Of a stretch of DNA of 64,000 bases, positions 1-64,000 are shown one piece after another. The stretch lies in the NCBI GenBank assembly GCA_015660855.1, contig JACSDG010000054.1, positions 1,981 through 65,980 on the forward strand. The letters run 5' to 3'. A model generated the notes under the pieces. The model had not been told where the DNA came from and made no database searches. It was given only the letters and a program-made list of their open reading frames with translations. The DNA is from Magnetococcales bacterium. GTDB taxonomy: Bacteria > Pseudomonadota > Magnetococcia > Magnetococcales > UBA8363. Within the stretch, counting starts at the first letter, position 1. Each line of letters starts with the position of its first letter. Made by a program: the position numbers and the translations under genes.

Positions 1-927
1 GGCCAAGCCAATACTCACCCCCAACATGGTCGATTCACAAACCCCAATTTTTAATGCGCGTACCGATTCGCAGATTCGATCCATGAGCTGACGTGCGTTG
101 AGCAATGCCGTATTGGGCAAAATCAACGCAAACTCATCGCCCCCCGTTCGTGCCAACAGGTCGGCGTCACGTATCATCCCTGAAAAGGTTTGCGAAACCT
201 TGCGCAACACGATATCACCTTCTCCATGTCCCAGGCTATCATTGATTTCCTTGAAATAATCAAGGTCCAGACAGGCCAAAACCAAAGGAACTCCATAACG
301 GTCGGCCTGAACGCGCTCTTGTTCGGCCCGTTCCATGAACACCCGCCGATTGACCAATCCCGTCAGCGCATCCTTGCGCGCCTGCTCGTAGAGGTCTTCG
401 TAAGCCACAGCCCGTTCCAGTGGTCCGCGTAAATCATCGAGGATGGATTCCACCTCATCCATCCCAGAAATTCCCTCTCTGAAATCAATCCGGTGAATCA
501 ACAACAGGCTATCATTGCCCGCATCGCCCAAATCCCATCGGCGAAAAACCAATCCCAACCGGGATATTCCTTCACAAGCTTCCCGATTCTGGGGATCTTC
601 AAGGAGACGTTTGGCCGCATCCAGGAGCTTTTGCCGATGGGGTCCATGACAGGAACATGCCATCGGCATGCGACTGCGGCCACATTGGCGATAGGCCACC
701 AGTTCATGGTCTACCTTGGGGGCGAGCCAGCGTGAAAACGCTTCCAGCATGGAATCTAAATCCAAGGTCTCTCCCAGCTTTCGATGCAAATCGTAGATCC
801 TGGAAAGACGCAGGGTCTCGCGCTTATAATCTTCAATTTCTTCCTGAAGATCCGTGGGATGCCTTGCAAACAGAGCCGGATTGATCTCCGGAATCCGACG
901 ACTCGAAAGCGATACACTGATGCCCAT
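1..927 (-). CDS. Diguanylate cyclase (GGDEF domain), runs off the left edge
   Basis: Manual translation of the minus frame (absent from the ORF track): ...KDALTGLVNRR...CLDLDYFKEINDSLGHGEGD...LLARTGGDEFALIL. ATG at 927 with upstream AGGGGTGG. Confidence 0.9.
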   Translation of the reverse strand, partial: MGISVSLSSRRIPEINPALFARHPTDLQEEIEDYKRETLRLSRIYDLHRKLGETLDLDSMLEAFSRWLAPKVDHELVAYRQCGRSRMPMACSCHGPHRQKLLDAAKRLLEDPQNREACEGISRLGLVFRRWDLGDAGNDSLLLIHRIDFREGISGMDEVESILDDLRGPLERAVAYEDLYEQARKDALTGLVNRRVFMERAEQERVQADRYGVPLVLACLDLDYFKEINDSLGHGEGDIVLRKVSQTFSGMIRDADLLARTGGDEFALILPNTALLNARQLMDRICESVRALKIGVCESTMLGVSIGLA

Positions 928-1029
928 GGGACCACCCCTAGTATTTGTCCAGATTTGCTGTAAACCATGACCAGGCAATCTGAATCTTGAATTTTGTTTC
1001 CTTTGGGTAAACATCGATATACATGGGAT

Positions 1030-1046
1030 TGCCAACTTCATGCCAA
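1030..1046 (-). promoter_or_regulatory. Putative sigma-54 (-24/-12) promoter for the GGDEF gene
   Basis: Minus strand TTGGCATGAAGTTGGCA fits GG-N10-GC, about 100 nt upstream of the ATG. Confidence 0.35.
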
Positions 1047-1206
1047 ACAGGATGATCATTCAAGGTAAAAAACAATTCGAAGGAGTGCCGTGATAATTTT
1101 TAAAGATTTCAATGTGATGCGCATAAGTATTTCCGGTGTAGGCAACCGTTTTTATTGATCTGGGATCGGGGATGGCCCTTGACAACGTCAAAGAAGGAAA
1201 AAAGGG

Positions 1207-1236
1207 AAAAAAAAAGGTGGGGATTTTTTCCCCACC
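1207..1236 (-). terminator. Rho-independent terminator of the flagellin gene
   Basis: Minus strand GGTGGGGA-AAAAA-TCCCCACC followed by T9, about 35 nt after the flagellin stop. Confidence 0.8.
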
Positions 1237-1271
1237 CGGCAATTATTGAATGTAAACAGGAGAGATGGCAG

Positions 1272-2084
1272 TTATTGCAGCAATTGTTGGACCCGGGAAC
1301 TGGAAAGTTTGTCCGCTTGCGTTTGCAGGGCCGTGCTGGCGCGGGCGCGAATGGCGAGGGCGATGGAATTGGAAATTTTATCGGCCATATCGGAACCGGA
1401 GATGCGCCCCTCGGCACTGGATATGGTTTCGGAGAGTTGTGAAAGGGTATCGGCCACACTGACGAAACGGGCCTCGGCGGCTCCGAATTCTGCCCTTTGT
1501 CCACCGATTCTTTTGAGGGCATCATTGGCGGCCTGGATGGCACTTTCCCCCCCCGCCTGGGTGGAGATGTCCACCTGGGTGAAGGCTGTGCTGAAATCCC
1601 GCAGTTGCACCCCGGTCTGGTTGTTGGCCCCGGGGCCGGTTTGAAAAGATAAGGTTTGATCGGCAGACAGAAGGCTGACGTCATTGTAGCTGGTGTCGGC
1701 GATGATCGTTTGAATCTGTTCCTGGATGGTTGAGGCTTCTTTTTGCAAGGCCTGTCGGTCGGTGTCGCTCAAGGTACTGTTGGCACTTTGGGTCGCCAGT
1801 TCCTGCAATCTTTGGAAACCTGTTTCAACGCTGCCCAGTGCGGCATCGGCCACTTGGGTCAGGGAGATGGCATCGTTCACCTGGAGCCTAGCTTGGTTGG
1901 CTCCTTGCATTTGGCTGGTGAACCGATCGGCGATAGCGATCAAGGCGGCACTTTCAGAACCTTGGCCCCTGGTTTTCAAACCCTGGGAAAGCTGCTTGAA
2001 AGTATCGTCCAAAGATTTGATGATCGGATCGGATTTTCCGGAATAATTTTGCAGCCCAACGCTGCTCGCTGTGATCATGGCCAT
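1272..2084 (-). CDS. fliC: Flagellin (short, 270 aa)
   Basis: NDAISLTQVADAAL, RLQELATQSANSTLSDTDRQALQKE, FQTGPGAN, QRAEFGAAEARF are flagellin N/C-terminal motifs. Start placed at the ATG behind GAGGAAGAG. Confidence 0.9.
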   Translation of the reverse strand: MAMITASSVGLQNYSGKSDPIIKSLDDTFKQLSQGLKTRGQGSESAALIAIADRFTSQMQGANQARLQVNDAISLTQVADAALGSVETGFQRLQELATQSANSTLSDTDRQALQKEASTIQEQIQTIIADTSYNDVSLLSADQTLSFQTGPGANNQTGVQLRDFSTAFTQVDISTQAGGESAIQAANDALKRIGGQRAEFGAAEARFVSVADTLSQLSETISSAEGRISGSDMADKISNSIALAIRARASTALQTQADKLSSSRVQQLLQ

Positions 2085-2288
2085 GATAGTTCTCTCTTCC
2101 TCCCCTGACTCACTCCCTGCATTGACCGGGTGACCGTGAAAGTTGGTTGCTTTAAGAAGAACCTTCCCGACGCCCAAGTCTAGCGGAATTTTTAATGACG
2201 GTCCAGAAAAACCGATTTAGGAACATACTGTGGGCGGTTTCTGGTTTTAGGAATTTCATGCAATATCTGTGCAAACTATGTGCAATGC

Positions 2289-2305
2289 CGCATAATTTGC
2301 GCCAG
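2289..2305 (-). promoter_or_regulatory. Putative sigma-54 promoter for flagellin
   Basis: Minus strand CTGGCGCAAATTATGCG fits GG-N10-GC, about 200 nt upstream of the ATG. Confidence 0.45.
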
Positions 2306-2496
2306 ACGCCCGCACGGGAACTGAATGGAATAGGGATAAATGCAAAATTTGCAATAATTTCAAATAGAAAAATATGGTTGCTGCCGGACCGATTCTTCCC
2401 GCACTTTCCCCAAAAAGGCAACTTTGATGCGGCAATAGTTTCCTTTTTCATCCAGAACCGGCAGAATTTTCCCAGAAAGAAGGCTCCGTTTCAAGC

Positions 2497-2701
2497 GTAA
2501 CTTTACTAAGGTTGAAACAGTTGTGGGGTATGGTACTCCCCAAATTTCGGACAATGGTGTAAGCTCTAATTTACACTAAACATGGAGAGAGTTGTGAGCG
2601 CGCCTTTGGTTGCTCTCTTCGCGTTTTTTGCGAAGAGGGCAACCGCAATGCCTGAGGCCATGCACAATAACCTGTAAAAACCGGGGGGTCTGAACGGTTA
2701 C
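2497..2701. mobile_element. Degenerate copy of the GTAACC-ended MITE
   Basis: 2598-2701 is near-identical to 4556-4667 and ends in CTGAACGGTTAC. The left end (GTAACTTT..AAGGTTGAAAC at 2497) is decayed. Confidence 0.6.
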
Positions 2702-2906
2702 CTTCACGCAGTCCTGTTCATTGAGCACCGTTGCGGATTCTTTGGCAACATTATTCGGCTTCCCATTTGGCACCATGTGTGAGCGATTGCGCGACATGTA
2801 CCGGGAAAAAGAAGCAAAGTCCGGAAAAACAAACGCGCTCAAATTGATGTTGAAGAATGTTGGGCACCATGGTTGACCTGGATTCTGAAAGATTGCCGCA
2901 GAAAAA

Positions 2907-3959
2907 TCACAGTGCCAAGTTATGCAAAGTTTTAGCGTCTCCCGAAAACTTTTGCCGTTCCGCATCCGGCATGGGGATGAGTCCTCTGCCGATAAGATAG
3001 CCTTCCTGACCCCATGCACGCTCGCTGGCAAATTCCGCCGTATATTCGACGATCCCAGGGACCATGCCGATATGGGCTTTCTTGACATAGAAGAACAGGG
3101 GGCGAGAAAGGGGATAGGTGCCACTGGCAATGTTGTCGAACGTAGGCTTCGCTTCGCCGATGGGGTTTCCCTGTAACCGATCCTGGTTTTGCTCCAGATA
3201 GGAGTACCCAAAGACGCCCAGGGAGGTCGGATCGGCTTCCAGCTTTTGCACGATCAGGTTATCGTTTTCTCCCGCTTCGACATACGCACCATCTTCGCGC
3301 AGACTATGGCAGATGGGTTTGAGTTGTTTTTCATCTTTATGGATCAATTCCTTAAGCTCGGGATAGGCTTTGCACCCCCCCTCCATGGCCAATTCGGCAA
3401 AGGCATCACGGGTGCCCGAAGTCGGCGGAGGACCAAGAACACGAATCTTCATGTCGGGCAGGTTGGCGTTGACATCTTTCCACGTTTTGTTGGGATTGTT
3501 GACCAGTTGGCCATCCTTGCCTGGAACCTGACGGGCAAGGGCGGTAAAAATATCCTTGAGCGTTAGGTTTACGGGTTTGGCACCACTGGAACTGGCCAAA
3601 ACGATACCATCATACCCAATCTTTATTTCTGTAATTTCTTTGACTCCGTTGGCAGCACATGTTTCCACTTCCGTTTTTTTGATGCGCCTCGATGCATTGG
3701 AAATATCGGCAAATCGGTCACCAACGCCACCACAAAACAGTTTGAAACCACCACCGGTTCCGGTACTTTCAATGACGGGGGCCTTGAATTTCCCGGTACG
3801 GCCAAATTCTTCGGCGACCGTGGTTGCAAACGGATAGACCGTAGAAGAACCCACAATCTGGATTTGATCCCGTGCCTGAGCCTGACCTGGAATAAACAGG
3901 ACTACGCCGGTACAGGCCGCCATTAAAACGGAACTACGCAATGTTGATTTGATACGCAT
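2907..3959 (-). CDS. pstS: Phosphate ABC transporter substrate-binding protein, PstS family
   Basis: Signal peptide ending AQA, then ARDQIQIVGSSTVYPF, ESTGTGGG, GPPPTSGTRDAF, YPLSRPLFFYVK. Confidence 0.93.
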   Translation of the reverse strand: MRIKSTLRSSVLMAACTGVVLFIPGQAQARDQIQIVGSSTVYPFATTVAEEFGRTGKFKAPVIESTGTGGGFKLFCGGVGDRFADISNASRRIKKTEVETCAANGVKEITEIKIGYDGIVLASSSGAKPVNLTLKDIFTALARQVPGKDGQLVNNPNKTWKDVNANLPDMKIRVLGPPPTSGTRDAFAELAMEGGCKAYPELKELIHKDEKQLKPICHSLREDGAYVEAGENDNLIVQKLEADPTSLGVFGYSYLEQNQDRLQGNPIGEAKPTFDNIASGTYPLSRPLFFYVKKAHIGMVPGIVEYTAEFASERAWGQEGYLIGRGLIPMPDAERQKFSGDAKTLHNLAL

Positions 3960-4371
3960 GATACCTCTCTCAATCGATCATTTTAACTCGTTGTGGAAGT
4001 CCAAAGAATCTGGCTATTGGTTGTTGAATTCTTTGGGATAAAGAATAAATTGTTATAGACCCAACACTAGGCGTGTTGACATTATCGTCTAGCAAGCCCG
4101 TTTTTTCCGCAAAGGGTCTCCCTAATCTGTTCATGTCCCAACAAGAACTATGCCAATAGGAGATTGAAGGATAAAAAATTGGAGATTAAAGTGTGTTTTA
4201 TTCGTTGATATTGAATATATTTTTATAAATAAGTGCAGGGGATCCATTCTTCGATAAACTAGAAATGGTTCCCCTATGAGTTACGATAAATTAGATACCG
4301 TTCCAAAGATTCTTTTGGAAAGAAAACGTATTGTTTGGATTGTGCTGGCACGGTTGATTTTCAGTCACAAA

Positions 4372-4667
4372 GTAACCATTCAGTCCCCCCCCCTTTTTTT
4401 TTCAGGGTTGAAACTATTGCGGGGGGCTGGGGGGAGGTTCTCCCCCCAGTGGAGGTTTGGAGGCAAAGCCTCCAAGGTTTTGTTTTTGATTTTGTCTTTG
4501 ATTTTACGCCCCCCTTCACAATAAACTTTTTCGCGTAGCGAAAAAGTTTTTGGGGGCGCGCCTTTGGTTGCCCTCTTCGCGTTTTTTGCGAAGAGTGCGA
4601 AGAGGGCAACCGCAATGCCTGAAGCTATGCACATAGCTTGTAAAAACCGGGGGGGCTGAACGGTTAC
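4372..4667. mobile_element. Non-autonomous MITE-like element, 296 bp
   Basis: Terminal inverted repeats GTAACCATTCAG / CTGAACGGTTAC, internal hairpins, no credible ORF. Same ends as 54448-54573. Confidence 0.75.
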
Positions 4668-4812
4668 TTTCGACATGGTCGGAATTTGATTACGGCGGCT
4701 TCACTCAATAACCAGCAGATCCCCTTTGGATGCGGAGTTCCTGAAGATTGGCCAATCATTAATGAAATATAAAATACTAAACTTGTAATAATGATCAAAA
4801 AAAGATCCCGTC

Positions 4813-4905
4813 AATAATTTTTGCCAAACTTTGTATTTCAGATGCGCGAACATCATGCCCTTAGGGCAAAAAAACAAAATCAAAACCCTTAGGCTACGCT
4901 CCTGG
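4813..4905. repeat. Intergenic modular repeat (TTTGCCAAAC...CATGCCCTTxGGGCAAAA...AAAACCCT)
   Basis: Matches the reverse complement of about 44115-44175 and matches 53072-53128 and 53641-53690. Confidence 0.7.
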
Positions 4906-4950
4906 CGCGTGGTTGCGTTGATTTATGCCAAACTTTGATTTTCCGACACC

Positions 4951-5406
4951 TTAAAAATACGGTTGCATATCAAATATTTTTAAACCTACCCGGTACCGTC
5001 CTTCATCATGACGGCAATTTTGCACGAAGCAGGAATATAAATCCTTGCCGCCATACCCGGAAACCACCTCCAGCATGCAATTGGCCTGCAACGGTAGCGA
5101 ACTGCGGGAATGGACACCAAACCCTTGGGCACTCATGTCCTGGATTTCTACCGCCATTTTTTTTCCGGAATAGACCAGATTGCCATGACTTTTGGCGGTT
5201 ACCCGATAATTTCCCCTTTGATTGACCCGATCCTTGTCCTTCAAGCCTCGGTTACCCAAACTTGGTTCCATCCTCAGCATGCGGTCGATGGTTTCAAACA
5301 GAAGCCCCACCCATGCCTGTCCCAGGCCGCCCTGTTTTGTTCTGACCGTCAGGGCATCCATGGCATCGTAAAGTTCTTCCGGGGTACTGATTTTGTCTTG
5401 ACTCAT
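4951..5406 (-). CDS. PilZ-domain protein
   Basis: RxxxR (RGNYR) and D/NxSxxG (DMSAQG) c-di-GMP motifs; C-terminal YRVGLKI strand. Confidence 0.8.
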   Translation of the reverse strand: MSQDKISTPEELYDAMDALTVRTKQGGLGQAWVGLLFETIDRMLRMEPSLGNRGLKDKDRVNQRGNYRVTAKSHGNLVYSGKKMAVEIQDMSAQGFGVHSRSSLPLQANCMLEVVSGYGGKDLYSCFVQNCRHDEGRYRVGLKIFDMQPYF

Positions 5407-5438
5407 GGATCTGTCCCTTGTTTATATCCTCAAAATTA

Positions 5439-5936
5439 TTAGCGTACCTGGGAAACAGGGGGTTGCGCGGGTGTGGTGGGAGTCGGTGCGGGGGCAGGCA
5501 AACGCATTTCCTGGACCGGTTGGGTGTGATATCCGGGGGGGAACGAACTTGGTTGGTTCATTTTCATGACGGCGAACATTGAGCCGATGATCAGTGCGGT
5601 TTGTGCGGCGAACATGCCAGCCGTCCATTTGACGGTGTCTGCTTTGGCGGATTCAACGTCTCTGCGCATTTCAAGTTTGGTTGCTTCCATGTCCCGTTTC
5701 AGATCCGCTCTGACGGCCTCAATCTTGACATCCAGTTCTTTGATGTCTCGTCTCAGGTTGGCTTCCACGTCGGCCAAATCCCGCTTGAGCGTAAATATGT
5801 CCTGTTTGGTTGCAAGACGATCTTCTACCAGGGCAACAAGAGCTTCAGCTTGTATTTCTGCCTGGCGTTCATCCACACCGGCATCACGAAGCTTTTTGAC
5901 GTAGGCGTGGGTGTCAAAGGCGATTGTTGTGTTCAT
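5439..5936 (-). CDS. DUF1640/CCDC90-like coiled-coil membrane protein with Pro-rich tail
   Basis: AFDTHAYVKKLRDAGVDERQAE head, LATKQD neck, coiled coil, KW-preceded transmembrane helix. Confidence 0.85.
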   Translation of the reverse strand: MNTTIAFDTHAYVKKLRDAGVDERQAEIQAEALVALVEDRLATKQDIFTLKRDLADVEANLRRDIKELDVKIEAVRADLKRDMEATKLEMRRDVESAKADTVKWTAGMFAAQTALIIGSMFAVMKMNQPSSFPPGYHTQPVQEMRLPAPAPTPTTPAQPPVSQVR

Positions 5937-6147
5937 GGTGACTACTTTCCTTAAGATGAATCCTGCCCGAACCTTTCGGACATTCTACTCTATCACGTCC
6001 AGTGCCGTCCAACGCCATCTTGATAGCATTTGCAATGTGAGCAAGTGCAACAGGGTTTACGTTTGCAACCCAGGAATTCGCAGTTGGGTCGTAGTCTATG
6101 GCGGTTACTGTGTCAAGGTGGTACTCTGGGCTAAAGGGAGAAACGCT

Positions 6148-6390
6148 ATGACTACGATGATTTCCGAAGTTTACGAGGCCTTCCGTGCTGCCGGGGTTCC
6201 AGACGACAAAGCTCGCAAAGTCGCTGAGGTCATGTCCACCGAAACCACGATTACCAAATGGGACATGAGGGGGCTGGAACGACGATTGGACGCCATTGAT
6301 GGGGAGATCAAGCTTGTCAAATGGATGTTGGCTCTGGTTGTGGCAGCCGAGGTTTTGCCGATTCTTAAAGCATTGTTTATGCACGGTTGA
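6148..6390 (+). CDS. Small CCDC90/DUF1640-like coiled-coil membrane protein (80 aa)
   Basis: EVYEAFRAAGVPDDKARKVAE head, ITKWD neck, LVKWMLALVV transmembrane segment; GGGAG RBS. Confidence 0.7.
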   Translation: MTTMISEVYEAFRAAGVPDDKARKVAEVMSTETTITKWDMRGLERRLDAIDGEIKLVKWMLALVVAAEVLPILKALFMHG

Positions 6391-6486
6391 CCGTGCTTGA
6401 AATCTTGAGGAAGGGCAGTATGTCCCTTACCTCAAGCCGGCGCGCCAGTTTTCGATCCTGCCAGATTTTGGAAAAAGACATAGATT

Positions 6487-7659
6487 ATGGGCATTGGTGC
6501 AATTTTTATCCTTTTTGCTTTGTTGCAGGTGCTGGGCATGGGAGGCTTGACCATTGAAACTGGGGAAATTCTTCGCTTTCCCGAGGGGGATCGGGTGGAA
6601 CAGGCGGTCCTTATGGATCACTTGGCCCGGTATCGGATTGTTCTGGTGGGTGAAACCCATGACGATCCCGGGCATCATGTCCTGCAAGAGCAAATCGTGC
6701 GCAGCATGGCTGAACGTGGGGGTGAGTTGGCTCTGGCCATGGAAATGTTTCCCCGCAGCCAGCAAACATCTCTGGATCGATGGAGTGCGGGCAAGTTGGG
6801 CGAGGTTGATTTTCTTGATGCCGTGACGTGGTATTTTACCTGGGGGTTTGATGCCGAGTTGTATCTCCCCATTTTACGTTTGGCGCGAGAATATCGGATA
6901 CCCGTCGTGGCTATGAATATTGACCGTGCCATCGTCAGCCAGGTGCGAACCCAGGGGTTGGACAGCCTGGATGCGGAGGTCAGGAAAACATTGCCGGTGT
7001 TGGCAGAGGCCCTGCCCGAGTATCGCGAACGGTTGCAGGAGGTGTTTGACAGCCATCCCATGATGGCGAAGGATGGTAGTTTGGCCAATTTTATCGATGC
7101 CCAGCGTCTTTGGGATGGTGTCATGGCCCAGGCCCTGTTCGACTGGTTGCGTCAGCATCCCCAGGGGCGGGTGGTGGCTTTGGCCGGATCGGGTCACCTG
7201 CTGATGAAACACGGTATTGCACATCAGTTGGCCGCTATGGGTTTGGAAAACGATACTGTGACTCTCCTCCCCTGGGATGGCGCGGAAAATCCCGTCCCCT
7301 GGCAGGCCGCCGATTTTGTCTGGGGTACGCCGACTCCGATCCTCTCCGAACCGATGCCACGATTGGGTGTTGGTCTGGAGTCGGCTCCCCAGGGGGGGAT
7401 CGTTATCACCGAAATCACCCCGGATTCTCCCGCGCAAAAAGCCGGCCTCAAAAAGGGTGACCAACCCTTAAGCCTGGATGGTCACCCCCTTCCCAATCCC
7501 CACACCCTGGTCCGGATGTTACGTTCCCAAAAGCGTAATCCGCGACCCACTCTAACCTTCATCAGGGATCGAGAAAAACAAAGCCTTACCCTGGCCCTGG
7601 ACGAAAAAACCAAGGTCCATGAACCGGCAACGATGGAAGAAACAAACCCTTCAAGATGA
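6487..7659 (+). CDS. ChaN-family (heme/cofactor-binding) exported protein with C-terminal PDZ domain
   Basis: VLVGETHDDPGHH, LAMEMF, AQRLWDGVMA, LAGSGH; PDZ motif RLGV...ITPDSPAQKAGLKKGD. Confidence 0.85.
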   Translation: MGIGAIFILFALLQVLGMGGLTIETGEILRFPEGDRVEQAVLMDHLARYRIVLVGETHDDPGHHVLQEQIVRSMAERGGELALAMEMFPRSQQTSLDRWSAGKLGEVDFLDAVTWYFTWGFDAELYLPILRLAREYRIPVVAMNIDRAIVSQVRTQGLDSLDAEVRKTLPVLAEALPEYRERLQEVFDSHPMMAKDGSLANFIDAQRLWDGVMAQALFDWLRQHPQGRVVALAGSGHLLMKHGIAHQLAAMGLENDTVTLLPWDGAENPVPWQAADFVWGTPTPILSEPMPRLGVGLESAPQGGIVITEITPDSPAQKAGLKKGDQPLSLDGHPLPNPHTLVRMLRSQKRNPRPTLTFIRDREKQSLTLALDEKTKVHEPATMEETNPSR

Positions 7660-8442
7660 CTCTGAAAAACCGGCGGGGGCCGAGCTGTCACGTTGACAGG
7701 TCGGGCATGTGGGGTTTTTGGTGATGCGGATACGGTGGAAAACAAGGTCCAGGGTGTTGATGAGGAGCAGTTGCCCAGCCAAACTTTGGCCGATGCCCAA
7801 TAATTCCTTGACCGCCTCCACCGCTTGCAGGCAACCGATGACCCCTGCGACCCCACCCAGTACCCCCGCTGTGGCGCAGGTGGCGTTTCCTCGCTGGGGG
7901 GGGGAAGGATAAAGGCAATGATAGCAGGGGGCTGCCGGGTTGACGCCATGGTGAAAGGTGGCAATTTGCCCTTCAAAGCCTAGAACGGCCCCCGTGATCA
8001 AGCGTTTTTTATGGCGCAGGCAGGCAGCATTCAACATGTAACGGGTGGCGAAATTATCGCTGGCGTCCAGTGCCAACCGACACCGGGGCAACACATCGTC
8101 AAGCAGATTGTCGGTGACGCGTTCGCCAATGACCTGAATGTTGCAATCGGTGTTCAGTCTACCCAGGGCCTTGGCCGTGGTTTCTCCTTTGGGTTGGCCA
8201 ATGTCGGGGGTGGCGAAAAGAATCTGTCGTTGCAGGTTGGACAGATCCACCCGGTCAAAATCGGCGATGATCAGGTTGCCAATCCCCGCCGCAGCCAGAT
8301 ACAACGCCGCCGGTGCCCCGAGTCCACCGGCTCCCAGAATGAATACGGTAGCATCGAGAAGTTTCTCCTGCCCTGCCCCCCCCAACTCTTTAAGTAAAAT
8401 TTGGCGGGAATAGCGTTCAATCTGGGTTTCGTTAAGAGGCAT
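7651..8442 (-). CDS. moeB: MoeB/ThiF-family adenylyltransferase
   Basis: RYSRQILL, GAGGLG, DFDRVDLSNLQRQ, CYHC and CPTC zinc motifs. Confidence 0.9.
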   Translation of the reverse strand: MPLNETQIERYSRQILLKELGGAGQEKLLDATVFILGAGGLGAPAALYLAAAGIGNLIIADFDRVDLSNLQRQILFATPDIGQPKGETTAKALGRLNTDCNIQVIGERVTDNLLDDVLPRCRLALDASDNFATRYMLNAACLRHKKRLITGAVLGFEGQIATFHHGVNPAAPCYHCLYPSPPQRGNATCATAGVLGGVAGVIGCLQAVEAVKELLGIGQSLAGQLLLINTLDLVFHRIRITKNPTCPTCQRDSSAPAGFSESS

Positions 8443-8995
8443 AAACAAGGCACCGGCAAAGAAAAAATCAATCAGGCATGCGGGCTTTGGTTTTAAGACA
8501 GTTTGCCATGGGCTTCAGGCCGTGGCTTTTTGCGCCCATCTTTCTTCCATCGCTTAAACGTTTGAGCAGATCATTTTTTGTAGCAATAAAAAAGGTTTGC
8601 GAACCCCTTTTATTGGAAGAATCATTCGAGGCATGACCATATTCCATGTGCATACTCCTTGGAGAGTTTACGGACCAACGTTGCCCTGGTGTCATTGTGG
8701 ACAGGGTGGGATCGGGATTGGCAGACGTTGATGCTTCGGATACATCGTGGAACTTTGAAAGGATTGAAAGCAATATGCGTACCAGTTGTTAACTGTTGCA
8801 CGAATTCCAGTTTGTTTCAAGGCAAGGTTGATGGTTCAACTGACCTGTTTTCCTCCATCTGTGCATGATAGTGTGGGGGAGCGTGAGTGGGGGCCAGGGG
8901 GCGTGGTTTTTCTTATTTTTCTAAAACGATATTTCTTTGGTCAATCCTGTGTTACAGTGCGGAATTCATTCGGGTTTCTCGTGGTGGAGGCGAGT

Positions 8996-9364
8996 ATGGG
9001 TCGAATTGTTGAAATACGCTTGGACGAAAACAGCACATTCTTTGCCGAAGTGAGTGAAGACCTGGTGGAAAGGCTGGAAGGGACTGCCGGAGAAGAAAAA
9101 AAAGATCCGGTATTCCGGGACAAAAGGGATGTCCGGCATGCCCATAAAATTGCCACTACCGTGAACGGGGCTTTGTCATCGGTCAAACCGGTGGTTGATC
9201 GGGTGGTGGAGACTTTCCATAACTCCGGCCTGTCGCAGTGCCAGATCGCCTTTGGTCTGAAGCTTCACGACAAGGTGGGAGCGGCCTTTGTTTCCGAGGG
9301 GAGTTCCGAAGCCCATTTGCGGGTAACCCTCCAGTGGCAAAATCCCACAAAAAAAATGGGTTGA
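8996..9364 (+). CDS. Trypsin-co-occurring domain 1 (Trypco1/CU044_2847-like) protein
   Basis: 122 aa ending IAFGLKL...GAAFVSEGSSEAHLRVTLQW, the Trypco1 signature; GGAGG RBS. Confidence 0.75.
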   Translation: MGRIVEIRLDENSTFFAEVSEDLVERLEGTAGEEKKDPVFRDKRDVRHAHKIATTVNGALSSVKPVVDRVVETFHNSGLSQCQIAFGLKLHDKVGAAFVSEGSSEAHLRVTLQWQNPTKKMG

Positions 9365-9431
9365 TCCCTCCGTGCAAGCGTGGCTTGTGAAGGGATTTTC
9401 TCTCCCTGAAAGAAAACTGGACGATGGACCG

Positions 9432-10595
9432 ATGAACGGTATGAATCAATTTCCTTCCAAACCTGTCATTCTTACGGTGGATGACACCCCGGCCAACATT
9501 GATGTGGTCAAGGGGGTCCTGTCTGCCGAATTTTTGGTCCAGGTAGCCTTGAGTGGTAAAATGGCACTCAAGATCATTGAAAAAACCGCGCCCGATTTGA
9601 TTCTTCTGGACATCATGATGCCGGAGATGGACGGTTACGAGGTTTGTCGGCGTATCAAGGCCCAGGATGCACTTTGCGACATCCCCATCATCTTTGTCAC
9701 CGCCATGACCGATGTTGAGGATGAAGCCAGGGGTTTGAGCCTTGGTGCCGTGGATTACATGACCAAACCGCTCAGTCCTTCCATTCTTCTGGCACGGGTC
9801 AAAACTCATCTGGAACTTAAACAGTCGCGCGACCTGTTGCGGCGGCAAAATGAAATTCTTGAAAAAAAGGTGGTTGAACGGACCCGACAGATGGAAGAGT
9901 TGCAGGATGTGACCATGGTGGCTATGGGTTCATTGGCCGAGGCCCGTGATCCCGAAACCGGCAACCATATTCGGCGTACCCAGCACTATTTGAAATTGTT
10001 GGCCAATCATCTCAAGGACCATCCCCGTTTTCGGGAGGTGCTTTCCCCCGAAAATGTGACCATCCTGTTCAAGTCAGCCCCGTTGCACGACATTGGTAAG
10101 GTGGGCGTTCCCGATTACATCCTTCTCAAAAGGGGAAAGTTGACCGATACCGAATTCGAGCAGATGAAAAAGCATCCCTTGTACGGTCGTGATGCCATCG
10201 TCTCTGCCGAAAAAAGCATTTCCTACGCCACTAACTTTTTATTGTTTGCCAAGGAGATTGCCTTTTCTCATCATGAAAAGTGGGATGGATCGGGCTATCC
10301 TGAAGGGTTGAAGGGGGACGCCATTCCTGTTTCGGCTCGCTTGATGGCGGTGGCCGATGTTTACGATGCCCTGGTCAGCCGTCGTGTCTACAAGCCACCG
10401 TTTTCCCACGAACGGGCGGTGGATATCATCAGGGAATCTCGGGGAAGCCATTTCGATCCTGATGTGGTGGACGCCTTTTTGGAAATATCGACCGCTTTCC
10501 AGGAAATTGCCCTGAATTTTACCGATTCCGAAGAATCCCTTATGGCCAGGGAGAAAATGTTGCATCTTTCCGATGGGGTGGTTAGTTCGGGGTGA
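9432..10595 (+). CDS. Response regulator with HD-GYP phosphodiesterase domain (RpfG-like)
   Basis: REC domain (VDD, LLDIMMPEMDG, TA, KP) plus ETGNH, LHDIGK, HHEKWDGSGYP. Confidence 0.93.
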   Translation: MNGMNQFPSKPVILTVDDTPANIDVVKGVLSAEFLVQVALSGKMALKIIEKTAPDLILLDIMMPEMDGYEVCRRIKAQDALCDIPIIFVTAMTDVEDEARGLSLGAVDYMTKPLSPSILLARVKTHLELKQSRDLLRRQNEILEKKVVERTRQMEELQDVTMVAMGSLAEARDPETGNHIRRTQHYLKLLANHLKDHPRFREVLSPENVTILFKSAPLHDIGKVGVPDYILLKRGKLTDTEFEQMKKHPLYGRDAIVSAEKSISYATNFLLFAKEIAFSHHEKWDGSGYPEGLKGDAIPVSARLMAVADVYDALVSRRVYKPPFSHERAVDIIRESRGSHFDPDVVDAFLEISTAFQEIALNFTDSEESLMAREKMLHLSDGVVSSG

Positions 10596-10641
10596 ATGGT
10601 TGCCGTATCGTTTGCCGGTTTGCCACTGTAGGTTGCCATTG

Positions 10642-12578
10642 ATGATAAACCATCTTCTTGATCGGGCACAAAATTTTCTCCAAGAGGGGCGTTTGGAGGA
10701 AGCGGGTCGTTGTTGCATGGAGATTCTTGCCTCCCATCCGGACCAGCCTGATGTGCTCCATTGCTTGGGGGTCATTGCGCATCGCTGCGGGCATCACGCA
10801 GACGCGGTGGCGTTGCTCGGTCGGGCTATGGAGAAAGTTGGGGACAATGCCCGGTTGCATGGCGATCTGGGTGATGCCCTTTTGGCTTTGGGGCAGTTGG
10901 ACCAGGCCGGGATCCAATACCGTCAGGCTTTGCGGTTGCAGCCGCGTTTTCCCGAAGCCCTTACCGGCCTGGGTCGGGTGTTGTTGGCGCGGGGAGAGGT
11001 GGATCTGGGGCTGGAAACATTGATGGATGCCCTGGAGGTCAAACCCGATCATATCGATGCCCTCATACATTTGGGGCAAGGGTTGGCGGATCACGGTCAA
11101 AAAGAGGATGCGATTCAATTTTTTTTGCGGGCGTTGGATTTGGAGTCTGAGCATGTGGTGGCCCTTCATGGTTTGGGCTGCCTTTTTTTTGGCTTGGGCC
11201 GCCTGGGGGAGGCCAGAGAATGCCTGCAAAAAGTAGTCGAACGCATGCCTGATCATCTGGACGCCCGAACGCATCTGGGGGTTGTATTGCAAAGGTTGGG
11301 GGCCTGGAATGAGGCCAGGGACATGTTCGATGCGGTGTTGATGTCGCAGCCCGGCAATTACAAGGCACACAATAATTTTGGCAGTGCCTTGTTGGAACAG
11401 GGGCTGTTCGTTGAAGCGGGGGAACAATTCAAGTACGCTTTATCTTGCAAACCTGATTATTTCCAGGCGATCAACAATCTGGGGGTTGCCCTGCAAAAAA
11501 TGGGAAATGTGCCGGCGGCATTGGACCAGTTTCGCCAAGCATTGCGTGAAAAGCCCGACTATTTTGTCGGCAGGCGCAACGTTTGCGGCCCGATTTTGCC
11601 GATGCCCATTTTAACGAGGGGGTGGTTTGGTTGACGCGGGGAGATTTTGACCGGGGGTGGCGGGGGTATGAATGGCGCATGGGGATGGCCAAATACAGGG
11701 ACCATCATGCTTTGCATCCCATTTCGGCGGTTACCGGAATTGCGGGGCGAAGTTTCCTGGTGTTTTGCGAGCAGGGTTTTGGGGATGACATCCAGTTCAT
11801 TCGGTATGTCGGGTGGCTTCGGGAGGCGGGGGCCAGGGTGGTGGTGGCTTGTCCTGGGGAATTGGCGCGGTTGTTTGTGACGGTTGCGGGTGTGGACCAT
11901 TGGGTCGTGGACAACGATATTCCTCCAGCATGCGACTATCAAGTCCTTCTGTTGAGCCTGCCGCTCCTTTTTGGTGCCCGTATGGGAGAGTTTCCCGCTT
12001 CTGTCCCTTATCTTTCGGCCAATCCAGAACGCATGGATGTGTTTCGACAACGTCTGGAGGGCGGGGAGGGGGTTTTTAAGGTGGGCCTTGTCTGGCGTGG
12101 CAATCCAAAACATTTTCATGATCGCCATCGTTCCATGTCTCCGGCCTTGTTTTCCCGATTGAAACAATTGGAAGGCGTATACCTGATTGGCCTGCAAAAG
12201 GGGGCCACGCATGAAGAATTGGCGGTATTTGCGGGGGACAGGTTTTTGGACCTGGGTGGCGAGTTGCATGATTTTGCCGATACGGCGGCGGTGGTGGCCC
12301 AATTGGATTTGGTGATTGCGGTGGATACGTCGGTTGCCCATCTGGCGGGGGCCTTGGGCAGGCCGGTTTGGGTATTGTTGCCAGCGGTTGCCGATTGGCG
12401 TTGGCTCCTGGGGCGGGAGGACAGCCCTTGGTATCCGACCATGCGTTTGTGGCGGCAATCGTCTTTGGGTGACTGGTCAACGGTCATGGACAAGGTTGTC
12501 GAACAATTGCAGTCTGTCATCCAGAGCTTCGCCGGATGCGGCGGAACAACCCTTCTTTCTCATGTGAACTCCCTATGA
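10642..12578 (+). pseudogene. TPR plus GT-B (GT9-like) glycosyltransferase, frameshifted near 11565
   Basis: TPRs in ORF 10573-11634 continue in another frame as RQAQRLRPDFADAHFNE...EQGFGDDIQF...VDTSVAHLAGALG...DWRW...SPWYP (ORF 11583-12578). Confidence 0.8.
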
Positions 12579-14671
12579 AATCAACTCTGCGACATACTTT
12601 GGACTTGGCACTGCAGCACATGCTGGCGGGTCGTTTGGATGAGGCGGGTCACTATTGCCTTGATGTTCTGGGTACGGATCAAAATCAGCACGAGGCGTTG
12701 CACTTGCTGGGATTGATTGCCCACCAGAGGGGGCGTCACGATGAGGGGGCCTTTTTGATCCGTCGATCCATCGATGTGGGGGGCGACATTCCCGAGGCAC
12801 ACAACAATCTGGGCAATGCCCTCAAGGCCATGGGGCAGACGAACGAGGCGGTGGCGAGTTATGCCAAAGCCCTTCTGCTGCGCCCCGATTATGCCAATGC
12901 CCATAATAATATGGGGGCGGCACTCCAAGGATTGGGCAGGCACAGGGAGGCTCTCGATCATTTCAGGCAGGCTTTGGCCCGGCTCGGTCCCGTGCCGGAA
13001 ATTTTCAACAATATGGGAAATGCCTTTCAAGAACTGGGTCAATTGGATGAGGCGGTCGACCATTATCGCCAGGCATTGCGGCTGCGCCCCCAATTTGCCG
13101 AAGCTTTGAACAATCTGGGGCGGGCGTTGCTTGGCCAGGACAAGGTGGATGAGGGGTTGGAACAACTGGCCATGGCGGTTCAGCTCAGGCCCGACTATGT
13201 CGATGCCCTGGTCAATCTGGGCCGTGGTTTGTCGGACAGTGGCCAAAAGGATGAGGCGGCGCGTATTTTTCGTCAGGCGTTGGATATCGATCCCAACCAT
13301 ATCGTCGCCTGCCACAGTCTGGGAGCGGTTTTTCAGGAGTTGGGGCGTCTTGATGAATCGGTGCCTAGTTATTACCGCGCCTTGGAATTGGATCCCAATC
13401 ATCATGAGGCCCGGACCAATCTGGGGGTGGCGTTGCTGGACCAGAAAAAGGTGGAGGATGCGGTGGCCATGTTTGAAAGTGCCCTTGCCATTGCCCCCGA
13501 TTATGTGTTGGCCTGGAACAATCTTGGGGTGGCACGGCAAAATCAAAACCGCATGGAAGAATCGGCGGCGTGCTATCTTCGGGCACTGACCTTGAAGCCG
13601 GATTATTACGAGGCTCTTAACAATCTTGGTGTGGCCTATTACAAACAGGGCAATCTGCTTGAAGCCATAGAAATTTTTATGCAGGTCGAGGAAAAAGCTC
13701 CCGATTATCCCGATGCCTATTACAACGAAGGGATGGCTCGATTGTCCATAGGGCATTTTGAGCGAGGTTGGCTCTACTGCGAATGGCGTCTGAAAATGAA
13801 GGCGTATCGGATTGAGGGCCATGCCGAGCCTTTGCAGGACAGGGCCATGGCCAAGGGTCGGCGTGTTTTGTTGCACTGCGAGCAGGGGATGGGAGACAGC
13901 ATACAATTTATTCGCTACGCCATCATGGTCAAGGAACTTGGGGCCACGGTGGTGGTGTTTTGCCCCAAGGCACTGGAAAAATTATTTTTTTCTGTCAAAG
14001 GGATTGATTATCTGTCGGCTGATGCCGATCTGGTGGGGCATTGTGATCATCGTCTCCCCATTTTAAGTTTGCCGTTTTTTTTCGCGACCGATCTTCACAA
14101 CATGCCGGCAGAGGTTCCCTATATTGCCGTTGATCCTGATCGTGTCGTCACCATGCGCGAGCGGTTGCAGGGGGTGCGTGGGTTGAAGGTGGGTTTGGTT
14201 TGGCGCGGCAATCCGGGGCATTCCAATGACAGCAATCGTTCCATGGATCCTGCTTTCATGTCCGGGTTGTTGGATGTTGCCGGGTGCCGTTTTATTAATT
14301 TGCAGTTGGGGCTGGATGATCGGGAACGGGAGGTTTTTTGCGGGTGGTCGAACTGGTTGGATTTCAGTGGTGAGTTGTCCGACTTCGCCGATACGGCGGC
14401 GTTGGTGTCGCTGTTGGATTTGGTGATTACGGTGGATACGGCGGTGGCGCATTTGACGGGTGCCTTGGGGCGACCGGTGTGGGTTCTGTTGCCCAGGGTG
14501 GCCGACTGGCGTTGGCTCCAGGATCGGGAGGACAGCCCTTGGTATCCGACGATGCGCCTGTTTCGCCAGCCCGATTTTGCCGCATGGGAAACCGTGATGG
14601 CGGAGGTGAGGGCAAAACTGGCCCGTTCGGCCAGTGGCGATATTTCTGTGGTGTGGCCATTGATCGATTAA
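12575..14671 (+). CDS. TPR plus GT-B (GT9-like) glycosyltransferase
   Basis: About 11 TPRs, EQGMGDSIQF, VGLVWRGNP, VDTAVAHLTGALG, DWRW, SPWYP. ATGA overlap with the upstream gene. Confidence 0.9.
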   Translation: MKSTLRHTLDLALQHMLAGRLDEAGHYCLDVLGTDQNQHEALHLLGLIAHQRGRHDEGAFLIRRSIDVGGDIPEAHNNLGNALKAMGQTNEAVASYAKALLLRPDYANAHNNMGAALQGLGRHREALDHFRQALARLGPVPEIFNNMGNAFQELGQLDEAVDHYRQALRLRPQFAEALNNLGRALLGQDKVDEGLEQLAMAVQLRPDYVDALVNLGRGLSDSGQKDEAARIFRQALDIDPNHIVACHSLGAVFQELGRLDESVPSYYRALELDPNHHEARTNLGVALLDQKKVEDAVAMFESALAIAPDYVLAWNNLGVARQNQNRMEESAACYLRALTLKPDYYEALNNLGVAYYKQGNLLEAIEIFMQVEEKAPDYPDAYYNEGMARLSIGHFERGWLYCEWRLKMKAYRIEGHAEPLQDRAMAKGRRVLLHCEQGMGDSIQFIRYAIMVKELGATVVVFCPKALEKLFFSVKGIDYLSADADLVGHCDHRLPILSLPFFFATDLHNMPAEVPYIAVDPDRVVTMRERLQGVRGLKVGLVWRGNPGHSNDSNRSMDPAFMSGLLDVAGCRFINLQLGLDDREREVFCGWSNWLDFSGELSDFADTAALVSLLDLVITVDTAVAHLTGALGRPVWVLLPRVADWRWLQDREDSPWYPTMRLFRQPDFAAWETVMAEVRAKLARSASGDISVVWPLID

Positions 14672-14802
14672 AAAGAAAAATAATGAATAAAGCTTCTACC
14701 GAGAGTATTCACGATTTGACTCTTGAAGTTTGTCTAAAGACAAAAATAGTGGACCTTCCTAGTGTTCTGGAGTAGCCTGGAACAAGGAGGCGTGAGTACA
14801 GA

Positions 14803-15294
14803 ATGGATACATCGATGGCGTTTGATACCCTGGCCTATGCAAAAAAACTCAAGGCTGTTGGTTTTACCGACGACCAGGCGGAAACCCAGGTGCTTTTGTT
14901 GTCCGAAGTCCTGGCAACGCAGCTTTCAACCAAGGCCGATATTGCCCAGGTGGATGTGCATATCCTGGAGATCAGGCGGGATATTGAGCTTATCAGACGT
15001 GACATGAAGGAAATGGATACCGGACTCAAGCGCGATATGGAGGCGATGGAGACCGGACTTAAGCACGACATGAGGGAGATGGAGACCGGACTCAAGCGCG
15101 ACATGAAGGAGATGGAGACCGGACTCAAGCGCGATATGAAGGAGATGGAGACCGGACTCAAGCGCGATATGAAGGAGATGGAGACTGGATTCAAACGCGA
15201 AATGAAAGCACTTGAGGATCGTATGGTCATCAAGCTTGGTGGTTTGATGGTCGTGGCTGTGGGGGCCATGGCGACCTTGATTAAAATTCTTTGA
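14803..15294 (+). CDS. DUF1640/CCDC90-like protein with 11-aa repeats
   Basis: AFDTLAYAKKLKAVGF head, LSTKAD neck, (KRDMKEMETGL)x6, C-terminal transmembrane helix. Confidence 0.88.
   Translation: MDTSMAFDTLAYAKKLKAVGFTDDQAETQVLLLSEVLATQLSTKADIAQVDVHILEIRRDIELIRRDMKEMDTGLKRDMEAMETGLKHDMREMETGLKRDMKEMETGLKRDMKEMETGLKRDMKEMETGFKREMKALEDRMVIKLGGLMVVAVGAMATLIKIL
14995..15192 (+). repeat. 33-nt tandem repeat x6 (hendecad)
   Basis: Unit AAGCGCGATATGAAGGAGATGGAGACCGGACTC with few substitutions. Confidence 0.95.
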
Positions 15295-15492
15295 TGCTGC
15301 TGACTGGATACTTTTTTTGCGTGGATGGATTGTGTTGGAATGTCTGGGGGAAGTCTGGTGCGTGGTTGTTTCGGGGGAGCCTGGGTTTCTGGCAGCTTGA
15401 GGCTCTATGGCGTCGGACTTGCCATGTTCAAGGTGATGGAGAAAAACTTAATGTGGTGCAGAAAACTATCTGAGTTGGACGTTGATGCGGGG

Positions 15493-16167
15493 ATGGCTTT
15501 TGTCCAAGGTCGGAAGCGTCAGGGTAGGGGGGTGGGTTGGCGTTCCGTCATGGCCGTTCTTGGTCTCGTGTCCTGGACCTTTCTTTTTTCCCCCCCGCGT
15601 GTCCATGCTGGTTCCTCTACGGATGGCAAACCCGCCGCGCATGGTAAATCCGCTGTGCACGGCAAATCCGCCGCACGAGGCAAATCCGTCGCGCACGGCA
15701 AATCCGTCGCACGAGGCAAATCCGCCACGCCAAGCAAGTCTTCGGGCCATGGCAAATCCGCCACGCCAGGTAAGTCTTCGGGTCATGGCAAATCCGCTGC
15801 GCCAGTTAAATCGGCTTCACAATCGAAGCCTGATGGTGCCAAGACGAAGTGGGTGGCTTGTGTAACCAATGGAGACAAGAAAGATAAGTCTGTTTCTGTT
15901 TTTTGGTATACGGGCAAGAACAGGAAAGACAGCTGCGATTCCAGTGTGGTGATTCCTCCTCAGGGAAACCATATTTTCGGTTGCCAGCTTTCTGCGGGCA
16001 CCCCCGACACGCAGCTTGTTGTCTATGGCAAAAAAAACCAGACACGGGTCAATGTTTGGATTGGTGTAGGGAAGAGTGAGAAAGGTCAACAGCCCTGTGG
16101 CAAAGGCAACTCGTCTACGATTGTAAAAAAAGGGGAGGATTTGGCGATCCAGACCGGGGAATCGTGA
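15493..16167 (+). CDS. Exported hypothetical protein with GKSxxH/R hexapeptide repeats and a 4-Cys C-terminal domain
   Basis: Basic n-region, hydrophobic h-region and VHA cleavage site, then repeats. Start uncertain. Confidence 0.65.
   Translation: MAFVQGRKRQGRGVGWRSVMAVLGLVSWTFLFSPPRVHAGSSTDGKPAAHGKSAVHGKSAARGKSVAHGKSVARGKSATPSKSSGHGKSATPGKSSGHGKSAAPVKSASQSKPDGAKTKWVACVTNGDKKDKSVSVFWYTGKNRKDSCDSSVVIPPQGNHIFGCQLSAGTPDTQLVVYGKKNQTRVNVWIGVGKSEKGQQPCGKGNSSTIVKKGEDLAIQTGES
15625..15822 (+). repeat. 18-nt tandem repeat x11
   Basis: Unit GGCAAATCCGCCGCACGA-like, encoding GKSAAH/GKSVAR/GKSSGH. Confidence 0.9.
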
Positions 16168-16177
16168 GTGTGCGTGT

Positions 16178-16290
16178 CGCTCCCCCTCTGGCGGGGTTTG
16201 GGGCAGCACCCCAAGGTTTTGTTTCTAGGATTTAAACAAAAAGCTCCCTTCACTTGTTTTTGATTTGTGCCCGAAGGGTGTCATGTCCTT
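16178..16290. repeat. Intergenic modular hairpin repeat
   Basis: GGGGTTTGGGGCAGCACCCCAAGGTTTTG and TGCCCGAAGGGTGTCATGT are reverse complements of modules at 53641-53700. Confidence 0.6.
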
Positions 16291-16353
16291 CGGGTTCTCA
16301 CTGTCTTAGTGTGGTATGGCATTGTTGCCCCAGAGAGAAGAAGTGGATACCCT

Positions 16354-16749
16354 ATGAGAACGCTCAAATGGATCGTGGTTTTTTGCGTGTTTGGAGTGGC
16401 CGGAATGGGGAGTGCTTGGGCGGATCGGCGCCATCACAGCCATTTCAGTGTCGAGTTTGAGTCTTATTGGGGACCGAGGTATTATCGGCCTTACTACTAT
16501 TCTCCGGTGATTATCGAGCGACCCGCCCCGCAGGTGATCATTGAGCGACCCGCCCCGCAGGTGTACGTTGAGCGACCCGCCCCGCAGGTGTACGTTGAGC
16601 GTCAACCTGCTCCGGCCTCTGCTTCTGTCGTGGAAGAGCCTGTTGATTATTGGTACTATTGCGCTGCGTCGAAGGGGTATTACCCTTACGTCAAAAAATG
16701 TTCGAGTGCATGGAAAAAAGTGCCCATGCGGCCAGCCGGCGAGCCTTGA
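16354..16749 (+). CDS. Exported Pro/Tyr-rich protein with ERPAPQVxx repeats and WYYC...GYYPYVxxC domain
   Basis: Signal peptide ending AWA; 27-nt repeat x3 from 16516; C-terminal 2-Cys motif. Confidence 0.75.
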   Translation: MRTLKWIVVFCVFGVAGMGSAWADRRHHSHFSVEFESYWGPRYYRPYYYSPVIIERPAPQVIIERPAPQVYVERPAPQVYVERQPAPASASVVEEPVDYWYYCAASKGYYPYVKKCSSAWKKVPMRPAGEP

Positions 16750-16770
16750 GATGGAAAGGTTGTTTGTGTG

Positions 16771-17364
16771 ATGAAATCGTCCATTATTTTGTTTTTGGCA
16801 CTGTTTGTTGTCGCAATTTTTGCTGGGTGTGCGACTGTGCCATCTGGACCGAGCACCCGGGTTTTGCCTGGGAGTGGCATGAGTTTTGATCGATTTCGCT
16901 TGGATGATGACAAGTGCCGTCATTATGCTGAGGATATGGTTGGAAATCCCGATGAGGCCCAGGTTGGTCTCAATACGACAATTTTGAGTACCGCTGTGGG
17001 TGTGTTGGCTGGTGCCGCGTTGGGAGGGCGAAAGGGTGCGGCTATCGGCGGAGGGGCCGGATTGTTGTTGGGGGGTGCGTTGGGTGCCGATGCAAGCCAG
17101 ACGACGAGTCGGGATGCCCAGAGGCGTTACGATGATTCCTATATCCAGTGCATGTATGCCAGTGGACATCAGGTTCCGGTGTCGGGTGTCGTGGAGCGTA
17201 CCGTTGAGAGGACGGTCGTTCGGGACGTGGTGCCGTCACAAGGGGTTTCTTCTTCGGAGGCGAAGGATCCAAGTTCCGGGACGCAGGCTCCTCGTCGGGA
17301 AACCATACCGCCCCCCCCTCCAGGCTATCCACCGCCCCCCCCTCCGGGAAGTCTGTCGCCGTAA
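16771..17364 (+). CDS. Glycine-zipper lipoprotein
   Basis: Lipobox FAGC, GxxxG zipper, QRRYDDSYIQCMYASGHQVP, poly-Pro tail. Confidence 0.85.
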   Translation: MKSSIILFLALFVVAIFAGCATVPSGPSTRVLPGSGMSFDRFRLDDDKCRHYAEDMVGNPDEAQVGLNTTILSTAVGVLAGAALGGRKGAAIGGGAGLLLGGALGADASQTTSRDAQRRYDDSYIQCMYASGHQVPVSGVVERTVERTVVRDVVPSQGVSSSEAKDPSSGTQAPRRETIPPPPPGYPPPPPPGSLSP

Positions 17365-17450
17365 TCGGGACGGGCTGTGATCATCGACGCAGATCTACTC
17401 TAAGTTTTTTTTGGTAACGCAGATATGACCCTTGCGGAGGAGATTAAAAA

Positions 17451-20400
17451 ATGAGTTTGTCAATAAGACCAAATTCATTGGAAGCGACCTCCCATAGTGT
17501 TACCCCGGAGACGATCGCGGGTGATGGTGTTGGAGCTGGTTTGGATTTGGTGGTTCCCGATGTGGCTTTGCTTCTCGAGGGTCACTATCGGCGTGTCGGC
17601 GATGATTTGGAAATTCGCGGGCCTGATGGCCAGTCATGGACGGTGGATGGCTATTTTGTCTATGCGCATCCACCGGTGTTACTGGCCCCCAATGGTGCTG
17701 TGTTACTCCCGGAGATTGTGCAGTCGCTTTTGGTCATCGATCCCGTTCATGGGGCCACTTTGGTTGCAGGTCCCACCATGGTGGTTGAGGTTCCTCCTGT
17801 CATAGGAAAAGTGGGAGAAATCGTCGGCCAGGTCACGGCCAGGGGCACCGGTGGCGTTGAACGTTCCCTCAAAGAGGGAGACGTTATCTTCAAGGGCGAT
17901 GTGCTTCAGACCAAAAAGGGGGAATTGATCAAACTGGTCTTCCCCGATGGTACCGTTTTTCAGTTGGGTGAAGAGGCACGGGCCGTCATCGATAAATTTA
18001 TCTTCAGTCCTGCCACCAGAGAGGGTGGTTTTGAAGCGACGGTAACCAAGGGTATTTTCAGTTTTGAAAGTGGTGCCATTTCCAGTCTGAATGCCGGTCG
18101 CCACTCCACCATTAAAACACCGACCGCAGTTGTCGGAATTCGTGGCAGCCAGTTGTCGGGCGAGGTTACGGCAGACGGTTCGACGACGGTGGTGCACTCT
18201 GCCGGAATCCTGGATATTTCTGACGCCAGAGGACAGGGAACGGTGACTTTGGTGGAACCTGGTTCGGCTACCCAGGTGGTTTTTGGGGTGGGTGCTCCGG
18301 AGCCGGTATTCAAGGCCCCCGCCAGTTTCATCTCCCGTTTGGAAAGTCAGTTGGATATCCAAAAGGTAAAAGAAGAACAAAAAAAAGAGGATTCCGGGAA
18401 CAAGCCAGAACAAAAACCTGAAGGAAAAAAAGAGACCATCCAAGAGGAAGGAGGGCCAAAGGAAAGTAAAAACGAGGGTGCTCCAGGAGAAAAAACAGGG
18501 GAAACAAAAACCGAATCGCAAACCGAGGCGATTGATGATGCCGAAGAAACCATTGCCGATCCGGATGTAACTACAGAACAGGTGGAAAGTGCCTCGGTGT
18601 CGGAAACCACCGTGGCAAAAAATGCCGAAGAGGGCGTGCGAGTGCCATCGTCCAGTGGGATGGACGACGTTGGAAAAATGGGATCCAATAGTGACGGGGT
18701 TTCTTCTGGTGCAATGGAAGTCATGGATCCCCTTACGGCAGGAATGGATTTGGGTGTGGGATCCCTGGCCGATTTGATCGGGACTGGTGGGGCCATGGAA
18801 GGGGCATTGGTCGAGGTGGGGGCCGTGGGTGAGACGTTGGGCCCCGCGCCAGTTTCTGTTTCCGCACCGCCTCAAATAACCTTGGTGTCCCAAGGGATTT
18901 CCGGAGTTGATCCGGTACCCACTCCGGATTTGCCGACAGAAAAAATTTTGGATACAGCCACAGAGGTTAAAAAACCGTTGGCACCGGACTCGCCTTCGCC
19001 AGATGAACCTGCGGGGGAGCCTGAATTAAATCTGGAAGATCTTTCAGGCGGTTCTGAGTTTGCGGCCACTCCAGATTTGGAAGCTTTGTCCGCTTTGGTG
19101 GAATCTGCGCCAGCACAACCCGCCCCGGTTGAAACCGCTCCAACGCAACCCGCCCCGGTTGAACCCGCTCCAACGCAACCCGTCACAACAAATCCCACCG
19201 TGACAGAATCTGTTTTTACAGAACTCTTTCCCACAATGGAAACTTCTTCGGAACCACCTCCGGAAATGGTACCGACCGACGTACTTCCTCCGCCCGAACC
19301 CGTTGTAAGCCCGATTGAACCTCTGGTCTCTTTGACCCCTCCCGTTGCAGACAGAAGTGTCAGCACAACGTTGACCGTTCCGGGTGGAGGAAGTTCCCAA
19401 GGGCAAATTTTCACTGAAAGGCCAAGTATTGCGTACATCAATGCTCCCCCCACAGGATCGGTTATCATTACCGGGGAACTTATTCAGGGGCAAACCCTGA
19501 CGGTGTCCAATACCCTGGCAGATGTGGGTGGATTGGGGATGATTCATTATCATTGGTGGGGGAACGATATTCAAATTTCCGATGCCACAGGTTCCACTTT
19601 GTTTTTGACCGAGCCTTATGTGGGCAAAGCCATCAGAGTCGTGGCGGAATATACCGATGGTCATGGAGTGGCGGAACGGGTTGAGAGCAATATCACCAGC
19701 CTGGTTGCCAACACCAACGACTTTCCCGCAGGATCGGTAACCCTTGTCGGCGACATGGTAGAAGGGCAAACACTGACGGTTTTCAACACCGTTGTGGACG
19801 CCGATGGGGCGGGAATCATTGCCTACCGCTGGCAGGCGGATGGGGAGGATATCGTCAATGTCCCCAATAACAGGCTCATTTTGACAGATGACCAGGTCGG
19901 TAAAATTATCAGAGTTGTTGCAAGTTATACCGATGGCCATGGCACACTGGAGAATGTCATCGGTACGGCGGAAAGCCGGGTGGCCAACATTGACGATATC
20001 CCTACCGGATCGGTGTTCATCTCCGGAGATCTTGTTCAGGGTGGTATCCTGGTAGCTACAAATACTTTGGACGATGAAGATGGTCTTGGAGAGATTGGAT
20101 ACCAGTGGCGGGTGGATGGTTTTGCTGCGGCTGTTGGTGACCGCCTTGTCTTGACCGAGACCCATGTAGGCAAGGTGATCACTGTCAAAGCGGGTTATAC
20201 CGACGGCCACGGAGAGGAAACAGAGGTCGTGAGCGGTCCAACCGGGGTGGTTGCCAACCTTAATGATCTTCCGGCAGGATCGGTAACTATCGGTGGAAAT
20301 CCTCTCCAGGGACAAACGTTGACGGCAATCTCTTCCTTGACCGATTTGGATGGGATGGGTCCTGTAAGCTTTCAATGGTTTGCCGATGGGACTGCCGTGA

Positions 20401-23400
20401 CCACCGGTTCAACTTTGACTCTGTCCGAAGCTCAGGTGGGTAAGACCATCCAGGTCGAAGCCCGTTATACCGATGGCCATGGAAATATGGAGGCCGTCGC
20501 GAGCACTCCAACCGGGCTGGTTGCAAACCTTAATGATCCTCCGGTGGGATCGGTAACCATCGGTGGAAATCTTCTTCAGGGACAAACGTTGACGGCAACC
20601 GCTTCCCTGACCGATGTGGATGGGATGGGTCTTGTAAATTTTCAATGGTTTGCTGATGGGACTGCCGTGGCCACCGGTTCAACTTTGACCCTGTCCGAGG
20701 CTCAGGTGGGTAAGAGCATCCAGGTCGAAGCCCGTTATACCGATGGCCATGGATATGCCCAAACCGTTGCGAGCACTCCAACCGGGCTGGTTACAAACCT
20801 TAATGATTCCCCGGCAGGATCGGTAACCATCGGTGGAAATCCTCTCCAGGGACAAACGTTGACGGCAACCGCTTCCCTGACCGATTTGGATGGGATGGGT
20901 CTTGTAAGTTTTCAATGGTTTGCCAATGGGACTGCCGTGGCCACCGGTGCAACTTTGACCTTGTCCGAGGCCCAGGTGGGTAAGATCATCCAGGTCGAGG
21001 CCCGTTATACCGATGGCCATGGGTATGGTGAAACCGTGGCAAGTGCCCCTACGGCAAGCGTTGCCAATGTGAATGATCCCTCCTCCGGAAGCCTCACCAT
21101 TGCGGGAACAAACCAGGTGGGACAGGTTTTGACGGCCAACACTTCCGCCATACTTGATGCCGACGGGTTGGGGACTTTTGCGTTTCAATGGCAGCATTCC
21201 TCCGATGCTGGAGCCACATGGAGCCACATCGCTGGAGCAAATACGGGTTCCTTTACTGCGAGTCTGGTCGATGTCACAACCTTGTTGCGGGTCGTGGTTT
21301 CTTATACCGATCAAAGGGGGACTTCCGAATCCTTGACCTCAAGTTCCGTGACCGTCCTTCCCCATGCTGTGGTGTCGCTGTCTTCCCTGAATGGCAGCAA
21401 CGGTTTGCGTCTGAACGGTGTGGCGGATGCGGATTGGAGTGGTTATTCGGTTGGCGGAGCCGGGGACATCAACAGCGACGGTTTTGCCGACGTTATCATC
21501 GGGGCACGCCATTCCGATCCAGGTGGACTCGACTCCGGGGCCAGTTATATCGTCTTTGGCAAGGCGACCGGTTTTACCTCGCCTCTTGAACTTTCCAGCC
21601 TGAATGGTTCCAATGGTTTTCGCCTGGATGGGGTGGCGGCGGGTGATTTGAGCGGTATTTCGTTAAGTTCGGCTGGTGACATCAACGGCGATGGTCTTGA
21701 AGATTTTATCATAGGGGCCAGTGGTGCCAATGTGGGGGGAATCGACTCGGGTGCAAGTTATGTGGTTCTCGGGAAAGCTTCCAGCTTTGCTGCCAATGTG
21801 GGCCTTGCCACCCTGAATGGCACCACCGGTTTTCGTTTGAACGGTAGCACAACGGAAGACCAGAGTGGTTTTGCGGTGGCCAGAGCCGGCGATATCAACG
21901 GCGATGGTTATGGAGACATCATTGTTGGTGCCATAAATGCCGACTGGGGAGAGAGAGATTCGGGTTCGGCTTATCTCATTTTTGGTTCGGGATCGGTTTT
22001 TGCTTCGACAGTGGGTCTTTCCACGCTGAGTGGCACGGGGACCGGTTTCCGCCTGGATGGCGTGGCACTGGATGACCAGTGTGGTGTCTCTGTCAACGGT
22101 GCCGGAGATGTCAATGGCGACGGCTTTGACGATTTGATCGTGGGTGCCCATGCAGCGGATCCGGGGGGAACCCATTCGGGAGCGAGTTATGTGATCTTTG
22201 GCAAAGCCTCCGGTTTTGCTTCGACGATGGCCCTTTCCGCCCTGAATGGTACGACCGGCTTTCGTTTGACCGGAGGCGCGGCTGGTGATGGGAGCGGTTA
22301 TTCCGTCAGCAGTGCCGGAGATGTCAATGGCGATGGTTATGACGACCTTCTCATTGGTACTCCCAAGGCCAGTCCGGGGGGAAATTTATCGGGCGGTGCT
22401 GCCGTGGTTTTTGGCAAAGCCTCCGGTTTTGCCGCAACCATCGATCTTGCAACGTTGGATGGCACCAACGGTTTTCGTCTGAATGGCGCGGCGGCTGGTG
22501 ATCATAGCGGTTGGTCGGTGAGCCGCTTGGGAGATTGTAATGGCGACGGTTTTGCCGACCTTCTGGTGGGAGCCAAGGATGCCGGACCGACTGGTGTTGT
22601 TTCCGGGGCCAGCTATGTGATTTTTGGCAAGGCTTCCGGTTTTACCGCAACCCTCGGCCTGGCTTCGCTGGACGGTACCAACGGCTTTCGCATGGATGGT
22701 GTCGGGGCGGGAGATTGGAGTGGGAGTTCGGTAAGCGGCCCGGGCGACATCAATAACGATGGCTTCGCAGATATGCTGGTGGGGGCTTACGGTGCTGATC
22801 CGATAGGTTCAAATTCGGGAGCTTCTTATGTTTACTTCGGTGGTAACTTTACCGGAGCCTCTGCCAATCCCCAGACTCTGAGCGGAACCTCCAGTGCCAA
22901 TGTTTTGCGGGGTGGATTGGGGGCGGATACACTGACGGGAGGCGGCGGGGCGGATGTATTGTTGGGTGGGGCAGGAAATGACATCCTGGTGGTGGCCGAC
23001 ACCTCCTTCTTGAAAATCGATGGTGGAAGTGGCAGCGATACCCTGAGTTTTTCTGGTGGTGGTATGAGCCTGAATCTGACCACTGCTGGAATGGCAGGTA
23101 AAATAAAAGATGTTGAAATCATCGACTTGACCGGGACTGGAAACAACAGCCTGACCTTGACTTTGGCCTACCTGAACCGGATTACCGGGGGGAATACCGT
23201 TCGTATCGATGGCAATGCCGGTGACACGGTAACTTTTCTGGCTGGAGGAAGTCTGGCCTCTGGTGCCTCTTTGACCCTGAACACCGCCGCCACCTTCAAT
23301 AATTCAACAATCAATGGCACCCTGGTGTATAACTCTGCATCGAGTTTTTCCGCTCTTAACTTGGGAGGGAGTGGCGCATTCGTCGTTCAGAATGCTTTGG

Positions 23401-26400
23401 GACTGCGGGGAACGGGTAGTATCGGCCCGGCGGTGACAATCCAATCCGGTGGTACTCTGACCATTGACGGCAGTACGGCCTATGGTTTCTCCACCCAGAC
23501 ATTCAATGCCGACATAAACAATGCCGGCAATCTGGTTTTTAATTCCGACAATATCTCCTATAACGCCACCCTGACCCTGGGGGCGGGTAAAACCTTGACC
23601 AATACCGGGACCATCACTCTGGGTGGGAATGTTAGTGGTGGTGATATTATTTATGGTAACGTCACGAACACTGGAACCATCAACATTGCGATCGATGATT
23701 TAAATATTAACAATGCGACACTGTTCAATGCGGTAGGTGGGACCATCAGCACGACCACCGGTCGTACTTTGACCGTGACAGGCGGTAGCACTCGTTTTGG
23801 AACGGGAACGAGTTTGACGGGTAGCGGTACAGTGGATTTGACTGGAAACCACACCCTGGACATTGGCAGCGGATACACCCATTTGGCAACATCCACGGCA
23901 ACCTTGAAGTTTGGCGGAATTGTGACAGTCAACGGGACCGGTTCATTTGTGAACCAGAGTACTCTAAGTCTGCGCAGTTCCGATGATATTTTTAACGTCG
24001 CCGTGATCAACGCGGTCGGAGCCAGTTTAATCATCGATGGTTCGACATCCCATGGCTTTTCCACTCAGACATTCAACGCCGATGTAACCAATGCGGGTAC
24101 CCTGACTTTCAGCTCCGATAATATTTCCTTCAATGCAGCCCTGACTTTAGCTTCCGGAAAAACCTTGACCAATACCGGGACCATGACTTTGAGTGGCAAC
24201 ACATCAGGGGGTGACATCATCAATGGTAACGTTACAAATACTGGAACAATCAACGTAACGGTCGATGATCTGACCATCAACAACGCAACCTTGTTCGATA
24301 CCTCCAGTGGAACCATCAGCACCAATTCCCTTCGCGTTTTAACCATCAACGGTGGTACTACCCGTTTTGGCTCCGGTACCTCATTGCCGGGTGCCGGCAC
24401 GGTCGATCTGACCGGTACGCATGAATTGAATATCGGCAGCGGTTATACCCACCGGATCACCCATACCTCGACATTGAAATTTGGTGGTACCGTAACCGTC
24501 AATGGCAGTGGAGCTTTTGTCAATGAGGGGACATTATCTTTGCGCAGTGCCGATGATACCTTTAATGTTGCCTTCATCAATGCCGCTGGGGCCAGTTTGA
24601 TCATCGATGGTTCGACGGCGTCCTCTGGCTCTTCCACCCAGACATTCAACGCCGATGTGACCAATGCTGGTACCCTGACCTTCAACTCCGACAATATTTC
24701 CTTTCATGCCACCCTGACTTTAGCTTCCGGAAAAAACTTGACCAATACCGGGACTATAACTTTGAGTGGAAACACATCAGGGGGTGACATCATCAATGGC
24801 AACGTTACAAACACCGGAACAATCAACGTAACGGTCGATGATCTTGCCATCAACAACGCAACTTTGTTTGACACTTCCGGTGGAACTGTCAACACCGATT
24901 CCTCTCGCACTTTAACTGTCAACGGTGGTACCACCCGTTTTGGCTCCGGCACTTCATTGCCGGGTGTCGGCACGGTCGATCTGACCGGTACGCATGAATT
25001 GAATATCGGCAGTGGTTACACCCACCGGATCACCCATACCTCGACATTGAAATTTGGTGGTGTTGTAGATGTCAATGGCAGTGGAGCTTTTGTCAATGAG
25101 GGGACATTATCTTTGCGCAGTGCCGATGATACCTTCAATGTTGCCTTCATCAATGCTGCCGGGGCCAGTTTGATTATCGATGGTTCAACGTCCCATGGCT
25201 TCTCCACCCAGACATTCAACGCCGATGTGACCAATGCCGGTACCCTGACTTTCAACTCCGATAATATTTCCTTCAATGCCACCCTGACTTTAGCCACTGG
25301 AAAAACCTTGGCCAATACCGGGACCGTAACCTTGAGTGGAAGCACATCAGGGGGTGACACCATCAATGGTAACATTACAAATACCGGAACAATCAACGTA
25401 ACGGTCGATGATCTGGTTATCAACAGTGAATCGTTGTTTAATACAGTGGGAGGAACTCTCAGTGCCAGTACCGGGAGAATCTTGACGGTGAATGGTGGTA
25501 CCAGTCGTTTTGGATCTGGAACAGTCATGACCGGCAGTGGTACGGTCGATCTGACTGGCGTTCATACCTTGGACATCGGCACTGGCTATACCCACCAGAC
25601 GACCAGTACTGCCACACTGAAATTTGGTGGTACGGTCACGGTGACCGGGACCGGTACTTTTGTCAATGCGGGAACATTGTATTTGCGTAGCACCAATGAT
25701 GTTTTTAATGTCAATTTTTCCAATCTTGCCGGGGCCAATCTTTACATCGATGCAACGACCTCCTATGGGGCTTCCACCCAGACTTTTAATGCCGACCTGA
25801 CCAATGCCGGTACCCTGACGCTGAGTTCCGATAATATTTCATTCAATGCCGCGTTGGTCATGGGAACTGGAAAAACTTTGACCAATACCGGGACTCTTAC
25901 CCAGGGAGGCAGTACCTCGGGTACAAAGTCCATTACGGGTACGGTTATCAACACCGGTGCAATCAACGTCCTGGTTGATGATCTGACCGTCAATGGTGCA
26001 TTGACAAGTGGTGGAACGATCACTATGGCCTCTGGAAAGAATTTTTCGCTTCAGGGGGCCAGTAATCATATAACTCTGCAATCATCAAGCATTCTCCAGG
26101 GGGCAGGCACCTTGAGTATTGCCAGTAGCGGAGGTTCCAACCAGGATGGAACCATTCAGCCTGGAAATGCTGGTACTGCGGGGTTATTGACCATCAGCCA
26201 TTCTGCCTCTGCACTGGCCTTTGGTGATACATCCGTTCTAAACCTGGATTTGGGGGGTATCTCGGTAGGGACGCAGTATGACAAACTGGTAATTTCTGGA
26301 AGTGTTGTCTTGAATGGAACCATTAACATCAATTTGATCAATAGTTTTGTTCCTTCCGGTGGTCAAAGTTTTACAGTCATGAGTTATTCCTCGGCTTCCC

Positions 26401-27842
26401 AATCGGTGGACCGGATCAACGGTTTGAATGTAGGGAGCGGGGTGGTTTTGGACCCTGCCTTTTCCGCAACCAGCCTGGTTTTGTCTGCGCGCACAGTCAC
26501 TTTTGCGGGAGATTCCAATGCCAACGTTGCGGCTGGGACGGCTGGACAGGATGTCATGCTGGGAGGTGATGGTAGTGACACTCTGACCGCCAATGGCAAC
26601 GATCTGCTCTTCGGGGAAGGGGGCAACGATGTTATTGAATTGAACAATCTGAATTTTAATTTTGTGGATGGAGGGGCAGGGATCGATACCCTCAAGGTTG
26701 CCGACCTTAACCTGGATATGACAACGGTATCGGGCTATCGCTGGACCGGGTTTGAAGTGATCGATCTGCAGGCTGGCAGCGGCTCTCATGTACTCAGATT
26801 GACATCGTCCTACCTAAGCCAGGTCATTCCTTCGGGGACCGAATTGCGGATCATGGGGGACGGCAGCGATACCGTCCATATAGGCACGGGCTGGACCTTG
26901 ACCCCCAATGCAACGACCATCGATGGCGAAGTCTACAACCGCTATACCCAGGGGGGAACATCTCTGCTTGTCGATACCAACCTTGTGACCGCGTTGGATC
27001 CCATTGTCCTGGACCTGAACGGCGATGGTGTCCAGTTGGTCGATTTGGACTTGGGTATTCGCTTCGATATGGGCTTGACGGGAGTTGGGCAGGCAACGGG
27101 GTGGGTTGGACCGGAGGATGCCTTGTTGGCGTTGGATCGCAACCATGACGGTGTCATTCAAGATGCGACGGAATTGTTTTCGGAGCGCATGTTTGCCGGG
27201 GCGGCTTTTTCTGGCATGGAGGCTTTGTCTCTGCTGGATGAGAATGATGACCATATCTTTGATTTTCAGGACATCGCGTATAGCGATGTTTTGGTTTGGC
27301 AGGACAAAAACCAGGATGGTTTTTCCGACAAGGGGGAGATGCTGTCTCTGGCTCAGAGGGGTATCGTTTCGGTATCACTCGATACGGTTGGCGACGGGGA
27401 ATGGAAGGGAAGCAACCAGATTTTGACAGAGGGCCATTTTGCTTTCGCAGACGGTCGGTCGGGGGAACTTCAGGAGGTGGCGTTTTATTATCGTCCCGTC
27501 GAAGTTTCCGCCTCTCCAGCGCAAGAAGATGGGGCGGCGGTCATGCCTGCCCAGAATGCCGGGACGGTCATCGAAGAATGGCCGCCCCAGGTGGATCAAC
27601 TGGATGACCCTGTAGTTTTCGAGCAACGCCTGACAGACCTTTTAAATGCCCTGGCCCAAAATGAATTTCAGGAGTCTGTGCCAAGGGAGGCCTTTGGTTT
27701 CATGGATAGGATGGATTGGCAAAAAGGGAATGAATGGCCGACGGGTTATAGTGACTTGGTGGATCAGGCCAACATCCTTTTGCCTGAGGATTTGCTTCCT
27801 GGAAATGCCGATGTGGCGGGGACAGAAGGAGTGATTTGGTAG
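17451..27842 (+). CDS. Giant (3463 aa) multidomain RTX-type surface/adhesin protein
   Basis: FecR-like domain (IKTPTAVVGIRGS), 7 Ig-like repeats, FG-GAP repeats, GGxGxD RTX nonamers, 190-aa repeats, C-terminal DPIVLDLNGDG...GWVGPEDALLALDRN domain; GGAGG RBS; no Sec signal seen. Confidence 0.9.
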   Translation: MSLSIRPNSLEATSHSVTPETIAGDGVGAGLDLVVPDVALLLEGHYRRVGDDLEIRGPDGQSWTVDGYFVYAHPPVLLAPNGAVLLPEIVQSLLVIDPVHGATLVAGPTMVVEVPPVIGKVGEIVGQVTARGTGGVERSLKEGDVIFKGDVLQTKKGELIKLVFPDGTVFQLGEEARAVIDKFIFSPATREGGFEATVTKGIFSFESGAISSLNAGRHSTIKTPTAVVGIRGSQLSGEVTADGSTTVVHSAGILDISDARGQGTVTLVEPGSATQVVFGVGAPEPVFKAPASFISRLESQLDIQKVKEEQKKEDSGNKPEQKPEGKKETIQEEGGPKESKNEGAPGEKTGETKTESQTEAIDDAEETIADPDVTTEQVESASVSETTVAKNAEEGVRVPSSSGMDDVGKMGSNSDGVSSGAMEVMDPLTAGMDLGVGSLADLIGTGGAMEGALVEVGAVGETLGPAPVSVSAPPQITLVSQGISGVDPVPTPDLPTEKILDTATEVKKPLAPDSPSPDEPAGEPELNLEDLSGGSEFAATPDLEALSALVESAPAQPAPVETAPTQPAPVEPAPTQPVTTNPTVTESVFTELFPTMETSSEPPPEMVPTDVLPPPEPVVSPIEPLVSLTPPVADRSVSTTLTVPGGGSSQGQIFTERPSIAYINAPPTGSVIITGELIQGQTLTVSNTLADVGGLGMIHYHWWGNDIQISDATGSTLFLTEPYVGKAIRVVAEYTDGHGVAERVESNITSLVANTNDFPAGSVTLVGDMVEGQTLTVFNTVVDADGAGIIAYRWQADGEDIVNVPNNRLILTDDQVGKIIRVVASYTDGHGTLENVIGTAESRVANIDDIPTGSVFISGDLVQGGILVATNTLDDEDGLGEIGYQWRVDGFAAAVGDRLVLTETHVGKVITVKAGYTDGHGEETEVVSGPTGVVANLNDLPAGSVTIGGNPLQGQTLTAISSLTDLDGMGPVSFQWFADGTAVTTGSTLTLSEAQVGKTIQVEARYTDGHGNMEAVASTPTGLVANLNDPPVGSVTIGGNLLQGQTLTATASLTDVDGMGLVNFQWFADGTAVATGSTLTLSEAQVGKSIQVEARYTDGHGYAQTVASTPTGLVTNLNDSPAGSVTIGGNPLQGQTLTATASLTDLDGMGLVSFQWFANGTAVATGATLTLSEAQVGKIIQVEARYTDGHGYGETVASAPTASVANVNDPSSGSLTIAGTNQVGQVLTANTSAILDADGLGTFAFQWQHSSDAGATWSHIAGANTGSFTASLVDVTTLLRVVVSYTDQRGTSESLTSSSVTVLPHAVVSLSSLNGSNGLRLNGVADADWSGYSVGGAGDINSDGFADVIIGARHSDPGGLDSGASYIVFGKATGFTSPLELSSLNGSNGFRLDGVAAGDLSGISLSSAGDINGDGLEDFIIGASGANVGGIDSGASYVVLGKASSFAANVGLATLNGTTGFRLNGSTTEDQSGFAVARAGDINGDGYGDIIVGAINADWGERDSGSAYLIFGSGSVFASTVGLSTLSGTGTGFRLDGVALDDQCGVSVNGAGDVNGDGFDDLIVGAHAADPGGTHSGASYVIFGKASGFASTMALSALNGTTGFRLTGGAAGDGSGYSVSSAGDVNGDGYDDLLIGTPKASPGGNLSGGAAVVFGKASGFAATIDLATLDGTNGFRLNGAAAGDHSGWSVSRLGDCNGDGFADLLVGAKDAGPTGVVSGASYVIFGKASGFTATLGLASLDGTNGFRMDGVGAGDWSGSSVSGPGDINNDGFADMLVGAYGADPIGSNSGASYVYFGGNFTGASANPQTLSGTSSANVLRGGLGADTLTGGGGADVLLGGAGNDILVVADTSFLKIDGGSGSDTLSFSGGGMSLNLTTAGMAGKIKDVEIIDLTGTGNNSLTLTLAYLNRITGGNTVRIDGNAGDTVTFLAGGSLASGASLTLNTAATFNNSTINGTLVYNSASSFSALNLGGSGAFVVQNALGLRGTGSIGPAVTIQSGGTLTIDGSTAYGFSTQTFNADINNAGNLVFNSDNISYNATLTLGAGKTLTNTGTITLGGNVSGGDIIYGNVTNTGTINIAIDDLNINNATLFNAVGGTISTTTGRTLTVTGGSTRFGTGTSLTGSGTVDLTGNHTLDIGSGYTHLATSTATLKFGGIVTVNGTGSFVNQSTLSLRSSDDIFNVAVINAVGASLIIDGSTSHGFSTQTFNADVTNAGTLTFSSDNISFNAALTLASGKTLTNTGTMTLSGNTSGGDIINGNVTNTGTINVTVDDLTINNATLFDTSSGTISTNSLRVLTINGGTTRFGSGTSLPGAGTVDLTGTHELNIGSGYTHRITHTSTLKFGGTVTVNGSGAFVNEGTLSLRSADDTFNVAFINAAGASLIIDGSTASSGSSTQTFNADVTNAGTLTFNSDNISFHATLTLASGKNLTNTGTITLSGNTSGGDIINGNVTNTGTINVTVDDLAINNATLFDTSGGTVNTDSSRTLTVNGGTTRFGSGTSLPGVGTVDLTGTHELNIGSGYTHRITHTSTLKFGGVVDVNGSGAFVNEGTLSLRSADDTFNVAFINAAGASLIIDGSTSHGFSTQTFNADVTNAGTLTFNSDNISFNATLTLATGKTLANTGTVTLSGSTSGGDTINGNITNTGTINVTVDDLVINSESLFNTVGGTLSASTGRILTVNGGTSRFGSGTVMTGSGTVDLTGVHTLDIGTGYTHQTTSTATLKFGGTVTVTGTGTFVNAGTLYLRSTNDVFNVNFSNLAGANLYIDATTSYGASTQTFNADLTNAGTLTLSSDNISFNAALVMGTGKTLTNTGTLTQGGSTSGTKSITGTVINTGAINVLVDDLTVNGALTSGGTITMASGKNFSLQGASNHITLQSSSILQGAGTLSIASSGGSNQDGTIQPGNAGTAGLLTISHSASALAFGDTSVLNLDLGGISVGTQYDKLVISGSVVLNGTININLINSFVPSGGQSFTVMSYSSASQSVDRINGLNVGSGVVLDPAFSATSLVLSARTVTFAGDSNANVAAGTAGQDVMLGGDGSDTLTANGNDLLFGEGGNDVIELNNLNFNFVDGGAGIDTLKVADLNLDMTTVSGYRWTGFEVIDLQAGSGSHVLRLTSSYLSQVIPSGTELRIMGDGSDTVHIGTGWTLTPNATTIDGEVYNRYTQGGTSLLVDTNLVTALDPIVLDLNGDGVQLVDLDLGIRFDMGLTGVGQATGWVGPEDALLALDRNHDGVIQDATELFSERMFAGAAFSGMEALSLLDENDDHIFDFQDIAYSDVLVWQDKNQDGFSDKGEMLSLAQRGIVSVSLDTVGDGEWKGSNQILTEGHFAFADGRSGELQEVAFYYRPVEVSASPAQEDGAAVMPAQNAGTVIEEWPPQVDQLDDPVVFEQRLTDLLNALAQNEFQESVPREAFGFMDRMDWQKGNEWPTGYSDLVDQANILLPEDLLPGNADVAGTEGVIW
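19440..21360 (+). repeat. Seven 270-276-nt Ig/cadherin-like domain repeats
   Basis: Units start at 19440, 19716, 19992, 20262, 20532, 20802 and 21072 (NDxPxGSVTI.G...GQTLT...D.DG.G...QW...YTDGHG). Units 4-6 are near-identical in DNA. Confidence 0.92.
21390..22850 (+). repeat. FG-GAP/integrin-alpha beta-propeller repeats (7)
   Basis: Recurrent G.SV..AGD.NGDG.DD..VGA...SGASYV.FG. Confidence 0.9.
23451..25960 (+). repeat. 570-573-nt (190-aa) Thr/Gly/Asn-rich tandem repeats, 4 full plus one partial
   Basis: Equivalent positions at 23451, 24021, 24591, 25164 and 25734 (IDGST..GFSTQTFNADVTNAGTLTFNSDNISF). Confidence 0.92.
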
Positions 27843-27898
27843 ATGGGGCCCGGTGACAGATATCGGAAAAATAAAGGTAACTATTCAAGGTCGGAGCC

Positions 27899-29038
27899 AT
27901 GAAATTCGAGGCATTCCAGTCCGGCAAGCTCCGTCAGCAGTACCAATACAAGAGCTTTCACCCCGCGCCCATCAACCAGGAGTGGTCCTGGGACGACCCG
28001 CGCATCGGCACGTTGCTGGAGCGGGCGTCCAGGTCATTGGGGGAGTTGAACGCATTCACCCTGATCGTGCCCGAGGTGGATCTGTACCTGCAAATGCACG
28101 TTCTCAAGGAGGCCAATCTTTCCAGCCGCATCGAAGGCACCCGCACCGAGATGGACGAGGCGGTGCTGGAGGAGGAGGAGATTCTGCCGGAACGGCGCAA
28201 CGACTGGCGCGAGGTGCAAAACTACGTCTGTGCCATGAACGAGGCCATTGCCAGCCTGCGCGAGTTGCCCCTGTCGTTGCGGCTGTTGAAACAGACCCAC
28301 GCCACTCTCATGCAGGGGGTGCGCGGCGAGCGGAAAACGCCGGGCGAATTCCGCCGCAGTCAAAACTGGGTGGGTGGAGCGACCCTGGCCGACGCCGCCT
28401 TCATCCCGCCCCACTACGACGACCTGCCCGATTTGCTGAGCGATTTGGAAGCCTTCTGGCACAACGACGCCATCCAGGTACCCCACCTCATCCGTTGTGC
28501 CCTTTCCCATTACCAGTTCGAGACCATCCATCCGTTTCTTGACGGCAATGGCCGCATTGGTCGCCTGCTCATCACGCTCTATCTGGTAAGCCACGAATTG
28601 TTGGCCAAGCCCTCCCTCTATCTCTCCGCGCATCTGGAAAAACACCGAGGGGCCTATTTCGACGCCCTGACCCGGGCGCGGGAATCCAACGACCTCGGTC
28701 ACTGGTGCCGCTTCTTCCTCCAGGCCGTGGAGGAGACCGCCGAGAAAGGCAAGGAGACCTTCCGCCAACTGCTGGCCCTGCGCCAGGAGATCGACGGACG
28801 TATTGTCACCCTGGGACGGCGGGCGGAAAATGGGCGGCGATTGATTCAATTTCTTTACCGGCGTCCGGCGGTCAATGTCGGACAAGTGGCGGTGGAACTG
28901 GGACTTCAATACCAGGCCGCCAATCAACTGGTGGCGGCCCTCGGCGAGATGAAATTGCTGGAGGAGGTGACCGGCTACCAGAGGAACCGCTTTTTCCGGT
29001 TCCGGCCCTACCTGGATATTTTCCAGGCCGAAAAATGA
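27899..29038 (+). CDS. Fic-family protein (class II, with C-terminal HTH)
   Basis: HPFLDGNGRIGR catalytic motif; N-terminal SSRIEG inhibitory motif; GC-richer than the flanks. Confidence 0.93.
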   Translation: MKFEAFQSGKLRQQYQYKSFHPAPINQEWSWDDPRIGTLLERASRSLGELNAFTLIVPEVDLYLQMHVLKEANLSSRIEGTRTEMDEAVLEEEEILPERRNDWREVQNYVCAMNEAIASLRELPLSLRLLKQTHATLMQGVRGERKTPGEFRRSQNWVGGATLADAAFIPPHYDDLPDLLSDLEAFWHNDAIQVPHLIRCALSHYQFETIHPFLDGNGRIGRLLITLYLVSHELLAKPSLYLSAHLEKHRGAYFDALTRARESNDLGHWCRFFLQAVEETAEKGKETFRQLLALRQEIDGRIVTLGRRAENGRRLIQFLYRRPAVNVGQVAVELGLQYQAANQLVAALGEMKLLEEVTGYQRNRFFRFRPYLDIFQAEK

Positions 29039-29123
29039 ATATGGAATTCCTTATTGTGATTTCACGCCATGAAAAGATAATATGGAAACCGTTATAGTGA
29101 TTTGCCCATAGGGAGCACCTTGG

Positions 29124-29486
29124 ATGTTCAACGAAGAAAACACCGTCGAGCAGATGGTTCTGGACACCCTCTCCAGGCAGGGCTGGTGTTTCGTGGCCGC
29201 TGACGCGCTGGGACGCGCCCACAACGATGTCTTCGTCGAATCCATGGTCCGGGAGGCGTTGACTCCTGCCTGAAGCCCCACGAGACCGACTACAAGTGGT
29301 TAACCCAGGTTTACGCGTCGGTCAAGCCCCCCAGCGGCCATGGCAAGCTGCTCTGGCACGCCCTGGGGGCCAAGACCATCGAACTGGTCCAGGGAGAACG
29401 TCCACATCGACACCGTCCGGGATGATCTGGACACCCTGGTGATGGATGCGGAGGTTCTTGAAGACTTGCTGGCAGCCAAGGATCCC
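29124..29486 (+). pseudogene. hsdR: Type I restriction subunit HsdR remnant (N-terminus fused to a C-terminal segment)
   Basis: MFNEENTVEQMVLDTL...VFVESMVREAL joined at about 29262 to CLKPHETDYKWLTQVYASVKPPSGHGKLLWHALGAKTIELV/ENVHIDTVRDDLDTLVMDAEVLE. Confidence 0.7.
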
Positions 29487-29615
29487 GTCCAAATTTATCG
29501 GGAACTGGCCAAGAACCGACCAGACGCTTTCCGACCCAATTTGGCAACATCCTGTGGCGCAAGGGCTATGGTGTTGAAAGGTCTGGAACGGCAGGAGGAG
29601 GCCCTGGCTTCCATC
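29487..29615 (+). pseudogene. TPR-repeat gene fragment
   Basis: VQIYRELAKNRPDAFRPNLATS...LERQEEALASI resembles the 42-aa RPDAFLPDLA-type TPR unit. Confidence 0.6.
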
Positions 29616-29861
29616 GTCGTGTATTGGTTCGGCGCTTACAGAGAACGATCTCCTTGCCAGACCAGAAAGGCAAACCAACCAAATGCCCTACAGTTCGGTG
29701 GGTATTCCAGACATTTACGGGAATCCATCTGCTTATTATTAAAGATCTACAATGCGTTATGCTTAATATGAACGAGTACCATTGGAGGGTCTTGGCACTC
29801 CTCGGAAAACGCTATGAGGCCATATATTCCTAAAACGTGTTCTAGGGGTGCGGAATGTCGG
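29616..29861 (+). mobile_element. IS1634-family transposase 3' fragment with right end
   Basis: LPDQKGKPTKCPTVRWVFQTFTGIH...VLALLGKRYEAIYS*, followed by TGCGGAATGTCGG. Confidence 0.8.
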
Positions 29862-29940
29862 GTCTAACGAGGATCACACCAGCAATGGCGGCATGCCGAT
29901 GGCCGCAAGACCATCCTGGCCGGCCCGGCCGGACGTCGTC

Positions 29941-30018
29941 ATGAAACGAGTCGGCAATCTTTTCGATCCCATTGTTGTCTTCCCCAACCTTTGGCGGGCA
30001 ATGCACAAAGCATGGCGC
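29941..30018 (+). pseudogene. N-terminal stub of a reverse transcriptase (DGR-like)
   Basis: MKRVGNLFDPIVVFPNLWRAMHKAWR resembles the MKRxGNLxxxIxxFxNLxxAxxKA start of DGR-type RTs. Only 26 codons. Confidence 0.55.
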
Positions 30019-30189
30019 GTCCCCGAACCTCCGTGGACATATATGTCCCCGGATTCCCGCATATCGAAAGGCCGAATATGTGCCAGCAGTCACGACCCTG
30101 TTTGCGCCACCACAAAAAAAAACTCTTGCACTGGGGTACGGGTCCATATATGTCCCCGGATTCAAAGTGGACATGCAGTCCCCGGACTT
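30019..30189 (+). repeat. GTCCCCGG direct-repeat cluster (REP-like)
   Basis: CATATATGTCCCCGGATTC is identical at 30038-30056 and 30145-30163; degenerate copies at 30019 and 30167-30189. Confidence 0.8.
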
Positions 30190-30219
30190 AGACGGATTTC
30201 GGAATTATGGAATTATACC

Positions 30220-31563
30220 CTATATGTATTTTTCCACTATGACGTCACTAATTCCTGGGGATATAAATCCAACGTTTCTTGGATTTTCTTCAGGAGAAGG
30301 AAGCATCCGCAAATGATCTTTCCCTGACATCATCGCACCAAGAGTTTTTGCAATCATGATTTTCATCATTTTCCTTAATTTGTCACCGGCCAAATTGCCG
30401 AGAGCAGTGATTGCCATAATTCGCGCATCCGCGCTATCGTCAATTCTCTCAAAAAGAGCGTCTACAAGGTAACGGGATCGACGGCACATGTAGTAGCGAT
30501 AGTTTTTATGTACAAGACTATTGATAGATGAAGTCGGGTTAAACCAGATTTCATCAACATTCAGAAACGATTTTTGTATGCCAATGTCGTCCAGCCGCCT
30601 TAGTTGCAAGCCGGATGTCCAACCGTACTCCTCACCCTCCATGATAATTATCTTCTTTATGTTTTGTGCATCTAGATCTTGGAGTGCCTCCTTAAATATA
30701 GCATTGCAAGCAAACACTGTTTGGTTGTGACGCAGTTCAATATATCTCAATAAAAATTGCGCTAGATTCTGAAGCTTTACATCGTCCGCATCCTTAAATA
30801 TTGAGGCAAACCCCTTGGTACGACTCAAACCAACTATTCGTCTAGCCGACATGTCTGGAGCTATATCATCAATATATGAAATCCCATTTTCAGATTCTTG
30901 AAGGACAAGATTCCATGGATTTGGAAAATCCTGAAATAAAGCCATTAGATCAAATGAGGGGTCCATTTTAAAAAAAGCTTTACAGTTTGCACAAAAGCAT
31001 GTCAGATGAATCCTTCCTTGTTCTGCACCCATCCCCCATATGTTAACAACATCCAAAACCACACCTGCTAATCGTGTCTTGCTCGGATCAAGGCCTTGAG
31101 TAGCCAAATCAACCGCTGTGCCAAGAATTGCTCCAAGTAGATACTGGATCTTAGTGTTCCCGAAGCACACTCTTGGGGAGCCAATGCCCCGGGAATCCTC
31201 GACTTGTACAGCCTCAGATAACGCAAAAGGCAACCTCGGATCTATTGACAAATAGACTTCTCTAAATTCCCCGCTAACCATGCGTATTACAGCATTGAAA
31301 TTCCCGGCTCCAATATTGGCTTGCCTTAGTTGGCTCAACACGCGGGAATGCGGATACCGTATTCCATCAATGTCGAATAACAACCCATCAGCTTGAGAAA
31401 CTGGAATTACGATACCTGCCGGATCAGCCCCCCACGTTTCCACAAATCTTTTTTTATACTCTTTCATGGAACTGACTGTCAGAAGTCCTAGATGGGGAAT
31501 GTCTAACAGTCCACCCTGGTAGATGCGATCTCTCTCATTAGAAACTTGAAATTTTCTACCCAT
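30220..31563 (-). CDS. Hypothetical protein, possible glycoside-hydrolase-like TIM barrel with CxCxxC site
   Basis: 447-aa AT-rich ORF with AGGAGG RBS; VCFGN...LAGVVLD...TCFCANCKAFF. The fold call is inference. Confidence 0.7.
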   Translation of the reverse strand: MGRKFQVSNERDRIYQGGLLDIPHLGLLTVSSMKEYKKRFVETWGADPAGIVIPVSQADGLLFDIDGIRYPHSRVLSQLRQANIGAGNFNAVIRMVSGEFREVYLSIDPRLPFALSEAVQVEDSRGIGSPRVCFGNTKIQYLLGAILGTAVDLATQGLDPSKTRLAGVVLDVVNIWGMGAEQGRIHLTCFCANCKAFFKMDPSFDLMALFQDFPNPWNLVLQESENGISYIDDIAPDMSARRIVGLSRTKGFASIFKDADDVKLQNLAQFLLRYIELRHNQTVFACNAIFKEALQDLDAQNIKKIIIMEGEEYGWTSGLQLRRLDDIGIQKSFLNVDEIWFNPTSSINSLVHKNYRYYMCRRSRYLVDALFERIDDSADARIMAITALGNLAGDKLRKMMKIMIAKTLGAMMSGKDHLRMLPSPEENPRNVGFISPGISDVIVEKYI

Positions 31564-31565
31564 CA

Positions 31566-32718
31566 CTATATCCTCCTATCTAATTCAAAAAGTAAGTCGT
31601 GCCCCTTACCAGACACCCCAATCCCATCTGAGAACTCCCACAGATTACCTCTTACTATTTGCTCGCGCAGATAATTAACAGAAACATCATTTGCTATTCC
31701 CAATATACTTTCGACGACGTGTGAAAGAACAGCGAGGGATGAGACTTCTCCAGCCCTTTTCTTAAGAAAATCATTAACAATACGAATAATAACATAATCA
31801 TTTCTATGGGAACGATCTTTTTCATCAGAAGAATCGTTTCTATTGTGTTTAACAAAAGTATTATCGCGAAGCGGATTGAAATCACCAGAAATCACAGGTA
31901 AAGCATCCAATGCCTTCTGCTTTCCTCTATTATACAAATTCTCTTTGACATCCAGACCTACGGAGGTGTCTAAAGCTGAGACAGAAGACACGTCTACTTC
32001 AATAATACAGGATTCCCAAGGTAGTAACTTAAGGAGGAGTAATTGTAATTTCGCATTAGATAACATAGCCGCGCTAACAAGTTTTTTGCCAAGTGTTACT
32101 TTCCCAAATGGCCCCCAAGATTCGACACTATCTTTCAAGTGTACAGCAACAACCAGGGGTCGAAATAATTGCAACGACTCAACATTAGGCAAAACTTGTC
32201 TGTCAAGGAGAACGGAAACTGGTAAATTTGCAACGAGACCACCATCGGTAATAGAGTTCGCTAATTCACGTTTTGCTTGAAAAAAGAAAGGAAAACTGGA
32301 GGATGCAATAACCGCCTGCGTGACACTTTGCTCTGAAGTAACTTCTTTTGAATAGATAACATGGGAATAGCTAGTTAAATTGGTCGCTACCGCCACGAAC
32401 GGAATTTTTAAATCGTTAAAATTCACTTTACGGTTGTCATTAAGAGCAAGTTTGCGGCGCATTTCTTCTTCATACCATAACGCCAGCAGACCTTCATCTA
32501 TACAACCCGAAATTCATTTTTAAAAGAACAGAATATAATTCTTCACTCTCATAGCCCGCAGCGATCATTCCCCCAACCAATGCTCCGGCCGATGTCCCAA
32601 TAACATACCTAACGGAATACCCTTTTTCACATAAGGTGGCATAAACTCCAGCATGGGCCAACCCCCTAACTCCGCCCCCGGACAGAATAAAAATGACGTC
32701 TCTATTTGGCTTGGTCAT
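31566..32718 (-). pseudogene. Patatin-like phospholipase with extra C-terminal domain, frameshifted near 32500
   Basis: LSGGGVRG and GTSAG in ORF 32494-32793; VATNL, ASSSFPFFF and TDGGLVANLP in ORF 31566-32462. Confidence 0.85.
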
Positions 32719-32896
32719 ACCCCGACTCTCGCGATTTTCTTCTATGGAAAATAAATTCGACCGGTTTCCGACAAAAAAACCGTGATATATCATCGCCGGA
32801 TTTTTTCGAGAATGGCATTTTCCCTTTGTTGTGCCGACCTACCTATTTCTTTTCAATAAACTCCAAAGGTTAAATGCGACAAAGCAGGAATAATGA

Positions 32897-32965
32897 GGCT
32901 CTGCCTCCAAACCTCCGCCGGGGGGGATGATCCCCCCCGGACCCCCGCGATAGTTAAAAACCTTT
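32897..32965. repeat. Intergenic modular hairpin repeat
   Basis: GCCTCCAAACCTCCGCCGGGGGG..ATGATCCCCCC..GGACCCCCGC matches the reverse complement of 44178-44228 and matches 53690-53730. Confidence 0.75.
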
Positions 32966-32982
32966 TTTAAAAAAGCGGGGGA

Positions 32983-33291
32983 CTAATGGGCAGCTTTCTT
33001 CTTTTTTCTTTCCGCGTGGGTTTTGAGTTCCTCTGTAAGTGTGTCAATGGTCTCGTTGACGGCCGAAACCACAGTCGCGGATTCTTTGGTGGCGGTAATC
33101 GTGTTGCCGGGAACGTTGATGATCGCCTTGGCCTCAGCCCGCTGCTCGTTCTTATGCGCATGCCTTTCAATGGTAAACCTGGCACTGGTAATAGGACCGA
33201 AACGTTGATCCAAATTTTCAAGCCGCTTGGTAATCCGTTCCTTCAACTCATCGCCTATATCCAACTGACGGCCTTCAAGTTTTATTTCCAT
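32983..33291 (-). CDS. hpf: Ribosome hibernation promoting factor / RaiA family
   Basis: MEIKLEGRQLDIGDELKERITKRLENL...AINETIDTL pattern, 102 aa. Confidence 0.8.
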   Translation of the reverse strand: MEIKLEGRQLDIGDELKERITKRLENLDQRFGPITSARFTIERHAHKNEQRAEAKAIINVPGNTITATKESATVVSAVNETIDTLTEELKTHAERKKKKAAH

Positions 33292-33425
33292 TGATTTTTA
33301 TCCTTTTTATCCAGAGGTCCTTCCCAAGATCCCAGAAATCCCACCCTGTACAGTGCGACAACTGGGACGCCCGTTTTCAAGCATGGACCATTCACACCCT
33401 CCAAGATAACCAAGTTACGCCGATA

Positions 33426-33469
33426 ACTTTCTGCCAGAGAGAAAAACACACCTCTCTCCGGCAGAAAGT
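33426..33469 (-). terminator. Hairpin downstream of oadA, possible terminator
   Basis: ACTTTCTGCC-AGAGAG...CTCTCT..GGCAGAAAGT, about 15 nt after the stop; weak U tract. Confidence 0.5.
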
Positions 33470-33483
33470 CCCAGAACGCTTCC

Positions 33484-35319
33484 TCAAGAAATGGTCAGCA
33501 AAGGAGCACCAACGTTGACCAGATCCCCCTTCTTGACGTTAATGGCGGTCACCGTCCCATCCCTGGGAGACTGAATCTCCGCTTCCATCTTCATGGCTTC
33601 GATGATAACGATGACTTCTCCTGCTTTCACCTGTTTGCCAACCTCGGCCACCACCTTGCAAATGGTACCCGCCAGATTGGAGGGAACCGTCGTGCTTTTT
33701 CCGTCCGCCGCCACCGGTGCCGCCGCAGCCTTGGAAGCCCCCGCTTTGCGGGATTTCGCCGGTTGACGGGGAGACGCCTCTCCTCCCGCTACAGGGACAA
33801 AACCCCAACGCATCGAATGAATGTCCCCAATGTAGACCAGGCGTTTTCCCTCTTGTCCGCTCGCTGCCGGTGCCGCTGCCGCCGCTGCCGGTGCCGCCGC
33901 TTCCGCTTTGGGCTTGGCCGCCTCGACCCCGGGAGGGGGTTCAAAAGCTCCCGGATTGTCGCGGTTTTGCAAAAATTTTAAACCAACCTGGGCAAACAAG
34001 GCATAGATCATCACATCATCAATGACATCCTTCGCCAGTTTGATCCCCTTCTCCGCCGCCAGCTTTTTCACTTCATCGGTGAGTTTATCCACCTCCGGTT
34101 CCAAAAGATCGGCGGGACGGCAAGTGACCGGTTTCTCCCCCTTTTCCAAAACCCGCGCCTGAAGTTCCTTGTTCATCGGCGCCGGCGTGGCACCATACTC
34201 GCCCCGCAAAATACCCCGGGTCTCCTTGGCAATGGATTTGTACCGCTCACCACTCAAAACGTTGAACACCGCTTGGCTTCCGACAATCTGCGAGGTCGGG
34301 GTGACCAGGGGAATGTAACCCAAATCTTTGCGAACCCGGGGAATCTCTTCAAGAACAGCGTCAAACTTGTCGAGTGCCCCCTGCTCTTTCAACTGGCTTT
34401 CCATGTTGGTCAGCATGCCGCCCGGAACCTGGGCCACCAGAATGCGCGAATCCACCCCTCTGAGGCTCCCTTCAAACTTGGCATATTTTTTCCGCACTTC
34501 ACGGAAATAGGCGGCGATTTCTTCCAACAGCTTGATGTCCAGACCCGTATCACGCGAAGTTCCCTCAAGAATGGAAACAACCGACTCGGTGGCGGAATGG
34601 CCGTAAGTCATGCACATCGAAGAAATGGAGGTGTCCACCATGTCAATCCCGGCTTCCGCCGCTTTGAGGATGGTCGCCGTGGACATGCCGGTGGTGGCGT
34701 GGCAGTGCATGGATATGGGCAGTTTGACGGTCTCTTTGAGTTTGGAAACCAATTCCTCCGCCGTATACGGCTTGAGCAGCCCAGCCATGTCCTTGATGCA
34801 GATGGAGTGGGTTCCCAAATCTTCCATTTGCTTGGCCATATCCAGCCAAAACTGGGTTTTATGAACCGGACTCAGGGTGTAGGACAGCGTCCCCTGGGCA
34901 TGCTTGCCCACCTTGACGACCGAGCGGATCGCCGTTTCCAGGTTGCGTACATCGTTCATGGCGTCGAAAATGCGGAAGACATCCATTCCATTGACGGCAC
35001 AACGCTCCACAAATTTTTCCACCACATCATCGGCATAATGGCGATAGCCCAAAATATTCTGTCCCCGAAACAGCATCTGCATGGGGGTGTTGGGCATGGC
35101 CGCTTTCAGGCGGCGCAGCCGCTCCCAGGGGTCTTCTCCCAGAAAGCGAATACAGGCATCAAAGGTCGCTCCACCCCAGGTCTCAAGAGACCAATATCCG
35201 ATTTTATCCAGCTTGGCGGCAATCGGCAGCATGTCGTCGATACGCATGCGCGTGGCAAACAGAGACTGGTGAGCGTCCCGCAGAACGACCTCGGTAATTC
35301 CAAGTGGCTTTTTTTTCAT
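33484..35319 (-). CDS. oadA: Oxaloacetate decarboxylase alpha / pyruvate carboxylase B subunit
   Basis: [39 protein letters not shown]-terminal biotinyl EAMKME. Confidence 0.9.
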
Positions 35320-35389
35320 GGTTTTTCCATATTTTCTGTTTGGTTAAGTTGATTAAGAACCAAGTCGGTAAACGGGAAATCTATAAAAC

Positions 35390-35540
35390 CAAGCTCCCCC
35401 CTCGCCCTCCTGTCGGACATGACGCACTTAGGGTAAGAGCCAAAACCCTGGGTACTCCACCTCTAAATCCCTACCCGTGCGGATGGTCCCCCCGGCCCCC
35501 CGCAATGATTTTTGCCAAACGGTGTTCTCTCGATACACAA
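35390..35540. repeat. Degenerate modular intergenic repeat
   Basis: ACATGACGCACTTAGGGTAAGAGCCAAAACCCTGGG...CCCCCGGCCCCCCGCAATGATTTTTGCCAAAC parallels 53641-53744. Confidence 0.6.
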
Positions 35541-35562
35541 ATATTCAGCTCTCCACCGAGGA

Positions 35563-36450
35563 TCATACCACTTTTTTTAAATCAAATTCCAGGATACCTA
35601 TGGCCCCCGCCTTTTTTAACAGGGGGATAAGATCCCGAACCCGGTCCCGGTCCACCACTGTTTCTACCGCACGCCAAGCTGTGTCCAAAAGGGGATTGAC
35701 GGTCGGGGATTGTAAACTGGGAAGAATGGCCATGACGGCATCAAGGCAGTGGGCCGGCACATTCATTTTCAACATGACCTTGTGCCGTGCATCGAGGGCC
35801 GCGCTCAACAGCAGGGCGATCTGTTCAATCTTTCCCCGCTTCCACGGATCCTCCATTGCCTTGGGGTTGGCGATGAGTTTGGTGCGCGTTTCCAAAAGTT
35901 CTTCGACGATTCTCAGCCGGTGCGCCCTGAGCGTGGATCCGGTTTCGGTAATTTCTACGATGGCGTCCACCAAACCTTCCACCACTTTGGCTTCCGTGGC
36001 CCCCCAGGAAAAAATGATTTCCGCCTGAACCCCCCGATCCTCCAGGTAGCGGCGGGTGAAACTTTGCAGCTCGGTGGCGATCCTTTTACCTTGAAGATCT
36101 TTGATGTCCTTGATGGGAGAATCTTCCGGAGCAACCAAAACCCAGCGGCAGGGTTTGTTTGAATTTTTGGAATACTCCAGGGTGGCCACCTCGGTGACCT
36201 TGTCCTGGCAGTCGCGCTCAATGATCCAGTCCCATCCCGTCAAAGCCACATCCAGCGTCCCGTCCGCGACATACACCGCCATTTCCTGCGGGCGCATGAG
36301 CTTGCAGACCAGTGATGGATCGTCTATCGCGGGAAAATAGTTGCGCGAGTTGATGGAAATGGCCCAGCCCGCCTGGGCAAAGAGTTCGACGGTGGCCTTC
36401 TCCAGGCTGCCCTTGGGGATACCCAGTTTAAGTTGCGGTGTTGAATTCAT
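35563..36450 (-). CDS. hisG: ATP phosphoribosyltransferase (long form)
   Basis: LKLGIPKGSL, WGATEAK, VEITETGSTLRAH, C-terminal SPTV domain. Confidence 0.95.
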   Translation of the reverse strand: MNSTPQLKLGIPKGSLEKATVELFAQAGWAISINSRNYFPAIDDPSLVCKLMRPQEMAVYVADGTLDVALTGWDWIIERDCQDKVTEVATLEYSKNSNKPCRWVLVAPEDSPIKDIKDLQGKRIATELQSFTRRYLEDRGVQAEIIFSWGATEAKVVEGLVDAIVEITETGSTLRAHRLRIVEELLETRTKLIANPKAMEDPWKRGKIEQIALLLSAALDARHKVMLKMNVPAHCLDAVMAILPSLQSPTVNPLLDTAWRAVETVVDRDRVRDLIPLLKKAGAIGILEFDLKKVV

Positions 36451-37153
36451 TGATGGTTGCCATGGTTGACCGCGGACTCGGCAGGAGTCCGATGAGTTGG
36501 TTGAAATGATGAATGATCCCATCAGGTTTTAAATCTTCAAGGGGCAAACCTCGGTTGTAACCGTGACTCACCATGATCAGACCGCAACCGGCGTTCCGGG
36601 CGGCCAGGCTGTCGGTTTCCGAATCCCCGATCATGATGGTTGCCGCCGCCGGCGTCCCCAATTGACGCATGGCATGGACCATGGGGAGCGGATGCGGTTT
36701 GCGTTCCGGGAGGGTATCACCACCCACCACCACCGGAAAAAAACGCCTGAGGTTGAGTTTTTCCAGCATCAAATGGGTCAAATATTCGGGTTTGTTAGTG
36801 ACCAGAGCCAGGGCAAAACCTTGCCGCTGCAAAGTTTCCAGGGTATCCACGACCCCCGGATAGGGGTGGGAATGATCGATGATGTGCTCGCGGTAATAGT
36901 CAAGAAAATCTTTCACCGCCGCTTCAAAATCGGGATCATTGACCGGGGGGGTGGCTTCCAGGCCCCAAAATCCCCTGGCCAACAAAAAACGCGCCCCATT
37001 GCCCACATAGTCACGCACCTGCTCCAGGGGAAGTGCCGCATGCCCACGCAGGCACAGTACATGATTGGTGGCGCGCCAAAGATCGGGGGCCGAATCCACC
37101 AGGGTACCGTCAAGATCAAACAACAGGGCCTGGCACGTTTGAAAAAGAGTCAT
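36428..37153 (-). CDS. gph: Phosphoglycolate phosphatase (HAD)
   Basis: FDLDGTLVDSAPD, TNKP, KPHP, IGDSETD. Confidence 0.9.
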   Translation of the reverse strand: MTLFQTCQALLFDLDGTLVDSAPDLWRATNHVLCLRGHAALPLEQVRDYVGNGARFLLARGFWGLEATPPVNDPDFEAAVKDFLDYYREHIIDHSHPYPGVVDTLETLQRQGFALALVTNKPEYLTHLMLEKLNLRRFFPVVVGGDTLPERKPHPLPMVHAMRQLGTPAAATIMIGDSETDSLAARNAGCGLIMVSHGYNRGLPLEDLKPDGIIHHFNQLIGLLPSPRSTMATINEFNTAT

Positions 37154-37680
37154 ATTTCCATCCGGGCAATATAGGGCAATTCTCGATGGTTGCCGGCATG
37201 GTCCAAACCGTAACCCACCATGAAACCATCGGGAACGCTGAACCCCACATGATCGCACGCCACCGGGGTCTGTCTCCCCGAAGGTTTGTCCAGAAAAACG
37301 GCGGTGACCAGTTCTGCCACTCCTTTGTCGATCAGGTGCCTCTGGAGAGTTTTTAGGGTGTGTCCCGAATCAAGAATGTCGTCCAGCAACAATACCCATT
37401 TTCCCTGAACGTTCAGGGTGCTGTCCAAAAGGATTTTAACCTTTCCCGATCGGGCTACTCCCGAACCATACGACGACACGGTGATAAAATCCATCCGGGG
37501 GCGAAGCCCCAGACGACTCAAAGCGCGAACCAGATCCGCCGTAAACATGAAAGCCCCATTCATGATTCCAATGACGATGGGGTCGGGCGGCAACTGCGGA
37601 TACAGTTCCTGGGCCAACTCAGTGATGCGGCGATGGATTTGATCTTCGTCCAGAAACATGGACAGCACGGAAGAATTCAT
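37150..37680 (-). CDS. hpt: Hypoxanthine phosphoribosyltransferase
   Basis: SSYG, VLLLDDILDSGHTL, FMVGYGLD...RELPYI. Confidence 0.93.
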   Translation of the reverse strand: MNSSVLSMFLDEDQIHRRITELAQELYPQLPPDPIVIGIMNGAFMFTADLVRALSRLGLRPRMDFITVSSYGSGVARSGKVKILLDSTLNVQGKWVLLLDDILDSGHTLKTLQRHLIDKGVAELVTAVFLDKPSGRQTPVACDHVGFSVPDGFMVGYGLDHAGNHRELPYIARMEI

Positions 37681-38357
37681 CCCTTCCCCTTTTCCAGTAA
37701 AAACACCGCCACCGGGGCCAGCAGGTTGGAAACGGTTCGGGGAAGAATTTTGACCAAGTGCCTTTTAAGGGGGCTGCGCGGCAATCCACCCCACGCCGCC
37801 AAGGGAATCTGCTCAATGATGTTGATTCCCATCTGCCGACACAAATCCTGGAAATCAAGGATGGAACACATGTGTATGTTCGGGGTGTTGAACCATTCGT
37901 AGGGCAGCATGGGTGTTTTGGGCATGCGTCCGGAAACGAGAAGTTTCAGGCGAATGTTCCAATGGCCAAAGTTGGGAAAGGAAACGATGATTTTTTTGCC
38001 GACCCGCAACATTTCACGCATGACAAATCTGGGACGGCGTACCGCCTGGAGGGTTTGCGATAAAATGACATAGTCGAAGGCCCCATCGGTGTGATCCGAT
38101 AACCCCTGGTCGATGTCACCATGGTAGACCGGAAGACCTCGGGCGATGCAAGCGTGCATCCCTTGGGTGGAAATTTCCACCCCGAACCCGCGCGCATTTT
38201 TATTGTTGATAAGGTATTCCAGGAGCAAACCATCGCCACAGCCCAGATCAAGGACTCGTGCCCCGTTGCCAACGAGTCCGGCGATGACTTCCTGGTCGAT
38301 GCGAAGATCGGAAGACCTAGCCGGAGGGGCGGAGGATGATTCATGGCTTTCCGTCAT
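37677..38357 (-). CDS. metW: Methionine biosynthesis protein MetW
   Basis: VLDLGCGDG, ILSQTLQ, VSFPNFGHW, WFNTPNIH; adjacent to metX. Confidence 0.93.
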   Translation of the reverse strand: MTESHESSSAPPARSSDLRIDQEVIAGLVGNGARVLDLGCGDGLLLEYLINNKNARGFGVEISTQGMHACIARGLPVYHGDIDQGLSDHTDGAFDYVILSQTLQAVRRPRFVMREMLRVGKKIIVSFPNFGHWNIRLKLLVSGRMPKTPMLPYEWFNTPNIHMCSILDFQDLCRQMGINIIEQIPLAAWGGLPRSPLKRHLVKILPRTVSNLLAPVAVFLLEKGKG

Positions 38358-39541
38358 GGATGCGAATCTTTCTGGGGCTGACGCCGCATGTGTTCGTTGT
38401 AAAGTCGATTGATGAATGTGGCTATCGAAAGCTGGTATTCATGATCCGGCAATAAGAACGAATCGTGGCCATGGGGAGAGTGAAATTCCTGATAGGAAAC
38501 GTTTTTTTGATGCAAATTAAGGATACGCACCAATTCTTTGGAGCGGGAACTGTCAAAACGCCAGTCGGTGTCGAAACTCATGACAAACAGGCGGGCGTTG
38601 ACACTTTTCAAGTGCCGGGCGGTGGTTTCCGGATCGGGAAACGGATCGAAATAGTCCATGGCCTTGGTGATGTAAAGATAGGTATTGGCATCAAATTTTT
38701 TGCCGAAGGTCGATCCCTGGTGTTTAAGGTAGGATTCTACGGCAAAGTCGGTTTCCAGGGCGAAAGAAAAATTTTCCCGATTTTGCAAGCGGCGGCCAAA
38801 TTTTTCATGCAAACCCTTTTCCGACAAATAGGTGATGTGGGCCATCATGCGGGCCACCGACAATCCCCGTTCCGGTTTGGGACCCTGGTAATAGTTTCCA
38901 TGGTTAAAATCGGGATCCTGGGTGATGGCTTGCCGGGCGACGGCGTTAAAGGCAATATTTTGGGCCGACAACCGGGGGGTGGAGGCGATTACCAGGGCAC
39001 CGGAAACGCTGTCGGGATAGTCCAATACCCATTGCAATGCCATCATTCCCCCCATGGACCCCCCTGCGACCGCCAGAACCTTGTGTATTCCCAGATGTTT
39101 GAGCAATTCCCTTTGCAGGCGGACCATGTCACCGATGGTGATCAATGGAAAGTCCAGGGCGTAGGGTTTGCCGGTTTTCGGGTCGATGCTGGAAGGGCCG
39201 GAGGTGCCGTCACAACCGCCAAGATTGTTGGAGCAGATCACAAAAAACCGGTCGGTGTCAAAGGGTTTACCGGGACCAATATAGCCATCCCACCATCCGG
39301 TTTTGGTATCGGCAGCGTGATGACGTCCGGCGGCGTGGGCATTGCCGGAGAGGGCATGACAGATCAAAATAACGTTGCTGGAATCGCTGTTGCGTTTGCC
39401 GTAGGTCTCATAGGCGACGTTGATGGGCCCAAGAGCGGCTCCGCTATCGAGACGCAAAGGTTCGCCTTGTTCAAAAAGCGTGATGGCCTGGGTGGTTACC
39501 AGTCCCACGGAACCGGGATCGTGTGCAGGGTCTTGGTTCAT
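38354..39541 (-). CDS. metX: Homoserine O-acyltransferase
   Basis: CHALSG, GWWDGYIGPGK, GGSMGGM, ARMMAHITY, HGHDSFL. Confidence 0.95.
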   Translation of the reverse strand: MNQDPAHDPGSVGLVTTQAITLFEQGEPLRLDSGAALGPINVAYETYGKRNSDSSNVILICHALSGNAHAAGRHHAADTKTGWWDGYIGPGKPFDTDRFFVICSNNLGGCDGTSGPSSIDPKTGKPYALDFPLITIGDMVRLQRELLKHLGIHKVLAVAGGSMGGMMALQWVLDYPDSVSGALVIASTPRLSAQNIAFNAVARQAITQDPDFNHGNYYQGPKPERGLSVARMMAHITYLSEKGLHEKFGRRLQNRENFSFALETDFAVESYLKHQGSTFGKKFDANTYLYITKAMDYFDPFPDPETTARHLKSVNARLFVMSFDTDWRFDSSRSKELVRILNLHQKNVSYQEFHSPHGHDSFLLPDHEYQLSIATFINRLYNEHMRRQPQKDSHP

Positions 39542-39732
39542 GGATCCTTCAATGCTTGAGCCATTCCGAAGCCAACAGCCAAATTTTCCATCCATTTTCC
39601 CTTTACGTCAAGGGGTTGTCCATGCAGGCAGGGATGCGATGGTTGCTCTTCCTTGACCCTGAAGGGGGTTTATGGAGATGATCACCCTTTTGTGCGTGGT
39701 CGCTTTTTTATTCCAGAATGAAGGTTTGATCG

Positions 39733-42700
39733 TTGTCTGAAACCGCTCTTGGTTCCCAAATCCTGCTGTCCCGACTGGCGCACCTGTCCGATCCGGACAG
39801 AAAAATAGTGCAATTGATGGCTATTGCCTACGATGTGATTCCCGCCTCCCTGGTTGTGGCTTGTCTGAAAAAATTGAACGTCAGAATGCTCAGCCGTACC
39901 TGGTTTTCTGTCCGGACTCTCCAATCCCATATCGATGCCTTGATCGCTTCGGAGTTGCTCAAGCGGGATCTGGATACGGGATTTCATTTTCGCATCGCCC
40001 CCGCCATTGCCGATGATGCGGTGCGTCTGGCGGTGGCGGATGGTGTGTGTCAGGACATGATGCAGGTGGTCGAAGCGGAATTGCCGTCGGTACTCCATTC
40101 CGGCTCCATGGGGGGGGAACCGCGCCTGTTGAATTTTGAACGTGCGGTGCGGGAAATTCGTCTGGGGTTGTTGACGGGCGACGAAGATCGGGTGTTTCGC
40201 TACCTGGGTTATGCCGCCAACCAAAGGTCAGAGGACTACCGGAAAAATCCCCCTTTGGTACGGCTGTGCGCCCATCCCTGGGATCTGGAACGCATGGAGG
40301 CTCTGCCCCTCGGAATCCAGGCCTGGGTTGTTGAGGAAACGCTTGAGTTGGCGTTGATCAATCTGGATCCGCTGGTGGATGTGGAGCAACTGCTCAAACG
40401 GCATCGCGACCAAAAGTGCGACAAGACCGGACCATGGTTACGCGCCCTTTACATGGTTGTCCTCCTGGTTGGGGGTCGGCAAAAGGAAGCCTCGGACCTG
40501 CTTTCCGGACCTAACCCCGTGGAAGCGGCAGCCGCTTTCAAGGGGTGGATCGACTTTTTACGGGGAAAAAACCGTCAGGCCATCACCGCCCTCGATAAAA
40601 CCATCGCCATCTTGGACGACTCCAGGTCGCTGCGCAAACAACGGGCTTTCCCTTATTATTGGTCCGGTTTGTTTTTGTTGCTGGGTTTATTGAAACAAGG
40701 GGGGGGAGAAGAGCGTCAGCACCTGTTGAATCTGGTGCAGCGTCTGGAGCGCAACCGAAACAATCCGTTGGCATCGGGATACCAGGCCTGCCGGGCGGTG
40801 GCTATTGCCAGGGGGGGTGATTCGGATCATGCCTTGTCAATTTTGGGCTATCGCTCCGGACTGAGCAACGACGGCCTCCCCTGGTTGCGTCAGGAAACAA
40901 ATCCCTTGTTGGTCGCCCGTGAGGGAGGGTGGAATCCGGGATTGCCCAAGGCGGTAAGACCTTCGGCTCTGGACGGATTGCCCGAAATGTTGCGGATGAT
41001 GGCCCTGTACTGGGTGGACCACGAGGTCGCTGCGATCGATGCTATCCGGGAACGTGTCCAGGGGATTCACCAAAAAGCCCTGTCCAATCATTATCCGTGG
41101 GTGGCCATGGAAAGCGCGGAGCTTCTGCACTGGTTGTCCGGAGACGAAAAATATCGACAAACGGTCAAAGAACTGGAACAACAGTTGGGTTTTGACTGCA
41201 TTACCCCCCAGATTCGCCGTGAGGAACGTTGGGAACAAACCTTGTCTGCCCTCATGAGCCTTGTGGGCGGAAAGGAGGATCCCCTTTCCCCCCCCGTGGA
41301 GGAAGGCAACAAACGCCTGGTTTGGTTGATCGAATCCCATGGCCATCGCGGTAACATTCAACCCAGGGAACAAACGCTTTCTGGCGCAGGAGAATGGAGT
41401 CGGGGCAAGGCGGTGTCCGCCAGGAGGCTCCACGGTTCCGAACCCCGGCAGTGGGGCTATCTCACCCCGCAGGATCTCAAGGTATGCGCCGCCATTCGTC
41501 AGGATTACATTTATCACGGTACCCGCTACGATTTTGATTGGGCCAGGGCCATGTTGGCCTTGGTCGGACATCCCCATGTCTATTGGTTGGACCAGCCCGG
41601 AGTTCATGTCGAGGTGGTGCGAGGGGAACCGGAACTGTTGGTTCACGAGCACAATGGCCGGGTGCGTATCCGCTTTGCCCAAAAAATCGAAGGGCCTGGG
41701 GTGATGGTGTTGCGGGAGGGGGAACAGCGTTGCCGGGTCATCGAAATTACCGGCGAACACCACAAGATTGCCGATATCCTTGGACCCGATGGTTTTAGCG
41801 GTCCCGATACCCAGAAGGCCCGGGTCATGGGGGTGGTTGCTCGTCTGGCAACGGTCGTCAACGTTCAGTCCACCGTGGATGCGGAGCTTAAAGGTGTGGA
41901 AGAAGTGGCGTCCGATGTAAAACCCAGGCTGCAATTGCTGCCTTTCGGTGAAGGGTTGTCGGTGCGCCTGATGGTTCGTCCCTTCTCGACCACCGGCCCC
42001 TGGTGCAAGCCTGGACGTGGGGGGGTGCTGATGTTTGCCGAGCGTGATGGCAAACGGGTGCAAACCCGTCGTGATTTTCAACGGGAGAAAAATCTGGCGG
42101 ACGAATTGGTGGCGTTGTGTCCTACCCTGGCGGGCAGGTCGGCGGATGATCGGGTTTGGAATCTGGGGGCGTTGGAAGATAGCCTGGAACTGCTGATGGA
42201 ACTCCAGGAGCTTGGAGACAAGGTTCTGGTCGAATGGCCCGAAGGGGAACGTTTCCGGGTTGCACACAAGGTGGCCATGAATCAGGTGCAACTTAAAATA
42301 CGCCGGGAACGCGATTGGTTTGCCGTCTCGGGGGCTGTGGAACTGGACGACGCCTTGGTGCTGGAAATGGGGCAATTATTAAAATTGGCCCGGGAAGGGG
42401 GGGGACGTTTTATTGCGTTGGGCAATGGTCAGTTTGCCGCCTTGACCGAGGCCTTTCGCCGGCGTTTGGCGGAAATGTTGGATATGGGGGAAGAAGGGGC
42501 GGGGGGGGGGTGGCGCATCCATGGGCTGACTGCGCCGTGGTTGCGGGAAGTTGCCGGGGAGAGTGGTCACGTTACAGGCGACAAGCATTGGAAGGAGCAG
42601 GTGGCCCGGTTGCAGAAAATGGAAGCGGACGATGCCGAGGTTCCATCAACCTTCAAGGCGGAACTCAGGGAGTACCAGATCGAAGGGTTTCGCTGGCTTC

Positions 42701-44009
42701 ACCGCCTGTCGGTTTGGGGGGTGGGGGGGTGTCTGGCCGATGATATGGGGTTGGGCAAAACCCTCCAGGCGATGGCCATTCTTCTCAGCCGTGCCGCCGA
42801 TGGCGTGGGGTTGGTGGTGGCCCCCACTTCGGTGTGTTCCAATTGGGAAGCGGAAATCAAACGTTTTGCCCCCACCCAAACCGCCAGGAGCAGGTTGCCG
42901 GACTCAAGAAGTTTGATGTTTTGGTGGCCAGTTATGCTTTGTTGCAAATCGAGGAGAAACTCCTGTCCAATGTTACCTGGAATACCATCATTCTGGATGA
43001 AGCCCAGGCCATCAAGAACAGGATGACCAAACGTTCCAAAGCGGCCATGTCGTTGAAGGGAAATTTTCGCGTCATCACCACCGGCACTCCCATTGAAAAT
43101 CATTTGGGTGAATTGTGGAATCTGTTTCGATTTATCAACCCCGGCCTGCTGGGATCGATGGAACGGTTCAATGAACGCTACGCCCTTCCCATCGAACGCT
43201 ACCAGGATCGGGAAGCCTCGCGGCGGTTGAAAATGGTTATTCGCCCGTTCATCCTCAGACGGACCAAAAATCAGGTTTTGAAAGAATTGCCGCCATTGAC
43301 CGAGATTGTGTTGCATGTCGAGATGGGATCTCAGGAGGCGGCTTTTTATGAATCGTTGCGTCAGCAGGCCATGGACAATCTGGAAGGGGGGGACGAAAAG
43401 GGGCATCTGGCGATTTTGGCGGAACTGATGAAGCTGCGCCGGGCCTGTTGTCACAGCCGTCTGGTACAACCCGATATTCATCTGCAAAGTGCCAAATTGG
43501 AAACCTTCAAGGAGGTTGCCCGCACCCTTTTGGAAAACCGGCATAAGGCATTGGTTTTCAGTCAGTTTGTCGATCATTTGACCATTCTGCGTGAATTTTT
43601 GACTGCGGAAAAAATTTCTTTTCAATATTTGGATGGTTCGACCCCGGTTCCCAAGCGCAAGGCCAGTATTGACGCTTTTCAAAAAGGGGAAGGTGATTTT
43701 TTTCTGATCAGCCTGAAAGCGGGCGGTGTCGGTCTCAACCTGACGGCGGCCGACTATGTCATTCACATGGACCCCTGGTGGAATCCGGCGGTGGAGGACC
43801 AGGCTTCCAACCGGGCGCACCGTTTTGGTCAGAAACGTCCGGTGACGGTCTATCGTTTGGTGACCCGGGGAACCATCGAGGAAAAAATTGTTGAATTGCA
43901 CGCCCAAAAACGTGATCTGGCCGACGATCTGCTGGAAGGGGGAGACATGAGCGGTCGGCTGAGTGCCGCTGAATTGTTGGGACTCATCAAGGTGCCTTTG
44001 AATGGATGA
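39733..44009 (+). pseudogene. Large SNF2/DEAH helicase, frameshifted near 42878
   Basis: LADDMGLGKT in ORF 39733-43026; LDEAQAIKN, TGTPIEN, FSQF, SLKAGGVGLN, QASNRAHRFGQ in ORF 42834-44009. Confidence 0.85.
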
Positions 44010-44049
44010 TGTTTTTCTTTTGATATGTGGTATGCTGAGGAGAGACTGT

Positions 44050-44330
44050 CAGTTCGGGGGTTTAAGGGGGGATCGTTTTCCTCGGTGGGGGGGAGGGGTA
44101 AATCCTTCAAAGTTTTGTCTTTTGCCCGAAGGGCATGAGGTTCACGTATCGGAAAAACAAAGTTTGGCAAAAACTTTTGCGGGGGTCCGGGGGGGATCAT
44201 CCCCCCCGGCAGAGGTTTGGAGGCAGCAGCCCACAAGGTTTTTCTTTTGACTTTGATTTTGATTTTACTGCCCCCCAAGGGGGGTCTAGGGGCGCAGCCC
44301 CAGGGTTTTGATTTTGTTTTTTTGCCTTCG
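44050..44330. repeat. Composite cluster of modular hairpin repeats between convergent genes
   Basis: Carries TGCCCGAAGGGCATG, GTTTGGCAAAAA, GGGGGATCATCCCCC, GTTTGGAGGCAG and GGGGTCTAGGGGCGCAGCCCCAGGG modules seen elsewhere. Confidence 0.8.
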
Positions 44331-44345
44331 GAACTTCGTGATCAT

Positions 44346-45791
44346 TCACGACAGCCCCCCCCCAAGGGCCTTGAACAAACCAACAGCGGCATTCAAACGC
44401 AACTGGCGCGTTTGCAATAAATCATCTTCCGCCTTGAGCAGGGTGCGCTGGGCGTCCAATACGGTCAAATAATCAACCGCACCCGCTTGGTGGCGAACCT
44501 TTGCCAAACGGAAAGACTCGTTGGCCATGGCCAGTGCCGTTTCCTGAGCCACCGCCTGGTCCTGCAACCAATGAACAGCAGCCAGACTGTCATCGACATC
44601 ACGCAACGCCGCCATGATCGTCTGCCGGTAAGCCGCCACCCAAGCCGACTGTTTGGCTTCGGCCACCTCGATAGCTCCCTGAGTCCGACCATTATCGAAG
44701 ATGGTTGCGGTCAAGGCGGCACCAAAGCTCCAAAGAATGCTTTCCGGTGTCAACAAATTTTTGATCGAATCGCTGGCATAACCGCGATCCCCCGTCAATT
44801 GAACGGTCGGAAACAATGCCGCACGGGCCACGCGAATGTCGGCGTTGGCCGCCTGCAAATTGGCCTCGGCACGACGAATATCCGGTCGCCGCTGCAACAG
44901 GTCGGAAGGCAAACCTGGCGCAATGGTCGGCAGGTTGATATCCGTCAACACTTCGGTAACCCGTTGCAGCTCCCCTTGCGGTTTGCCGGAAAACAACGTC
45001 AGGGCATTAAGTGCCTGAGCGTATTGCAATTCCAACGCCGCAACCTGGGCATCCAGGTTGGCGATGATGTTTTGTTGTTGCAAATTTTCCATAGGCAAAG
45101 CCTTGCCATACGTCACCTGTTGCCCCACCAATCGTTGAATTTGAAGTGCCGTCTCCCGATTTTCTTTGATTTTGTCGATTCGAGATTTTAAGGTTAAAAT
45201 TTTAAAGTAGGTGGTCGCCACATCGGCGGTCAACGTAAGAGCCACAATGTCCCGGTCAAAACCGCCGACATCCCGCATCGCCGCCGCAGACTCCTGGGTC
45301 GCCGCCTGGCGGCCCCAAAAATCAATTTCATAGCTGGCACTCAGATCGGCCCGCATCGACCTCTGGCTACCACTTCCCTCCGCAGAAACACGACTACTCG
45401 AACTTCTACCGGTATTGCTGCTGCCCTGGGCCACCTGATCGCTGGTTTTCAACTCCAGAGAGGGTAGGAAAGAAGCCCCGGCCATACGCAATTGGGCCTC
45501 GGCCTGAGTCAAACGCGCCACGGACGCCTTGAGATCATCGTTGTAGGACAGTGCCGTTTGTTGCAGATCATTCAAGGTCACACTGCCAAACTCCCGCCAC
45601 CAGGAGTCGGCAACACCATCGATTTTTAGGGTATCTGTCACTCGGGATACGCCCAATGCCCAACTTTGTGGCATGTTAACTTTTGGAACCGGGTCATCCT
45701 GCGTCCAACCGCACCCCGCCAACAGCAGCAACAGCATCGCCAGAAAAGATGGCCGCCAGATACTGAAACAGTAAAGAAAACGGCCCCTCAT
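44346..45791 (-). CDS. Efflux outer membrane factor lipoprotein (NodT/OprM family)
   Basis: Lipobox [37 protein letters not shown]. Confidence 0.92.
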
Positions 45792-47743
45792 TTGGCCACC
45801 AGTGCGGTGACGGGGTCCAGGTTGGCTGCTTTGCGTGCGGGCATGTAACCAAACAACAGCCCGGTGGCAAAAGCAAAACCGAACGCCATGACCACGGGGG
45901 GGAAGGAAAGAAGCACGCTGACCCCCATCGCCTGGGCAATCATGGCTGTGAGCAAACCGCCCGCCACCCCCAGCAAACCTCCGATCAGACAAACAACCAG
46001 GGCTTCGATAAGAAACTGGGAAAGGATATGAACGGTTCGCGCCCCGGTAGCCATGCGAATACCAATTTCACGGGTGCGTTCGGTAACGCTGACCAACATG
46101 ATGTTCATCACCCCAATGCCCCCCACCACTAAGGAAATGGTGGCAATGGATCCCAATAAAAGGGTCATGGTGTTTTGGGTTTCCGTGGCGGTTTCCAGGA
46201 TGGAAGCCATGTTGCGCACCTGAAAGTCCACGGTACGGTGCCGTAAGGTCAGCAGGGTAGTTATGGCCTCCTGGGTCGCATCCATGGCGTTCACATCCGC
46301 GACCTCAACGTTGATGGAACGCAAAAAACGTCGTCCAAACAAGCGCAGGCTACCCGTTGAAAGCGGCACAAAAACGGTGTCGTCCATATCTGTCCCGAAG
46401 GGAGTGGCACCTTTATGAACCAGCGTACCAACCACCAGAAAGGGAACATTGTTGAGCAAAAGGTTGCGTCCGATCACATCGACACCCGACGCCGACAGAC
46501 TGTCCAATACCGTCTGTCCCAACACAACCACCGGGGCATAACTCCGAACATCATCGGATGAAAAAAAAATACCCGATTCCACAACCCAATCACGCGCCAA
46601 GGGAAAATCGGCGGAAGTGGCTGTTGCCGATGTCTGGATGTCGTGATTGCCCAGACGAACGGTGACCGTACCGGCCATTTCGGGAACCGAACGCAAAACG
46701 TTGGGCAGACGGGAAATTTCTTCGGCATCCTCCGGCATCAGGGTGGCCGCCAGACCACTCGCACGCATATTGGGAGATCCGGCACGCACCATCAGCAGGT
46801 TGCTTCCCATGGCCTGGATGCGGGTCATCACACTCTGTTTTGCCCCATCCCCCAGGGCCAACATGGCCACGACCGAGCCGACACCAATGATAATCCCCAG
46901 CAGGGTCAGCACGGTACGAAACACATGAATACGCAAGGAATGCAGAGCGATCCTTACCGTCTCGACCCAACCAATGGAGCGGCCCGGGGCCTCGTCGGCC
47001 AAGGTGGACGCAACCATGCCACCGGGTTTCACATCGGAGGTGGTGTCGGTATCGGCAACAATCGTCCCGTCCATGATGGTCACGATACGACGCGCCTCCC
47101 TGGCCACCATGGGATCGTGCGTAATAAGGATGATGGTATGCCCCTCGCGGTTAAGCCGGTGCAAAAGGGCCAAAATTTCCTGACCGCTGCGACTATCCAA
47201 GGCACCGGTGGGTTCATCCGCCAGGATGACCCGTCCACCGTTAATCAGGGCGCGGGCAATAGCCACCCGTTGTTGTTGTCCCCCCGACAATTGACCAGGA
47301 CGATGCCCCAGACGCTCCGCCAACCCCAAAGTGGTCAGGAGCGCGCAAGCACGGGCAAGACGTTCATTCCTGGGAATACCCGCGTACATGGCCGGCATTT
47401 CAACATTTTCCAGGGCGGTCGCGGTGGGCAACAGATTGTACTGCTGAAAAATAAATCCAAAAGTGCTGCATCGAAGCCTGGCCAAGGCATCCTTGTCGAG
47501 CAGGGAAATATCACGACCAGCAAACAAAAAACGTCCCGAGGTTGGACGATCCAGACAGCCGATCAGATTCATCAAGGTTGACTTGCCCGACCCGGAAGCA
47601 CCCATGATGGCAATAAATTCGCCGTTGTTTATCCTCAAGGAAAGGCCATGCAACACCTCCACGGCCAACGACCCGGAAAAATAGGTTTTGGTCACTTTTT
47701 CCAGAACGATCATCGGCAGGCTTTCGACGATTGCAACAGTCAT
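45788..47743 (-). CDS. macB: MacB-type ABC transporter (ATPase-permease fusion)
   Basis: [49 protein letters not shown]. Confidence 0.95.
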
Positions 47744-49020
47744 GGCCGTGATCTGCCACCACCAGGAGAATGTCCGCCTCCCAAAAAAGAACTGCCACCC
47801 ATCATGGATCCCGCAGAGGGTTTACTGACGACCGGATTGGCAATCACCACCTCCTCTCCCGTCTCAAGGCCGGAGATGATCTGTACCTGCAAGCGGTTTT
47901 TAATCCCCACGACGACGCTACGTGTCTCCAGCCTGTCATCACGCACAACGCGCACCGTGGCATCGTTGTTTTTTATCTTGTCATGCCGCCGGGACGCCTG
48001 CCCATCCTTAACCTGGTCACGTTTTCCACCACGTTTTTCCTTGTCTGCCCCACCCAGAGCGGCAATGGGGACGAAGACGACATCCTTGGCAGCGGCATGG
48101 ACAAAAGAGACCTGGGCGGACATTTGAATGCCGAGACTTCCGTCCGGATTGTCCACGTCAAACAGGGCATTATAGAGGATCACATTGTTGATCACCTCGG
48201 GGGTAGGCAAAATTTGTCGCAAACTTCCATAATGGCGATGTTCTGGGCGACCAAGGGTGGTGAAGTAGGCCTCCATGCCAAGCTTTAGGCGTCCAATATC
48301 GGCTTCGGAAACCTGGGTCCAGACCGTCATGGTGTTCAGATCGGCGATCCTGAGCAGGATCGGGGCTTGCTGATTGGCGTTGAGGGTTTGACCCTGACGC
48401 GCCGACAAGGCCACGATGGTGCCCCGCATAGGGGCCAAAATGCGCGTGTATCCGAGGTTGGCCTCATCTGCGCGAAGGGTCGATTGCACCTGACGCATCT
48501 GCGCCGTCAGTTGCACCATCTGCGCTTGCGTTATTTTCAATTGGAATTGGGCGTTTTGATAAGCGTCCTGGCTGGTCGCATTGGCATCCAACATTTTTTG
48601 CTGCCGTTCATATTGAATCCTGGCCAGATCGTGTTGCGCCTGTTTCTCCGCCAATTGGGCCTGGAGTCCCCGCAGCTGCGCCTGGGCCGCCTCCACCCGT
48701 GCCGCGTAAAGGGTGGCATCGATCTCGGCCAACATGTCACCTTCCTCGACGGTGGAGCCAAGGGATACATGAATTTTGCGCAACTGACCCGAAACCTGGG
48801 TGCCAACGTCAACATAATTCAAAGGTTGCAGCATACCCAGGGCCGTCGTGGTTTCCTCGATGTCACCGCGAATCACCTTGGCCGTCACCCAACGACGGGC
48901 ATCCACGTTTTCATTCTGCCATCGATAATACCCATAGCCAGCTGACAGTAATAAAACAAAAATGCCGAGGCCAGTGAGTTTTTTCCATAGCACGGATCGG
49001 TATATCCAACTCATAAACAT
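47740..49020 (-). CDS. macA: MacA-type periplasmic adaptor
   Basis: N-terminal [37 protein letters not shown]. Confidence 0.93.
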
Positions 49021-49185
49021 TGCGCCCTTCGGGCAAGAACCAAAACAACAGATCCTTGCTATCGAGTTTTAACCTTAAAGTCAAGAGGGGGGACCGAATG
49101 ATGACGCTTTGACTTTGTTTTCTTGCCAAAAGAGTATAATGTTTGGAAAAAATTCGGTTGATAATGGAAGCACAGGAGCCATTGC

Positions 49186-51396
49186 GTGCAAAAACCCTTG
49201 ACGTGGATCGGCGATGCCTGGGGCGGCATGGCAGCCATGCTGGTGGCCCTGCCATCGGCCATTGCCTATGGAGTTGCCGCCTTTACCCCTCTGGGGCCGA
49301 CCTATCTGCCCATGGGGGCCATGGCCGGTGTCATGGGAGTGGTCGCTCTGGGATTGACTACCCCAGGGATTGGTGGCTGCCCCCGCCTGATCACCGCCCC
49401 TTGCGCCCCGGCGGCGGCAGTCCTTTCCGCCCTGGCGATGGAACGCTTTGCCAGCGGTACCTACACCCCCGACCAAGTTCTCATTTTTCTCACCATGGTG
49501 GCCCTTGTCGCCGCCTTTCTGCAAATGCTCTACGGTGGCATTGGCGGGGGCCGGATCATCAAGTTCATCCCCTACCCCGTCGTCACCGGCTACCTGAGCG
49601 GTGTGGGTCTCCTCATTTTCCTCAGTCAGGTTCCCAAACTCCTGGGATTTCCGCCTGATGTCACCCTGTGGCAAGGATTTCATCATCCCGAACTGTGGCA
49701 GAAAACCGGCATTCTGACAGGCCTGGTCACCATCGCCGGGATGGTCGTATCTCCCTGGATTACCCGTAAACTGCCCGCGCCCGTCTTCGGCCTGGTGATG
49801 GGAATGGGAGCCTACTTTCTCTCCGGCCTTCACGATCCAAAACTGCTGCACCTGGCCGATAATCCCCTCCTCATCGGTGCCATTCATGTCGATTTTTCTA
49901 CCCTGGGTCAGGGGTTCCAAAGCCGGTGGCAGGCACTGGAACAGTTGCGTATGGGCGATCTTTTCGCCCTGTTGGTTCCAGCCATCACCCTGTCGGCACT
50001 CCTTTCGGTAGATACTTTAAAAACTTGTGTTGTTGTTGATGCCCTGACCCGTTCCCGTCACAACTCCAACCGCGAACTTGTAGCCCAGGGAACGGGAAAC
50101 CTCCTCTCCACGCTCCTGGGTGGAATGCCGGGCGCAGGCACCATGGGAGCCACCCTGGTCAGCATCAACAGCGGCGGTCACAGCCGCCTGGCCGGCATCC
50201 TGGAAGGGGCTTTTTCCCTCGTGGTACTCCTCTTCTTCAGTTCCCTCCTCGGCTGGGTTCCCATCGCCGCCCTGGCTGGCATCCTCATCGTCGTCGCCTA
50301 CAGAATGGTCGATTGGCACAGCTTGGTCCTGCTCAAGCGTCGCCAAACCATCCTCGATTTTTTGGTTATCGCCACCGTCGTCATCGTCGCCGTCGCCTTC
50401 AACCTTATCGCCGCCGCCGGAGCCGGAGTGGCTCTCGCCGTCGTGCTCTTCCTGCGCGATCAAGTCAAAACCTCGGTGATCCGCCGTAAATTGAGTGGTG
50501 GTCAATATTCGTCCAAACGTCAACGCTTGCCCAACGAACGCAAAATACTCGAAGAGAACAACAAGAGTGTGGTCATCTGCGAATTGCAGGGAAACCTGTT
50601 CTTCGGCACCACCGATCAATTGTTCACTCGCCTTGAACCGGAACTGCGAACCTGCCGCTTCCTGGTGCTCGATATGAGCCGAATCCAAACCATCGATTTT
50701 ACCGCTGCACACATGCTCAGTCAGATCGAATCCATGTTGTCCGAAAATGGCTCCCACTTGGTACTGACCGAACCCTCCCCCGCCATGGCCACCGGTAACG
50801 ACCCCAGACTCCATCTGGCCAACCTGGGTCTCATACCCTCGGACCACCTTAAAATTTTTTCCGATATAAGCGAAGCCATCGAATGGGTGGAAGATTGTAT
50901 CCTCATCGGCGACCCTCGCACCAGCACGACCGAGGAATGGCCATTGGATATCTCTGGTTTTCCCCTTTTCCAGGGTTTGGAAGAGGAAGTCATGGATGGC
51001 GTACTTGAACTCCTGGCCAAAGTAGTGGAAACACGAAGTTTTCAGGCGGGTGAAACCTTGTTTAAACGTGGCGATGATGGTGATGAAATGTATTTCATCC
51101 GCAAGGGAGGCATACGCATTGTCCTGCCAATCCAGGACGGCAAGGAACACACCTTAGCGGTGTTTGGCCGTGGCAGCTTTCTGGGGGATATGGCTTTCAT
51201 CGATCGGGCACCCCGATCCTCCGACGCCGTAACGATCATGAATACCGAGGTCTATATCCTGTCGCGACAATTGTTCGACCAAGTCAGCCGGGATTACCCT
51301 GAAATGGCCAAAAACGTGTTCATCCGTCTGTGCAAAGTGTTGACTTTGCGTCTTCGTTTTGCCGATTCCGAAATCATGGCCCTCAAAGAATCCTGA
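49186..51396 (+). CDS. SulP/SLC26 anion permease with STAS and cNMP-binding domains
   Basis: ALPSAIAYG, IKFIPYPVVTGY, NRELVAQG, LQGNLFFGT (STAS), GDEMYFI...FLGDMAFIDRAPRS (cNMP). Confidence 0.92.
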   Translation: MQKPLTWIGDAWGGMAAMLVALPSAIAYGVAAFTPLGPTYLPMGAMAGVMGVVALGLTTPGIGGCPRLITAPCAPAAAVLSALAMERFASGTYTPDQVLIFLTMVALVAAFLQMLYGGIGGGRIIKFIPYPVVTGYLSGVGLLIFLSQVPKLLGFPPDVTLWQGFHHPELWQKTGILTGLVTIAGMVVSPWITRKLPAPVFGLVMGMGAYFLSGLHDPKLLHLADNPLLIGAIHVDFSTLGQGFQSRWQALEQLRMGDLFALLVPAITLSALLSVDTLKTCVVVDALTRSRHNSNRELVAQGTGNLLSTLLGGMPGAGTMGATLVSINSGGHSRLAGILEGAFSLVVLLFFSSLLGWVPIAALAGILIVVAYRMVDWHSLVLLKRRQTILDFLVIATVVIVAVAFNLIAAAGAGVALAVVLFLRDQVKTSVIRRKLSGGQYSSKRQRLPNERKILEENNKSVVICELQGNLFFGTTDQLFTRLEPELRTCRFLVLDMSRIQTIDFTAAHMLSQIESMLSENGSHLVLTEPSPAMATGNDPRLHLANLGLIPSDHLKIFSDISEAIEWVEDCILIGDPRTSTTEEWPLDISGFPLFQGLEEEVMDGVLELLAKVVETRSFQAGETLFKRGDDGDEMYFIRKGGIRIVLPIQDGKEHTLAVFGRGSFLGDMAFIDRAPRSSDAVTIMNTEVYILSRQLFDQVSRDYPEMAKNVFIRLCKVLTLRLRFADSEIMALKES

Positions 51397-51547
51397 CCCG
51401 GCCCAATAACGATGACATCGTGAATAAATTATTTTTCCGATACCTTCAAAAAAAATCCACCGAAACAAGATCTCCCTATATTTCACCACACAACGATGCT
51501 AGATTCGCGCCGTCGCTTGACCTTCCATCCAATGCCGGAGACAATTC

Positions 51548-52750
51548 ATGGTCGTTCTATCCCAACGCATTCAGAAGGTAAAACCTTCGGCCACGCTGCA
51601 AATCACTGCCAAGGCCAAGGAGCTGCGCGCTCAAGGAAAAAATGTCATCGGCCTGGGAGCCGGAGAACCGGATTTCGACACCCCGGACCATATCAAACAG
51701 GCCGCTATAACCGCCTTGCGCGAAGGCTTTACCAAATACACCCCCGTCGATGGTATCCCCGAACTCAAAAAAGCCATCGTCGCCAAAATGCTTCGCGATA
51801 ACAATCTGACCTACAACCTGGACGAAATCCTGGTCACATCCGGAGGAAAACAGGCCTTTTTCAGTATGGCCCTGGCCTTGCTTAATCAAGGTGACGAGGT
51901 CATTATCCCCGCCCCCTATTGGGTCTCCTATCCCGACATGACCTTGGTCGCTGACGGTCATCCCGTCATCGTCGATACCCAAGAGTCTGACGGTTTCAAA
52001 CTCAGGCCTGAACAACTCAAAGCCGCCATCACCCCAAAAACCCGCTTTGTGGTCATCAACTCCCCATCCAATCCCACTGGTGCCGCCTACTCCGTCGATG
52101 AAATGGCAAAAATCGCTGAAGTCCTCCGGCCACTCCCTAACGTCTGGGTGATCAGTGACGACATCTACGAACAAATTGTCTACGACGGATTCCATAATAA
52201 CAACATTGTCCAAGTCGCCCCCTTCCTCAAAGATCGCACCATCCTCCTCAATGGGGTGTCCAAGACCTACTCGATGACCGGTTGGCGCATCGGCTACGCC
52301 GCAGGACCTCGCGATGCCATCAAGGCCATCGCCAAAATCCAGGAACAGAGCACCTCCTGTGCCACATCCATCGCCCAAAAGGCCGCAGCTGCCGCCATTT
52401 CGGGTGATCAAAGCTGCGTCCAACCCATGATCCAGGCGTTCCGCGAACGACGCGATTTTATCGTTCATGCACTCAACGCCATCCCCGGTATCCATTGCAA
52501 CAAACCCGAAGGTGCCTTCTACGTCTTTCCCAGCGTTGCGGGCTTGATGGGTAAAAAAACACCCAAAGGAAAACTCATCCAAAACAGTGCTGACTTGGCC
52601 GACCACCTCCTCAACGACCATGAGGTCGCCCTGGTCCCAGGTTCCGCCTTCGGCAAAGATCCGTTCGTCCGTATCTCTTTCGCCATATCCATGGACGACA
52701 TCAAAACCGCCATGACCAGAATCGAACAAGCCGCCCGCGAACTTGTCTGA
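51548..52750 (+). CDS. aspC: Aspartate aminotransferase (class I PLP)
   Basis: GAGEPDFDTP, NSPSNPTG, SDDIY, SKTYSMTGWRIG. Confidence 0.93.
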   Translation: MVVLSQRIQKVKPSATLQITAKAKELRAQGKNVIGLGAGEPDFDTPDHIKQAAITALREGFTKYTPVDGIPELKKAIVAKMLRDNNLTYNLDEILVTSGGKQAFFSMALALLNQGDEVIIPAPYWVSYPDMTLVADGHPVIVDTQESDGFKLRPEQLKAAITPKTRFVVINSPSNPTGAAYSVDEMAKIAEVLRPLPNVWVISDDIYEQIVYDGFHNNNIVQVAPFLKDRTILLNGVSKTYSMTGWRIGYAAGPRDAIKAIAKIQEQSTSCATSIAQKAAAAAISGDQSCVQPMIQAFRERRDFIVHALNAIPGIHCNKPEGAFYVFPSVAGLMGKKTPKGKLIQNSADLADHLLNDHEVALVPGSAFGKDPFVRISFAISMDDIKTAMTRIEQAARELV

Positions 52751-52904
52751 TTTCTACGCCCCAGCTTTGGGCTTGTCGGACACCCCGGAGTGGAAGAATC
52801 ATCCTTCCCATCCATCCGGGGTGCCCGCCCAAGCCTTGATCTTAGTTAAACACTTCGGGAAAGTCCCGGCCTGCCTGTTTCACAGATCCTCCATCCGGCC
52901 TATA

Positions 52905-53183
52905 TCCGTGTATCGGAGAAACAAAGTTTGGCAAAAAATTTTGTGGGAGTTATTTGTGGGGGTTAAGGGAAGAATCATCCCCCCCGGAGGAGGCTTGGAG
53001 ACAAACATGCTAAAGGTTTTTTATTTTAACTTTAACTCTTTACCTTGCGACAAAAAAAACAAATTTTCGAGCATGATGCCCTGCGGGCAAAAAAACAAAA
53101 TCAAAACCCTGGGGCTGCGCCCCTAGACAGTTCGCGCCCCTCCTGCCAGGAACGTGGCAGGAGGGGCAACCAAACAGTTACCC
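52905..53183. repeat. Composite modular repeat cluster ending in AAACAGTTAC
   Basis: GTTTGGCAAAAA, ATCATCCCCC, CATGATGCCCTGCGGGCAAAA and AAAACCCTGGGGCTGCGCCCCTAGAC modules. Confidence 0.75.
53136..53167. terminator. Perfect 13-bp hairpin between convergent aspC and cytochrome c
   Basis: GCCCCTCCTGCCA-GGAACG-TGGCAGGAGGGGC; no clear U tract. Confidence 0.45.
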
Positions 53184-53257
53184 TCAATGTTTGATGCCAC
53201 AGACACAACCCGGCCAACCAGGATAAACGGAACGGTCACCCGAATTGATCCTGAATT

Positions 53258-53614
53258 TTAACGTGTTGACAGCCATTTAGCAATACTGTCCAGTTCGGTC
53301 GCCGAAGGACCAATGTCACAGGATTCACTTGTGGCTTGGGTAGAATAATACTTGGCATGCATGACAACAGCCCGTCCTTTACGTTCGCCTGAGAGAATAT
53401 CAGCCGCTTCCTTGCGGATAAAATCATAACCTTTACCGCCAATGACAGGAATAATATCCGATTTGGGGGATTTGCCATCTTTTCCATGACAATTATCACA
53501 TAAAAAACTTAGATACTTCTTTTCACCTTCATCTGCCAGACTGTTACTCGATGGAATAAGCATTCCAAGCACAGTAACGGTTGCAACACACGATATGATT
53601 GTCTTGTACATCAT
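53258..53614 (-). CDS. Monoheme cytochrome c (c553/c4-like)
   Basis: Signal peptide, CDNCH, P.IGG motif, distal Met (VMH). Confidence 0.85.
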   Translation of the reverse strand: MMYKTIISCVATVTVLGMLIPSSNSLADEGEKKYLSFLCDNCHGKDGKSPKSDIIPVIGGKGYDFIRKEAADILSGERKGRAVVMHAKYYSTQATSESCDIGPSATELDSIAKWLSTR

Positions 53615-53640
53615 CTACTCTCCTATTGATCTAAGGTACG

Positions 53641-53744
53641 AACATGATGCCCTTCGGGCAAAAAACCAAAACCTTGGGGCACTGCCCCGAACCCCGCCGG
53701 GAGGGATGATCCCCTCCGGACCCCCACAATAATTTTTGCCAAAC
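53641..53744. repeat. Modular hairpin repeat
   Basis: AACATGATGCCCTTCGGGCAAAAAACCAAAACCTTGGGGCACTGCCCCGAACCCCGCCGGGAGGGATGATCCCCTCCGGACCCCC...TTTTTGCCAAAC. Confidence 0.8.
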
Positions 53745-54125
53745 ATACGTTGAAATAGAACAAGAATACTTGCAGCAATAAGTAGAAATTAAAAGCAATA
53801 TCAACACGTTGTCTATTTTTACTCGAACAAAGTGGATACGTAGTTGATGGAAGTAACGCCGAAACGCTGCCCGAGCAACTCGACACGCAATGGATCAGGA
53901 TTTCCTCGATAGCCGTTGATACCGTAATAAACTCCTTCGGCAGACAAGCCTCCAACAAATGCTCACCCTATTGCAATCCTCCGAAAGCACCCTTTCGTCA
54001 TACCAAGAGTCTCAAGCAGCAGTCCCGTCACGGTATCCGGGAGATTTCCCATTGTCAAGATAAAATTTCACCGAATGTTTAAGGTGAATGTTCGCCGAAT
54101 GTCAACCTCGAAACTGGGCTTATAA

Positions 54126-54250
54126 CTCAGGATTCGCTCATTTTTTAATGAGATTCTAACGAATGCCATTCATGTTCTGTACAAATCCAAAACGGAATGT
54201 CGAGCAGCGTCAAAATCCTCTTTTGGATTTCAGACAGCGGCGTCACGCTT
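54126..54250 (-). mobile_element. Transposase 3' remnant (IS1634/IS4-like) with probable IS end
   Basis: Minus strand VTPLSEIQKRILTLLDIP..., then AAAATGAGCGAATCCTGAG. Confidence 0.55.
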
Positions 54251-54253
54251 GTC

Positions 54254-54447
54254 CTATCTCAGGGTCAGAAATCCTTCCAGCTTTCTGATCCAGTCTCCCA
54301 TGGTCATGGGGATGCGCCGTGCGGCCTGGGATTCGGCGAAAATCAGATACTGTTCCGCCAGATTGTTCAAGGCGCACAATTCGTCCTCGTGCAGGTAGTT
54401 CCTGGCGATGACCACGTCCGCTTTGCGCACCAGCACCCCTTCCCAGT
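54254..54447 (-). pseudogene. RhuM-family (virulence protein) internal fragment
   Basis: WEGVLVRKADVVIARNYLHEDELCALNNLAEQYLIFAESQAARRIPMTMGDWIRKLEGFL; cut off at the MITE. Confidence 0.8.
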
Positions 54448-54573
54448 GTAACCATTCAGTCCCCCTTTTTTTTAAGGTTGAAATTATTGCGGGGGTTAAG
54501 GGAGGGATCATCCCCCCTTAACCCCCGCATCAATTTCAACCCTAATATAAGGAGGGGGAGACTGAATGGTTAC
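54448..54573. mobile_element. 126-bp MITE
   Basis: Perfect 14-bp TIR GTAACCATTCAGTC / GACTGAATGGTTAC; almost entirely palindromic; no target duplication visible. Confidence 0.85.
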
Positions 54574-54606
54574 GAACAGCTTGAACCCAGTGCCCCAGAC
54601 CTGATC

Positions 54607-55665
54607 TCAGTTGAACACTTCGGGATAGTCCCGACTCGCCTGTTTTAAATCCGCCATCCGGCCTATGTCCATCCAATAATCAAGAAACGGAAATGCCGCT
54701 GTGGCGTGGCCGTGCTCTATGACCTTATGGAACAAATCGGGCATGTCAAAGTAGGTGTTCGTCGGAATATAACTCATAACCTTGGGATCCAATAAATAAA
54801 TCCCCGCATTGATAAAATACTCCTGCACCGGTTTTTCTTCGATACTCAACAGAGTATGTTGGTGGGTATGCACTACCCCGTAAGGTATCGCCTGCTCCAC
54901 CTTCCGCACACACAACGTTGCCAACGATCCATGTTCCTCATGAAACTCCAATATGTTCTTATAGTTGATCTGGGTTAAAAGATCCCCGTTCATGACAAAA
55001 AATGGATCCTGCGGAACCTCCGGCAATAGCGACAACGGCCCCGCAGTGCCCCGCCTGTCATCCTCCTCCAAATATTGGATATCCACCCCCCAGGCACTTC
55101 CATCCTTGAAATAATCCTGGATGATCTCCTTGCGATAATTCACTGAGAAAAAAAACTGCTTGAAACCATAAGCGGCAAAACTCTCCAAAATCAACTCCAG
55201 TATGGGTTTGGTTCCCACCTTCAACATGGGTTTGGGACACGATTTGGTCAACGGACCCATCCGTGAACCAAGCCCTCCCGCCATAAGAACGACCCAATTG
55301 TTGCGCTGCTCCCGACTGGCCAATTCCCTTAATGTCTTCAGACCAATCAATCGCCCTTCATCATCAACAATAGGCATATGGTCGATACTTTTGCTGGTCA
55401 TCAAGGCCAGAACCCGTTCCTCCGCATCGGATGACCTGGCTACGGTCGGAGACCGCGCCATCACCTGCTCCACAGGATCTTTCATATTGACCCCACTCAG
55501 AAGTCCTCTGCGTATGTCACCATCCGTGACGACACCCATCAAACGGCTTGATTCATCCGTTACCAGAGCCACCCTCAACGCTCCACGATCAATCACTTTC
55601 ATGACATCCAGTACCGATGTCTGCGAACCAATGACAACCCTTCGCCAATACTCAACGGCCGTCAT
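54607..55665 (-). CDS. CBS-pair plus sugar nucleotidyltransferase (PtmE/LegX-like)
   Basis: TDGDIRRGLL CBS, MAGGLGSRMGPLT..CPKPML, VMNGDLLT, YWMDIGR. Confidence 0.9.
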   Translation of the reverse strand: MTAVEYWRRVVIGSQTSVLDVMKVIDRGALRVALVTDESSRLMGVVTDGDIRRGLLSGVNMKDPVEQVMARSPTVARSSDAEERVLALMTSKSIDHMPIVDDEGRLIGLKTLRELASREQRNNWVVLMAGGLGSRMGPLTKSCPKPMLKVGTKPILELILESFAAYGFKQFFFSVNYRKEIIQDYFKDGSAWGVDIQYLEEDDRRGTAGPLSLLPEVPQDPFFVMNGDLLTQINYKNILEFHEEHGSLATLCVRKVEQAIPYGVVHTHQHTLLSIEEKPVQEYFINAGIYLLDPKVMSYIPTNTYFDMPDLFHKVIEHGHATAAFPFLDYWMDIGRMADLKQASRDYPEVFN

Positions 55666-55869
55666 AACTGTTTCCTCCCTGGTTCAACATTCCTAAAGAA
55701 TTGCCAGATCACAATGGACCATTCCAACCTGCTCACACCCTGACAAATCCAAGGTTCACAAGAAGAATCGCAAAAAGAATGCCGGAGGGGAAAAATTGAA
55801 GGTAAACCGAAAATATCGCAACCCATAGACTTTCCTCGGGGTAAATCTTCACTGCCCTTGCGGCAGGAA

Positions 55870-56583
55870 TTACCCCCATGAGTTTCCAGAAGGCATCATT
55901 TTTTCCCTTGCCACCAGGAGTCGGGCCGGAACCCCTCCGACAACCGTATTGGCCGCGACATCTCTGATCACCGTAGACCCCGCCGCAATCAATGCTCCTG
56001 CACCAATGCAAACCCCCTGAATAACCACCGCTCCGGTACCCACATGAACTCCACGCCCAACACGAACCCCACCCGATAGCACAACCCGGGGGGCAATATG
56101 AACATGGTCTTCGATGATACATTCATGATCGATGCAAGCCCCGGTATTAATGATGACATTATCCTTCAGTACCGTCGCGGGTTGCACAATCGCCCCAGCC
56201 ATGATCTGGCATCCCTCCCCCAAAACAACGCCATCCGCCAAAAACAGGTTGGGGTGAATAACCGCAGCAAAGCGATATCCCAGCTGCCGGTAATGGTTAA
56301 AAAGTTGTTCGCGTTTGCCATTGTTTCCCACCGACCCGATTCCCAAAACCAACGCGACCCTTTCCGGGGGGAATTCCTGCAATAAATGTCTATCGGAATT
56401 TATTTTTTCGATAGTTTCTGCCCAGGGAGGAACACCAGCATTTTCGGGGATGTAAACACCCACGACTTTTCTTGGTCCACGGTTCAAGGCATCCAGCAAC
56501 ACCTGGGCATGCCCTCCCGCCCCCAGCAGGATCAATGGATTCAATGACGATGTCGAACCAACAGGGTTATTGATCGCAATCAC
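55870..56583 (-). CDS. NeuD/PglD-family hexapeptide sugar acetyltransferase
   Basis: GAGGHA, IINTGACIDHEC, hexapeptide repeats, GVPAR. GTG start overlaps the legC stop. Confidence 0.9.
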   Translation of the reverse strand: MIAINNPVGSTSSLNPLILLGAGGHAQVLLDALNRGPRKVVGVYIPENAGVPPWAETIEKINSDRHLLQEFPPERVALVLGIGSVGNNGKREQLFNHYRQLGYRFAAVIHPNLFLADGVVLGEGCQIMAGAIVQPATVLKDNVIINTGACIDHECIIEDHVHIAPRVVLSGGVRVGRGVHVGTGAVVIQGVCIGAGALIAAGSTVIRDVAANTVVGGVPARLLVAREKMMPSGNSWG

Positions 56584-57731
56584 GACGCCATGACTCCGCG
56601 ATACACCCAATCGACCACCTGTTCAAGTTCCAGATCGGTCACCGTGGTGGAACAAGGCAACACGACAATCCGATGCCACACATTTTCGCTGACCGTCTGA
56701 CGTGTCGCCGGGACGTTGCGATAGGGTTCCTGAAGATGCAACGGTTTCCAAAACGGTTTGGCCTCCACCCCCTGCTGCCGCAAAAAGTTTCTCAGGCTCG
56801 CAGAAGAAGATACGGATTTATCTTTCAGGACAACGCCGGAAAACCAAGCCGCCGACTGTCCGTGGACGGATCGGGGAAACAGAGAGACTTTGTCAAGATT
56901 TTCAAAGGCTCGGCCATAAAAATCCCGTATCCATCTTTTCCGTGCCACCAGATGATCCAACCGTTCCAGTTGCGCACATCCGACGGCGGCCTGAATATTG
57001 GTCAAACGATAATTAAACCCCACCTGGTCGTGGTCATAAGCTTCGCCAATCCGGGCCGTGGTTGACAAATGGCGCACATGTTTTAACAAATCTTCCCGCA
57101 TGCCAACGACGGCACCGCCCCCGCCGCAGGTTACCGTTTTATTGCCATTGAATGAAAAAACCGTCAGATCGGCTCCCAGATCACCCACTTGGCGTCCTCG
57201 GTAAATGGCCCCCAGGGCGGCGGCGGCGTCAGCCACCACCGGCAATCCAAAATGCCCGGCCAAGGCGACAACCCGATCCATATCCACCGGATCTCCCAGG
57301 ATATGGACCGGCATGATGGCAGCCACCCGCTGTCCGGTTTTTTTACAGATGACACGCCCGCATCGGGTGTCACATTCCTCTTTAAGGATTTGTTCCAACA
57401 ATCCAACGTCCATGTGCCAGGTATCTGGATCACAATCCACCAACCAGGGCCGAGCACCGCAATAGCTTACCGCATTGGCACTGGCAATAAAGGTCAGGCT
57501 GGGAACCAGCACCAAATCACCCGGTCCAACGCCAAGGGCGACCAGGGCCACATGCAGCCCAGCCGTACCCGAAGCGGTGGCCACGGCAAAGGGAGATCCC
57601 GCAGCCGCCGCGACCATCTGTTCAAACCTGCCAACAAAAGGGCCTACCGAAGATACAAAGCCACTGGCAATGCACTCTTGCAGATAGTTGGCTTCGTTGC
57701 CGGAAAGATTGGGAACTGCCAGGGGTATCAT
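56580..57731 (-). CDS. legC: LegC-family (DegT/DnrJ) aminotransferase
   Basis: IPLAVPNLSGNE, VSSVGPFV, FSFNGNKTVTCGGGG, HDQVGFNYRLTNIQAAVG. Confidence 0.85.
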   Translation of the reverse strand: MIPLAVPNLSGNEANYLQECIASGFVSSVGPFVGRFEQMVAAAAGSPFAVATASGTAGLHVALVALGVGPGDLVLVPSLTFIASANAVSYCGARPWLVDCDPDTWHMDVGLLEQILKEECDTRCGRVICKKTGQRVAAIMPVHILGDPVDMDRVVALAGHFGLPVVADAAAALGAIYRGRQVGDLGADLTVFSFNGNKTVTCGGGGAVVGMREDLLKHVRHLSTTARIGEAYDHDQVGFNYRLTNIQAAVGCAQLERLDHLVARKRWIRDFYGRAFENLDKVSLFPRSVHGQSAAWFSGVVLKDKSVSSSASLRNFLRQQGVEAKPFWKPLHLQEPYRNVPATRQTVSENVWHRIVVLPCSTTVTDLELEQVVDWVYRGVMAS

Positions 57732-57782
57732 GTTTTTTTGTCCATTTTTTTTACGACGAATCACCATTTATTTCCATGGCGA

Positions 57783-58985
57783 CTACATTTTTTCATCCAA
57801 ATTTTTTCCCCTGGCCAAGTGCTGCAATTCGGGAATTGCCAGTCCAAGACAATAGGCCATTCCTTCCACATCCCAATGGGGAGAGTCAAACAACGCGCTC
57901 AATCCCGTCAAAGCCTCCCGCACCCGTATTTCATGGACCGGAGGCCCTTTGACGACGACAATGTTTTCAAACCGGGTATCATCCAACGTTTCGCCGGCAT
58001 CAAAAAATTCCTCGTAAGGTTTTTCTCCCGAGGTGTCGCTGGGGGTAAAACAACAGGGCCAACGTCGATCCTGGGGATCCCGGCGACGGGCAAAAGCGCG
58101 TGCCTGTTTTTCATCGCGACAAAGCTCCGGCTCCAAACCTCGATCCTGCAACAACAACACGGCAATATCAGCAAAGCTTTTCAGGTCCAGGTTCTGGTCG
58201 AGTCGCGGGACAAATATTTCCCGGTGTCCCCCCAAAAAACAGGCAAGCAAACACAACTGGCCCGCCTCTTCGTGAGAAATGAAATATCGCTTGATGTCGT
58301 TGGGGGCCGACAACGGTTGACCTTTTTCCAAACGGCGCAAAAATCCGTGCAACAAACTGCCATCGGAAAAAGCCACGTTGGCAAAACGGGCACTGGAACA
58401 CGGGTAGGTGCGCGAGGCAAGAAACATCAATCGTTCCATCATGGCTTTGGAAGCACCCATCAGACTGGCAGGCTGCACCGCCTTGTCGGACGATACCGAA
58501 AAAAAACGCTGCGGCGGCGTCCGTTCCAATTCATCGAGCCACCAAGCCATATCCAAAATATTGGTTTTGATCATCCGCATGGTACTAAACGGATCACGTT
58601 CGGAACGAACATGTTTGAGGGCGGCAAAATTGACAACGACGTCGAAGGGGATAACGCTGGCGAGAAAACGCTCAAACATGGGGGTTCCCAAAGCGATGGA
58701 CACGGTGGAAAAATCCCCGGGAAACACCATATCGGAAGAACGCAAATCCCGAACCAGCTCTACCAGGTTGTTTTCGCTGGGATCGACCAGACACAAACCT
58801 TTTGGGCCCAACGCCATGAGTTGTTTGACAAAGTGAGATCCTATGGAGCCTGCGGCACCCACAACCAATATTCGGCAGCGGGATACCCTTGACTCCAGTT
58901 GCCCGTGAAAAATTTCAAAATCCTTCTGGAACAGTCCCTGGCTGCGCCCCAGCAGACGGGCCATAAAATCGGAATGCCTGAACAT
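57783..58985 (-). CDS. NDP-GlcNAc 4,6-dehydratase (Polysacc_synt_2, LegB-like)
   Basis: GAAGSIG, ENNLVELVRDLRS, AALKHVRSE, SSDKAV, ARFANVAFSDGSL, TSGEKPYEEF. Confidence 0.88.
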   Translation of the reverse strand: MFRHSDFMARLLGRSQGLFQKDFEIFHGQLESRVSRCRILVVGAAGSIGSHFVKQLMALGPKGLCLVDPSENNLVELVRDLRSSDMVFPGDFSTVSIALGTPMFERFLASVIPFDVVVNFAALKHVRSERDPFSTMRMIKTNILDMAWWLDELERTPPQRFFSVSSDKAVQPASLMGASKAMMERLMFLASRTYPCSSARFANVAFSDGSLLHGFLRRLEKGQPLSAPNDIKRYFISHEEAGQLCLLACFLGGHREIFVPRLDQNLDLKSFADIAVLLLQDRGLEPELCRDEKQARAFARRRDPQDRRWPCCFTPSDTSGEKPYEEFFDAGETLDDTRFENIVVVKGPPVHEIRVREALTGLSALFDSPHWDVEGMAYCLGLAIPELQHLARGKNLDEKM

Positions 58986-59000
58986 CCGCCAACCCCCTCC

Positions 59001-61487
59001 TTAAGCTTCCAACTTGTCAAGCAGCAACCGTGCTGCCTTATGTCCTTCATCTTTCTTAAGAATTTCATTACAATAATATTTTGCCTCAACCCAATCCCCC
59101 TGTTCAAACAATAACTGCCCCATCTTGAGCATTGCAATAAAATCATTTTTGATCACTCGGGTATAATCCCGGTAAACTGCAATGGCTTTAACCTTGTCTC
59201 CAGTCAATTGCAGGAGTCCCGCGTAGAGGGGGTAATGCAACAGGGAATTTCCCGCCAGACGGCTGGCAACAGCACAGGCACTGACCAGCTCTTCCAAACG
59301 CAGATAAATGATCAGTTGTCGTTGCAGACCCTCCAAAATCAACGGCTCAAAGGAGATCAACCGATAGCATCTCAACGCCTGGTCAAAATCAGAAGCCTTC
59401 TCGGACAGCAACCCACGAATAAGGTGGATAAATTGCTCTTTTTCTTCCATGGTTCCCTGTTGGACGCCTTCCATGAAATGTTGCAACCGTTCCACTTCGC
59501 CGTTTTGAAACATGGCCATGACTTTGGAGCGAACGGCCTGTGGGGAAGCCAGACGATTTTTGCAATGTTCCTTGTAGTCGGTTTCCGTTTGCTGCATGAG
59601 AACGATAAAATCGTCCTCTAGGGTTTGCAATCGTTTCGCCATTTTTTCCGGGACATCGGCCAGATCGGATCCACGTTTGGCCAGCAAGATGGCGACACGT
59701 CCCGGCTGGCCATCCTTCTGGTATTGTTCCAGGATGCGCTTTAGGTTGGGAGAGGGTTTTTCCTCTTCCTGGCGTACCTGGACGCGTGCCCGATTGTCAT
59801 CAATGGTCTTTAAAAGGTCCGTGGCACTGTCGCGATAAATTTCATAGTAACGCAAACCGATATTTTCGATTTCCGCATCACTCCATTCCCTGTCCTTGTT
59901 GGGACGGCTGAGTTTAAGAAATTCACCCACACTCCATCTTTTGACCAGACGGGAAACTTCCGTGTGCTCCTTATCCAGGATGTTTTCAATTTCATCCATC
60001 CGTTTTTTATATTTAAAGTCTGGCGGCTTGCCCTTGCGGCCAAAAAGACTCTTGTTACAATCTACCGCTTCGGCGGTGAGTTTCCGGACATCGCGAATGG
60101 CCTTGCGAATCCGCAATAATTCCTCCTCCACCTGCTGCAAATGCCGGATGCGATCCGACGAAGTTTCTTCGGGGAGGGCCTGTTGTATCAAATCCCAGGA
60201 GGTTGTATCCACGGGATCGCATGCGATCTCGTCCCATGAACGCCAAGCGACACCCTCGATCTTGGCGGCAGCAGCAGCGGGGTTGATGATTTCGATTTCC
60301 TTGGATTTGGCATAGACAGCCAATTGTTTCAAGGCGGGTATGGCATTGAAAAAATCACTGCTGGTTTCGGCACGCCAGCCGCCATTGGTTTCCACCCACA
60401 GTTCGGAACGATGCACATAAGGACCGGTGGCCATCTCCACGCTGCCTCGGGCATGCGTAAAACCCTCCTTGCTGAAGCATAAATCAAATCCACCCAGGAT
60501 AATCCTGGAAAACCCCATCTCGGCGGCAGCCCCCAGGGCCTGATGGCTGACGGTAATGCCTGGATAATTTCTTGGCTGCGGATTCAGCGGGGATACCCAG
60601 GGAAACAGGTTGCCCATATACAGACTGCGTCCCCGCCACATGCCCACCAGCCTGGGATTAAGATGATACATATTGACAAAAATACTTTTTTGATGAAATT
60701 CCAGAACCTGCTTACTTTGATGAAAGATGATGTCGTGAGGATCAATGGCAAAAAACATATCCGGGACAATGTTTTCGCGCGCCAACTGTACCGCGATACG
60801 CGCCACCGCCATCACCGTCAGGTGATCGCGATTTTTCCTGACCCAATCAAAGCATTCGTCCAAAGAAGGGCCACCGCCCAAAAGAATCGCGGTGCGTCCC
60901 TTGAAAACCTGATCCAATACATGGACGGGGGTTCGGTTCTCCGACAGATTCTCAAGGCACTTAAGCATGAAAATGCGCGATCCGATCTCCTGCCCCATGG
61001 AAATCAAAAACTGGCCGAGATATTCGTCAAAACTGTTCCAGAGTTTGACATAGTCTTCATGAAAACCATCAATCACCGCCATGGAACGCCAGGGACGGAC
61101 ATTGCCGATATAAAAATAATCCTTGATGGCAAATTCTTCCGCCTTTTTCATCCATTCGTCCGGGGTAGCGATTGCCACATGGTCGGGAAGCTCGTCGGGG
61201 AGCAGATTTTCCTCACGCAACCGTTGCAGCATTTCGGGATGTTCGATAAAAATAAAACGACTGTCCTGGGCTGTTTCCTTGTTGACAACCCAATGGACGA
61301 GCAGACCCCCATCGGTCCCCGGTATAAGATTCAAGAAATCCTTGCGATCAATCATCGGACCGAGATAGCGATGGAAAAAACTTTCCGAACCCGTTTTGGA
61401 AAAAGTTTCCCCATTGACGGCAGGAAAATAACGTTCACCAAAAGTATTGGTGAGTATGGAACCAAAAGGAAAAGGGGTATCGCTCAT
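59001..61487 (-). CDS. maf: Motility-associated factor (Maf/DUF115) flagellin glycosyltransferase with C-terminal TPR-like region
   Basis: AILLGGGPSL, PDMFFAIDP, GITVSH, MGFSRIILGGFDLCF...THARG; heads the sugar-synthesis operon. Confidence 0.85.
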   Translation of the reverse strand: MSDTPFPFGSILTNTFGERYFPAVNGETFSKTGSESFFHRYLGPMIDRKDFLNLIPGTDGGLLVHWVVNKETAQDSRFIFIEHPEMLQRLREENLLPDELPDHVAIATPDEWMKKAEEFAIKDYFYIGNVRPWRSMAVIDGFHEDYVKLWNSFDEYLGQFLISMGQEIGSRIFMLKCLENLSENRTPVHVLDQVFKGRTAILLGGGPSLDECFDWVRKNRDHLTVMAVARIAVQLARENIVPDMFFAIDPHDIIFHQSKQVLEFHQKSIFVNMYHLNPRLVGMWRGRSLYMGNLFPWVSPLNPQPRNYPGITVSHQALGAAAEMGFSRIILGGFDLCFSKEGFTHARGSVEMATGPYVHRSELWVETNGGWRAETSSDFFNAIPALKQLAVYAKSKEIEIINPAAAAAKIEGVAWRSWDEIACDPVDTTSWDLIQQALPEETSSDRIRHLQQVEEELLRIRKAIRDVRKLTAEAVDCNKSLFGRKGKPPDFKYKKRMDEIENILDKEHTEVSRLVKRWSVGEFLKLSRPNKDREWSDAEIENIGLRYYEIYRDSATDLLKTIDDNRARVQVRQEEEKPSPNLKRILEQYQKDGQPGRVAILLAKRGSDLADVPEKMAKRLQTLEDDFIVLMQQTETDYKEHCKNRLASPQAVRSKVMAMFQNGEVERLQHFMEGVQQGTMEEKEQFIHLIRGLLSEKASDFDQALRCYRLISFEPLILEGLQRQLIIYLRLEELVSACAVASRLAGNSLLHYPLYAGLLQLTGDKVKAIAVYRDYTRVIKNDFIAMLKMGQLLFEQGDWVEAKYYCNEILKKDEGHKAARLLLDKLEA

Positions 61488-61585
61488 GGTTAAAGGTCTT
61501 CAACCTGAAAGTGAGGGGATCGCTTGATCTTTACTTTGGAAAAGGTCTATCTTCTTAAACAGACTTATCCGATCCCCCCCGGCAA

Positions 61586-63031
61586 GTGATCCTTGAATCG
61601 CTCCAATGGTTGAAAGCCGGCAAGGGCGGAGAGGTCGTGACAAGCCTTAAACCGTTGCTCAAGCAATTCCCAGGCCACTCACGTTTGCATCATCTGCTGG
61701 GATTGGCTTATGAACAATGTGATGATTTCACCAACGCCATCCATCATGTCAGCCGTGCCATAGCCCTCCAACCGGATCAGGTGGAGGCGTACAAATCATT
61801 GGCCCTTCTCCTGAAAAAAACGGGGAAAACCCAAGTCGCCCTGGCCAGAATCCTCGATGCTCTCAGGCTCGAACCTGAGCGTCCCGATCTGCATTTTGTG
61901 CTGGGTGATATTTGCATGGACCAGGGGATGATGAAACCGGCCATGGATGGTTTTGCCCAGGCCATCAACCTCCAACCGGAATTTTTGGCCGCATGGATCA
62001 ACCTGGGCCTTTGTCACAAAGCGATGGGACAATTGCATCAGGCCCGGCTTTGTTTTGAACACGCCGTGACCATGGATGGCCAAGCCCCCCATGCCCATGT
62101 CAACCTTGCCCTGACGCTACTGCTTCTGGGCGAGTACGGGAAGGGGTTTGACGCGTTTGAATGGCGTTTTCAACTCCCCGAAGGGCACGGGCTTGCCGTC
62201 CCCCCCCCTGTGGACATTCCCCGTTGGAATGGCGAACCTGTATCGGGCAAAAAAATTCTTGTCATTGCGGAACAGGGCTATGGAGACACCATCCAGTTTG
62301 TCCGTTTTCTTCCCCTCATGCAATCCCTTGGAGCAGAAACGTTTACGGTCGTAGCCAGCCCCCTGGAACCTTTGCTCAAAGGACAACCGGGCATGGGCCG
62401 GGTACAATCATCGATGGCTTGGGAAGTAAAAATGGATTACCATGTTCCTATGATGAGCCTGGGGAAAGTTTTTGCGCGTTCCCTGGAGCAAATTCCCACG
62501 CATCACCCCTATCTTTTTGCCGATCCTGAAAAATCCCGGCATTGGCACCAGTGTCTTCCCAGGGATTGTTTCAAGATTGGTTTGGTATGGGAGGGCAAAC
62601 CTTTGCACAAGAACGATCCCTTGCGGCGGCGTTCGGCCAGCCTTGCCGCTTTGGCTCCCCTGGCCCAAGGAAATGAAAACATATTGTTTGTCAGCCTGCA
62701 AAGGGATGCCCCCCGCGAGCAACTCGGTCTCCCCCCGAACACGATGAAACTGTGGGATGCGGGGCCGCAGATACACAACTTTGCCGACGCTGCGGCGATC
62801 ATGGACAATCTGGATCTGATCATCACCATCGATACCGCCACGGCACACATGGCGGGAGCCTTGAACAAGCCGGTCTGGGTTTTGCTGCCCATGGCTCCGG
62901 ACTGGCGTTGGGGCATAGATCGAAACGTATCACCCTGGTACCCAAGTTCCAGGCTCTACCGACAAACCCGACCCAACCATTGGCAAGAACCGGTGGAACA
63001 GATGCTTGCAGACTTGAAAAATTGGCCATGA
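61586..63031 (+). CDS. TPR plus GT-B (GT9-like) glycosyltransferase
   Basis: TPRs, EQGYGDTIQF, IGLVWEG, IDTATAHMAGAL, DWRW, SPWYP. Confidence 0.9.
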   Translation: MILESLQWLKAGKGGEVVTSLKPLLKQFPGHSRLHHLLGLAYEQCDDFTNAIHHVSRAIALQPDQVEAYKSLALLLKKTGKTQVALARILDALRLEPERPDLHFVLGDICMDQGMMKPAMDGFAQAINLQPEFLAAWINLGLCHKAMGQLHQARLCFEHAVTMDGQAPHAHVNLALTLLLLGEYGKGFDAFEWRFQLPEGHGLAVPPPVDIPRWNGEPVSGKKILVIAEQGYGDTIQFVRFLPLMQSLGAETFTVVASPLEPLLKGQPGMGRVQSSMAWEVKMDYHVPMMSLGKVFARSLEQIPTHHPYLFADPEKSRHWHQCLPRDCFKIGLVWEGKPLHKNDPLRRRSASLAALAPLAQGNENILFVSLQRDAPREQLGLPPNTMKLWDAGPQIHNFADAAAIMDNLDLIITIDTATAHMAGALNKPVWVLLPMAPDWRWGIDRNVSPWYPSSRLYRQTRPNHWQEPVEQMLADLKNWP

Positions 63032-64000
63032 GCAAAGACGAGCACCACAACCTGTTACAACAGGCCAGCGAATTTTATTCCCAAGGCAATCTTGCCAAGG
63101 CGGGTGCCCTGGCCAATCAGGTGTATGGCCGCGAGCCTGACAATCATCAAGCCCTTTACATATTGGCGATGATCGCCAACGCCACCGGGCGTGACACCTT
63201 GGCGGTGACCCTGTTGCAACAAGCCATCTCCATCCATTCCCGCCACCCTTACTATCATTTTCACCTGGGCAGCATTCTCCAGGGGCAGGACAGGTTGGAG
63301 CGGGCCAAGGAGGCGTATCGTGCGGCTTTGGAGTTGAAGCCCGATTTTGGCGAGGCCCATTTGAATCTGGGGAACATTTTGTTTGCCGAGGGGGATTTTC
63401 AGGGAGCCAAAAAAAATTTTCTGACAGCGACCATCTGCAATCCCAAGCATACTCAAGCCTATTATAATCTGGCCATCCTGGCCCAGGAGGGAGGAGATCA
63501 TGCCGAGGCATTGATTTTTATCGATCAGTCCCTGCGCTGCCAGCCCGACTACCCCCAGGCCCACATGGCCAAAGCTTTTTCCTTGCTGATGCTGGAGCGT
63601 TTTGCCGAGGGATGGCAGGAATATGAATGGCGCTGGCGCATGGAAAACCTTTCCCCAAGGATCTGCCCGAAACCGCGTTGGCAGGGGGAATCCATCCAGG
63701 GATTGTCCATCTACGTCTATACCGAGCAGGGGTTTGGCGATGCCATCATGGCAGGTCGTTATCTCAAACTGTTAAAATCCCAAGGAGCGAAAGTCCATTT
63801 TGAGTGCAAACCGGAACTTTACTCTCTTTTTGCCAACGCCGATCTGGCGGACAAACTCCATGCCCGGCATCCCGGCGATACCGAACCCCCTCCTTTCGAT
63901 TATGATCTGCACCTGCCCATTTTGAGTTTACCCGGTTTTTTTACCCAATCCATTGCCGACATCCCCAAAGAAATTCCTTATCTTAAAGGAGATCCTTTGC
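63028..64000 (+). CDS. TPR plus GT-B glycosyltransferase, runs off the right edge
   Basis: Manual translation from the ATGA overlap: MSKDEHHNLL...TPRs...GWQEYEWRWR...YTEQGFGDAI. Confidence 0.88.
   Translation, partial: MSKDEHHNLLQQASEFYSQGNLAKAGALANQVYGREPDNHQALYILAMIANATGRDTLAVTLLQQAISIHSRHPYYHFHLGSILQGQDRLERAKEAYRAALELKPDFGEAHLNLGNILFAEGDFQGAKKNFLTATICNPKHTQAYYNLAILAQEGGDHAEALIFIDQSLRCQPDYPQAHMAKAFSLLMLERFAEGWQEYEWRWRMENLSPRICPKPRWQGESIQGLSIYVYTEQGFGDAIMAGRYLKLLKSQGAKVHFECKPELYSLFANADLADKLHARHPGDTEPPPFDYDLHLPILSLPGFFTQSIADIPKEIPYLKGDPL

Follow-up and report, generated by a model that had tools for sequence, protein, structure and literature searches.

Organisation of the locus

The window, a 64,000-nucleotide stretch of a Magnetococcales contig (JACSDG010000054.1), carries on its minus strand a two-gene cassette in which a patatin gene is followed by a gene for a barrel protein of 447 or 448 amino acids (Table 1). 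The cassette is foreign by composition. Its GC content, taken in 500-nt bins from 30500 to 32499, is 0.38-0.47, compared with 0.60-0.63 across a Fic gene (28000-28999), 0.60 at 33500-33999 and 53-63% for the flanks overall, which bears out an earlier note, made on this DNA from the letters alone, that had described the cassette as AT-rich. No match to the cassette was found in 20 relatives, seven of them members of the same genus; what these relatives do conserve is its neighbours, the HPF and carboxylase genes. The Fic gene, which lies 1.2 kb from the cassette, is of the SoFic type.

Two different dispersed repeats flank the cassette, one at each edge. The repeat at the low-coordinate edge contains a 19-nt core twice (30038-30056 and 30145-30163) and has copies in the genomes of relatives. 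The hairpin repeat at the opposite edge is present in many copies across this genome and those of relatives, often at contig ends, and has a fold z-score of -4.9. An Rfam search of 28800-33600 returned nothing, and a scan for promoters and terminators found sites no more numerous than in shuffled sequences.

The tight coupling of the two genes that was noticed earlier is confirmed at the junction, where they are joined by the sequence AGGAGG-N4-TAGTGATG. The barrel gene starts at GTG 31564-31566 or at ATG 31561-31563, with the patatin stop and the barrel start either overlapping or 2 nt apart.

Table 1. Features of the cassette and its edges (window coordinates)
Feature	Position	Strand	Description
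Dispersed repeat with palindrome	30025..30170	.	Directly 3' of the barrel gene; low-coordinate edge of the cassette
Barrel gene	30220..31566	-	447/448 aa; glycoside-hydrolase-like (beta/alpha)8 barrel; C133...C189-x-C191-xx-C194
Coupling junction	31561..31577	-	AGGAGG 31572-31577, patatin stop TAG 31566-31568, barrel start
Patatin tail	31569..31853	-	Last 95 codons; position of the shared ~90-aa tail domain in relatives' effectors
Patatin C-terminal piece	31569..32513	-	315 codons, next frame; DGG catalytic Asp motif, linker, C-terminal tail
Break zone	32425..32513	-	The two patatin frames overlap at 32497-32513 (three-frame translations)
Patatin N-terminal piece	32497..32718	-	74 codons from ATG 32718; GGGVRG oxyanion and GTSAG nucleophile motifs
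GC-rich hairpin repeat	32885..32995	.	Between the HPF and patatin genes; high-coordinate edge of the cassette

The patatin gene

All three motifs that characterize the patatin-like phospholipases (PF01734: G-G-x-R/K-G, G-x-S-x-G and D-G-A/G) are present in the translations, in the forms GGGxRG, GTSAG and DGG in which the earlier note had listed them. The features of the gene lie where they had been placed, but in this assembly it is not one open frame: the N-terminal piece stops at TGA 32494-32496, and the next frame is open from 32513. Both pieces match Pfam Patatin above the cut-off, the N-terminal piece with E 3.8e-14 (profile positions 2-60) and the C-terminal piece with E 8.7e-9 (profile positions 108-190), and a whole-genome Pfam scan gave a Patatin match with one TGA inside it. 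PADLOC phospholipase effector models match the N-terminal piece at E 2.7e-5, and a PADLOC phospholipase model covers residues 31-202 of the C-terminal piece.

The frame break is unconfirmed, because the independent contigs of the sole public run that contains the locus (contigs only) do not bridge positions 32425-32507. One contig ends at 32424. A second, which comes in from the 5' side, matches down to 32508 and departs from the window at 32507, continuing as a loose end of 23 letters that keep the first frame of the patatin open. The break could thus reflect a real allele, heterogeneity among strains or an assembly error at this spot.

The barrel protein

The second gene product had been likened to the TIM barrels of the GH42 or GHL type, and its predicted fold supports that view. 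The AlphaFold2 model has a pLDDT of 94.2 and a pTM of 0.93, and its best structural neighbours are Cwp19 (Z 18.8), the C-terminal domain of PgaB (Z 18.6 and 18.3), GH35 (Z 16.0) and GH42 (Z 13.4). Apart from one phage tail-complex chain, every structural neighbour listed is a glycoside hydrolase or a related sugar enzyme. A barrel of the tRNA-guanine-transglycosylase type was considered and dropped in view of this list; barrels of that type also have a CxCxxC zinc site.

The protein carries C133-x2-N136, GVVLD and CFCANC, and an alignment of 28 homologs shows no variation at the cysteines or at N136. R278, H279, E338, W340, R362, R364 and Y365 are conserved as well. The likeness to GH42 beta-galactosidases includes the (beta/alpha)8 fold, for which comparison with 1kwk gives an rmsd of 3.8 across 282 residues, and the cysteine pattern, in which one distant Cys is followed by CxCxxC (C133, C189, C191 and C194 in the window barrel). 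Gal42, a GH42 enzyme, is reported to have a structural Cys-Zn cluster made up of Cys113, Cys153, Cys155 and Cys158, and the motifs given for GH42 are NEY for the acid/base and ME for the nucleophile (PMC8573354). Unlike these enzymes, the window barrel has no NEY acid/base motif and no trimerisation or C-terminal domain, and Pfam Glyco_hydro_42 (PF02449) matched none of 87 barrel family members. At the sequence level no relationship to GH42 emerged: hhalign against seven GH42 domains gave a non-significant probability of 0.3%, and its short local alignment puts C133 on the cysteine of the GH42 HYC motif.

The best structural neighbours, GHL10/Cwp19 and the GH153 C-terminal domain of PgaB, align over 267-286 residues, but their sequence identity to the barrel is 7-9% and Pfam GHL10 (PF02638) had no match in the 87 family members. 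Among the Atlas neighbours of the barrel, GHL10 appears in a minority of members. Enzymes of the Cwp19/PgaB type work outside the cytoplasm on peptidoglycan or poly-N-acetylglucosamine (PNAG). No obvious signal peptide was seen when the barrel sequence was inspected by eye.

The barrel has no match in NCBIfam, PADLOC or Pfam, in keeping with the earlier suggestion that the system is undescribed. The family profile had no match among PDB sequences at E <= 1, and a Pfam scan of the 87 family members found a meaningful match to any family in none of them. Fifty-eight homologs at 32-42% identity are all unnamed and without Pfam domains. The family comprises 121 clusters at 50% identity among 1.84 billion representatives, and its distribution, which spans at least eight phyla, is very rare and patchy. 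The plasmid and phage collections contained no homolog of the barrel; a search for fused barrel forms of 883-2520 aa found none, which is weak evidence. A distant paralog type combines a barrel with a 333-aa protein and an ATPase.

The window's own barrel keeps all 26 invariant columns of one family alignment (A1) and 28 of the 30 columns that are best conserved in another (A2). It is also the most divergent of its set, matching 99 of 128 well-conserved columns, the lowest value of 28 (median 0.93), and it lies on a long tree branch (1.76). Because the barrel is the most divergent of the set and the patatin frame is broken, the window copy may be decaying.

Homologous loci and their effectors

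We assembled 46 homologous loci from genomes and metagenomes, 35 of which had enough upstream DNA to be assessed. A same-strand gene abuts the barrel gene upstream in 30 of the 35, arranged much as in the window, abutting or overlapping with gaps of -7 to +21 nt; the remaining five (L006, L008, L018, L019 and L042) have no upstream partner. The N-terminal domains that Pfam assigns to the upstream proteins are Peptidase_C14 (L001, L004), TIR_2 (L010, L013), PNP_UDP_1 (four loci), DUF4062 (L038) and TauD (L026), and those of the remaining loci are membrane or unknown domains. This coupling of the barrel to an upstream effector-type gene is the signature of a conflict module.

An HMM built without the window's sequence shows that 22 of the 30 upstream proteins end in one shared tail domain of about 90 aa (E 1e-13 to 1e-34); two more are marginal (L004, L034) and six have unrecognised tails. 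Closely related barrels can be coupled to different effectors, as in L007 (membrane) and L017 (PNP), whose barrels are sisters with support of 95.

The earlier note had made co-occurrence of the patatin and barrel homologs a condition of its proposal. A tblastn search with the window's patatin pieces found no patatin beside the barrel in any of the 46 other loci. Taken narrowly, this outcome counts against the note's proposal, because the pair does not recur; what stands beside the barrel elsewhere is a swappable effector.

The homologs sit among genes of mixed kinds and not in clear defence islands. Few of 142 neighbour proteins matched PADLOC models: there were two matches to DrmD and one to an RT/Cas1-type protein. 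PDC-M60C and a PN-superfamily effector were matched three times each, though these six matches may simply represent the PNP effectors upstream of the barrel. Sugar transporters, kinases and regulators do not recur beside the barrel in the homologous loci. This last result bears on whether the barrel might serve ordinary carbohydrate metabolism or envelope turnover, as a working cytoplasmic glycosidase whose upstream genes are unrelated accessories. The glycoside-hydrolase-like fold agrees with such a role, since its best matches act on GlcNAc-containing polymers and galactosides, and so does a single glutamate, E338, that is conserved in at least 90% of the 87 family members. We nonetheless consider it very improbable: besides the lack of recurring sugar genes, the partners (TIR, caspase, PNP, DUF4062 and patatin) are typical cell-suicide effectors, the barrel has no sequence-level match to any GH family, its occurrence is sparse and scattered, and the cassette is absent from same-genus relatives.

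In L013, L002 and L021 the module is bracketed by direct repeats in the manner of an integron cassette, and the L013 repeats start and finish with heptamers that we take to be core-like by comparison with the attC consensus. Integron cassettes have been reported to carry phage-defence systems (bioRxiv 10.1101/2024.07.02.601719). A cassette-like, repeat-bracketed location would also suit a toxin-antitoxin or addiction module, in which the upstream enzyme is the toxin, the barrel neutralises it as a dedicated antitoxin or immunity protein, and the pair stabilises mobile cassettes without any sensing of infection. That explanation also fits the gene order, in which the toxin would precede a partner tightly coupled to it in translation, and the association of variable toxic enzymes with one constant partner. 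It is harder to reconcile with the barrel itself, a highly conserved enzyme-like protein of 450-500 aa with an invariant Cys4 cluster and a conserved polar pocket, unlike the known antitoxins, which are small and evolve fast. Neutralisation of chemically unrelated enzymes by one protein would be possible only via the shared tail, and in five loci the barrel has no upstream partner to neutralise. We judge a toxin-antitoxin role to be rather unlikely.

The tail of the window's patatin

About 110 residues follow the lipase domain in the window's patatin. An extra C-terminal stretch had been noticed before; it is present, but is longer than the 80 or so residues first estimated, and the winged-helix character attributed to it is not demonstrable for the window copy. 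Several comparisons were made with the shared tail domain. Against the HMM built without the window, the window tail scored E 0.28 among 909 tails; against an HMM enlarged by the marginal members it scored E 6.6; hhalign to the shared tail gave a probability of 4%; and no significant match came from pairwise BLAST against the six tails that were unrecognised or marginal. True family tails make up five of its 14 best non-self matches in a phmmer ranking, which is suggestive only, and a single-sequence AlphaFold prediction (pLDDT 56.7, all-helical) was uninformative. Sequence comparison does not show the tail of the window's patatin to be the shared domain of the family. Because it is not significantly like that domain, the window is assigned to the module by position and coupling alone.

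These results lend some weight to the view that the patatin is not the cognate partner of the barrel, and that two unrelated foreign genes, one of them already broken, have come to lie side by side by chance in a decaying island. The lack of a patatin beside any other barrel, the broken patatin frame and the divergence of the barrel point the same way. The stop-start junction with its Shine-Dalgarno sequence, however, copies the arrangement found across the family, low GC is common to both genes, and the extra residues of the patatin lie exactly where the partners elsewhere bear their tail. Moreover, effectors with unrecognised tails occur at six other loci, and it is with a group having effector-type partners of this kind (L001, L026, L027, L038 and L045) that the window barrel shares its highest identity, 41-43%. 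A chance neighbourhood is, in our estimation, distinctly unlikely.

Comparison with known systems

Type I CBASS with CapV resembles the window in having a short operon and a patatin lipase with full catalytic motifs, presumed to be a membrane-destroying effector. The window's patatin pieces weakly match the PADLOC phospholipase effector models and NCBIfam CBASS_lipase (NF041079); against this CapV equivalog model they reach 22.2 and 17.1 bits, where the cut-off is 200. The two differ in the second gene, which in the window encodes a TIM barrel and not a nucleotidyltransferase. No CD-NTase/SMODS domain (PF18144) was found among the cassette ORFs or in the whole genome, which is 97.8% complete, and the absence of a CD-NTase that had been noted for this region thus extends genome-wide.

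STAND proteins such as Avs and the NLR-like sensors also join a constant component to interchangeable effectors, and the effectors are the same (TIR, caspase, PNP, patatin and membrane proteins). In the barrel module, by contrast, the constant part is glycoside-hydrolase-like and has no NTPase, and the effector is a separate, translationally coupled gene. The shared tail recalls the effector-associated adaptor domains of Kaur et al. (2021, eLife, PMC8195603) in being a small domain shared between effectors, and may be adaptor-like here; the portion of that paper covered describes no TIM-barrel or glycosidase core. Nor did the portions of the literature covered, which included PMC13069673, describe these effectors as partners of a core that is a TIM barrel or glycosidase-like.

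The DUF4062 "Swarozyc" and TIR NADase systems are like those barrel loci that have DUF4062 (L038) or TIR (L010, L013) upstream. They differ in that no TIM-barrel partner is reported for them in the portion covered of the preprint concerned (bioRxiv 10.64898/2026.05.01.722283), and the window itself has a patatin rather than a TIR.

A proposed model for the module

On balance, with confidence slightly above even, we read the cassette as belonging to a so far undescribed two-gene module for conflict or defence that is horizontally mobile and swaps its effector, while the barrel stays constant and serves as sensor or regulator; most likely it is an abortive-infection system directed against phage. 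The window's member is divergent, and is frame-broken in the assembly. The first gene would supply a swappable killing or depleting enzyme: in the window a patatin phospholipase that may attack membrane lipids, and elsewhere a TIR or DUF4062 protein that would consume NAD+, a PNP-like nucleosidase, a caspase-like protease, a TauD-like oxygenase or a small membrane protein. The second would supply the constant partner, probably a cytoplasmic glycoside-hydrolase-like TIM barrel with a putative zinc cluster, translated in tandem with the effector. As the presumed sensing or regulating subunit, the barrel would restrain the effector via the effector's C-terminal tail domain, and would free or activate it once its pocket meets a cue; conserved Glu, Arg, His, Tyr and Trp residues form the walls of this candidate pocket. 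The parts of the model that we infer are contact between the two proteins, which of them controls the other, the kind of cue, any effect on phage, and equivalence in function between the patatin tail of the window and the tail of the family. A complex prediction for the L017 barrel (alignment A5) with the tail of its effector (alignment A4) gave an ipSAE of 0.00 in two runs without controls and is no evidence either way.

One could conjecture, as the earlier note did, that a sugar or nucleotide ligand is sensed or produced by the barrel. Pressed further, this leads to a new kind of immune receptor derived from a glycosidase, whose conserved pocket would recognise or cleave a sugar-containing cue arising in the cytoplasm upon infection, which would unleash its effector through a small winged-helix-like adaptor, and which would travel in the manner of integron cassettes. 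The cue might be a fragment released in cell-wall recycling, a nucleotide sugar or phage DNA that is glycosylated, and the tethered effector might be a patatin, TIR, DUF4062 protein, caspase, PNP nucleosidase or pore. We think it unlikely that this whole description is correct.

Implications

The barrel family is open ground: few members are known, none of Pfam, NCBIfam and PADLOC gives it a name, and no description of it was found in the literature covered. The window's own value is lower, because its copy is divergent and the lipase frame is interrupted in the assembly; natural intact pairs in Acidobacteriota (L017, PNP), Zoogloea (L013, TIR), Anaerolineales (L002, membrane) and Streptomyces (L011) provide material for a direct test. 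If the preferred reading of a defence module is true, the core components known from bacterial immune systems would gain a new one, a TIM barrel that resembles glycoside hydrolases and comes with no NTPase, cyclase or nuclease, and it would mean that the kit of TIR, caspase, PNP and patatin effectors can be driven by a sensor derived from a sugar enzyme. Should the barrel prove to be a receptor for sugars, carbohydrate sensing would for the first time be seen to trigger the cell-suicide effectors common to CBASS, Thoeris and NLR-like systems.

Partner genes of the barrel

We define "effectors" as the genes next upstream of a barrel gene, the barrel being the glycoside-hydrolase-like product of the second gene of the window's cassette. 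Gene context was surveyed at 22 loci from species genomes and 24 from metagenomes (L001-L046), which belong to Chloroflexota, Acidobacteriota, Planctomycetota, Pseudomonadota, Thermodesulfobacteriota, Actinomycetota (five Streptomyces), Verrucomicrobiota and Poribacteria. The genes directly upstream of the barrel are varied enzymes that have a C-terminal domain in common. An HMM of this tail, about 90 residues long and built without the window's sequence, matches 22 loci with expect values of 1e-13 to 1e-34; among 909 tails, 22 ORF tails score 3.6e-15 or better, L034 (0.0026) and L004 (0.0055) come next, and unrelated tails begin at 0.034.

Eleven of the 46 loci are short of upstream DNA, which leaves 35 assessable. 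A tailed gene stands upstream of the barrel at 22 of these, abutting its start (-3 to +16 nt) in 19 cases and lying about 320 nt away at three near-identical TIR loci. The tail is marginal at two loci (L004, L034), an abutting effector-type gene carries a tail that the HMM does not recognise at six (L001, L026/L027/L045, L037, L038), and five (L006, L008, L018, L019, L042) have no upstream partner. When near-identical loci are collapsed to 29, the counts are 19, 2, 4 and 4, respectively. The particular pair proposed in the earlier note, patatin plus barrel, was not seen elsewhere (the window's patatin pieces detected no patatin at 46 loci), whereas coupling of the barrel to an effector recurs strongly, at 30 of the 35 assessable loci.

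Pfam assigns the N-terminal parts of the effectors to Peptidase_C14 (L001, L004), TIR_2 (L010, L013), PNP_UDP_1 (four loci), DUF4062 (L038) and TauD (L026); the remaining effectors are family-less membrane or coiled-coil proteins. The shared tail has no Pfam family, and its weak matches are to winged-helix-type domains. The effector can differ between sister barrels, as in L007 (membrane) and L017 (PNP), which are joined with support of 95 in a quick tree. No fused long form was found.

Several loci depart from the common arrangement. At L026, L027 and L045, near-identical metagenome loci, the effector position is held by a TauD/TfdA-type dioxygenase, which is unusual among suicide effectors, and a separate DUF4062/TIR-like gene lies just upstream of it. 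The two Thermoguttaceae loci without an upstream partner have a gene of 338-349 codons directly after the barrel on the same strand (L006, 7493-8506; L008, 7460-8506); its product has no Pfam family and may be a partner in reverse order. Metagenome contig L036 (1-2232) carries two modules in tandem: one barrel gene ends, a tailed small gene follows, and another barrel gene begins. The window's own genome has a distant barrel paralog (L024, contig C51, 3898-7737) of 514 residues, 27% identical over residues 164-440, which keeps CFC-x2-C and has no upstream effector; an overlapping family-less protein of 333 residues follows on the same strand, with part of a P-loop ATPase next, where the locus ends. 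This arrangement may represent the system in a second form, with three genes.

Family and fold of the barrel protein

The window's barrel has 58 relatives at 32-42% identity, all hypothetical proteins without Pfam domains, and a search of 1.84 billion representatives at E <= 0.001 brings the family to 121 clusters at 50% identity. Pfam gave no convincing match for any of 87 aligned members, and the family profile found no PDB sequence. Invariant in a 28-member alignment are C133, N136, C189, F190, C191, C194, R278, H279, W315, T316, G318, W340, R362, R364 and Y365; residues kept in at least 90% of the 87 members include the four cysteines, R278, E338, W340, R362 and Y365. The conserved polar set consists of one glutamate (E338) together with Arg, His, Tyr and Trp at several positions.

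An AlphaFold2 model from the 87-member alignment (pLDDT 94.2, pTM 0.93) was compared exhaustively with known structures. The nearest were Cwp19 (Z 18.8, 277 residues aligned) and the C-domains of PgaB (Z 18.6 and 18.3), followed by GH35, GH20 and beta-amylases (Z 14-16) and GH42 (1kwk, Z 13.4). Foldseek agreed, with low TM-scores, and so did the ESM Atlas neighbours, minorities of whose members carry GHL10 or GH42. By this predicted structure, the GH42/GHL-type assignment of the earlier note is right at the level of fold. The GH42 enzyme Gal42 has a structural Zn cluster (Cys113, Cys153, Cys155, Cys158) and catalytic NEY and ME motifs (PMC8573354). The barrel's cysteines are arranged as in this cluster, which some GH42 enzymes have, but the NEY acid/base motif is missing, and hhalign against seven GH42 domains found no sequence kinship (probability 0.3%).

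The cassette in the window

The earlier note's description of the cassette is real apart from an interrupted lipase frame. It is AT-rich, as claimed: GC content in 500-nt bins is 38-47% from 30500 to 32499, against 60-63% in the upstream Fic gene and about 60% in the downstream carboxylase gene. The two genes are tightly coupled: behind a Shine-Dalgarno-like AGGAGG, the barrel starts either at a GTG that overlaps the patatin stop or at an ATG shortly after it. All three patatin motifs are present, but in two frames. Both pieces exceed the Pfam Patatin cut-off, at profile positions 2-60 and 108-190; because these parts are complementary, this is one patatin gene, broken once in frame and lacking no large segment. 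A whole-genome search shows no other patatin. The extra C-terminal residues were put at about 80; we count about 110.

Features of the window and of three other barrel loci
Feature	Position	Strand	Remarks
Patatin gene, 5' frame	ATG 32718 to TGA 32494-32496	minus	GGGVRG, GTSAG
Patatin gene, next frame	open 32513 to TAG 31566-31568	minus	rest of domain, DGG, then ~110 residues
AGGAGG	31572-31577	minus	ahead of barrel start
Barrel gene	GTG 31564-31566 or ATG 31561-31563, to 30220	minus	447/448 aa
Fic gene	27899-29035	plus	Fic_N, Fic, HTH; full-length PADLOC SoFic match, E 2.9e-116
3463-aa ORF	17451-27842	plus	FG-GAP, RTX calcium-binding repeats; ends 57 nt before Fic gene
Hairpin repeat, GC-rich, ~95 nt	32895-32989		behind HPF gene; many copies in genome (several at contig ends) and related genomes
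Two identical 19-nt palindrome-bearing cores	30038-30056, 30145-30163		form ~140-nt element
L013 direct repeats	5152-5234, 8125-8207		83 nt, 92% identical; around TIR gene, barrel and one further ORF
L002 direct repeats	5362-5411, 7477-7526		50 nt; exactly around the two genes
L021 direct repeats	5928-6043, 7287-7412		~115 nt; after module, again after next small cassette

Contigs of a public run, X1, contain 95% of sampled words of the stretch. One extends over 30100-32424, where it stops; another runs from 32900 down to 32508 and continues with 23 letters unlike the window. None of the contigs aligned to the window bridges 32425-32507, the zone of the break. Read by eye, the 23 letters give only sense codons in the first frame, where the window reaches a stop after four; the sample therefore carries another path exactly there. 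The break may represent one allele where the population is mixed, or may result from local misassembly. Broken barrel genes occur elsewhere: several frames in the complete genome of Streptomyces sp. KM77-8 (L022, 5749-7457) and two ORFs in a Verrucomicrobia MAG (L015, 4741-6232).

In the window's copy, the barrel keeps every invariant residue, the junction is coupled, and the upstream gene encodes an effector-class enzyme whose C-terminal extension is long. This extension has no significant similarity to the shared tail by tail HMM, hhalign or pairwise comparison. Within the close set this barrel diverges furthest: of 128 well-conserved columns it matches 99, other residues replace several conserved arginines in the C-terminal helical part, and its branch is long in a quick tree. 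Its nearest relatives (41-43% identity) are L001, L026/L027/L045 and L038, loci whose effector tails are likewise unrecognised, which hints that there may be a second type of tail that varies together with the barrel.

Mobility

Of 20 relatives, including seven from the same genus, none has a match to the cassette. The adjoining HPF and carboxylase genes are conserved in relatives at about 78-81%, and three same-genus genomes show no synteny with the window beyond HPF. Two different dispersed repeats flank the cassette. The hairpin repeat probably breaks assemblies; the ~140-nt element, which recurs in several related genomes (four times in one that is complete), resembles a MITE or a repeat of REP type. 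At L013, L002 and L021, direct repeats bracket the module or the following cassette in a manner that resembles integron cassette arrays, as judged from the repeats; those of L013 begin and end with heptamers that look inverse-core- and core-like by the attC consensus. Copies of the Fic gene with 89-92% DNA identity sit on unrelated contigs of four relatives, so that its mobility appears to be separate from that of the cassette. The ORF preceding it probably encodes a giant secreted adhesin-like protein.

Proposed function

The genome as a whole has no CD-NTase, in agreement with the earlier note, and the cassette is therefore not CBASS. Nor does the barrel match a known system: PADLOC-DB 2.0, NCBIfam 20.0 (including recent anti-phage models) and Pfam gave nothing, as did plasmid and phage collections. 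The literature searched holds no description of it, though it may appear among candidates tabulated in the supplements to discovery papers, and as far as we found there is no precedent for such a barrel as a core protein.

The barrel could be an antitoxin to the effector; its size, its enzyme-like conservation and its occasional solitary occurrence make this the weaker explanation. We favour a barrel that controls the effector, because the effector repertoire is of the abortive-infection type and the constant component of such systems is normally the sensor or activator. The barrel would act on the effector by way of the tail, responding to a cue that its pocket binds. So read, the barrel module would be a variant of the systems in which a constant sensor is combined with swappable effectors.
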